64,000 bases of DNA from Yuukianura sp. NJ FZ-2021 (taxonomy: Eukaryota), in NCBI GenBank assembly GCA_046563655.1, contig CM102284.1, positions 6,634,001-6,698,000 on the forward strand, written 5' to 3'. Shown here one piece after another: positions 1-64,000 of the stretch; the stretch's first letter is position 1; every line of letters starts with the position of its first letter. The notes under the pieces were generated by a model. It was not told the origin of the DNA, did not search any database, and saw only the letters and a program-made list of their open reading frames with translations. The position numbers and the translations under genes were made by a program.

Positions 1-3000
1 CACTTCGAAGTTTTGTCTGTTCTTGTTGAAATGTAAAATGCAACTTTTAATTGATATTTGTCGTTTTTAAAAAAAATTGAAAAAAAAAAGTTTTACAGAA
101 ACACCCACGTTGTTGTTCTTAGGATCAATGCTTTCACGTTAACTTTAACGACCGCCTAGAGACGTCGGCGTCACATTCGTTAGTCGTTGTAGGTGTTAAC
201 GCAAGTAGGTGAGTAGAACACAAACAAAGGTTCTGACTAATCAGTAGTGTTAATTAGTCCCAAATTGTTAATTACTAAAAATACGCCCTATTTCAATTCT
301 TGCGAAGTCTGTAATTTTGTCTTTTCATGAATTCGCTCTTAACGAGGTGTCTGATCCATCGTCACGTTCTGAGAAGGAATTGGAAAATCATTGACAAAAT
401 TCCTGAGTTGACGCTTTTGTCTGCCCAGTTTGTGTCAAAGTCACTTGACTCTTGTGTCAAAGTCATTTCACAAATGTAATATTGTGTCAAAGGTGAAAGT
501 TCAAGTAACTAACTAATCATAGTCATGGAGTTTAAATGTTATGTTAGTTTGTGTGTTTAATTGGCATTGAACTACAAAAGGATGGTAATTAGGCATGGAT
601 TGGATTTCTCTTATTTAGACTTTCTCTTCCTATGCACTTTCCAGAAAACCTTGTGTTTTTCTGTTTTCTCTTTGAAAAAGTTAGGCTAATATGCATAAGA
701 GAATAGAAATAGAAAGCAGTTGTAATTTGGAACACGCGTCAGACAAGTCAAGTGAAGTCATCGTTCCTGTTCTGGCTCCGGTATACCAATGTTTTCTTAA
801 ATTAAAAATTTAACTATTCAATCCTAATCTCCAAAATCGACTTGGGCTTTTGAGCTTCTTCATTTCCCTCAGCCAATATTAATTTCCCGTCGTCAATTTT
901 TCGTCCACGAGGAATAACTAAATTTCTAAATTCCAAAAGAGTCAAAGGCCTTAAGGTTTGAACGTTTTGGAGAAAGTTAAAAAACTGTTGAACAGCTTGA
1001 CATTTTGAAAACTATTTTGTACTTTTCAATTTTCAATTTCAACAGGTTGTTGCTAGACCCGCAAAACGGATGTACCTTATTTTCTCCTGCTTTTTTTTTT
1101 TCAAAAAAAAATGAAGGAAAAAAAGCACAAAAGTGAAAGCGTACAAAACTTTTTTTCAGCAAAATAAATTTCTAAACTAAAAGTGCAGGTTTTCGCTACT
1201 CCTTTTTTTAAAAGTTAAATGTTAGTTGCGCATTAAAAACGCTTCAGGTCAAAACTTAGTTAGTCAACGTTCATGTTACATGAAAGCGAAAACTGTAACT
1301 TTTACATTTTGAGGCTAAAAAAAACTTCGAACATTTGCGAAAAAATTTTATGAGGTTCCCTTTAAACCAAAGTCCTAAAAACGAAGCAAAAATTTGGCAT
1401 TCCATTTCAAAATGAAACTTTTTTTTGCAAACTTGTGCTCAAAGGTGAATGAGAGTTGCTTAGAAAAACAAAAAAAAGAGAAAGTTAGTGAAAGTTTTGA
1501 ATTGAAAAAGGAATGAAGAGGGGATCCTCACCCTTCTTAGGATGAACACGAAAGGTATAGCCACCTAATCGAACATCTTTTCCTAGAAAACCATAAGTAG
1601 CAGCAAATCACGATTTCTCACAAAGACAAAAAACGAAAACCTCCGGTATAGAACATCAAAAAGAACGAAAAATTTTCAAAATTGAGTTTTCCAAACTCAT
1701 TTATAGCTTTTTTCCGGTGTAACTTGTAAAACTAGGTTGACACGGAACTAAAACGCTCTTATGCTGGTCAATTGCAACCACACGCAATTCATTCTGGCCA
1801 AAAAACTTTACTCAACTTTCACCCACATTTTCCTTGTTCTTACAAACGAAATGATGTCATTTCTTAATTGAAATTTCTTAGAATTTTTTTTTGAAAAAAC
1901 GAAATGTCAAAGTGATTAAAATGTAAAGGTTTTACCGTCATTATAGATGGAAGCAAGATGTCCGTGTCCAACGGGGAGCCAAACAAGATTTCCCACAAGG
2001 ATTGAAGTGAGCGTCAGGAGAAAGTGACTTGGTAGCAACAATTTTTGAAAGGAGGTCATATTTTCCAAAATGAAATTCAAAATTTTTCAAAATTTCGAAA
2101 CTTTTTGAACGGTAGAGCTTAGGGGATGATGCGGGGTTGGTGGAGGCGTATAGCGTAGGTGGATCTGCCTAATCCTTTCTCCCAGACTACTTTCTCTCGA
2201 CTGAGATTTTGTGGCTTGGGTGATCCTTCCTTTTGTTTGAGAATTAAATGTTGAAAGGGAGACAAAGGGAGACTTTTGTAACTTCGAAAATGATATATGA
2301 ATTTTCAAATACCGCGCACAAAATACTACTAAATTGGCCTTTTTGTATCTAATACCCGGGTTTTTAAGCTTCAAGCGGGGAACTCAAAAAAAGAGTGGGT
2401 GAAAGCAGATTTCCAAAAATTTCAATACTTTCTCCCACGTACACGCCGCAAAGCAGACTGAAACTGATGAGGGAAGGGAGTGACTCAGACCAAAAGACAA
2501 CTGAATACCTCGGGTAGTTTTTTTTGTGTGGAAGAGGTTTAGATACCCGGGTAGTATGTTTTCCGGGAATTTTATGTTTTATGACTCCTACTGGCACAAG
2601 CACAAGAGCATTTCTGGTCTAGTTTTTCTTTTTTTGGAGAAAAGCCCTGCCCCAGAGTCGTTCTGAGAAAATTCGAAAGGTGTATGCAACTGGTGGAACT
2701 TTTGTTTTCGTGAGCTTTCACTTTTACTTTCATCAACGAACTTTCTCAATTTAAATAAATAATCAAACATTAAAAGTAGGAAGACGCATTTCATTAAATA
2801 CATAGGGTGGCAATGTAAGAACCATTCATTGAAAACCTAACCTATTAAAAACTAAGCTGAGTCTAATGGCTTATGATTTTTTAGTTTAGTATATTATTTT
2901 TAAGCTTTAAAAAAAGCTTACTTGTGGGAGCATTGATCTAATTTTAGGAGTTTTTGAATTGCAGAAACTTAGTTTTGTTTTTTAATGACGTGCTTTACTT

Positions 3001-6000
3001 GCGTGCCCGTCTGAGTCATAATTCTCAAAACATAACTTCAAACTTTGGATGTCAAATTCAAAATTTAAATTGACAGGAAAGGAAAGTTTGAGCTTGTTTT
3101 TGAAAATGACCAATTTGTCGTAAGAGACCTTACGTCAATGGGATTTCGAACAGTTGTCATCAAATAAAAAACAAAAACAGGACAAATCGAAAGTTAGAAA
3201 ACAAAAAACTTTTCCTTGCATTTAAAATTTAAATTGCATTTTGAAAAAATGAAGACCTAAGAGCTGTTGTTTTCTGATGTTTCGTTCTCATATTTTAGTA
3301 GGTAACGTGAGAAGTTAAAGTTTAGCTTGAGTTAAGGTTGAGACAAAGTCTTGTTTAAAGCCAACACATGCGAATATGTTACAGATTTATGATAAACAAA
3401 CATATTTATATTTGATATTTGAGATAATGCAAAAATATGAGACGCACTCTAGAATATAGGCCAAAACTGATGCAAAAATGCCGAAGAAAGTTGTGAAAGC
3501 AAACCGCGGAGGTTAAAAGTGAAAGTCAATGGCGCTCAGTTTTCAAAAGAAGAATCAAATTACATTTCGATAGGTTTGACACTTTCCAATTTCCAAAATT
3601 TTGTTCCCAAAGGTCACACGTCACATGTTCAACTTTCACAATTCTTACACCGTTTTCTTCCGTTTCATCTTTACCTTGATTCAAAACAACTTTTTTTTCA
3701 AAATTGCAAAACTTTCTTTTCTTGCCAAAACAAAGCCGAATGTAGTAAAAGTAAGCCGTTTTTGTTGTCAATTGCCCTAGTTCCAGTCAGTTTTGCTTCA
3801 TTGTTCATCATTTTCAATTCCCACGCATCTAAAACGCTTTCACTTTTTTTCATTGCACCTCAACTTTCACCATTCGTTTCAATTTCATTCACATGTTTGT
3901 CCTGTGTCACTTTGATTATGGAAAGTGAAAGTGGAAAGTTTTCTGATTTTCCAGAAAACTGTCGTCCACACCTCTCCCTGTTCACACCCAGTTAATTCCA
4001 TTCATTTCCCTGCCGGAACTGATCCTCCAATGACACGGCGTCATTAACTTCATCATTGCTACCTAATGAAATTGGAACTATGAAATTTCGAATTCTATTT
4101 CCAGACTCAAATTCCAAATCTTTATGGTAAATCTACACGGGCTATTGAATTTTTATTTCAAAAAGTGAAAGTTTACTGACCAATCCAAACATTCGTCTGA
4201 AACTATAAATGCGATTTTGAAAAAATGAATTTTAAGAATGTGCATATGTAGTGTCTCTTTCAGAAGACTGACAGGAAGTTATTATAAAATAAGTGCTTAT
4301 TATTAATAATTGTTTACTTGAATATCATATACTTTCACTCTAAACTGCACCAAAAAGTTAAACATGTGTAACTTCAGTCTCGACTTTCACTGCATTCCGA
4401 AATTTTGAAAAACAGGATTAGGAAGTTGAAATTTGATATTTTTCGAACAAATGGTACGTGGAGAAACCTCACGTTCGAAGAATTGAACAGGAAAAACAAA
4501 ATTACTTAAAAAAAGTCTAAACTTGTCCAAATCATTTTTAAAAAAATTGAGATGCTAATCGAACCCAGCGACGCATTTCGCATAGATTTTTCATCTCACT
4601 AAAGGAATCCGCATCCAAAAATAAAAAATCAACCAGTACGTCATAGAATTTTCCAAGAAAAAGTATTTTGGGCAAAAAGAATTTCAATAAACTAAATTAT
4701 GGTGAAATTTTCCGAACCGCTTTCACTTTCCTTTTTTTAAATATCAGCCTATGTATCTGCACATTTCCTATTTCTAAAAATGTGAGTTTTGAAATCTAAG
4801 AATACATATACCAAAAATAGTTTCTGAGAAAAGCTATTTAATTTCATCAAAGCTACTTGTTCTGGACTTACTAAAAGCGTAACCTAACATTGTAGTGCGT
4901 GGGATCCAAAAGGTTCTTGTCCCCATACTTTCTCTTTTGTGTCATCATTTTTACGTTTGGTCTAAATTTTATTTGTGGAGCTGTAAATGGGAAGAAGCGA
5001 GGGAGGTTTGGCTTTATCTGCTCCTTCTAAATGGGTTTTCCTGGGTTCCGAGTAAGTCCAAGCGATTAGCTTTCCATTTTCAACAAAGTTCCGCCTTTCC
5101 CTTTCGGATTTCCGTGTCTTTTCAAAATTTTGGTCTTTAGATTTGGCACCAACGAGAAGGCTAGAGTGTCTTACACTACCCTAATGCTCCACTTCCTGGA
5201 AGTAAGTAACAAAATGAAAAGCTTGTATTCCCGCTGACTCATGCCCTTCCTTTTCAAGAATCAAAGGATCATGCTCAAACAAAGCACGTTTCAAATAATT
5301 CTGGATTTATTTTAAACAACTAAAGTAATTTTGAAAAAAAAATTTCAACCTATATTGTTAAAATTGCAACCAAGCTGCGAGGGGTTAACCTCCTAACAGC
5401 GTTTTGCAACTTTTCGAAGATCAAGAAGAAGAAGAAGGAGAAGAAGCTAAACTCGTCTAAATGAGGAAAATTTGGAAATTTTTAAATGAAAAATGGCATT
5501 GAAGTGTTGGTGAAGATGAAATTTTAGGATTTTTCCTTCTTAGATTTCTAGAAATTGAGCATAAAAGTTGTAAACAACAAAATAACTGTTAAGATTTGGT
5601 CATTTTTAATTTAGGCTGATCATCAACACGTTTAAATCATTAGCTTGATAATTGTAGAAAACAAACAAATTAAAAACACCAAATTTCTTGGAAGTGTGAC
5701 CAAAGTCCATGCGGAATTGGGTGTTTTTAATGGAGTGACACCATGAACACTTTGAGCATTTAAGTTATGAAAAGGATAGTGGGGATAACGGGGTCAAATC
5801 AACTTTGGTTGTTTATGACAGTCCTCATTCACATGTACTGAAAATTACATCATCAGCCTATTTAGTTGAAGCTATTTAGTTACTACACTGCAAAAAATAG
5901 AACAACAACCAACATTTCCAGGCCCTTCGTTTGGAATTTGGAAAACATCACGATTTATTTCCTTTCTGTCTTCACTCATGTCAACAATTTTTCCTTACGC

Positions 6001-6140
6001 GTGTAACTCGTATTTGTTTCAATTGCGTTTCAGAACTGCTCGAGACAAGAGAATCGAAACAAGAGCAAAAATTCCAAATTTCCAAATTTTGAAAATATAG
6101 CGTTTTTGGAATTTGAAATTTCTGGAGTTAGAAAGTGTCA

Positions 6141-7816
6141 ATGAAGGTGAAAGGTTGGAGAAAGAAGAGTTCCAGAATGAGCATAGACTCCGTATCGACT
6201 TCTAGCAGTAGCAGCGGTGTGACTAGTAGCGTTGAAATTTGTGCTAGAAATTTACTTGATGTTACGTTCAAATACACTTGGACGATCCAGGATTACCTTA
6301 ATCTCCTCGATTCCAAAGCGGACATTGACAGTCCCACTTTTGATGTAAACAGAAGCTAAATTACAAATTACAAATTACCACAACTTTTATTCTGATCAAT
6401 TTCTTATTTAATTGCACAAATTCTGGCTGAGTTTGTCGAAATTTTAAACAGAAATTCTCCCGTTCGAATCATTTTAAGCATTCATAACCTTCAAAATTTG
6501 TAATTCATTATCAAAATTTTCAGTTTCATTTGAATGGCCTCAGAACGAAATGGTCTTTGGCAATTCGGTACTGGAGTGACGAAGAAGGCGCTCGCCTTTC
6601 AGTAAGTTTTCGACACTTTCATTCTTCAGTTTAGTCAATGTCTAATATTTAAAAAATTCAAATTTTCATAGAATCCGGTTGTTGTTTGCCTAAATTTGGT
6701 TTCTTCCAACTGTGAAAGTCCTGAAGAAATTGAGGTTTGTGATTCGAAGAAAGTTTGGTTTAAATGCAAGAATAGTTTTTCGACCTAACGCGTAACGGCT
6801 TCATGCTTATCCTTAAATTTTCAATTTTCAAAATTTTGAAAAATTCTGCTCCATAGGTTCGCTACCAATTTGGTGTTTGGAATGACATCGTGAAGCAGTA
6901 TGAGATTTGTCCGTTAGACTCCCAGTTGCTTTCACTTTCTGGCCCAGTTTCACAGGATCTCATCAGTGTTGGCTACAGAGAAGTTTGCATTCTGGACCAA
7001 CATCTTCATCGTGGCAAAGATCATGTTGTGGAACTCTTTTGCAAAATTATGGTGGTAAGATTCACAATACCTAACTAAATTTCAACCTAACATTTTTAAC
7101 TTTAACTTTATGTGTATTTAGGTGAGAAGACAAGTAGAAGAAAACACTCTGGCCCTTGACCTTTGGAACAAAATGAAAAATCATGACCTCTGCGACGTCA
7201 CGCTCATTTCAACTGAAGGTGACGCTTTTCCGGCTCATAAAACCATTTTGTCCTGCCGTTCTGAAGGACTTCGGGAGCTCATTTCCAAGGTCACTGACAA
7301 TGAGGTCACGAAGGTCAATGACCTCGTTCATCTTAACTTGCCCACAACAGTGCTCACTGGTCTTCTGCAGTACATTTATACCGACAGAGTAGACCCTCTG
7401 AAAACGCCAAGTGCTTTGCTCAAAGTTGCTGTCAATTTCAAACTGCCTGGACTGAAGGTGACTTTCACCGACTTCAAATTTCACAAAATCCAAAAAAAAA
7501 GTTTCATTAAAAAGTTTGATCTTTTCAGAATATTTGTGAAAAGGCTTTGTTGGATTCGATTACTCCGGTGAACGTTGCCAACCTGTTGATGATTGCAGAT
7601 GCTTTCTCCTGCGAGAATCTCAAAAAAGCAGGATTGGCCTATGTTGAAGAAAATACGCGCTCCATTGTCAAGACCATTGCTTGGAAAGTCATGGAACATG
7701 TGAGTTCCAAAAAAAAACTCTAAATTTCAACTTTTTGAAGAAAAAAACTCCATTCTTGTGGTTTTTCTTAGGTGAATCCTGAACTGTTTGAGGAGGTTTG
7801 TCAATCCCAAGGGTGA
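6141..7816 (+). CDS. MATH-BTB(-BACK) protein, divergent SPOP/roadkill-like Cullin-3 adaptor; 7 coding exons
   Basis: Spliced reading gives a MATH-like part (FKYTWTIQDY...IDSPTF|FHLNGLRTKWSLAIRY), a BTB part (DLCDVTLISTEGDAFPAHKTILSCRS...LLQYIYTD) and a BACK-like part (LK|NICEKALLDSITPVNVANLLMIADAFSCENLKKA). Junctions are GT-AG and the stop is TGA at 7814-7816. Confidence 0.85.
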
Positions 7817-8310
7817 AAGTTGAAACTTTGTTGAGGATCTTGGGATATCATGTGAGAGGATCTTTGGAAGATGAGTCTTTGCCCTGTAGCTTATCCCTGT
7901 GTTCATCTTTTGTTAAATCCCCAATGGACCAATCCTAACCAAAATCTACCCACACGACAAACCCTAGACTTCCTTCTTTCCAAAACTAAAAGTTAGGCTA
8001 GTCTCTGCTTTCAGCTTCCGCTTCCTTAATTAAAATTTACTTTCTCCATGAATTAGGATACAAAAGTTGACAGCGAAAGGAGATACACGGTAGTAAGCAT
8101 ATGGGTCAAGACACACACTGTGCAAACAACGTTTAAAAACTAATTTAATAGCGCCCTAGTACACATTAATTACAATAAACATTAATTAATTAATTCATAA
8201 CTAGTGGTTACCTCAATTAGTATGACGCTTAAATTATTGTTAGCAGTAGATAATGTTAAAATTTATTTAATAACGAATTAATAAATTAAGTAATTTGGAA
8301 TATGCGAGAG

Positions 8311-8548
8311 CAATGAGTGTCGGTTGCTGCAAAGTCGCAGTGCGATTTGTGTTGATTTTTGCATGTCGTGCAGACTGCTATCCAAAAAGTGAACGCTCGA
8401 TTTTGGCCGGATGCTATGCGGATATTATGCGAATCAAAAAGGTTCCCTCCTTTTTTCAACTTTTTTGTGACGTCACGTGTTTTAGCTTGTGACGTCACTT
8501 ATCTTATCTCGCATTCCCACATTACGGCATTCCCATTTTCTTTACCAT
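8311..8548 (+). mobile_element. Dispersed non-coding repeat family, copy 1
   Basis: caatgagtgtcggttgct...gtcgtgcagactgctatccaaaaagt...gtgacgtcac (twice)...gcattccc; the same sequence occurs at five other positions in the window. Confidence 0.85.
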
Positions 8549-9574
8549 GGAAAGTAAACTTTTAAAACGTTTTTTTTTTCTAAAACAGAAATTTATTCAT
8601 TTACATGAACGAAGAGGTGATAATTTTTAGAAACTTCAAATTTTGAAAATTTTTGTCATAAGCTAATTTTTAAAAATTCAAAATCCAATTTTACGAGTTA
8701 ATTAGTACGTACAATCACACCCCGCCTTGAAATTAATTCATTTCAACTTGAAGTATGAGCCAACGTCATTATTTTGGCAAATTGCAATTGCAATTATTTA
8801 GGTCCCGAAGCATAATGAGATCACTTTTTACAAAAACTGAAAGATTTACTACGCATAGATTTGTATTTTGTTTGAGGAGATCTACTTAAGACCGGTCTTT
8901 TTCTTTACAAAAGCAGAGACGACAGTGACCTTTGCCTGCTTCTGTAGAAAATCTTTTACGAAACTACACAAAAAACTCGTCCTTTGAGAAAGCATGAGCA
9001 TCTCCTTAAGCAGAAATTGGGTTTAGCCTATCATTTTTTGCTTTGACAAAGATGCAAATCCACACTGCTCTTACAAATGAGTCCAAATCAATGGAAAAGT
9101 GGTCCAACTTATCTTTTTTCTACAAAAACAGAAGATGATTGTGCCATTTCTGAGTAAAGTTTGTTAAAGTCGCATCAACAGAGTTACCCAGAACCAGAAA
9201 ACGTCATTCCTACTTTCTTACATAAGTTGACAAGTTAGGTTAGTATTTAAAATTGACGATCCATTTTACACCGACCAGTCAATTGTTCTCATTTGAACAA
9301 GCAGACTTTCAAGTTTTTTAAGCAAAAATGCTTAAATCTCTCTTGAATGTGTGAGTTTGTAGTTGGGCGGAAAAGTGGGTACAAGGACGTTGCAAAACAT
9401 TGGACATTGTGATTTTGAAGTAGATTTGCCAGTACTTCAGTGCTCGTTAAAGTGTTAATGAAGTGAACTCAATTAGCATCCATCCAGGAACTAATTAGAG
9501 AAAGTCGAAATTTTCCAAATTTCGCCAACTTTCTAACCCTAAAAGCCTTTTTTTTTTCGAAATCTCTCAAAACA

Positions 9575-12500
9575 ATGGAAAAGGAAGAGGAGTTGCCGGC
9601 GTTCAATAATCCAACCTACGCATCTAGTCGTAGCAGTGAGAAAGACAGTGACTCGGTGATGACGGAGTCCAAAGTGACAAGCGACATTGGCGACACTTCA
9701 TCCATAGATGTAAAAAGTGACAACGTGTCACTAGAACTAAAAGCCATAGACTATAGAAACAGCAGTGGTGAAAGTAGTAGTTCCGGTGCTAGTACTTACT
9801 CTACCAATAGACTTTCGACTAATGAAGATCCGCTGGAAACTCTAAGGAATTTGGCACGTGAAATCAGTCCAGGAATAACTATTGTGCCAATTCGGAGAGA
9901 ATCCATGAGTGACCCGGATTTCAACGCTTCTTTCCCGGTTATTGTCACGAAGAGGTCAACTTCGGGGTCAAATGGCCCCGTGACATGTTCAGACAAACGT
10001 CAAAGCAGATCGGGTGGTGACGAGTCTTACTGGGACATGAGCTTACCAAATCACCAGAAAAGGAGTTCAATTTTATTTGGAAAAAGAAAGTCCTATAATG
10101 ACGAAGTTTTTGATATCGATGAAATTTTGAACCTCAAACCAAAGTATTTTGGATTCACGAAAAAACAGTGGACGACTCTCTTTGTTTTTGCATTTGTGAA
10201 CATTTTTTCAGCAATTGTAATTAATCTGCAAGCTCCGTTTTATCCAGAAATTGCAGAGAAGAGGGGAGCAACGGAAGTAGAAATTGGATTCGTTTTTGGA
10301 TCTTTTGAGTTTGTAGTTTTCGTACTTTCTCCAATTTTTGGAAAATATGTAAGTCAAATCAAAACAAGTCGTTTTATGTTGAAAACCTAACATGAAACGT
10401 AGCCTAAAACTTAATGACCAGCCTAACTTGATTCATAAAGCTTAACACAACCCCAAACCTAATCAAAATTGGCAAAACTTTCACTTTTGGTGTTTTCTTT
10501 TACAGATGAATTCGCTGGGACCAAAAAGAGTTTTCAACATTGGAATTCTAGTGACAGGAACGTGTTCAATACTTTTTGGGTAATTATTATAATAAAACTA
10601 ATTAATTAATATATAAATATATAAAATTATTCATTTTCTTTTTAGTTTTCTGACTTTTGTGGAAAGTCGGGTTGTTTTTGTAACTTTCTCCTTGGTACTA
10701 CGAATAATAGAAGCCATTGGAACGGCCGGCCACGTTACGGCTACTTTCACTCTCATTGCAGTTGAATTCCCAGATTCACTTTCCACCGTCTTTGTAAGTT
10801 CCACCTACGCACAGTATTCCTAACCTACCCTGATTCAATTGAATTCCAATCTCAATTGAAATTTTGAAAAAGTAGACCAAAATTAGCTTTCTTTTCAGCT
10901 TCTGACTTTCACTTTTCCTTTTTTGTTTTTGTGTAGGCTTCAATGGAAACCTGTAGTGGTCTAGGGTATGTTTCCAAGAAATCAATTGTATCTCTCGAGG
11001 TTTTCTCATTTTTCACAGAATTGTTCTTTTGATTCAGATTGATCCTCGGTCCTCTACTGGGAAGTTTACTGTATGAAGCTGGATCGTTCGTGGGACCAAG
11101 TTTCCAGTTTCTCTTGCCTTTCGTGGCTCTCGGTGGGATTTTGTTCAGTGGGGCTGTGATGGTGTACTTCGTCATGCCCACACCTGAGGGAATTCCACAC
11201 AGCAAACACTGTGCCAAGAGGAACATCAATTCTGCAGAAGAAGATCAACAACATCATGGGATCGTTGATCTCCTTAAGATTCACTCTGTTTCGCTAGCAG
11301 CATTTAGCATCTTCGCTACCGCAGTTAGTTTGGGATTCCATTCATCTTCACTGGAACCACACATTAGACAGGTAACAAGGCTAACCTAATGAAAACTTGA
11401 AAAAGTTAGGTTGGTTATGTTAGAAAACAAAGAAATTAGAGACCTTGGAGGATTAGTAATTATTCTCTGAATGATGATTCACTTTCTAATGTATTTTCCA
11501 GTTTGGACTCGAGAATGTTAGCAAGGGAGCCATCTTCATCATCAACGGAGGTACATTAATTGAACTACCTAGAGCATTCTTCCTTTTGTTGTTGAGGTCA
11601 AAGGTCAAACTTGCTCTTTGCATTGTCCAATGTAATCTGTTTGATTTTTGCAGGAACTTATGCAATTACTGCTCCGATAATTGGAAAAATTTGCGACAGA
11701 ACTTCAAACCCGAAAATTGTGATTTTGACTGGAGCTGCGCTCATTTTTTGTGGATTTACGCTCATTGGACCAGCTCCATTCTTTCCATTTGAAACGTATG
11801 TTGAAATTTTTTTTCCAAAATTTCGAAATTCATAAAATTCGAAACTTTCTCTTTTCTAAATTTTCGTTTTTCTAGGATTTTGTGGGTGACATGTCTTGGA
11901 CTGTTCATTCAGGGTTTGGGTCTGTCATGTTCCCTGGTCTCAGCATTTACTCAAGCCATGAGAGATTCACTGTAAGTCGGAATTCAATTTTTAGACACGA
12001 AATCTTAATTAAACTAACGAACTTAATTACATTTTATTTATATTATTTTAATTAAGAACATTTCGTGCAACGGAATCTTAGTTATGCAAATTATACATTT
12101 TTGTGCTAAATGGTTTAGAATTATTACTTAATTAGTAAATTACACAGTAATTATATTATATTAATTTCTGCATGATATTATATTAATTTCTGTATTATAT
12201 TACATTAATTTCTATATTATATTACATTAATTAGGGAAGCGGGGTTTCCTGATGGCGTGAGCACTTATGGCCTAGTAAGTGGGATGTGGATGAGCATGTT
12301 TGCTTTGGGAAACTGCGTTGGTCCAATTGCCGCTGGATTTCTCACACAAGTTTTCAGCTATCGACTGGCATCTCTATTTATTCTAGTGATTCAATTTTTA
12401 GTGGTAAGTTTATTGAAATATAGTATATTTTGTATAATATATTATTCTATTTTATGTATTCTTGCTCTTCCAGATGGGAATTGCTTTAATTTTTATTTGC

Positions 12501-12713
12501 AAATCCAATGACGAGACGAACGATGACTCTGAATTGGAAATCCACGCTGGAAGTGGAGGAGTTGCAGTGAAACAAGCTAAATTTTATAGTGAAATGACCC
12601 CACCTACACTACGTCCTCAACCTCAACAGAAACCTAAGAAAGGTCACCAGAACGTCATTGACAAAAGGTCAGAGGTCAAAGACACCACCGATTCAGAAAT
12701 TGCTCATCTCTAA
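9575..12713 (+). CDS. SLC18B1: SLC18B1-like MFS transporter, paralog A (long Ser-rich N-terminus)
   Basis: Motifs FGFTKKQW...LQAPFYPEIAEKRG, LRIIEAIG, EFPD, LEPHIRQ, LIGPAPF and STYGLVSGMWMSMFALGNCVGP. Multi-exon model with GT-AG junctions; stop TAA at 12711-12713. Confidence 0.85.
11595..11607 (+). promoter_or_regulatory. Perfect DR1 nuclear-receptor-type motif AGGTCAnAGGTCA; others at 12666, 15536 (minus strand) and 42642
   Basis: Exact motif match only; function is not shown. Confidence 0.35.
12151..12232. repeat. Short AT-rich intronic tandem repeat, about 22-bp period, 3-4 copies
   Basis: tattatattaatttctg / tattatattacattaatttct units repeated just before an acceptor of paralog A. Confidence 0.55.
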
Positions 12714-12889
12714 TAGACCAACTGATTTTTCATTCTCTTTTTCAAATTTTGTTCAATTATAAGCACTAAGGTTGTATTTAAACGGGAAAAGTGAAAGTCA
12801 AGGGTTAAAAGGTCAAATAAAATTTAAGTTTTACGTAAATTCAATCGCATCATCAACAATTTTGCCATTCATTGAAATAAAGAAATCGA

Positions 12890-13185
12890 AGTTGAAAATT
12901 TTATTGTTATAACTTAGACGCCACATGAAAAATAAATATTTTCCGACTACTCAAATGGACAAGGGAATGCCAAGTAAGGGAATGCGAGATAAGATAAGTG
13001 ACGTCACAAACTTCAATTGAGTGACATCACAAAAACGTTTAAAGAGGCGGGAACCTTTTTGTTCCGCATAATATCCGCATAGCATCCGGCCAAAATCGAG
13101 GGTTCACTTTTTGGATAGCAGTCTGCACGACACGCAAAAATCAACACAAATCACACTGTGACTTCTCAGCAACCGGCACTCACTG
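12890..13185 (-). mobile_element. Dispersed repeat family, copy 2
   Basis: Reverse complement of the family, ending ...gcaaccggcactcactg; includes gtgacgtcac and gggaatgc motifs. Confidence 0.85.
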
Positions 13186-14295
13186 TTCTCCAATTCCGAA
13201 TTTAAATTATCGTTTACGCTGTGTACTGCTAACTTGTAATTTTTTCTGCACAAGAACAACTCTACTAAAATCTGAACTCAGGATTTTTTTTTGTTGCACC
13301 CTGTGTTTACTTACCAGAACGCTTGCTGAGTAGTGGAAACTAGTAAAATCCAGATTTCTGATGAGGAAGTTTAAGAATTTGTAAAAATTGGTTCGTAGTA
13401 TTGCTTGTTTAAGTGAAAAACCAAGTCTGCAATGAACTTTGGTAGGGAAGCCCACTCCCATCTACCCAATTGCAAACCGGTTTCAATTTCCAGAGGGTTC
13501 TGTTTACTATATACGAAAAGTCAAAATTTTGCTAACTAATTAAATTAAACAGCTACAACGGAAACAGTTTCTTGTTGTTGTTAAAGTTTTAAGTTCGGCT
13601 AACGAGTCTTTTGTCTTTAGCAAACTGCAAACAATTTAAGATTTGAAATCTCCGTGCTATAAGGTTTCTTGAAAGAAGCTGATTTTTAAATTCTGCGTAA
13701 TCCTGAAAATCCTGAGGGAAAAATCCTGAAAATGCGGTAATTCTACACTTGTAGATGTCAATTTCCAAATTGAATTGAAAACTCAATTTAATTCTCTGAA
13801 AAAAACAACAACCCTATTTACTAAATTTAATTTCTTGAGATTGAGGTGGGAAATCACAGACGAAGGGAATTATAATGAAAACTGGTTTCCAAAGAAGTGT
13901 TTCCTTAGGTTAGGATGATACCTGTTGATTTCCCACACATTTTAATGGCTACCTTTGCGTTTTAGTCTTTGTGAAGATGTTAGCAGTTGTGTAGACGCGT
14001 AAAGATGTAGCAGCAAAGTCTCAACGTTAGCATTTGTCATTAGTGATCATTTTATTCTTAAAGGGATCCAATCAACAAGAAAGTACGGCAGTCAGCATTT
14101 GGATTTGAACTTGGCCTACAATTCTTTTTTGACAAAATTTGTAGGTACACTTCAAAATTTTGGAATTACAGACCAAAATACTCAAATTCAAAGTTTCAAA
14201 ATCAGGCTGCTAGACGGTTAGACGAATTTGAAAATTTTGAAATTGAAAACCCCGAGTTGGAACGTCTGATTCCAAAGTCGGAAGTGGCCATTTCA

Positions 14296-16371
14296 ATGGC
14301 ATCGTTTACGTCTTACCAATGGACTGTTCTAGTACTGTTAGTAGTCTGCAAATTCCTGTCCACTGTGGTGTGGGCTCTGCAGGTATGAAATTGGCACAAC
14401 TTTTTGGCAAAACAGGAATTTGGAATAATTTGGCAACTTTAATTTATTTTTGAAAATTTTGAAGGCTCCATTTTATCCTGCTGAAGCTCAAAAGAAGAAT
14501 GCAAGTTTAATGGAAAGTGGAATTGTGTTGGGATCTTATGAGCTCATGGTCTTTGTTATGTGTCCCTTCATTGCTACTGTGGTAGGTCAACTTGCCTAAC
14601 AAAATTAACATTGACCTAACCTAATCATTGCTATAAAGAAATGTAATTTGGATTTTTTTACTTTTTCCAAACAGCTACCGAAATTCGGAGCTTACAGAGC
14701 TTTTCACTTTGGTTTTATTCTGTGTGCTCTGAGTACAATTTGCTTTGGGTATGTCGAATTTCTTTGCATTTAAGGAGAAAGTTTTGACTTTGAGAAAAAA
14801 AAAGCTTGTCGAAAAAAGAACCATTGACTCTTTTCGAAAATGAAATATTTTGTTAGGTTTTTGGATAAAATCAATGATCGAATACTTTTTGTTGGGTGCT
14901 CATTACTGTTACGTCTCCTGGAAGCAACCGGAAGTTCTGCAGTTTTTCTTGCAACTTACATGCTGTCTAATAGACTCTATGCCGGCTCAGTGGCAACTGT
15001 TTGTGTAAGTCCGATTTTAAAATTTCAAAATTTGGATTTTCAATTTCAATTTTTAAAGTTGATTTTGGTTTGAAATTTTAGGGGTTAATTGAATCTACAT
15101 TTGCAGTGGGAATGGCCGCTGGACCTCCTTTGGGAGGATTACTTTTTGAAGTAAACTTATACGTTTTAGCATAACTTTTTCAAAACACAGTATCACAAAT
15201 TTCGAAATTTTAACTTCTTTGGGTTTTCAGTTTGGAAGCCAATGGGATTTTGGTTTCACGACACCATTTGTCACTGTTGGTGTTTTGATGCTTTTAGTGA
15301 CAATGGTCACTTGTTGTGTCCTACCCTCTGATACAACTTTTCCCACCGAAAGTATGACGGAAATCGCCGAACCGAATTCCAAGGCGCTCGATTTCGGTTT
15401 CTTCGGACTCCTCAGAATTCCTTCAGTACTGTTATACGCATTTGCAGCAATGGCAGCAGCTTTCTGTGTTGGTTTTCTTACAAGTAAGGCCTCCAACGTA
15501 AAAACCCGAGTTTAATCAGTCGCTTAACACTGTTTTGACCTTTGACCTTTCAAAATAATTTGTACTTAGGTACATTGGAACCACATCTGAGACCATTTGG
15601 TCTCACACCTTTTATGACAGGAATGATGTTCCTGATCTACGGAGCAGTTTACGCTGCAACTGGCTTTCTCTGGTGAGATTAGGGAACAATTTTGGAAAAA
15701 TTTTAGGAAAATTTTGAAACTGATTTTTTTTGAAAAAAATTTCAGGGGAATGCTATGTGACAGAATTCAGCGTCCAGAATTCGTCACTCTGTTAGGAATG
15801 CTTCTAGCTTTGGTTTCGTTTGTTTTCCTGGGTCCAATTGCTGTCATTCCTGTGAATCGTTCTCTGACTCTCGTCGGAACAAGCTTAGCAGTGTTTGGTC
15901 TTGGCCTTGGTGGACTCTACATCTCCGTCTACTCACTCATTCTCAAGGAAGCAATGTGAGAAAAACTTAATTTTAATGAATAATTATAATATATTTTATG
16001 TTATTTTTAATTAATGGTTCCAGGCTCCACGGATTCCCAGAGTCCAGTAAAACAAGTTCCATTGTGGCTGGATTATGGATGGAAGGGATTTCACTTGGAG
16101 CCTTCCTTGGCCCTGTGTCTGGAGGGCTCCTTTGCAGCTATTTTGACTTTCCTGATGCATCACTCTTAGTCATTGTCATCCTAAGCACACTCGTAAAATT
16201 TACAAAAATACATCTTTGTTTACATTTTTACATATTTTTGAAAGTATTTTGGTATTTCAGGCGCTAATTCTACTAGTACACATTACTACAACGAAAAGTG
16301 AGATACCGTCTTGGAAGAATCAGAAAACAAAGCCTCTACCACGCTCAGATCTCCCAATTAACAAAACTTAA
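14296..16371 (+). CDS. SLC18B1: SLC18B1-like MFS transporter, paralog B; the start may lie further upstream because the frame is open from the acceptor at 14205
   Basis: Motifs FTSYQWTVL...ALQ|APFYPAEAQKK, LLRLLEATG, TLEPHLRPFG, GMLCDRI and HGFPESSKTSSIVAGLW; stop TAA at 16369-16371. Confidence 0.8.
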
Positions 16372-17972
16372 ACTAACTTATTCCTACATAACCACATTTT
16401 TAATTTTGTCAATTTTTTTTTAAATTAAACTTAATTTTACATCAATCAACGAAAATGTCAAAATTTTCGAACGAAATTCTAAAAATTCCAAGTTTCAAAA
16501 CATTTAACAACTTCTAATTCTGTTCTAAACCGCTTTTATACGAGATGTTTGAATCCTCATACGGCAAAGCGGTTTCATTCATGTAATTTTTTTTTGCACA
16601 TGATTTTCTTTAGAGCAAAGTCAAATTGATCTTGGTACTGCCAAGATTCAGATTCTCCAGAAACGTCGTAAATAAAAACAGACTCATCTTAAGACAACCA
16701 CGTGTAAATTCAGCAAGAGTTGCAAAGTTCTGAAGGAAAAGCCTCCAGAAAAAGACTTAGTAACTTGGGAAATACTTGTCCTTGCTCTGGTTGTGCCCAA
16801 CTGACCTCTTGACCTCTAGACAAGTTTTACTCTGTACGGGTGAGCTAGCAGAGCAGTAAAGGAACACCGACGCCCGTGGAGCCCTTTATGATAACACAAC
16901 GCAACTACGCCGCAATTGACTTCTGCTTTTTTAATCTTAAACACTTAGAAATTAAATGATTAAGAGTCTATTAGTTAGGTTCATCTGAGCGAATTTGCAC
17001 AAGAAACGCACAAAAGTTTGTTTGAAAACTGAATTTCGATGATTCAAAGATTTAATTTCGAACCATTTTAGTTGAAGTTGCCACATTTTTATGATCTCTG
17101 GTTCAAATTGTTGCATAATTTTCATTACTCAAAAGTTCTTGAATGTGCAATAAACCAAAATTTCAAAACTCTTGAGGTCAAAGGTCGACCGTTTTTGTTT
17201 TGTTTTGTTTTCTATCTTCAACACTTGAAAAACAAACAAGGAGGGATATTTGTGGAGCCAAAATCTTCCATTTTGTGATAATCTTGATTCTGAATCTTTT
17301 GGAAACTAACTGCGAAGCTATCTTTCTGAAAACTGCAGTTAGTTAATTTTGATTGTGCTAACTTTTGACTTTTTAATGGCCCACAGACTACTAAATTACA
17401 AAATCAGATTACTTACTCATCACCTTACAAGTGCCAAAATCTTGAGTAATACGACTAAATCTAAAAGTCTAAAAATTTATGAGATTCATCCTTGAGCTTT
17501 GACACTTTGTGGAGACGTCCTCGTAAGGAAAAAGGAACTTGATAAGGACAGATACTTACTACTCTTCTGTGTTTCAAGTTACTTAACTTTTCCAAGTTAG
17601 TTTTACAAGTTCAATTATAGAATGAGTTAGTTGTGCTTAAGTGCTAACCCAGTGCAGCACTAAATAAGAAACATCCCACAGTTGTCCTAGGCCATCATCT
17701 CCATCGCACAAAAGTTGCAGTCTGAACTTGAAATTTTGAAGAGAAAAAAGTTAACAATTCCAATTGTGAATTTGGAGCTGAGAGTTCAAGGTTTTCAGCA
17801 AAAAAGTAGAAGCGTGGACTACACGTGAAACACAATTTTGCTCAAAGTCAAGTTCAGTTTGACTTTTGAAGTGTGAAAGGAACTGAAAGTGTGAAATTTT
17901 GAATTCTAGCCAAAGAAATTCAGGTTTTATGAAAACTTTTTGTGAAATTTTGAAATTTTGAGAACCAAAAAC

Positions 17973-20728
17973 ATGCCGGAAACAGTTTTTTGGGGATATA
18001 CGAAGAAGCAGTGGAAGATCTTCGTGATTTTGGCTCTTGTCAATTTAATTGCCGGCCTCGTCTACAGCATACCGGCTCCATTTTATCCCAAAGAGGTTAC
18101 ATATAAAATTTTAAAAATTAAAATTTAAAATTAAACTTACAAAATTTTTAAAAAATTTTGAAGAAATCTTGAAAGTTGTGCAGCGGTTGAATCTTTGAAC
18201 AAGACATATTAATCTTTTTGTTTTAAATTTATTTTTGTAGGCAGAATCAAAGGGATCCAAAGCAACAGCGTATGGCTTCGTCATAGGCGTCTATGAACTC
18301 GTCAACTTCTTTGCGTCTCCCTTGTTTGGTGCCTACGTGAGTCAAATTTGTCAAAATTTTGAAGATTTCCAAAGAAAATTTTTGATAATTTTTGAAAATG
18401 GAGTACCGTGCTCTGTAATGACAAGATTTTAGGTGATGGCTCTTGTAAGGTTTAACAAGCTTTGATTTTTCAGATGGACAAGCTAGGGCCCATTAGAGTA
18501 TTTCATTTCGGAGTTATTCTGGCTGGTATCATGACAGTTGCTTTTGGGTAAAACTGATTGAACAGTTATAATAAATCAAAATATTAAATTATTAAATTTA
18601 ATATAAATATATTTCTGCAGATTTCTGCATTTTATCAATGGAGCTACTCTGTTCATCGTCATGTCCTTCTTGATACGAATTCCTCAAGCTCTAGGTGGAG
18701 CAGCCATCATCACTTCCAGTGTCACCATTGTCACTGTCGAATTTTCAGAAGCCATTGCAACCACATTTGTAAGCCACGATTTACACACAATTTTTCAAAT
18801 TTTATATGAATTGGTAAAAATTTCAAAACAATTTGCCTAATTTTAATGGAATTGAAACAGGCGGCTATTGAAACTTTCTTCGGAGTCGGTTTTTGTGTTG
18901 GTAAGATTTTAAAACCCAAGAAAAACTTTCCCTTGAGCTTTACTGTTTAGTATAACTTTATTAGTTTTGTCTCATCAGCATGCACTAGTAATAGTCAACT
19001 TCAGAATATCATAACTGCAATTAAGTTTAAGTATATTAATATTCCTACAAATTAATATTTTTATATAAGGTATATCTTCTTATTTTAATGTTTTATCCTA
19101 GGTCCCACTATTGGTGCTGCTCTTTACGATGTAAGATTTCCTTGAAAAACTATGAAAATTTAATCACAATTTTGCAAAATGGTAAATTCTTTTAAAATTT
19201 TATTTCTTAAGGTTGGTGATGGCAAATTGGGATTTCCATTGCCATTTATCATCATGGGCAGTCTGCTACTACTGGCAGTACCATTTGCACTAATGGCTCT
19301 TTGGAACCATGACTTTACACATAGGCTACACCACTTTGACTTTGACATCAGTGACACCCATACAAAGGCAGGGCTCATTTCACTACTCAAAATACCAGCA
19401 ATCAACCTCTACATCTTTGCAGTCATCAGTACTTCCATGTGCATTGGATTTCTAGCAACGGTAATCACTGGAATTAAAAATTGCAAATATTTTGGGATTT
19501 TGCAATTTCAAAATCATTTTGATTATTTTAGTTACTGGAACCGCATCTGAGACAATTCAATCTGACGCCTTTGGTTCTAGGATTAATGTATCTGCTATAC
19601 GGTGGTGTTTATGCAATTACTGCTCCACTATGGTAAGGTTACAGTTTAAAAGTTTTCGAATTTTTGTTAATTTGAAAATCATTTTTGGTTTTTAGGGGAA
19701 TGCTGTGTGATAGAATTTCGCAACCAAAGTATATTATGTTGGCTGGTGGAATCTTCAGCTTGACTGCTTGGCTGCTCATTGGCCCAGCTCCATTTATGCC
19801 ATTTCAAGCGTAAGGAAACTGTTTCCAAAAAAGACTTTTTGAAAAAAAATGCTTCACGGTTTTTGAATTTTACGTTGATGAAATTGAAATTTTTGTTTTT
19901 TAGATTGTTTTGGCTAACAGCCGTGAGTTTAGTGATCTTTGGATTGGGACTGGGAAGCATCTTTGTCAGCAGCTTCATTCTGTCTCTCAAAGCAGCCAAG
20001 TAAGTCCAAATTTTATAGCTTTCTGTAGCCGTGCCGTAGCACAATAAGTTGTAAATTTATTTTATGAAAAACTATTGAGAAATGATATAATATTAAACAT
20101 AAAACTATTACAATCATCTGTTTCCGAACTTTGTCGAGCTATTAAGTACTGATAAGGTTAGCCGAATAATTTTTGATTGGCTTTTAGGCAAAACAAATTT
20201 CCTGACAATCTGTCTACGCATGCAATGGTCAGTGGGATCTGGAGAGCGTCTGTCGCACTTGGTTCATTCATTGGTAAGCTAATTAAATACTTAACTTTAT
20301 TTTAATAAATTGTTGGCAAATGAAATTGAGAATTGACCTTTGAGTGCAAAATATAGCATGTACTATCATGTAAACAAACACCATAACTTTGATTCTTGAA
20401 TGGTCGAATTAGGTCCAAGTTTGGCAGGAGTCTTGTTTGACTTGTGGGGATTTCAGTACGAGTCACTCGTCGTCATTTCTCTACAAGCAATTCTTGTAAG
20501 TAAAAACACTTCAAAAAAAGGCGTTTTTTGAGAAATTGTTGAGAATTTTAATTTTGTTTCTGAAAACAGATTGTTGCCACCATAGTGTTCCTGATCACAG
20601 AGAGCACAACTCCCAGAACAGCTCCACGCCCTACGGTCTACGTTCCTCCGCAGGTTGAAGATCCAGATGACGAAAGAACTCCAATTTTATCCAAAGAGCA
20701 ACACAATAACTTTTCATCAATCAACTAA
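17973..20728 (+). CDS. SLC18B1: SLC18B1-like MFS transporter, paralog C (very short N-terminus)
   Basis: MPETVFWGYTKKQWKIFVIL...PAPFYPKE|AESKG, LLEPHLRQF, LIGPAPFMPF, FPDNLSTHAMVSGIW; stop TAA at 20726-20728. Confidence 0.82.
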
Positions 20729-21831
20729 ATTACTGCTACTTCTTAACTATACTTAACTAGTCAATTAGTTAAACATCTGTGCGCTTAGGTCAACCCAAAA
20801 GAACAGTGTCAAGTTCCTATTTTGGAAAAATTTGCAACTCCAACTGCTTTACAAAATTACGAAATTTCTTCACAAATGTCTTCAACTTTCTTCTAAAATC
20901 TTTTCACTCCAATCGAAACGCTGGACTTTTTTAAATTGACTTTATTCAAATAAAAAAAAATAAGTTAACTACTAATTAAAAGAATACTCACCTTGTACTT
21001 AACTAAGCTGTTAGTTTTTCAGCCAATTCAAAAGTCTATGCTACATAACATGTGACATTCAAGAAATAAATCAAACTCGTGTTTTCAAAAGTGTGATTTC
21101 AGCCAAAACCGGTTTTTAAATTGCCCAAGGGCAGGTTGACCAAACGTCAAATTCGGTTTTATGCGAAATAAAATTCTCAGTTTCTTCTGCCTCAAGATCA
21201 CAGAGACACAAGCCAACTTGTGCTTGATCAAAATGTTACAATAAGTTGTCTGGCAAACTCTTAAGTCCTATATGCACTTTCATAAGACACGTACAAAGTT
21301 GCCAATCAAGATAAAATTTTGGTTGTGAGCTTGTTTCAACAGTACAACTGTATAATTTAAACAGGAAAGCCGAAGATGGGTCCCGTCCAATCAAGTTTGA
21401 CGTCTGAAGCTGAAAGTGCGAAACAGCAAATTGCGAGACAGTTGTTGATGAGGATTAGGCTTAAATCGGATTTAGGTTTTAAAAATACAATGTTCTTCAA
21501 TGTCAAAAGACAGTTGGGCAAGGTCCTCAACTAACCTGGAAAATAAGTTCAGTTCTGGAAGCAACGCAAGCAAGAAGAACAAAGAAGTGTCGCACAACAC
21601 AACTTCTACAACTGCAATTGCGGCAAAAGTTTAACCTTCGCCAATCGAATTCGCTAACGACGTTGGTGATACAGCAGGAAGCAGGTTTGTCATTCTAAAT
21701 TCTAAACCTTAAACAAAGCTGGTACGAAACGTTGTATTAACTTTGAATTTCGAAATTTTTGACATATTTCAAATTATTTTCGTTTTGATCGGTGTTCAGA
21801 CTACAAAAAAATCATTGCTCTGGAAAGTTCA

Positions 21832-24800
21832 ATGACCTCTGAAACTGGCGGGTCACTTGAGGAGAAAATGTCACTTCCTACTCCTATACCGGCAGTGCTT
21901 GAACCTATTTCACCAAGCGCAGGGTCAATAGGTCAACGACCCCGAAGTCTTTCACCGCTCAAAATGCCTGAAAAACCGAATGACTCTAGTTCACAAGATC
22001 CAAATTTTTTGACAACACCAACCATAGGTGAAACGGAACTAGACAGAGCACAGTCTTTTTCAACTCCAGATTCAGGGTCAATCGGGGTCAGCGGTAGAAA
22101 TAGACGCTTGTCTAGTGTTCGACCAGAGGATAGGTCACGCAGGTTCTCCATTGGAATTGGTGGTGTACCGAAGAAAGGTGAAAGTTAACATCAAAAGTGC
22201 AATTAAAGTTGAAATTGTAAGTAAGTTAAAACTAAAAGTTAAAAGTTGTTTTGAAGGTTACTGGGGTGGCATGGATGACAGTGACGACAGTGACGACTCA
22301 CTTCTGGCCCAGACGTCATCAAATAAGAAACGGAGGTCACAGCCTTTCGTTTTAGGTCCAAAGCTAATGGGCTACAATAGACGGCAGTGGCTGATTCTGA
22401 TTGTACTGGCAGTAGTTGACTTCTGTTCGGCAGTACTCATTTCAATTCAAGCTCCAATTTATCCTAGTGAGGCAGCGACACTTGGTGTGACCCCGGCTAC
22501 TTACGGAACTTTGTTCGGAGTTTTCGAACTCACCATTTTCATTATGTCTCCAACATTCTTTAACTTGGTGAGCAAATTGAATTACTGATTAATCTGGATT
22601 AATTAAGTTGAGCAGCCACTGTTGATACAAGCATTGTTGTTTTTTCATTCCTGAAAAGTTAGCTCCGAAAGGTGGATATGAAGAAGATGTTTCATTTTGG
22701 AATTCTCACGACAGGGATTTCAGCTATTCTTTTTAGGTGAAAAAAATTTAAACTGTGATTTAAAAAAAAATTTGAAGTGTGAATTTCGAAAATTCTGTTT
22801 TCAGCTTTTTGGAAGATGTTGAAGTGAGATCATTGTTTCTTACTTGTTCGTTTGTATTGCGAATCGTCGAAGCAATTGGAGATGCTGCAATTTTGACTGC
22901 TGCTTATGCAATCGTTACCCTGGAATTTCCGGACTCAGTAGCTAGAACATTCGTAAGTATAAGAATTTCTTGGAATTTTTGAAAATCTGCTTTCAAAATA
23001 AGATTTTCTAAATTCTGTTCCAGACTTCTCTAGAAGCTTTCCTAGGAATTGGGTATGCAAAATTCCAAATTGTGGTAAATTTTATGCTCAATGCAATCAA
23101 TTAACAATTTTTTCATGTTTAGATTTATCGTTGGTCCTCCACTGGGTGGATTACTCTTTCAGGTGAGAAATTGTTACAGTTTATACTTAAATTTTATTCC
23201 TTAATTAATTGATTAACTAAATTTCAATTTAAAATGAAATAACAAAGACAGTTAGAATTGAAAATCGAACTAAAACGGCACTTGCATTACGTTTAGGGGA
23301 GTAAGGTCAAATAGGACGAGTCCATTCGAGTTCATTCATAGAAAGTACAACTTTACTATTTTTACGTTCATTCATTACTCATTTTACTACGTCATTTCAT
23401 TCATGAGTACATTTCTACTACGAGTTTACTACGCCCATTCATACCTGAGTGCATTTCTACTACGAGTTGTTTTATGAATGAAAGTGTGCCTGGCCTGAAA
23501 CGGCGCGAAGAAATTCAAATTAAGATTTTCATCCAATCAGATCTCGTAAATTCTCTTTGTCTACTGCCAAAAATCAAATCACATGTTTTTGTCTGGATGT
23601 TTCTGGAAAAGGTGTTAATCGATTAATATTGTTCTAATTAGTTAATTACTTTTTGTCCTTTCAGATCAATGGATTCAGACTTCCGTTTCTGGTGTTTGGA
23701 ATACTGCTGATAGCTTCATGGATGCTTTCACTGGCCATTTTGCCAAAGAAACTGAAAGATGAAGACAATCCATCAGGTGCTGTACGAAAGCCAGCGTTTT
23801 TGGTGTTACTGCAAATTCCATCAGTAGCAGTCGCTGGTTTCGCCATTTTGACGGCAACGATTAGTCTGGGGTTCCTGAATTCAACGTTATATGCTCACCT
23901 GACCCAGGTAAACAACGTTCAAAAATGAAAGTGGAAGTCGATTGCTTAGTACTTAGCCAATGATCAAATTGTTCAAATTCAGTTTAAGCTCAGTGCTCCA
24001 ACGATCGGAGGGATATTCATTTTGATTCAAGGAATGTACATTTTGTCAGCTCCAGTATGGAATGTCATCATTGATCGTGTATCAGATCCCAAGTACATTG
24101 CAATCTTGGCAACCATCCTCATCTTCGTGTCTTTCCTGTTCGTCGGCCCAGTAGGATTTTTGCAGATTGAATCGTAAGTACTAATTAGACTTGTATTCTC
24201 TTACATTCAAATGCTCTACTTCCGGCTTTTGTTTGACAGGAACCTGGAGGTGGTTTGTGCAGCTTTGGCTTTGTGTGGTATCGCACTTGGAGGAATTCTT
24301 GTCTCTGGATTTATTGTGATCATGAAGGACACACTGTGAGGAAACGCAGTTCGCATTAAGCCTTTACAATTTCTTCCATAATCTACAATGTTATTGTCAT
24401 TTTTGGCAGAGACTATGGCTTTCCTGATAACGAGGCTACATTTGGCATGAGCAGTGGTCTCTACGCTTCTATTTTTTCGTTCGGTTCTTTCATTGGCCTG
24501 ACAAGCTCAGGTGACTTGAATAATTTATATGAAAAACACTGTTTTTGGTAAACATCCGCACTTAATCATCGACCATTGTTCAATTTACAGGCATTTTGTA
24601 TGACCACATTGGCTTTAGATGGGGATGTGTTTTTCCATTGGCTCTGCATGGGCTCCTTGTAAGCTATTATTCTCACTTCTACGTAAACTAAAATCTGCCT
24701 TACACTAATGTTTTGTGGTTTAATTTGTAATAAGGTTGTGGTCATCGTTTTATACCTTTTGTGTGAACCAAAACCCGAAGTAGGTGACCAGAGTCGTCAC

Positions 24801-24941
24801 TCCTCCGCTGCATTTCAAGAAACAGATCCACTCCTTGCTCCGTCACTGGAACTAGCCAAATCTCATCAGAGTCAACAATCAGTACCTGCTCCTAAAATCT
24901 CACGTTCAAGGGCATCGACATCGTATGAAAGCTTAGCCTAA
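21832..24941 (+). CDS. SLC18B1: SLC18B1-like MFS transporter, paralog D
   Basis: GYNRRQWLILIVL...IQAPIYPSEA, LRIVEAIG, LEFPDSVA and YGFPDNEATFGMSSGL; stop at 24939-24941. Confidence 0.82.
23320..23500. repeat. Degenerate internally repetitive intronic insert, possibly a TE relic
   Basis: Repeated ttcattcat, tttactacg and gagt(a/g)catttctactacgagtt motifs in an unusually long intron of paralog D. Confidence 0.4.
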
Positions 24942-25359
24942 CTGTCAAGTCTAGCCATTTTACATCAATTAGCTTCTCTTCCTTAAAGAGTTAATCTCTT
25001 TTTCTCTAACTTAAATGTCAAGTTAGTGACTTTCAGCGCTTATTCAATTGAGAATTTTGTTTCTAACCATCTCTTGAGTCTTATACCTCTCAATAGTATC
25101 AGCTTATCACCAGTGATAAAACGACTCAGCACATGACTGTCTGTTTATGATGATTTTCCTACTTCTTTTGCTTCGTTTCTATTGTTGTTTTCCTATCATT
25201 CGAAGCTAGTAGAAGGAAACTCCGTTTTAGACAACTTTTTAATGACTTGCGACAACGTTCTCCTTCAACTCCGTTTATAAGGACAAATTAACAGAAAATA
25301 GGACAGAAAAAGTTAGTCAGGTTCGTTTAGGTTTTTGAACAACGTCAGTCAGTGTCGCG

Positions 25360-28131
25360 ATGGAAGGTGACAAAGGTGACAGCTCTGAAGAAACGACGCT
25401 TCCGGCATCATCAACAGTCACGGCTGAAGTTAAGCGACAGTCAAGCATCGAAGGATCTACTGAAATGTGGCCTCCTCTTACCGAAACCGTCGTTGCTGTA
25501 CCGGAAGATCCTGCGAAACTTTCTGCTGATTCTGAAGAAACGCCCATCCCGCCGCCCACCATAACCGTCACGGCTCAAATGCAACTGGAACCACCGGAGC
25601 CTGAGCCAGCACCAAGTACGAGCGGTGCCGTACCGAAAACGGGTTCGTCCGAAACGTCTCCCCTGTCACAAATCAATGTCGTCACGGATATCGTCAGAGC
25701 GCCTCGCGGTTCGGATGATCCGGATTCGGAAACGACAAGTTCAAGTATCACCGGAGATCGGATTGTGAAGCGACGTCGGACCGGCGTTTCCGAAGGTTCA
25801 CGAAACTTTGATGGCCTCACGAGACGACAACTGCTGAACCTGGCTGTTCTTGCGCTGAGTGACTTCGTGGGGGCGGTTTTGCTGACGAATCAAAATCCTT
25901 GGTTTCCTATTCAGGTTAGTTTAAGAATTGCTTAATTAACATATTTTAGGGCTTTGTAAAGCAGAATTTTTTGTTGTTCAGGCCAAGGAGCATGACATTT
26001 CTGTTGGACTCACCGGAACAGTTTTTGCTGCATTTGAGTTGGCTTGCTTCCTGTTTTTTCCTCTTTTTCAAGGAAAGGTAATTCGAAAAATTTGCTGAAA
26101 ACTAACTAAGTAAGTTGAACTAACTAATAATCTAATCTTCAATTTTTAGCTGCATCGCTGCTGCGTCTCGCCCCAAACGTTGTTTCACTTGGGAATATTT
26201 ACTACTTCGACTACTGTTGTTCTCTTCGCGTAAGTTTATGTGCATGACTTATCATCTCAATTAGGCGCATTTACTCAAATGCATCTAATTCAGTTGACTT
26301 TGATTTGACAGGTTCCTTGGCTATGTGAATGACTGGTCATTGTTTTTTGGATTTGCCATTGCGCTCAGATTTCTTGAAGGAATTGGACAAGCTGCTCTGA
26401 GTGAGTTCAAAATTTCAAGATCAGAAGCGAAACCAGAGAAAAACAATCAATTTTGCAAAAATTTTTTTGAATTAAGATGAATTCTCATGAATTGGTTTTG
26501 GAATTTCAGTTTCAGCGTCCTTTGCCATCATCGCTCTTGAATTTCCAACAGCCCTCAGCTCAGCATTTGTAAGTTTCATTCGCACAATTACTTACTTACG
26601 AATTAATCGAATGTTGCATTTTTAGGTCTCTTTGCAAACGTTTTTTGGGCTTGGACTCGTCGTCGGTATGTGAAGATCGGTTTTTTAAAAAACTGAATCG
26701 TTTAACGCTGGTTATGGTTTACTTGAATTTTTTTGTGCTTTAGGACCAGCATTGGGAGGAGCTTTATGGGATGCATTTCCTGTAAGTCAAAGTGTAAATG
26801 TTTATGCAATTAACACATTGTGATTGTTAATTATTTTCTCTAGTCTCCAGAACGCTTTACTTTAGTCTTTGGTGTCCTTGGTGGAGTGTCACTCCTTGTT
26901 GCTATCGTGGGACTGCTGTTCTTGCCACAGAGTCAAGGTGACCATTTGAATGAACTTGAACGGAACGGATACACGAGTGGATTCAGAGTCGTTGGTCTCC
27001 TCAAGGTCGATTCCATTCCACTCATGGGGTTTGGAGTATTCAGTACGGCTGTGAGCTTCGGATTCCTGTATGTGACCTTGTCACCACTACTTTTCGAGGT
27101 GAGGTCAACATTCTCAAAAAAGCATTAAGTTTTTAAATTAAAACTAATCTTGGCTTTGTTTTTATCAGTTTGGAATTCACCCTGTGCTGCTAGGAGGCAT
27201 CTTTCTGCTGAACGGTGGAATTGCAGCGCTTCTGGCTCCAGCGTTCTCCTGGTTGGTCCATGTGACACACAGGTCAAAGTTGCTGACAGTTTTTGGAGCA
27301 ACGCTGATTTTTGTTGGATTCTGCTTGATGGGCCCAGCCACATTTATTCCCCTGGAGAGGTATGAAATTACACAGAAACTGGGACATTACTTTGTTAATT
27401 AATCGATTACTAATTAATCTTCAGGACGCCATGGCTCATCTCCATTGGTCTGGCCGTGCAAGGTCTTGGAATTGCTGCTCTCTGTGCCTCTACGTTCAGA
27501 TTTATTTTGTACCAAGCTGTGTAAGGCTACAAAATTCATTTCCAAAAATTTAGAACAGGAATATTAAATCGTGTTTTTTTTTGTTACAGAAAATGCGGAT
27601 ATGCTGACAATGTGAAGACATACTGGCTTGTGTCGTCTCTGTGGACAATGCTGTTTTGTTCTGGTCTATTGGTTGGAACAATCTCCAGTGGATTCCTGGT
27701 TGATGAATTTGGATTTCCAGATGCTTCTTGGCTGGTGCTTGGTCTCCAAATTTTGGTGGTTAGTGTTAACATTCATGAGAACCTACACGAATCTTTGACT
27801 TCATAGAAAGATTCACCGCACCTATAACCAAAATAATTTCTATGGAATCTAGGTTGTGTTCACCTTAGTTTCAATGATAAGTCATGGAATCAAGAAATAC
27901 CAAACGAGTCCCAAACCTGGAAGCAAAACGTCCTACACTGCACTGGACACCGAATCAGAGCCACTACTTGGGGCAGCATCTCGACGCTCCAAGTTCAGCG
28001 GATTTCATCGCAAATCGGAACCACGCAAACGCGTCATTTCTGATCCCTCTTCGGAACCAAAGTTGAGTCCAATCAAGTCTTATGGTGGAATTGCCGATCC
28101 AGAAACCAATGAACCGAATGCCGAAGTGTAG
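25360..28131 (+). CDS. SLC18B1: SLC18B1-like MFS transporter, paralog E (divergent, Pro/Ser/Glu-rich N-terminus)
   Basis: GLTRRQLLNL...NQNPWFPIQ|AKE, LRFLEGIG, LEFP, LMGPATFIP and GYADNVKTYWLVSSLW; stop TAG at 28129-28131. Confidence 0.78.
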
Positions 28132-28570
28132 ATTAAGAGTAACCTGTTAAACTCAGCTTCACTTTACAACGTAAAACGTTTGTGGACGTGACAATTGACT
28201 CTCACTTGATGCGTTTTTGCACAATTAATTGTTGAAACAATCACCAGGTGAAGACAAATGCTTTAAATTATTATTCCATCCAGTAGTGATTAAGTTACAA
28301 CGAAATTAAACACATTTAGTACTCAAGTAATACGCACAATGCGCCGGTTTTATCTGGATACTTGTAAGTGTCAAATACCTCACGCCCTCACGCTCACATT
28401 GTCCCCTCATTTCCAAAAATTTTTGGATTTGCAAGTACTAACTTATCTATTTTAGTCAATTCAAGTGCTACCCACCGTTGTTCTCTTGTATTGTCTGCAC
28501 CTCGGAATGTTTTAGCAAAAGTATTTCGACCAAAGAGCGCCGCGCGGCACAGAATTTGGATTTTTTTCAA

Positions 28571-28967
28571 ATGTTTAACGAAAATTTTGAAAAAGAGGGT
28601 GATGATCATTGGGAAAGTGTGCCAATTAAGGTGACTCACAAAGTCAAAAAGTCACGAAAGAAGAGACGCTATGGTTTACATAGAAGTACATCCACCGGAA
28701 GTGCCAATCGTAAGCAGCAGCATGTCACGGTCAGTTTAGGTGATTTTGAAATTCATGCTGACATGTTGCAGCGATCACCACCGAAAAAAGCACAGATTCC
28801 AGCGATTGGTGCTGGAAGGGAGTACCAAGTGGGGTTCAAGGATTCTGGAATTTCCAGTCCGGAGCTGGAAAAACACGAAGATGCAAAATCCAGTACCAAA
28901 AAACAGTACTGTTCTCATCATCTATGTAATGAAGCCGTTCTTCACGGGAAATACCGTCAATGTCCTG
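28571..28967 (+). pseudogene. Orphan, frameshifted first exon of an SLC18B1-like paralog of the F/G type
   Basis: KVKKSRKKRR...HVTVSLGDFEI matches KVKRSRKRR...HISFSLEDYEI of paralogs F and G. STKKQ plus a frameshift near 28907 gives TVLIIYVMKPFFTGNTVNVL|gtaag, matching YTRRQWMILIVYSFTEFCSGTIISLQ|gtaa. No downstream exons of its own. Confidence 0.7.
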
Positions 28968-29253
28968 GTAAGTTCCTATTTTTCAAAACTTCATGACTTG
29001 TGTTACCATTGTCTGCAGATTCTAGCAAGGTCTGGTTCAGTTAACGCTGAAGTGTTTTCGGCATGATAACTTCTATATCTGGCATGTTCTTTGGTCTCGT
29101 AATCTTAGTTTACCATTCATCCACAGCTAAATTTGAGCCACGCATTGTTCTTTTTTTCGAAGTTAGGATTGTTTGAAACTTAGATTTGTACAGCAAAACA
29201 GTTTGAAAACGAAATTAGAGATTTCTACGGCAAAACAGTTTCAAAAATTTGAA

Positions 29254-31759
29254 ATGGCTAGCGACAGTAGCGCTTCTGGTGATTTAGAGAATTTGCCAAA
29301 GGATCGAAAGGTCAAGAGGTCACGCAAGAGAAGAAGTCGAGGTCACCAGAGTGAAAGTGATCAGGAGAAAGCGCCAATCCTTTCACTACATCACATTTCC
29401 TTCAGTTTAGAAGATTATGAAATTCTTCCCGGGGAATCGGCGCGAACTCCGGGTTTAGCCGGACATGAACTCCTCTTTCCAAATTTTTGTGAACCGAGGT
29501 CACTTGAGGTCAAATCTAACATTACAGGGTCATCCGGAGCCGATTCTGGGTTGAAGATGGATGAATCCTTAGACGAATCGAGAAATTATACAAGACGACA
29601 GTGGATGATTTTAATTGTGTACTCATTTACTGAATTCTGTTCAGGAACTATCATTAGCCTTCAGGTAACCTTTAATTCTTAAACTATTTAACACAAATTT
29701 ATAAATTAATTTAAATATTTGTATTAATTAATAACTTTTTAACGCTTTTTCAACCAAGTCACCTTTCTATCCTGCGGAGGCTGAGAAAAAAGGGCTTTCA
29801 GCAAGTGAATATGGAGCTGTCTTTGGAGTTTTTGAATTTATTGTGTTTTTAGCTTCTTTCGTTTACGGGAAATACGTAAGAACAGCCAATTTTAATTGAT
29901 TTTTAGTTAATTAAGTTAGTTAATTAATTAATCTTCCCTTTTCAGATGGGCTACGTAGGTCCAAAATTCGTATACAATTTTGGTCTCTTTGTTTCCGGGG
30001 TGTGTTGTGTTCTGTTCGGGTAGAATTTTCGAATTGTCAAATCCTAAATTTTAGAAAAAGAACAATTTTCGAAATATGGCAAATTGCAATTTTCAGGTTG
30101 CTAGACCGTGTACAAGGTCGTACTTTGTTCTTTGGTTTGTCAATGGTCACAAGAATTTTTGAAGCTTTAGCTGGTAAACTTTCTCCAAAACTTTCTCTTA
30201 GATTTGGTTAATTTCAAAAAATGAAATTTTATTCTAATTGTATTTTTATTCTTTGCAATTTCAGCTGCTGGTTGCATAAGTGCTGCTTTTACGATTGTCG
30301 CTCTGGAGTTTCCAAAAACAGTGGCTACATCATTTGCTACAATGGAAACATGCTTTGCAGTTGGCCTCACATGTGGACCTATCATTGGTGGAGTTTTATT
30401 TGAGGTTAGTTAAGAATGATTTAATTACTAAGTTAACTAAAGTTAATTTTAACTCTGATTTCATCAATTTTGATTGAAGCTTGGCGGATATCCATTGCCA
30501 TTTTTCTCCCTCGGAATTTTGCTGGCTTTGGTTTCCATTTTTACTTACTTCGTCCTTCCACCTCTACTGGATGAAAATGATGGAGTAGATGACTCCAAAG
30601 GCTTATTGCAACTTTTAAAAATTCCGGAAGTAATGGTCGTTGCACTTGTAATTTTTTCAACTGCACTAAGCATTGGTCACTTGGTAGCTACACTTGAACC
30701 ACACATTCGAATGGTAACCAAAATTACGAATTTTAAAGAAAGAAGAAGAGAATTTGAAGGTCTTTGGAGATTTTTAGTCAAAAATTTTACACGTTTTTTT
30801 CTTCAGTTTAACCTTAGCTCCATAGGTGTTGGACTTGTCATTGTAATTGATGGAGCAGTTTACGCAATTTTGACCCCTGTGTGGTAAATATTTTCAAAAA
30901 CTAAAATTTTGACTAAAAAAGTTTTAGTTGCATGCACGTACGACTTTCGAAATTTTAGGGGAACACTCTGTGACAAACTGCCACGGTTGGATGTGTACAT
31001 GCTCGTTGGTTGCATCCTGATCATTGCTGGTTTTCTCCTGGTCGGTCCAGCCCCATTTCTGCCCATGGACACGTAAGAAACAAAGGCTTGACCTTTGACA
31101 TTTCAAAATTGAATTTTTAAAAACATGGCATTTTTCAAAACAGGATTCTATGGGTAACTTGTGTGGGATTGGCAGTTGAAGGTGTTGGACTTGGAGGATG
31201 CCTTGTGTCTTCCTTCATTCAATTGCTTACCAGTGCAAAGTAATTTCTACAACTCTTAAAATTTCAAAATTTCATTTCGAAAATTTGCTATCATTCTGGT
31301 TGACTTGCTTTTAGTGCTCATGGATTTCCTGACAACGTGTCTACATACGGTATGGTCAGTGGAATTTGGGCATCTTTGTTTTCATTAGGAAACTTCGTTG
31401 GTCCAACGCTTGCAGGCGTAAGAGATTCAATTTCAGAAGTCAATTTGACAAAATTCAATTTCAAAAGACAATTTGAATTCTAATTTTTGAACCAATTTCA
31501 GGTTTTGTATGACACTGTTGGATTTCGAAATGGAACTATGGTTGTAGTAGGTCTTGAAGTTATAGTAGTAAGTTCTAAACGAACAAATTAATCTTTAAAT
31601 AACAGAGCATCACCAAATTTTTAATTACTAAAACCCAATTAACAGGTTATTGCCATTGTGTGGATGATGTGTTTTGGAAAGAAACCTAAACCTGGCACGA
31701 AAAGAAGGCTCAGCGAATTTACCGAGAGCGATGCACTTCTCGGCAGCACCAAAGCTTGA
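29254..31759 (+). CDS. SLC18B1: SLC18B1-like MFS transporter, paralog F
   Basis: YTRRQWMILIVY...SLQ|SPFYPAEAEKKG, LEFPKTVA, TLEPHIRM and HGFPDNVSTYGMVSGIW; stop TGA at 31757-31759. Confidence 0.87.
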
Positions 31760-31883
31760 TTCACTTTTAGCTTTATTAATTGTTAAAAAAGTGTAAAAGA
31801 CTGAATAAATAGGGTGGTAATGTGTTTCACCTAAACGTTTACTAATACGCCATGTAAAGAATGATTTAACTCCGAAAACGAAA

Positions 31884-32270
31884 CAGTGAGTGTCGGTTGC
31901 TAAAAAGTCACAGTGTGATTTGTGTTGATTTTTGCGTGTCGTGCAGACTGCTATCCAAAAAGTGGACCCTCGATTTTGGCCGGATGCTATGCGGATATTA
32001 TGCGAATCAAAAAGGTTCCCGCCTTTTTTCAACTTTTTTTGTGACGTCACTTACGCTGACTTTGTGACGTCACTTATCTTATCTCGCATTCCCTTACGGC
32101 ATTCCCTTCTGCGTTCCATGCAGAGAAGAATAATTTGTTTATTCGGCGTTTGGCTTTAGCAATAAAAATTTAAGTTTTGAAAATTAAAAAAAAATGTTAA
32201 CCGTTAAATGTTAAACTGAAGTAATAATTTGAAAACTATTATTGTTTAAATTATTCAATACAGTTAATTT
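31884..32270 (+). mobile_element. Dispersed repeat family, copy 3 (long form)
   Basis: Starts cagtgagtgtcggttgct, has gtgacgtcac at about 32041 and 32064, and shares an AT-rich 3' extension with copies 4 and 5. Confidence 0.85.
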
Positions 32271-32616
32271 TTAACAATAATAGTGTAGTGAATTCACTTT
32301 CAGTTTTAGTGTTGAAAAATTGCACAAGACTGAATGAATAGAATGTGCTAAATGTGTTTTTGCCTAAGGACTCAACTTCAGTTCACTTTTAATCTTTAAT
32401 CCGTCTTAAGTGAAACGCGTTCGAGCAACGTTCTTGCGTTTGCAATTTTTAAGTTTTTTCCTGAGTGCTGCAAAACGTTTTAAAACGCATGGACGTATGA
32501 GCAACGTTTTAAATTTGCAATTGAATTGGAGATATTTCTATTTAGACTTCAGATGTGTTCGGGCCTTATACAATTGATACTGAAGTGCTTTGGCATGATA
32601 ACTTTTGTAATCTGTC

Positions 32617-33477
32617 CATAGATGGGAGTCCTCACTGTCCTCTTTGAGGAATCCTCAAAGAGGACAGTTTTTTTGAAAAAATTGAAGTTTGAGGAATTGA
32701 GGACTGAAACTTGAAAGAGGATTGAGGAATGAGTTTTTGAGGACTGATAATTCAGTGAGGATTGAGGAAAGAGTATTTGAGGACTGAAAGTTAGATGAGG
32801 AATGAGTTTTGAAGATTTGAGGACTAAGTTGACCGTGAAGATTGAGGAAAAGATGAGTACTCTTTTTTATTTACCTCCGCCACTCCGACGTGAGACTTTA
32901 AAATGTGGAAATGTACAGGAAAACAACAACCGCGGTTGTTTCAAATTCATTTGAAATTTTGTTTTGCGTACTTTTTACATACTTTGCGTACTTTAGCAAG
33001 ATCTAGACGGTCTCAAATTACAATTGAATTGTTGGAAAACGTATAATGGTTCATCAGTATTTCCTAAACCCGACTGCTAATTTACAACCGCGTTTGTCTT
33101 TGAAAGTTAATGCTTGTGCTGACATTATTATCGTAGTTGAATAGATTAGTGTAGATCAAGAGTTAAACACTAACTAAATACTGCATGACTTAACTCTAGT
33201 ATATAACCAAACTATTGCACTTTTACATCTTTACACTGCAATCCCAGTGAGATTCCGGGAAATGTAAGGTGAGGATTGAGGAAAGAGTTTTTGAGGACTG
33301 AAATTCAGCTGAGGATTGAGGTTTGAATATTTGAGGACTGATTTTTCAAAGAGGATTGAGGAATGAGTTTTTGAGGACTGAAATCCAGTTGAGGATTGAG
33401 GAAAGAGGATTTGAGGATTGAAATTTCGTTGAGGATTGAGGAATTGAGGAGTTACTCATTGAGGATTCCCATCTATG
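32617..33477. mobile_element. Non-autonomous TIR element (MITE) with 8-bp TSD and P-superfamily-like CATAG termini
   Basis: TIRs are catagatgggagtcctcactg and the reverse complement of cattgaggattcccatctatg. TSD aatctgtc lies at 32609-32616 and 33478-33485. Subterminal gaggattgagg/gaggactga arrays; no transposase ORF. Confidence 0.9.
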
Positions 33478-33630
33478 AATCTGTCACTTGTCATGTTCTT
33501 TGAGTCCCACTTTTAATCTTAGTTTGGGCTTAACTGTGTAAGAGTGAGGTTCGCTCTTGAGTTTTTGGAAGTTATTTGTGTTTTGCAACGGGATTTTGAA
33601 CAGAAATAGAATTTCAAAACAGATTTTGAA

Positions 33631-36531
33631 ATGGATACTGATAGCAGCGGTTCTGGAAATTCAGTGAACTCTGCAAAAGACCGAAAGGTCAAGAGGTCAC
33701 GGCGGAGAAAAAGTGGATACAGTGGGAGTGATCCAGAAAAAGCTCAAATACTCCCACCACAACACATTTTGTTCAGTTTAGAAGATTATGAAATTCTTCC
33801 AGGAGAATCAGCGGGAACTTCTGTTTTAACAGGACATGACGCCCTCCTCATTCCAAATTTTGTTGAACCGAGGTCAAGCGAGGTCAAATTGGACAATCCT
33901 GGAGCCGATTCTGGGTCAAATGTTAACCAACCCGAAGTGGGGTACACGAGACGACAGTGGATGATTTTACTGGTCTACTCATTTACTGAATTCTGTTCTG
34001 GAACTATCGTCAGTCTTCAGGTAATTTGTTAACTTTAATTAAACTACTTAATTTTAATTAACTTTGGTAATTTTTGTGCTAATACTAAATGTTTCATTTT
34101 AAAAGGCACCGTTCTATCCTGCAGAGGCTGAGAGAAAAGGGCTCACTGCTAGTGAATATGGAGCAGTCTTTGGAGTTTTTGAAGTCACTATTTTTCTAGC
34201 ATCATTCGTTTATGGAAAATATGTACGAAAATTTTTAATTAATTAGTAACATATATTTAATTTAAAGTTTTAAACTAACTGCACTTTTTTGTTTGAAAAG
34301 ATGAGCTATGTAGGTCCAAAATTTGTGTACAACTTTGGTCTCTTTGTCGTTGGCGTGTGTTGTGTAATGTTCGGGTAAATTTCACACAAGATCGAATCGA
34401 AATTGCAAAATTTCAATAACAATTTTTCAATTTTTGTTAAATTTGAAGGTTTCTGGACCGTGTCGAAGACCGTACATTGTTTTTTGCGTTATCAATGATC
34501 ACAAGAATATTTGCAGCAATGGGCGGTATATTGCAAACCAATTCTTCCCCAATTTTTCGGTTTTACAATTTGTGATTTTGAAATTTTGGACTTTTACGAA
34601 TTACAGATGCCGGTTGCGTAAATGCTGCGTTTACGATTGTTGCTCTCGAGTTTCCAAAAACAGTGGCTACAACTTTTGCAACAATGGAGACAATGTTTGC
34701 AGTTGGATTCACCGCTGGACCTATCATTGGTGGAGCTTTGTTTGAGGTGTGCAAACTTATGAAATAATTTTATACTTTTATTAATTTTTAATGTATTTTG
34801 GATGTAGCTTGGTGGATTTCCATTGCCGTTCTTTTCCTGTGGAACTCTGCTAGTTTTGCTCTCAATTTTTACTTTTCTTGTCCTTCCAACTCCAATTGAC
34901 AGAAACCAAGATTCGAAAAACTCCAAAGGCCTAATCCAACTTTTGCAAATTCCGGAAGTCATGATCGTTGCAATTGTCATTTTTACAACTGCGCTAAGCA
35001 TCGGTCACTTGGCCTCAACGCTTGAGCCACACATTCGAATGGTATTGCAGAAAAAATCGCTGATTTTTTTGTTTTTAAAATTTGGCTTCAGAACTACTGA
35101 TGTGGTGTGTTTTCAAATTTCAGTTTGGCCTAAGTTCTGTAGGCGTTGGAGTCATCATGGTAATGAATGGAGGAACGTATGCACTTTTGGCTCCTGTGTG
35201 GTAAAGCACAAAACGAAATTCACTCTTTCGAAATTTTGAAATTGAATTTGGAATAACAGGGGGAGACTATGTGACAAATTCCCGAGGTTGGATGTGTACA
35301 TGCTCATTGGTTGTATCTTTTTAATTATTGCGTTTCTTCTGGTTGGCCCAGCTCCATTTATGCCCTTTGACACGTAAGAGCTTTGATTTACTGTTAATTT
35401 TGATTTTTAACAGCCACGTAAAGAATAATTCAGAGTTGGACGACTGTGAGTGTCGGTTGCTAAAAAGTCACAGCGTGATTTGTGTTGATTTTTTGAGTGT
35501 CGTGCTCGTGCAGACTGCTATTGAAAAAGTTGATTCTCAATTTTGGCCGGGCGCTATGCGGAGATTATACGGAACAAAAAGGCTCCCGTTTTTTTTTCAA
35601 TTTTTGTGACGGCACGTTAAGTTTATGACGTCAATCTCGCATTCCCACACTTCGGCATTCCCATTTGCTTTACCAAAGAAGAAAATAATTATTTTTTATG
35701 TGGCGTCTAGTTGTAGCAATAGCAATTTCAGTTTCGAATTTTTTTTTTGAGTTTTGGAATTTATGAAAACTGAATTAATTTGAAAACTGTGTTTGCTTAA
35801 ATTATTAATTTTTGCAGGTAACACTGTAGTTAATTAGTAATTCATTACAGTTTGAATTAAGACAAAAATTAATATAATATCGTTAAACATTCCTCATTTT
35901 TTCAAGGATTCTGTGGGTGACATGCGTTGGATTGGTGTGTCAGGGAGTTGGCCTTGGAGGATGCCTCGTGTCTTCCTTCATACAGTGTCTTACCAGCGCA
36001 AAGTAATTTCTACAACTAAAAATTTTGCAAATTTTTGAAAATTGTTAGCATTTTGGTTAACTTTTGCCTAGTGCTCATGGATTTCCAGACAACGTATCCA
36101 CCTATAGTATGGTTAGTGGACTCTGGGCATCTTTGTTCTCATTAGGAGCATTCATTGGGCCAACGCTTTCTGGCGTAAGAGATTCAATTTGAACTAAATC
36201 GAAACAATTATTTGAATTTTCAAAAATTAGTTTAAATTTTGTGAAAATCCACTGAATCCAGGTATTGTATGACACTATCGGATTTCGAAACGGAACTCTA
36301 GTTGTCGTTGGCATTGAAAGTCTAGTTGTGAGTTTTCAACTAACTTACTTCAATTTTTAGTACACTGAAATCTCATTTTCACGACTAATTGTTCAATCAC
36401 TGAAAATCAATTAACAGGCAATTGCGATTGTGTGCATGATGTGTTTTGGCAGCAAACCTAAGCCTGGCAGTAGAAGAAGACTCAGCGAATTTACGGAGAG
36501 CGATTCACTTCTTGACAACGCAAGATCCTGA
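33631..36531 (+). CDS. SLC18B1: SLC18B1-like MFS transporter, paralog G
   Basis: Exon-by-exon paralog of F (GYTRRQWMILLVYSFTEFCSG...; FGSKPKPGSRRRLSEFTESDSLL); stop TGA at 36529-36531. Confidence 0.87.
35444..35821 (+). mobile_element. Dispersed repeat family, copy 4 (intronic in paralog G)
   Basis: ctgtgagtgtcggttgctaaaaagtcacagcgtgatttgtgttg...; a more diverged copy. Confidence 0.8.
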
Positions 36532-36753
36532 TTCACTTTCAGTTTTAGTGTATAAAATTGACACAAGACTGAATAAAATAGAATGTTTTTCTAAAATAGA
36601 CTTTTACAGTTTTTATTTTTCACCTTTTTTGTGTTTGTTTCCATAGAAACAGCACCGTGTTCAGGTTTCTTTTTAATAACATGCTTCTACTGACAGTAAA
36701 AAACACTTCAGGGTTTCATGGAAGGAACTGTACTCTGCAGATGAAAATTGAAA

Positions 36754-39700
36754 ATGAGCAGTGACAAAGATTTGGAAAATTTAGCAAGCACTACAACGGA
36801 AGATGTCAAGAGGTCACAAGATCAGGAAGGCGGAAATGATATACAAAAGGGAAGGAAACAAATTACTTTCAATTTAGAACGTGATGTGGAAAATTCAACG
36901 GTTGAAGAAACTGGGTCAGACGAGTTCAAAATTTTGTGGGACGATGCAGGATCGGACGTACATGACCCCGACGCGGGGCCACCGAAATATACTAAACGCC
37001 AACTCCTCATTTTTCTAGTTTACTCATTTACGGAGTTCGCTACTGGAGCTATCGTCAGTCTCCAAGTAATTTCCGAAATTTTGGAAATCATATCTTTCAA
37101 AAAGAATTTTTGAAACTGAATTTATGCGTTTTTTTCACAGGCCCCATTTTATCCTGCAGAGGCTGAGAAAAAAGGACTGAAAGCAAGTGAATATGGAGCT
37201 GTTTTTGGAGCTTTTGAATTTACTGTGTTTGTATCTTCATTCGTTTTTGGCAAATACGTAATACCGTGACACTAATCGATTTAAAACCCGAATCGGTTGA
37301 AATTTAAATTTACTTCTTCTTTCTGAAATTGCAGATGAGCCATGTGGGGCCGAAACTGTTTTTCAGTCTCGGTCTTTTTGTTGCCGGAGTCTGTTGCATT
37401 TTGTTTGGGTAAATCCCTCTTTGGAATTTAAATTCAAATTCAAAATTTCAAAAAACCAAAAGTTTAGTTAGGTTTGAAACTTTGGTTTTCTCGTTTTTCA
37501 GTCTATTAAATCGTGTAGAAGGACGCACACTTTTCTTTGCTCTGTCTATGATCACCAGGATTTGTGAAGGATTAGCAAGTGAGAACTTAACACTTAATTT
37601 CTGCACTACTTACTTTTAAGTCCTGCAACAAGAATTCATAATTTCAAAAATTTCATTTCCAAAATATTTTTCATATTTCCAGCTGCAGCGTGCTTAAATG
37701 CTGCGTTCACCATTATTGCATTGGAATTTCCGAAATCTGTAGCCACGACGTTTGCTACAATGGAGACGCTGTTTGCCGTTGGACTCACTTGTGGACCTAT
37801 TATTGGCGGACCTCTATTTCAGGTGTGTGTGTGTGATTTTTATAATAACTTTACATGATGTAAATTTTTTAATTAACTTTACAAATTTTCAGTTAATTTT
37901 AGTTTTTCTGTTGTTACAGTTCGGTGGATTTTCAGTGCCATTCTTCTCCTTCGGAAGCCTACTCGTCTTGGTTTCAATTTTTACGTACATCGTCCTTCCA
38001 ACTCCGATCGATACAAATGCAGACGTAGAAGATCCAAAAGGTTTGCTGCAACTTTTAAGAATTCCGGAAGTCATGTTGTCTGGACTGGTAATTGTTTCAA
38101 CTGCACTGAGCATCGGTCACTTGGAAGCTACACTTGAACCACACATTCGAAAGGTAAGTACTAGTAGAAAACGTTTCTTTTTGAGAAAAAGTTTTGAGGT
38201 CAAGGCCATTCGTTTCAGTTTGACCTCAGTTCTGTATCGGTGGGATTCATCATTGTGATTTCTGGCGGAATGTATGCAATTTCAGCTCCCTTGTGGTAAA
38301 GCAAAATCTACTGATCTTCTACAACAACTTTTAAGCAAGTCTAAACCGAATTTTAAAAAGACGAATTCAAATTTTAGGGGAAAATTGTGTGACAGAATCC
38401 CTCGACTGAATCTGTACATGCTCATTGGTTGCATTTTCATAATATTCGGATATGTCCTCATTGGTCCAGTGCAATTCCTACCATTTAACACGTAAGAACA
38501 GGCTGACCTTTGACATTTTGACATGTAGAATTTACGTGTAATACAATCTGTCCAGTAGTTTGAAGTAGTTTTGCTAGTACGCCACTTATAGGCTATTTTA
38601 ATTCAGAACAGTACAACAGTAAGTGTCGGTTCCTACAAAGTCACAGTGTGATTTGTGTTGATTTTTGCGTGTCGTGCAGACTGCTATCCAAAAAGTTGAA
38701 CCCTCGATTTTGGCCGGATTCTATGCGGAGATTATGCGGGACAAAAAGGTTCACGCCTCAACTTTTTTCTGTGACGTCACTCACTCTGCGTTTGTGACGT
38801 CACTGAACTTGCATTCAAATAATTTATTTTTACATGGCGTCTCACTGCAGCAATACAAATTTCGGTTTTGAAAATTATTTTTTTCGAGTTTTGGAAATTC
38901 GAAAAACTGAATTAATTTGAAAATTAGGTTTCTTATGTCACTAAATTGCAGGTAATTTTGCGTATATTAACTTAAATTAATTAAGGTCCGATAGTACTGC
39001 CATATCTTGAATTAGAACAAAAATAATTTAATTATTATTTATTTGGTTATTAATTATTAATGTAACAGTATGCTTAACATTTCTTGTTTTTTAATAGTAT
39101 TCTGTGGGTGACATGCGTTGGATTGGTGCTTCAGGGGATTGGACTTGGAGGATGCCTCGTGTCATCGTTCATCCAATGTCTCACAAGTGCCAAGTAACAA
39201 TCAATCTTAAAATTTCATTTTAAAAAACACAATTTTGTTCACAAAAAATGTCTAATTTCTCATCTAAATCTAAAACAAGTGTGCTAAATTTTGTGTTAAA
39301 AAGTGCTCATGGATTTCCTGACAATGTTTCCACCTACGGTATGGTTAGTGGACTCTGGGCGTCGTTGTTTTCCTTAGGAAATTTCTTTGGCCCAACTCTC
39401 GCTGGCGTAAGATGCCAAAATTAATTCCTCAAAATCAAATTTTTGATGAATTTGACATTCAATTTTTCAATTGTTCCAGGTACTTTATGATTCTGTTGGA
39501 TTTCGGAGCGGGACTCTATTTGTTATTGCGCTTGAAGTTGTTGATGTAAGATGCAAAAGCAAAATTGAAGATTTTTAAAAGATGGTGCATTAAATTGAAA
39601 GTGTTAATTACAGATAATTGCACTTGGATCAATGCTTGTTTTTGGCAAGAAACCGAAACGTGGAGCTAGAAGAAGACTCACAGAATTTACAGAAAGTGAT

Positions 39701-39760
39701 CCACTAGTACATAGGCGTAGTACAGTCATAGCTTATGATGAAATTCCTCATTTAGAGTAA
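36754..39760 (+). CDS. SLC18B1: SLC18B1-like MFS transporter, paralog H
   Basis: KYTKRQLLIFLVYSFTEFATG...SLQ|APFYPAEAEKKG with the same exon structure as F and G; stop TAA at 39758-39760. Confidence 0.87.
38617..38955 (+). mobile_element. Dispersed repeat family, copy 5 (intronic in paralog H)
   Basis: cagtaagtgtcggttcctacaaagtcacagtgtgatttgtgttg... with two gtgacgtcac; lies in the same homologous intron as copy 4. Confidence 0.82.
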
Positions 39761-39999
39761 TTAGTATTACAAATCAATTCAAAATTTCATAAGGCTGAAT
39801 TAAAAATTCAACAGTTTTGTCCCAAATTGACTAATTTTCAATTTCCATTCATAAAACAAAAAGTTTACGCGAATTTCATAATTTTAAATTTGCACATAAT
39901 GACAAAAAATCTGCAATCACATTATTTATTCCTGAAGAATGAATTTCTAATAAATTTTATGAGTTGAGGTGTTTCTTAAATCCAATTTTAGTTTTCAAA

Positions 40000-40398
40000 A
40001 TGCTTGTCAAGTATCAACAAGCTACTGGTGTGACTTTGCTGCTCTTTTTGTTGTTGCAAAGTTTTTGCAACGTTTCTGCAAAGACAATGGACCAAAACAG
40101 AACACTCGTCCGCCATGGCACTTTTGAGCAGAACGCATTGAACTTGGATCATGCAAAACCGAGACATGTAATTTTGAAATTCGAAATAAAATTTTTTTAA
40201 TACGTTTCAAAAAATGTTCACAGCAATATGAAAATTTTTGTTTTGCAGAAGCGCAGTTCTGATCCGGAAAAGAAAGCTTGGTTTCGTGGAAAGCTGATTG
40301 AATTTAAGAGAAAGCTGAGGAAGAAAATTTACTACACTGAAAAATGTCTTGTAAGGGAGGAAGATTATATTCACAGATGCATCAAGCATATGCTGTAA
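40000..40398 (+). CDS. Small secreted prepropeptide (105 aa, 2 exons): signal peptide, propeptide, RHKR site and a 47-aa cationic peptide
   Basis: Exon 1 at 40000-40167 (MLVKYQQATGVTLLLFLLLQSFCNVSA...KPRH) and exon 2 at 40249-40398 (KRSSDPEKK...CIKHML*), joined by a phase-0 GT-AG intron; AATAAA at about 40462. Confidence 0.72.
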
Positions 40399-40697
40399 AG
40401 CGAAAAATATGGAAAGATTTCAAAATTTGCAAAATTTCTAAAATTCAGTACAAACTTGGCGAATAAAGGCTATGTCAGTCTATCTTTAATCATTTGCAAT
40501 AAAATGTTGTTGTGTTTTTAGCACAAGGGTCATTGCACTCCGCTTTCTCCAACTGTATTCAGATTCCAGTTGTTTTCATAATTAGTTAACTACACATTTG
40601 AATTAATTGAGAGAAATTAACTGATAGAATTGATTGTTCCTCAATCATTTTCATCCAGAAAGTCCAGGTTCAAGTATTGTCCAAGTCTCACGTCAAA

Positions 40698-42347
40698 ATG
40701 AAGCTGCTCTTTTTCCTTTCTTTAGTCACTTTGGCCCAGTCCCAGTTTTTTGACCCCGTCATTGATGACAAAACGTATTTGGACCGAGTTGACCTGCAAC
40801 TTACAGCAGAAGTGGAGTCCTCTGCGATGGAATTGATTCAGCAAGCAAACATAACTGAAAAAGTTACAAAATCATACATTGCAATTAAGCTCAAGGACAA
40901 TGTTCTCAAGGTATTTCAAAATTTCAAACAAAAATTATGAAATCTCTTCCAAAACTCCAAAAAAAAATCTCAAAATCATAGGCTTTGCGAACATTGGCGC
41001 TTGCCGAAAGCGTAAATTTGGAAGAAACAGTTAAGAAACCATACCGAAGCGGGAGACAAGATGGAGGCGGCAGTTCTGGAGAATCGGACAACGCAGATTC
41101 CGAACAATCTGAAGGCGGTGACGACGAATCAGCCACGGAAAGAGCCACGACGCCTCTCACTGGTCTCAGCACTGCTGTCAAAATCAATCAAAACGTAAAA
41201 TTTCAAATTTCAATCAAAAGGTCCGCCGACAAAAGCGGATATACAAAATCGTACTCTTACAAAAGCGGATATACAAAATCGTACTCTTACAAAAGCGGAT
41301 CCTTACAAAAGCGGATTCCTACAAAAGCGTACCCTTACAAAATCGGATCCCTACAAAAGAGGATGCCGGGGTATCCTTGTTTTTGTTAAGTTTGTCATAG
41401 GTAGTTTCATGATTGGTGTTTAAAAAAAATTTGTGCGAATGATAGGGGTCAGGCTGAAGATGTAGACCGTGCCCCCGAGATGTTTATAGTTTCCCGCGCC
41501 GAAGGCGCGGTGTTAGGTTATTTAAAGTTCACAATTGTGATTAAGTCTATTGGTTAGGTTTTGTTTTTTAATTGATTTTAGGTTAATTTACGTTAGGTTA
41601 GGCTAACCTCGCACATATCCTCTTTTGTAGGGATCCGATTTTGTACGGGTCCGCTTTTGTAAGGATCCGCTTTTGAAGGGTACGAATTTGTAAAGTAGCT
41701 TTTGTAAATTGTACGCTTTTGTAAGAGTACGATTTTGTATATCCGCTTTTGTCGGCGAGTCCAATCAAAAATATTTCCAATTTTCAAAAAATGTGCAAAA
41801 TTACCACTTTTAGGTGTTTCAATTCATTGGAGAAGCAATTAAAACGATCTTCAAAGGTGTCGGAGGTGGTGGGGCCGCTGCTGGGAAGGCAGACGTGGCT
41901 CGTGAAGGACTCAACGATTCTTCCTTGACCACCGTTTTGCCAAGTCTGATGCTGCGCCCTTATGCAGAACAATTGGTTGGTATTGTCAATCTTTTTCGAA
42001 ATCCACCAAACAACTCTTCATCTCCGGCTGCTGGAAGTCTACCCGCCAGCCTCGATCGTCTTAACCCCTTCAAAGTCCTGTTTGGAAACAGAGCAAGTAC
42101 GTTTACCAGTGATTTTGAACATTTTTTTTTCCAAATTTCGAAAAAGTACTTTTTTTTTCTTCAAAAATTTACCTAAACAGGAGCCATGGATCCGGAACAG
42201 AAGGACGTGGTTGAGTACATTGAAAATGTGAGACAGACGTATCCAACTCTCCTTCCAGATTTGTACTCTGGAATTACAGAATCTCAGCGTCTTCTGGATG
42301 CCATGTCAAAGGTCGTCACTGGAATCCGTCAAGACTTCCATACCTGA
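40698..42347 (+). CDS. Uncharacterized secreted protein, 4 exons
   Basis: Signal peptide MKLLFFLSLVTLAQS. Exons at about 40698-40910, 40983-41194, 41814-42096 and 42181-42347 join in frame. Contains RSGRQ and an acidic Gly/Ser linker; stop TGA at 42345-42347. Confidence 0.72.
41220..41761. mobile_element. Foldback/MULE-like non-autonomous element with long modular TIRs and 9-bp TSD
   Basis: About 145-bp inverted arms built from roughly 15-bp acaaaagcggat-type subrepeats. Termini are ggtccgccgac and gtcggcgagtc. TSD caatcaaaa lies at 41211-41219 and 41762-41770. Confidence 0.88.
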
Positions 42348-42864
42348 AAAGCAGAAACACAGTTATAAATTAGTAATTAATTTAACTTTGCAAATGAATA
42401 ATTCAAGTTCCTTACCCTCATTTGCGAATCCGAATCCGACATAAAGCTATAATAGCTAAAATAGCATAAAAAGTGAATATCTTTCCGTTTTATTTCGTCA
42501 TGGAACATCGAGTAAAATTCACACTTGAAAAAAGTTCACTAACTTTTAGTACACAAGCAATGAGAACAACCTTAATTTCTATCAAGTACTAACTTAATTG
42601 ATAAGTGTTAAATCTTGGTTACTGAAATTTGTCAAGGAGCGAGGTCAAAGGTCAAGTCTTAAACTAGGGTGACCTTACAACTTCAACTCCTAAACTTGGC
42701 CGTACAAAATCACATATCAATTCACAACCAAAATAAGCAAAACTATAGGCCCCACTAACCTGTTACTAAATTTAGGTTAAACTAAATCTACTTGTCGTAG
42801 GTCATTGTGATGAACAGCATTATTTCAAAAAGTTGTGACCTGAGTGACGCTAACGCTTCCTCCT

Positions 42865-48223
<5,359 letters not shown>

Positions 48224-49295
48224 CTTGAATCCTCAAAGCAGCGACAGTGATATCAAGATCATGCCTTGAAATTCTACAGCTTTACGAATATCTTCTTTGG
48301 ATGCTAACTGATGATATCGAAGTCTTTGCAATACTTCTACCCTCCTCCGTCATCATCTTCTTCAGTACTCTGCTGAGTATACTAAATTCCTGTTGAATTC
48401 CATCTCTTCAATTATTTCTCACCTACTTCAACCGATTTGTGTTGTAATTGAGTATTCTCACGAACGATCCTTCGCCAAAATTAACTGACAATTTGATGTA
48501 GTAGCTCGATGCTCCTGTCCCACCGCCTTTAGATGACCAGTGTACCTCGTTTCTTCAAGTTTGAGTTAGCCTAAATGCGGTAGTAGTGGTGGTAAGTGAT
48601 TAGATAATAACTGTAAATTGAGGTCTTCAGGAGATGATGAGATCTTGTGTAATTTGGTTGCGTGTTTTGCAGATTTTCCTGTCTCCCAGAAGCACTCCAA
48701 TGTATATAACAGCTCACCAGCTGATTCTACGACAGAACAAAGGTTTTTACAACAATTAGAATTGAATAACCAAAGAGGTGCCAAACTATCGTCATCACTG
48801 CTCACCTTATTACCATTGTCGAGGAACAGTTAATTGTTATGTTTGGCCGTGACGAAGATGAGGGAGGCAAGATACGAGCAGCAACAGCAGGAGACAGCCC
48901 ATACAAGGCAGAGCTTCCTATTGTTCTCTTCACACCTCTTGAGTGGAGTCAGAGATGAGGAAATGCATCATGCCCAAAGGCAACCGATTTTCTTTACCTC
49001 AAAACTCCATTGTTGGAAGTCCTAACGTAGAAAAAAATGTTAATGTTACTTCTAAATATGGAAAGACCACTTAAAAGTAATTAACTTCTTACAAAACCAC
49101 TTACGCACTCTCATTTCTTGAGTTTCGGGTCGGAACATTCCAATGAATTGCTTAATTTACTTAATTAATCAAATTAAATTAAGTAAATAAATCCACAACA
49201 AAGAGTTCAACTTCACTTCAATTGTTTTTCAAAATGAACAAAGGATTTATTTCAGCAATTTTTCAAATTCAAAAATTTCCCACCAACACAGGAAG

Positions 49296-49476
49296 AGTGA
49301 CGTCAGGAGTCACTACGTGACGTCACCAAATTGAAAAAGGGGAACCTTTTTGATTCGCATAATCTCCGCATAGCATCCGGCCAAAATCGAGGGTCCACTT
49401 TGTGGATAGCAGTCTGCACGACACGCAAAAATCAACACAATTCACACTGTGACTTCGCAGCAACCGACACTCACTG
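49296..49476 (-). mobile_element. Dispersed repeat family, copy 6
   Basis: Reverse complement copy ending ...gcaaccgacactcactg, with tgacgtca at about 49298 and 49318. Confidence 0.85.
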
Positions 49477-49841
49477 TTTTCCTTTTATCTTCCCTGTTAT
49501 TTCTTACCTGGCGTACAACTTATTCAGAAATTTTGAAAACATTGGACAAGTCAAATTTTGATTTGTTGTATGAATTGAATGTTAAAGAAATTTTGAAGTT
49601 CATTTGTTGTAATTCATGAAATTTATATGAAACAATGTTTTGCAATTTGTGTCGAACAACGGAACTCTCTGTTCTACAAGGCACTAAATAAGAGAAAAAC
49701 AGTTAGGGTCATGTAAGGTCAAGTTTTGTTCTTTGGTTATTTTTGGAACATGAGGTTATGTTTATTTTGAATTTTGAAAGCGGAAGAGTTCGGGTTTTGT
49801 GTTTGAACAGTTTGTTAGAAATTCTAAGTTTCACAGTAAGC

Positions 49842-50607
49842 ATGTCCCTCTGGATCGCATTTTGGATTTGTTTAGGTGAGAGCAATAAGTGAATGTTGAA
49901 TTGGAATTTTGAAAAGATTTAATTTTTAAAAATATTTTTAGTATTTGAAATAAGTGCTGCCAGAATCCTCACCAGTACTGGCAATAGCAATTCAAACACT
50001 GAAATACTTCTGCTACGAAACAGTCAAGAGCGAAAGGACATTCCAAAACCATTGGCTTCAGCATCAGATCTTCCGCCCACTATCGTCAACATTCCAGTTC
50101 CAGGAAAACCGGAGCTACAGGCCAAACCACCCGTGACCTTTGAAATTGAAAAACCCGGGAAACCGGAAGTGGAGTTCGTGGCGGTACCGGATATCCAATT
50201 GGAGCTGACGCCTGTATCCAAGCCAATTCCGATTCCATCTCCCCCAAGTGGAAATTACGCAAGGTCAAGCGCCTTTGTTTCAAGTTCCACTGCTTCCGCA
50301 AATTTCTTTCGCAAATCCTTTCGGTGACCTCTTTGGAAATTTTAAACCACTGGAATGGAAACCGCTGGAATGGAAACCGCTGGAATGGAAACCGTGGAAA
50401 CCCCTCACTGGACTAAGTTTGGGCTGGTCAGCTGAACCACCAAAGCCGTTGTATGCCAGAATCAGAGACTTTTTCAAAAATGTGTTTGGAAAGGTCACAG
50501 AGGTCACCGGAGTTGGCTCAATACTTCCCAACAGTACGACTATTCAAGCCCAAGCTGATCTGGTCATTGGTGTACTCAAAGTCCTTATGATGGATTCGCC
50601 ATTTTAG
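49842..50607 (+). CDS. Pro-rich secreted protein with KPLEW repeats, apparently frameshifted at the C5 run 50241-50245
   Basis: Exon 1 MSLWIAFWICL|, then exon 2 from 49942 VFEISAARIL...PIPIPSP. The +1 frame continues QVEITQGQ...KPLEWKPLEWKPLEWKPW...DSPF*. AATAAA at about 50705. Confidence 0.62.
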
Positions 50608-50891
50608 TTATGAAGTTGATTTAAATTATTTACGTTTTACATATTCTTTTATTATTTATTTTTACATAACATTTTGTGTTTTGTTTGGATTGGAACAGTC
50701 AAGAAATAAAAGTTAGTGAAAGCATTTCAACTTACAAAAGTATGAAGATATTGGCAGTTTTTACGAAACTTGTCAAACTAAATAGTTACAGTCCACTGCA
50801 ACCTGTGCTCGAAACCTTTTAAATTTTTACCGGTATTCCAATGTACTCAGACCAAGAAATAAACTAACAGTTAATTAAACATTTGAATTAG

Positions 50892-51369
50892 TTAAACAAC
50901 AAATAAGTTCAAGATCATCAATGTCAAGGTCATGGAAAACGCAAAGTTGAGCTGTGCAGCTCCGTCGAATGAAAAGATCTGAATCCGGGATTCTTCCTGT
51001 TTGTATGGGTCACTTCCGTCGTCGAAATGCATCGGGCATTGGTCACCTTAAGTTCAGGATTGAGTTAAATTAAACTAATTGATGAATAGTTCATTTAAAA
51101 ACCTTTGTTAAATTCCTTACGTTCTCGTTCATATTCCTCCATGACAATTGCCACAGCAGCGGCGTGTGTGTGGTTGTAACTGTCGACGTCTTGCTTGAGG
51201 TCACAGAATGGTCCAATTGACAGGGACATGAGGACCCTGGTCAAATCTGACCTCTGGTACACCCAGCAACGGTAGCGACTAAAGGCATCCAATTCATCAT
51301 AAGTGATCAAGTACGATTTGAGATTCTCCTTCCAGTAGCCTATGCATTTCATCTTGTAGTCAGGGTCAC
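50892..51369 (-). CDS. Last two exons (51121-51369 and 50892-51046) of a Cys-containing extracellular protein with a hydrophobic, GPI-signal-like C-terminus; 5' part not in this window
   Basis: DPDYKMKCIGYWKENLKSYLITYDELDAFSRYRCWVYQR...GPFCDL...ERE|RDQCPMHFDDGSDPY...GAAQLNFAFSMTLTLMILNLFVV*. The first visible exon begins at a ttcag acceptor. From memory it resembles conserved uncharacterized arthropod proteins; this is unverified. Confidence 0.75.
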
Positions 51370-51463
51370 CTGAAGGCCAAAGGTCAACTTTCAATTTGTC
51401 CTCAAAATTTAAACAAAAAAAAACAGAAAAAAGAAATAGAAATGGAAGCAGAGGATTAGGATT

Positions 51464-54400
51464 ATCTATTTTCCAATGGAAAATCTATTTTCCAATGGAA
51501 AATCTATTTTCCAATGGAAAATCTATTTTAGAATTGAAAATCTTTTTTCCAATGGAAAATCTTTTTTCCAATGCAAAATCTTTTTTCCAATGGAAAATCT
51601 CTTTTCCAATGGAAAATCTTTTTTCCAATGGAAAATCTTTTTTCCAATGGAAAATCTTTTTTCCAATGGAAAATCTTTTTTCCAATGGAAAATCTTTTTT
51701 CCAATGGAAAATCTTTTTTCCAATGGAAATCTTTTTTCCAATGGAAAATCTTTTTTCCAATGGAAATCTTTTTTCCAATGGAAAATCTTTTTTCCAATGG
51801 AAATCTTTTTTCCAATGGAAAATCTATTTTCCAATGGAAAATTTTCTTTCCAATGGAAAATTCAATGGAAAATTTTTTTCCAATGGAAATCTTTTTTCCA
51901 ATGGAAAATCTATTTTCCAATGGAAAATTTTCTTTCCAATGGAAATCTTTTTTCCAATGGAAAATCTTTTTTCCAATGGAAAATCTTTTTTCCAATGGAA
52001 ATCTTTTTTCCAATGGAAAATCTATTTTCCAATGGAAAATTTTCTTTCCAATGGAAAATTTTTTTTCCAATTTTTCCAATGGAAAATCTTTTTTCCAATG
52101 GAAAATCTATTTTCCAATGGAAAATTTATTTTCCAATGGAAAATCTTTTTCCAATGGAAAATCTTTTTCCAATGGAAAATCTATTTTCCAATGGAAAATC
52201 TATTTTCCAATGGAAAATCTTTTTTCCAATGGAAAATGGAAAATCTTTTTTTCCAATGGAAAATCTATTTTCCAATGGAAAATCTTTCTTCCAGTGGAAA
52301 ATGGAAAATCTTTTTTCCAATGGAAAATCTATTTTCCAATGGAAAATCTATTTTCCAATGGAAAATCTATTTTCCAATGGAAAATCTATTTTCCAATGGA
52401 AAATCTATTTTCCAATGGAAAATCTATTTTCCAATGGAAAATCTATTTTCCAATGGAAAATCTATTTTCCAATGGAAAATCTATTTTCCAATGGAAAATC
52501 TATTTTCCAATGGAAAATCTATTTTCCAATGGAAAATCTATTTTCCAATGGAAAATCTATTTTCCAATGGAAAATCTATTTTCCAATGGAAAATCTATTT
52601 TCCAATGGAAAATCTATTTTCCAATGGAAAATCTTTTTTCCAATGGAAAATCTATTTTCCAATGGAAAATCTATTTTCCAATGGAAAATCTTTTTTCCAA
52701 TGGAAAATCTATTTTCCAATGGAAAATCTATTTTCCAATGGAAAATCTATTTTCCAATGGAAAATCTATTTTCCAATGGAAAATCTATTTTCCAATGGAA
52801 AATCTATTTTCCAATGGAAAATCTATTTTCCAATGGAAAATTTTTTTCCAATGGAAAATCCTTTTTCCATTGAAATCTTTTTTCCAATGGAAAATCTATT
52901 TTCCAATGGAAAATCTACTTTCCAATGGAAAATCTATTTTCCAATGGAAAATCTATTTTCCAATGGAAAATCTATTTTCCACCGGAAAATCTATTCTCCA
53001 ATGGAAAATCTATTTTCCAATGGAAAATCTATTTTCCAATGGAAAATCTATTTTCCAATGGAAAATCTATTTTCCAATGGAAAATCTTTTTTCCAATGGA
53101 AAATCTATTTTCCAATGGAAAATCTATTTTCCAATGGAAAATCTATTTTCCAATGGAAAATCTTTTTTCCAATGGAAAATCTATTTTCCAATGGAAAATC
53201 TATTTTCCAATGGAAAATCTTTTTTCCAATGGAAAATCTTTTTTCCAATGGAAAATCTTTTTTCCAATGGAAAATCTTTTTTCCAATGGAAAATCTTTTT
53301 TCCAATGGAAAATCTATTTTCCAATGGAAAATTTTCTTTCCAATGGAAAATTTTTTTTCCAATGGAAAATTTTCCAATGGAAATCTTTTTTCCAATGGAA
53401 AATCTATTTTCCAATGGAAAATTTTCTTTCCAATGGAAAATTTTTTTTCCAATGGAAAATCTTTTTCCAATGGAAAATCTATTTTCCAATGGAAAATCTA
53501 TTTTCCAATGGAAAATCTTTTTCCAATGGAAAATCTATTTTCCAATGGAAATCTTTTTTCCAATGGAAAATCTATTTTCCAATGGAAAATTTTCTTTCCA
53601 ATGGAAAATTTTTTTTCCAATGGAAAATCTTTTTTCCAATGGAAAATCTATTTTCCAATGGAAAATCTATTTTCCAATGGAAAATCTTTTTCCAATGGAA
53701 AATCTTTTTCCAATGGAAAATCTTTTTCCAATGGAAAATCTTTTTCCAATGGAAAATCTATTTTCCAATGGAAAATCTATTTTCCAATGGAAAATCTGCT
53801 TTCCAATGGAAAATTTTTTTCCAATGGAAAATGTTTTTCCAATGGAAAATTTTTTTCCAATGGAAAATCCATTTTCCAATGGAAAATTTTTTTCCAATGG
53901 AAAATCTATTTTCCAATGGAAAATCTATTTTCCAATGGAAAATCTATTTTCCAATGGAAAATCTATTTTCCAATGGAAAATCTTTTTTCCAATGGAAAAT
54001 CTTTTTCCAATGGAAAATCTTTTTCCAATGGAAAATCTTTTTCCAATGGAAAATCTATTTTCCAATGGAAAATCTTTTTTCCAATGGAAAATCTATTTTC
54101 CAATGGAAAATCTATTTTCCAATGGAAAATCTTTTTTCCAATGGAAAATCTTTTTTCCAATGGAAAATCTATTTTCCAATGGAAAATCTATTTTCCAATG
54201 GAAAATCTTTTTTCCAATGGAAAATCTATTTTCCAATGGAAAATTTTCTTTCCAATGGAAAATCTTTTTTCCAATGGAAAATCTTTTTTCCAATGGAAAA
54301 TCTATTTTCCAATGGAAAATCTATTTTCCAATGGAAAATTTTCTTTCCAATGGAAAATCTATTTTCCAATGGAAAATCTATTTTCCAATGGAAAATCTAT

Positions 54401-57400
54401 TTTCCAATGGAAAATCTATTTTCCAATGGAAAATTTTCTTTCCAATGGAAAATCTATTTTCCAATGGAAAATCTATTTTCCAATGGAAAATCTATTTTCC
54501 AATGGAAAATCTATTTTCCAATGGAAAATGGAAAATCTTTTTTCCAATGGAAAATCTATTTTCCAATGGAAAATCTATTTTCCAATGGAAAATCTATTTT
54601 CCAATGGAAAATCTATTTTCCAATGGAAAATCTATTTTCCAATGGAAAATCTATTTTCCAATGGAAAATCTATTTTCCAATGGAAAATTTTCTTTCCAAT
54701 GGAAAATCTATTTTCCAATGGAAAATCTATTTTCCAATGGAAAATCTATTTTCCAATGGAAAATCTATTTTCCAATGGAAAATCTATTTTCCAATGGAAA
54801 ATCTATTTTCCAATGGAAAATCTATTTTCCAATGGAAAATCTATTTTCCAATGGAAAATCTATTTTCCAATGGAAAATCTATTTTCCAATGGAAAATCTA
54901 TTTTCCAATGGAAAATCTATTTTCCAATGGAAAATCTATTTTCCAATGGAAAATCTATTTTCCAATGGAAAATCTATTTTCCAATGGAAAATCTATTTTC
55001 CAATGGAAAATCTATTTTCCAATGGAAAATCTATTTTCCAATGGAAAATCTATTTTCCAATGGAAAATCTTGTTTCCAATGGAAAATCTATTTTCCAATG
55101 GAAAATCTATTTTCCAATGGAAAATCTTTTTTCCAATGGAAAATCTATTTTCCAATGGAAAATCTTTTTCCAATGGAAAATCTTTTTCCAATGGAAAATC
55201 CTTTTTCCAATGGAAAATCTATTTTCCAATGGAAAATCTATTTTCCAATGGAAAATCTATTTTCCAATGGAAAATCTATTTTCCAATGGAAAATCCTTTT
55301 TCCAATGGAAAATCCTTTTTCCAATGGAAAATCTATTTTCCAATGGAAAATTTTCTTTCCAATGGAAAATTTTTTTTTCCAATGGAAAATCTTTTTTCCA
55401 ATGGAAAATCTATTTTCCAATGGAAAATCTTTTTTCCAATGGAAAATGGAAAATCTATTTTCCTATGGAAAATCTATTTTCCAATGGAAAATCTTTTTTC
55501 CAATGGAAAATCTTTTTTCCAATGGAAAATCTTTTTTCCAATGGAAAATCTTTTTTCCAATGGAAAATTTTTTTCCAATGGAAAATCTATTTTCCAATGG
55601 AAAATCTTTTTTCCAATGGAAAATCTATTTTCCAATGGAAAATCTATTTTCCAATGGAAAATCTTTTTTCCAATGGAAAATCTTTTTTCCAATGGAAAAT
55701 CTATTTTCCAATGGAAAATCTTTTTTCAATGGAAAATCTTTTTTCAATGGAAAATCTTTTTTCCAATGGAAAATTTTCTTTCCAATGGAAAATTTTTTTT
55801 CCAATGGAAAATCTTTTTTCCAATGGAAATCTTTTTTCCAATGGAAAATCTATTTTCCAATGGAAAATTTTCTTTCCAATGGAAAATTTTTTTTCCAATG
55901 GAAAATCTTTTTTCCAATGGAAAATCTATTTTCCAATGGAAAATCTATTTTCCAATGGAAAATCTTTTTCCAATGGAAAATCTATTTTCCAATGGAAAAT
56001 CTATTTTCCAGTGGAAAATCTATTTTCCAATGGAAAATTTTCTTTCCAATGGAAAATCTTTTTTCCAATGGAAAATCTTTTTTCCAATGGAAAATCTATT
56101 TTCCAATGGAAAATCTATTTTCCAATGGAAAATCTTTTTTCCAATGGAAAATCTTTTTTCCAATGGAAATCTTTTTTCCAATGGAAAATCTATTTTCCAA
56201 TGGAAAATTTTCTTTCCAATGGAAAATTATGGAAATCTTTTTTCCAATGGAAAATCTATTTTCCAATGGAAAATTTTCTTTCCAATGGAAAATTTTTTTT
56301 CCAATGGAAAATCTTTTTTCCAATGGAAAATCTATTTTCCAATGGAAAATCTATTTTCCAATGGAAAATCTTTTTTCCAATGGAAAATCTTTTTTCCAAT
56401 GGAAAATCTTTTTTCCAATGGAAAATCTTTTTCCAATGGAAAATCTTTTTCCAATGGAAAATCTATTTTCCAATGGAAAATCTTTTTTCCAATGGAAAAT
56501 CTATTTTCCAATGGAAAATCTATTTTCCAATGGAAAATCTTTTTTCCAATGGAAAATCTTTTTTCCAATGGAAAAAATCTTTTTTCCAATGGAAAATCTA
56601 TTTTCCAATGGAAAATTTTCTTTCCAATGGAAAATCTTTTTTCCAATGGAAAATCTTTTTCCCAATGGAAAATCTTTTTTCCAATGGAAAATCTATTTTC
56701 CAATGGAAAATCTATTTTCCAATGGAAAATTTTTTTCCGATGGAAAATTTTTTTCCAATGGAAAATTTTTTTCCAATGGAAAATCTATTTTCCAATGGAA
56801 AATTTTTTTCCAATGGAAAATTTTTTTCCAATGGAAAATTTTTTTCCAATGGAAAATCTATTTTCCAATGGAAAATTTTTTTCCAATGGAAAATGGAAAA
56901 TCTATTTTCCAATGGAAAATCTATTTTCCAATGGAAAATCTATTTTCCAATGGAAAATCTTTTTCCAATGGAAAATCTTTTTCCAATGGAAAATCTTTTT
57001 CCAATGGAAAATTTATTTTTCAATGGAAAATTTATTTTCCAATGGAAAATCTTTTTTCCAATGGAAAATCTTTTTTCCAATGGAAAATTTATTTTCCAAT
57101 GGAAAATCTTTTTTCCAATGGAAAATCTTTTTTCAATGGAAAATCTTTTTTCCAATGGAAAAGCTTTTTCCAATGGAAAATTTTTTTTCCAATGGAAAAT
57201 CTATTTTCCAATGGAAAATCTGCTTTCCAATGGAAAATTTTTTTCCAATGGAAAATGTTTTTCCAATGGAAAATTTTTTTCCAATGGAAAATCTATTTTC
57301 CAATGGAAAATTTTTTTCCAATGGAAAATTTTTTTCCAATGGAAAATCTATTTTCCAATGGAAAATCTTTTTTCCAATGGAAAATCTATTTTCCAATGGA

Positions 57401-60400
57401 AAATCTTTTTTCCAATGGAAAATCTTTTTTCCAATGGAAAATGGAAAATCTTTTTTCCAATGGAAAATCTTTTTTCCAATGGAAAATCTTTTTTCCAATG
57501 GAAAATCTTTTTTCCAATGGAAAATCTATTTTCCAATGGAAATCTTTTTTCCAATGGAAAATCTATTTTCCAATGGAAAATCTATTTTCCAATGGAAATC
57601 TTTTTTCCAATGGAAATCTTTTTTCCAATGGAAAATCTTTTTTCCAATGGAAAATTTTTTTCCAATGGAAATCTTTTTTCCAATGGAAAATCTATTTTCC
57701 AATGGAAAATTTTCTTTCCAATGGAAAATCTTTTTTCCAATGGAAAATTTTTTTCCAATGGAAATCTTTTTTCCAATGGAAAATCTATTTTCCAATGGAA
57801 AATTTTCTTTCCAATGGAAAATTTTTTTTCCAATGGAAAATCTTTTTTCCAATGGAAAATCTTTTTTCCAATGGAAATCTTTTTTCCAATGGAAAATCTA
57901 TTTTCCAATGGAAAATTTTCTTTCCAATGGAAAATTTTTTTTCCAATGGAAAATCTTTTTTCCAATGGAAAATCTATTTTCCAATGGAAAATCTATTTTC
58001 CAATGGAAAATCTATTTTCCAATGGAAAATCTATTTTCCTATGGAAAATCTATTTTCCAATGGAAAATTTTTTTTCCAATGGAAAATCCTTTTTCCAATG
58101 AAATCTTTTTTCCAATGGAAAATCTATTTTCCAATGGAAATCTTTTTTCCAATGGAAAATCTATTTTCCAATGGAAAATCTATTTTCCAATGGAAATCTT
58201 TTTTCCAATGGAAAATCTTTTTTCCAATGGAAAATCTTTTTTCCAATGGAAAATCTTTTTTCCAATGGAAAATCTTTTTTCCAATGGAAAATCTATTTTC
58301 CAATGGAAAATTTTCTTTCCAATGGAAAATTTTTTTTCCAATGGAAAATCTTTTTTCCAATGGAAATCTTTTTTCCAATGGAAAATCTATTTTCCAATGG
58401 AAAATTTTCTTTCCAATGGAAAATTTTTTTTCCAATGGAAAATCTTTTTTCCAATGGAAAATCTTTTTTCAATGGAAAATCTTTTTTCAATGGAAAATCT
58501 TTTTCCAATGGAAAATCTTTTTCCAATGGAAAATCTATTTTCCAATGGAAAATCTATTTTCCAATGGAAAATCCTTTTTCCAATGGAAAATCCTTTTTCC
58601 AATGGAAAATCCTTTTTCCAATGGAAAATCCTTTTTCCAATGGAAAATCTATTTTCCAATGGAAAATCTATTTTCCAATGGAAAATCTTTTTTCCAATGG
58701 AAAATCTTTTTTCCAATGGAAAATCTTTTTCCAATGGAAAATCTTTTTTCCAATGGAAAATCTTTTTTCCAATGGAAAATCTATTTTCCAATGGAAAATT
58801 TTCTTTCCAAAAATCTTTTTTCCAATGGAAAATCTATTTTCCAATGGAAAATTTATTTTCCAATGGAAAATCTTTTTTCCAATGGAAAATCTTTTTTCCA
58901 ATGGAAAATCTTTTTTCCAATGGAAAATCTTTTTTCCAATGGAAAATCTATTTTCCAATGGAAAATTTTCTTTCCAATGGAAAATTTTTTTTCCAATGGA
59001 AAATCTTTTTTCCAATGGAAAATCTTTTTTCCAATGGAAAATGGAAAATCTTTTTTCCAATGGAAAATCTATTTTCCAATGGAAAATCTATTTTCCAATG
59101 GAAAATCTTTTTCCAATGGAAAATCTATTTTCCAATGGAAAATCTTTTTTCCAATGGAAAATCTATTTTCCAATGGAAAATCTTTTTCCAATGGAAAATC
59201 TTTTTCCAATGGAAAATGGAAAATCTATTTTCCAATGGAAAATCTATTTTCCAATGGAAAATCTATTTTCCAATGGAAAATCTATTTTCCAATGGAAAAT
59301 CTATTTTCCAATGGAAAATCTATTTTCCAATGGAAAATCTATTTTCCAATGGAAAATCTATTTTCCAATGGAAAATCTATTTTCCAATGGAAAATCTATT
59401 TTCCAATGGAAAATCTATTTTCCAATGGAAAATCTATTTTCCAATGGAAAATCTATTTTCCAATGGAAAATCTATTTTCCAATGGAAAATCTATTTTCCA
59501 ATGGAAAATCTATTTTCCAATGGAAAATCTATTTTCCAATGGAAAATCTATTTTCCAATGGAAAATCTATTTTCCAATGGAAAATCTATTTTCCAATGGA
59601 AAATCTTTTTCCAATGGAAAATCTTTTTCCAATGGAAAATCTTTTTCCAATGGAAAATCTTTTTCCAATGGAAAATTTATTTTTCAATGGAAAATTTATT
59701 TTTCAATGGAAAATTTATTTTCCAATGGAAAATCTTTTTTCCAATGGAAAATCTTTTTTCCAATGGAAAATCTATTTTCCAATGGAAAATCTTTTTCCAA
59801 TGGAAAATCTATTTTCCAATGGAAAATCTATTTTCCAATGGAAAATCTATTTTCCAATGGAAAATCTATTTTCCAGTGGAAAATCTATTTTCCAATGGAA
59901 AATTTTCTTTCCAATGGAAAATGGAAAATCTTTTTTCCAATGGAAAATCTATTTTCCAATGGAAAATCTTTTTCCAATGGAAAATCTATTTTCCAATGGA
60001 AAATCTATTTTCCAATGGAAAATCTTTTTTCCAATGGAAAATCTATTTTCCAATGGAAAATCTTTTTCCAATGGAAAATCTTTTTTCCAATGGAAAATCT
60101 ATTTTCCAATGGAAAATCTATTTTCCAATGGAAAATCTATTTTCCAATGGAAAATCTATTTTCCAATGGAAAATCTTTTTTCCAATGGAAAATCTTTTTT
60201 CCAATGGAAAATCTATTTTCCAATGGAAAATCTATTTTCCAATGGAAAATCTATTTTCCAATGGAAAATCTATTTTCCAATGGAAAATCTATTTTCCAAT
60301 GGAAAATCTATTTTCCAATGGAAAATTCTTTTTCGGAAAATCTATTTTCCAATGGAAAATCTATTTTCCAATGGAAAATCTATTTTCCAATAGAAAATCT

Positions 60401-63400
60401 TTTTCCAATGGAAAATCTTTTTCCAATGGAAAATCTTTTTTCCAATGGAAAATCTTTTTTCCAATGGAAAATCTTTTTCCAATGGAAAATTTATTTTCCA
60501 ATGGAAAATCTTTTTTCCAATGGAAAATCTTTTTCCAATGGAAAATCTTTTTCCAATGGAAAATTTATTTTCCAATGGAAAATTTATTTTCCAATGGAAA
60601 ATCTTTTTTCCAATGGAAAATCTTTTTTCAATGGAAAATCTTTTTCCAATGGAAAATTTATTTTCCAATGGAAAATTTTTTTCCAATGGAAAATCTATTT
60701 TCCAATGGAAAATTTTTTTCCAACGGAAAATTTTTTTCCAATGGAAAATTTTTTTCAATGGAAAATAGATTTTCCAATGGAAAATTTTTTTCCAATGGAA
60801 AATCTATTTTCCAATGGAAAATCTATTTTCCAATGGAAAATCTTTTTTCCAATGGAAAATGGAAAATCTTTTTTCCAATGGAAAATCTATTTTCCAATGG
60901 AAAATCTATTTTCCAATGGAAAATCTATTTTCCAGTGGAAAATCTATTTTCCAATGGAAAATCTTTTTCCAATGGAAAATGGAAAATCTATTTTCCAATG
61001 GAAAATCTATTTTCCAATGGAAAATCTATTTTCCAATGGAAAATCTATTTTCCAATGGAAAATCTATTTTCCAATGGAAAATCTATTTTCCAATGGAAAA
61101 TCTATTTTCCAATGGAAAATCTATTTTCCAATGGAAAATCTATTTTCCAATGGAAAATCTATTTTCCAATGGAAAATCTATTTTCCAATGGAAAATCTAT
61201 TTTCCAATGGAAAATCTATTTTCCAATGGAAAATCTATTTTCCAATGGAAAATCTATTTTCCAATGGAAAATCTATTTTCCAATGGAAAATCTATTTTCC
61301 AATGGAAAATCTATTTTCCAATGGAAAATCTATTTTCCAATGGAAAATCTTTTTTCCAATGGAAAATCTTTTTTCCAATGGAAAATCTTTTTTCCAATGG
61401 AAAATTTTTTTCCAATGGAAATCTTTTTTCCAATGGAAAATCTATTTTCCAATGGAAAATTTTCTTTCCAATGGAAAATTTTTTTTCCAATGGAAAATCT
61501 ATTTTCCAATGGAAAATCTTTTTTCCAATGGAAAATCTATTTTCCAATGGAAAATTTTCTTTCCAATGGAAAATTTTTTTTCCAATGGAAAATCTTTTTT
61601 CCAATGGAAATCTTTTTTCCAATGGAAAATCTATTTTCCAATGGAAAATTTTCTTTCCAATGGAAAATTTTTTTTCCAATGGAAAATCTTTTTTCCAATG
61701 GAAAATCTTTTTTCCAATGGAAAATCTTTTTTCCAATGGAAATCTTTTTTCCAATGGAAAATCTATTTTCCAATGGAAAATTTTCTTTCCAATGGAAAAT
61801 TTTTTTTCCAATGGAAAATCTTTTTTCCAATGGAAAATCTTTTTTCCAATGGAAAATCTATTTTCCAATGGAAAATTTATTTTCCAATGGAAAATCTTTT
61901 TTCCAATGGAAAATGGAAAATCTTTTTTCCAATGGAAAATCTATTTTCCAATGGAAAATCTATTTTCCAATGGAAAATTTTTTCCAATGGAAAATGGAAA
62001 ATCTTTTTTCCAATGGAAAATCTTTTTTCCAATGGAAAATCTATTTTCCAATGGAAAATCTATTTTCCAATGGAAAATCTATTTTCCAATGGAAAATCTA
62101 TTTTCCAATGGAAAATGGAAAATCTTTTTTCCAATGGAAAATCTATTTTCCAATGGAAAATGGAAAATCTCAATGGAAAATCTTTTTTCAATGGAAAATC
62201 TTTTTCCAATGGAAAATCTTTTTCCAATGGAAAATTTATTTTCCAATGGAAAATTTATTTTCCAATGGAAAATCTTTTTCCAATGGAAAATCTTTTTCCA
62301 ATGGAAAATCTTTTTCCAATGGAAAATCTTTTTCCAATGGAAAATCTTTTTTCCAATGGAAAATTTATTTTCCAATGGAAAATCTTTTTTCCAATGGAAA
62401 ATTTATTTTCCAATGGAAAATCTATTTTCCAATGGAAAATCTTTTTTCCAATGGAAAATATATTTTCCAATGGAAAATCTTTTTTCCAATGGAAAATCTT
62501 TTTTCAATGGAAAATCTTTTTTCCAATGGAAAAGCTTTTTCCAATGGAAAATTTATTTTCCAATGGAAAATTTATTTTCCAATGGAAAATCTTTTTTCCA
62601 ATGGAAAATCTATTTTCCAATGGAAAATCTATTTTCCAATGGAAAATCTATTTTCCAATGGAAAATCTATTTTCCAATGGAAAATCTATTTTCCAATGGA
62701 AAATCTTTTTCCAATGGAAAATCTTTTTCCAATGGAAAATCTATTTTCCAACGGAAAATCTTTTTCCAATGGAAAATCTTTTTCCAATGGAAAATTTATT
62801 TTTCAATGGAAAATCTATTTTCCAATGGAAAATCTATTTTCCAATGGAAAATCTATTTTCCAATGGAAAATCTATTTTCCAATGGAAAATGGAAAATCTT
62901 TTTTCCAATGGAAAATCTATTTTCCAATGGAAAATCTATTTTCCAATGGAAAATCTATTTTCCAATGGAAAATCTTTTTTCCAATGGAAAATGGAAAATC
63001 TTTTTTCCAATGGAAAATCTATTTTCCAATGGAAAATCTATTTTCCAATGGAAAATCTATTTTCCAATGGAAAATCTATTTTCCAATGGAAAATCTATTT
63101 TCCAATGGAAAATCTATTTTCCAATGGAAAATCTATTTTCCAATGGAAAATCTATTTTCCAATGGAAAATGGAAAATCTTTTTTCCAATGGAAAATCTAT
63201 TTTCCAATGGAAAATCTTTTTCCAATGGAAAATCTTATTTTCCAATGGAAAATTTATTTTCCAATGGAAAATCTTTTTTCCAATGGAAAATCTTTTTCCA
63301 ATGGAAAATCTTTTTTCCAATGGAAAATCTATTTTCCAATGGAAAATCTATTTTCCAATGGAAAATCTATTTTCCAATGGAAAATCTATTTTCCAATGGA

Positions 63401-64000
63401 AAATCTATTTTCCAATGGAAAATCTATTTTCCAATGGAAAATCTATTTTCCAATGGAAAATCTATTTTCCAATGGAAAATCTATTTTCCAATGGAAAATC
63501 TATTTTCCAATGGAAAATCTATTTTCCAATGGAAAATCTATTTTCCAATGGAAAATCTATTTTCCAATGGAAAATCTTTTTCCAATGGAAAATCTATTTT
63601 CCAATGGAAAATCTTTTTTCCAATGGAAAATCTTTTTTCCAATGGAAAATCTATTTTCCAATGGAAAATCTATTTTCCAATGGAAAATCTATTTTCCAAT
63701 GGAAAATCTTTTTTCCAATGGAAAATCTTTTTTCCAATGGAAAATCTATTTTCCAATGGAAAATCTTTTTTCCAATGGAAAATCTATTTTCCAATGGAAA
63801 ATCTTTTTTCCAATGGAAAATCTTTTTCCAATGGAAAATCTTTTTCCAATGGAAAATCGTTTTCCAATGGAAAATCTTTTTCCAATGGAAAATCTATTTT
63901 CCAATGGAAAATCTATTTTCCAATGGAAAATCTATTTTCCAATGGAAAATCTATTTTCCAATGGAAAATCTTTTTTCCAATGGAAAATCTATTTTCCAAT
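51464..64000. repeat. Satellite array with 19-bp consensus TGGAAAATCTATTTTCCAA and 18/19-bp variants; runs off the window end
   Basis: Continuous tandem repetition over about 12.5 kb, roughly 660 units by length/19. Confidence 0.99.

Follow-up and report, generated by a model that had tools for sequence, protein, structure and literature searches.

A two-exon gene predicted to encode a convertase-processed cationic peptide, with a syntenic orthologue on a metagenome contig

Results

Gene content of the locus

The stretch of DNA analyzed here (64,000 nucleotides, hereafter the window) contains at 40000..40398, on the plus strand, what appears from its sequence to be a real, two-exon, protein-coding gene for a small precursor. 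An earlier note on this DNA had proposed a hidden two-exon gene at this position, and both exons, the GT..AG intron between them and the sequence for the proposed 40167/40249 junction are all present, giving a predicted spliced product of 105 aa. The features of the gene are listed here, with L001 denoting the metagenome contig that carries the orthologous locus described below.

40000..40167 (+): coding portion of exon 1 (56 codons), starting at the first ATG within open frame 39943-40200
40000..40080 (+): predicted signal peptide, residues 1-27, cut after V-S-A, from hydropathy and the -3/-1 rule applied by eye
40081..40167 (+): predicted propeptide, residues 28-56, continuing as K-R at 40249-40254, from the translation
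40162..40167 (+): R-H half (P4, P3) of R-H-K-R, with R-Q at the equivalent place in L001
40168..40248 (+): intron, 81 nt, phase 0, GTAATT...TTTTGCAG, with its GT at 40168-40169
40249..40398 (+): exon 2, 49 codons plus stop, from the translation
40249..40254 (+): K-R half (P2, P1) of R-H-K-R, with R-R at the equivalent place in L001; predicted cleavage after R58
40255..40395 (+): predicted mature 47-aa peptide, a cationic long helix, short loop and C-terminal helix, from the translation, AlphaFold2 and conservation
40396..40398 (+): stop codon TAA, at which nucleotide similarity to L001 stops
40462..40467 (+): AATAAA, by eye a candidate polyadenylation signal, 64 nt past the stop codon

Splicing is the sole route from exon 1 to exon 2 in the window because an in-frame stop sits in the intron. 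The donor agrees with the consensus at 7 of 9 positions, ranking top among the phase-0 GT sites in the frame, and GTAATT seemingly serves as a donor in the adjacent tankyrase gene as well (by eye). We also scanned both strands of window 1-51400 for a pattern combining a first-ATG ORF that starts signal-like, a donor in phase 0 with at least 5/9 consensus, a pyrimidine-rich AG acceptor, R-x-[KR]-R across the junction, and a terminal ORF that measures 30-80 aa and has an even Cys count. The single match was the 40000..40398 gene, and 20 first-order Markov shuffles gave none. Because this pattern was devised post hoc, after the gene had been seen, we use the scan only as support; the syntenic orthologue on L001 makes the stronger case against chance. 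No Rfam family was found within 36000-44000.

Upstream of the peptide gene, about 9467-39760 (+) is occupied by multi-exon genes for transporter-like membrane proteins, paralogous to one another and arranged in tandem, with at least six similar N-terminal exons near 9467, 22043, 25339, 29167, 33610 and 36745. One transporter-like exon gave a sub-threshold match to MFS_1 (E 9.3e-05, 21.9 bits versus a cut-off of 33.4), and the final copy stops at 39760, which is 240 nt upstream of the ATG of the peptide gene. A BTB/POZ exon lies farther upstream at 7122-7568 (+) (PF00651, E 2.1e-14).

Downstream, the next gene (40698-42347, +; L001 2023-3185) has a signal-like N-terminus and a first exon reaching to about 40910-40913. 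Its exon 1 is 65% identical in protein to L001, several later exons are conserved, and neither exon 1 nor two later open frames matched a Pfam family. By these comparisons the gene would be a second conserved secreted protein outside the known families, adjoining the peptide gene in both species. One of its introns holds a foldback, MITE-like element (41212-41757) with 16-nt sub-repeats and perfectly complementary 44-nt arms (41224-41267 and 41714-41757). At the corresponding site in L001 the conserved blocks lie 58 nt apart (2577 to 2636), compared to about 615 nt in the window; the element was therefore either inserted in the lineage of the window or lost in that of L001. Beyond this gene comes a tankyrase gene (42865-48232, -) with ankyrin repeats, a SAM domain and a PARP catalytic domain, divided by many short introns. 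The remainder of the window, 51464-64000 (12.5 kb), is a satellite of a 19-nt unit (ATCTATTTTCCAATGGAAA; 661.7 copies, 92% matches) that runs past the window end; it has about 26% GC versus 34-43% elsewhere in the window and its several open frames result only from its repetitive make-up.

An orthologous locus on a metagenome contig

An exhaustive phmmer search over 1,835,955,588 representatives (E <=0.001), using the 49 exon 2 residues as query, returned a sole match, the 161-aa protein P0003, whose last 49 residues align to the query with 67% identity (E 4e-15). P0003 is a singleton (a 90% cluster with 1 member) from L001, a JGI metagenome contig of 5,057 bp; in retrieving this contig, 415 stretches matched a pattern and 1 was confirmed. 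L001 is collinear with window 40241-44239 by blastn and tblastx, in the following blocks.

L001 1540-1698, window 40241-40399: exon 2 of the peptide gene (blastn/tblastx)
L001 2023-2238, window 40698-40913: first exon of the next gene (blastn/tblastx)
L001 2516-2577, 2636-2690 and 3015-3185, window 41135-41196, 41812-41866 and 42177-42347: further exons of the next gene
L001 3719-5057, window 42890-44239: tankyrase gene (blastn/tblastx)

Conservation of the peptide gene starts right at the acceptor and stops at the stop codon. Exon 2 is identical to L001 at 104 of 150 nt (69%) without gaps, and at 67% in protein. Identity is 42% in the 5' flank, 47% in exon 1 (with 39 gap columns), 37% in the intron outside its last 8 nt and 52% in the 3' flank, and the 8 nt of the acceptor are identical at 8/8. 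Differences within exon 2 (49 codons, no indels) comprise 14 in first, 9 in second and 23 in third codon positions, giving pN of 0.21, pS of 0.71 and a dN/dS of about 0.12 from one sequence pair with saturated dS. Judged from this substitution pattern, the reading frame of exon 2 is under purifying selection. The 33 invariant columns among the 49 of exon 2 (40249-40395) include both Cys at equal spacing, almost every basic residue in the helix and the four residues at the C-terminal end.

A predicted intron also lies in L001 (1461-1547, 87 nt, GT...TTTTGCAG) at the equivalent codon boundary, such that the spliced junction reads R-Q / R-R. It is open in frame, so that read-through is possible, and for this reason the ORF caller read through it, yielding P0003. 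The L001 donor, GTTCTC, agrees with the consensus at 5 of 9 positions and is the top phase-0 donor of its frame, but is weak compared to the other L001 donors (GTACGT, GTAAGT and GTAAGC). Each of the two introns is a multiple of three in length (81 nt in the window, 87 nt in L001), and each contains an in-frame ATG.

Upstream of this intron, L001 has an ATG at 1254 and a second in-frame ATG at 1212. Translation from 1254 gives a hydrophobic N-terminus with, by eye, G-E-A at -3..-1 ahead of I25. When the window and L001 were compared by aligning their exon 1 peptides, 20 of 1000 shuffles reached the score of the whole exon, a marginal result, and the pro-regions taken by themselves are not alignable (609 of 1000 shuffles reached the observed score). 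The order of parts is common to both loci: a signal-like start, a pro-piece, R-x-[KR]-R and a conserved tail. The precursor architecture that the earlier note had proposed is supported by L001, which keeps the position and phase of the intron, the acceptor (8/8) and the Cys spacing, with a dN/dS near 0.12 across exon 2.

We found no tandem paralogues of the peptide in the window or in L001 by tblastn. The best other tblastn match, 23 residues at 1304-1369 (-) (E 0.002), was taken as chance, its frame being broken by stops. The peptide gene would accordingly count as single-copy at this locus, as judged from these two stretches, and the window and L001 hold the only two sequences known.

N-terminus, pro-region and junction motif

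The precursor begins with a hydrophobic stretch (maximum Kyte-Doolittle hydropathy of 3.23 for residues 11-19 in a 9-residue window), followed by V-S-A at -3..-1 ahead of K28, which by eye agrees with the small-residue rule. If the signal is cleaved after residue 27, a pro-piece of about 31 residues remains. A signal peptide and a propeptide of about 30 aa had been proposed earlier, and both the hydropathy and the by-eye V-S-A site support this structure.

At the phase-0 junction, the codons AGA CAT / AAG CGC join R-H to K-R, so that the R-H-K-R motif previously reported to span the exon junction is confirmed at the codon level, and L001 has R-Q-R-R at the same place. R-x-[KR]-R is the furin-type convertase consensus, and conservation of the P4 Arg, four residues ahead of the cut, favours a site of furin type over a plain dibasic or PC2-type one. 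The presence of the P4 Arg in both species marks the junction motif as a putative furin-type site, and we consider cleavage there probable. Enzymes of this class occur in the group: collembolans are described as possessing genes for furin1 (with a duplication in Folsomia), for furin2 and for PC (PMC8244231).

Predicted mature tail

The 47-residue tail contains 14 K/R (30%), 7 D/E and 2 His, with Cys at positions 31 (codon 40345-40347) and 42 (codon 40378-40380), corresponding to residues 33 and 44 of exon 2. The K/R, D/E and Cys values reproduce, from the translation, the composition given in the earlier note. The net charge is +7 in the window and +9 in L001, and the frame closes with K-H-M-L-stop in both. 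A C-terminal Gly (with basic residues) that would signal amidation is absent from the window and from L001; such a signal is not required of every peptide hormone.

AlphaFold2, run on the two-sequence alignment, modeled helices at exon 2 residues 6-36 and 40-48 (mean pLDDT 79.2), separated by a three-residue break that is flanked by Cys 33 and Cys 44. In this model the Cys placement fits a disulfide that would staple the short helix onto the long one, and the break is supported because the first half of the loop in L001 reads G-S-P. The modeled helices agree with the previously suggested design of a cationic helix followed by a C-terminal disulfide loop. The long helix is strongly basic with a narrow hydrophobic stripe and is only moderately amphipathic: in 18-residue windows, its hydrophobic moment is mostly 0.04-0.53 in the window species, rising to 0.64 at the C-terminal end, and 0.08-0.70 in L001, and its mean hydrophobicity is below zero in all such windows. 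Its hydrophobic residues are spaced 3-4 apart, resembling a coiled-coil seam by eye.

Searches against known families

The peptide had not been assigned to a family in the earlier note, and our searches of Pfam, PDB and the ESM Atlas, together with phmmer and Foldseek, likewise gave no known family. No Pfam family matched exon 1, exon 2 or the 161-aa ORF of L001 at E <=1, with cecropin and the other Pfam antimicrobial peptide families included in the search. A word-based protein search for exon 2 among longer proteins gave 4 candidates, none at E <=10, and the same search with P0003 as query recovered only P0003 itself among 25 candidates. Sequence search of the PDB gave 7 matches, all at E >=0.58 and none credible, and Foldseek found 0 matches to the PDB at E <=10. 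The ESM Atlas gave a top score of 0.88, against clusters without names, and the recognition value of 1438 was under the level of known families.

We also looked for the peptide in the literature by word searches and by string look-up in supplements, and did not find it there. Four motif strings of the peptide are absent from the 68,594-character supplement of PMC10051947, by string look-up as opposed to alignment. Within the accessible portion of PMC4770511, a neuropeptide survey across non-pterygote hexapods, the peptide is not among the families named, and the motif strings had no match in its 8,023-character supplement text, which is too small to hold precursor sequences. As judged from these searches, the peptide gene would represent a family without known relatives within a known kind, the convertase-processed secreted precursors.

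Host lineage and taxonomic range

The tankyrase gene was informative about the host. A 252-aa piece of it, from the SAM to the PARP region, is 61% identical to Orchesella dallaii and 56% to Folsomia candida, compared to at most 47% for insects and crustaceans among the matches listed. Because tankyrase matches springtails best, the window probably represents collembolan DNA or that of some other hexapod, close to springtails and not an insect, and at these identities its species most likely belongs to neither Orchesella nor Folsomia. The PARP exon of tankyrase is 95% identical in protein between L001 and the window, which suggests that L001 is from a related species. A nematode origin had been considered on account of the T-rich TTTTGCAG acceptors, the short introns and the 35% GC, and with it trans-splicing and an operon with the upstream gene; it was rejected in view of the springtail-like tankyrase.

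No relative of the peptide beyond P0003 was found at E <=0.001 among the 1,835,955,588 representatives. The phmmer library derives from the same collection as that of the word-based search, whose matches included proteins of Orchesella and Folsomia. In these two genera, the peptide may thus be missing, may lack annotation, or may have diverged so far that a query of 49 residues does not reach it.

Discussion

Proposed processing and role

We consider it very probable that the gene and its secreted-precursor architecture are correct as described. In the processing that we propose, the N-terminal 27 residues would direct the protein into the ER co-translationally, where the two Cys of the tail would join as one disulfide. 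A furin-type proprotein convertase would then cut after R-H-K-R (R-Q-R-R in L001) late in the secretory pathway, freeing for secretion a strongly basic 47-aa C-terminal peptide (net +7, or +9 in L001). The released 47-mer would fold into a long and then a short helix, with a loop between them and a Cys31-Cys42 staple, and its basic helix may bind polyanionic targets such as microbial surfaces. The whole reading, of a real gene for a furin-released cationic peptide that acts as a lineage-restricted effector of the host-defence type, receives a probability of roughly 45% from us, based on the sequence comparisons above.

Our lean toward host defence follows from three properties: the tail is 30% K/R with a net charge of +7 to +9, the P4 Arg is conserved at a furin-type site, and the taxonomic range is apparently narrow, P0003 being the sole relative. 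Several insect immune precursors carry a furin-type site. Against a membrane-lytic role stand the narrow hydrophobic stripe, the negative mean hydrophobicity and the moderate moment of the long helix, and the 7 acidic residues of the tail and the lack of tandem paralogues in the window and L001 speak against the host-defence reading more broadly.

Comparison with known peptides

Furin-processed defence precursors of insects (pro-defensin, pro-attacin, lebocin and Baramicin) have a signal peptide, a poorly conserved pro-piece, R-x-[KR]-R and a basic peptide. The 40000..40398 precursor is predicted to share this layout, in which a basic peptide is freed toward the C-terminus, but has no sequence, Pfam or fold match. 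Defensins have three disulfides, whereas the peptide described here has one Cys pair and is neither Gly- nor Pro-rich, and in comparison with the insect defence precursors it is known so far from two related hexapods.

In the prohormones of allatostatin-C, elevenin and ENF/GBP, the pro-region varies, whereas the C-terminal peptide that follows a basic site is conserved and has a single Cys pair. The precursor shares all of these properties with them, but its peptide is much longer, far more basic and without an amidation signal, and shows no sequence similarity by phmmer or Pfam. Ranid 'Rana box' peptides (brevinin/esculentin type) are vertebrate peptides with a 7-residue basic ring, and are similar in having a cationic helix followed by a C-terminal loop closed by a disulfide. 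The ring described here differs in having 12 residues, in being partly acidic in the window species and in closing a predicted helix-loop-helix, and the comparison does not suggest common descent.

Among the known antimicrobial peptides of collembolans, described in the accessible portion of PMC10051947 as five families (diapausin, Alo and diptericin, together with defensin and cecropin) with 45 genes found by homology only, the cecropins are similar to the tail in being basic, about 40 residues long and predicted to form two helices. Cecropins (PF00272) are reported there from the springtail Sinella curviseta, the mean share of positively charged residues given in that paper is 25.7%, compared to 30% K/R in the tail, and collembolan cecropins are described as lacking Cys, with a mature part of 38-41 aa directly behind the signal peptide and without a long pro-piece (PMC10051947). 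In contrast, the peptide described here has two conserved Cys and a propeptide of about 31 aa, and has no Pfam match at E <=1.

Alternative readings

The main rival to host defence retains the gene and its processing and takes the product to be a signalling peptide with a receptor as its target, be it a hormone, a neuropeptide or a ligand resembling cytokines. C-terminal disulfide-looped peptides of this kind occur in the precursors of allatostatin-C, elevenin, MCH and the ENF/GBP cytokines. The pattern of conservation resembles that of a prohormone, with a mature part that is conserved (33/49, dN/dS of about 0.12) and a pro-region that is unalignable (609/1000), and the locus is single-copy, while the amphipathicity of the helix is only moderate. 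Residue identities are conserved beyond mere charge, extending to the invariant loop and C-terminus, and this would suit a receptor ligand equally. The conserved basic clusters within the tail could also serve as further cleavage sites yielding smaller peptides, and in a variant of the signalling reading such extra cuts may leave a C-terminal piece that carries the disulfide loop. However, neither an amidation signal nor a Pfam family match was found, 47 residues at net +7 to +9 would be unusual among arthropod neuropeptides, and retention of the P4 Arg fits furin-type processing better than PC2-type. In addition, no relative outside one lineage turned up in the phmmer search, whereas neuropeptide families are usually old and widespread. 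We regard signalling as somewhat unlikely and lean toward host defence over it.

A less probable reading, which we rate as distinctly unlikely, holds that the product is a small secreted protein that is uncleaved at the junction motif, or that serves neither defence nor signalling, as would a reproductive, salivary or digestive, or matrix-binding protein or a coiled-coil dimer. The coiled-coil-like spacing of 3-4 residues between hydrophobic positions and the resemblance of the basic clusters to polyanion-binding motifs would both suit such a role, but R-x-[KR]-R has been retained in both species despite a pro-region that cannot be aligned.

That the two-exon model itself is wrong, with exon 2 belonging to another transcript (through a different upstream exon or as an unspliced short ORF) or the conserved block being non-coding, is very improbable. 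In its favour, the intron ATG of the window is in frame with exon 2, a hydrophobic stretch follows the one in L001, each intron has a length divisible by three and the L001 donor is weak. Against it, conservation is bounded exactly by the acceptor and the stop codon, third codon positions vary most, and the intron-internal starts give dissimilar N-termini in the two species, whereas the two-exon reading yields in each of them a signal peptide, a pro-region and R-x-[KR]-R. Moreover, blastn and tblastx found no similarity to the upstream transporter gene of the window within 1.2 kb upstream in L001, and 36000-44000 contains no Rfam family.

Significance

Small secreted peptide genes routinely escape annotation, and in a collection of 15 billion proteins this peptide was found only within one metagenome ORF that had been mis-called by read-through. 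On the present evidence, drawn from two loci, it may be described as one more taxonomically restricted secreted peptide, of which animal genomes commonly hold examples. More tentatively than the host-defence reading of this one gene, we propose that the two sequences may belong to a family of peptides, not described before and confined to springtails, with a cationic helix-loop-helix fold, a disulfide staple and release by furin. Such a family would serve either as a new arthropod host-defence class or as a new hexapod hormone or cytokine without an insect counterpart. Springtails inhabit microbe-rich soil, and a family lacking homologues elsewhere would extend the antimicrobial picture of springtails and supply a candidate peptide. 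Should the product act in signalling, it would enlarge the peptide-hormone set of hexapods by a lineage-specific member.
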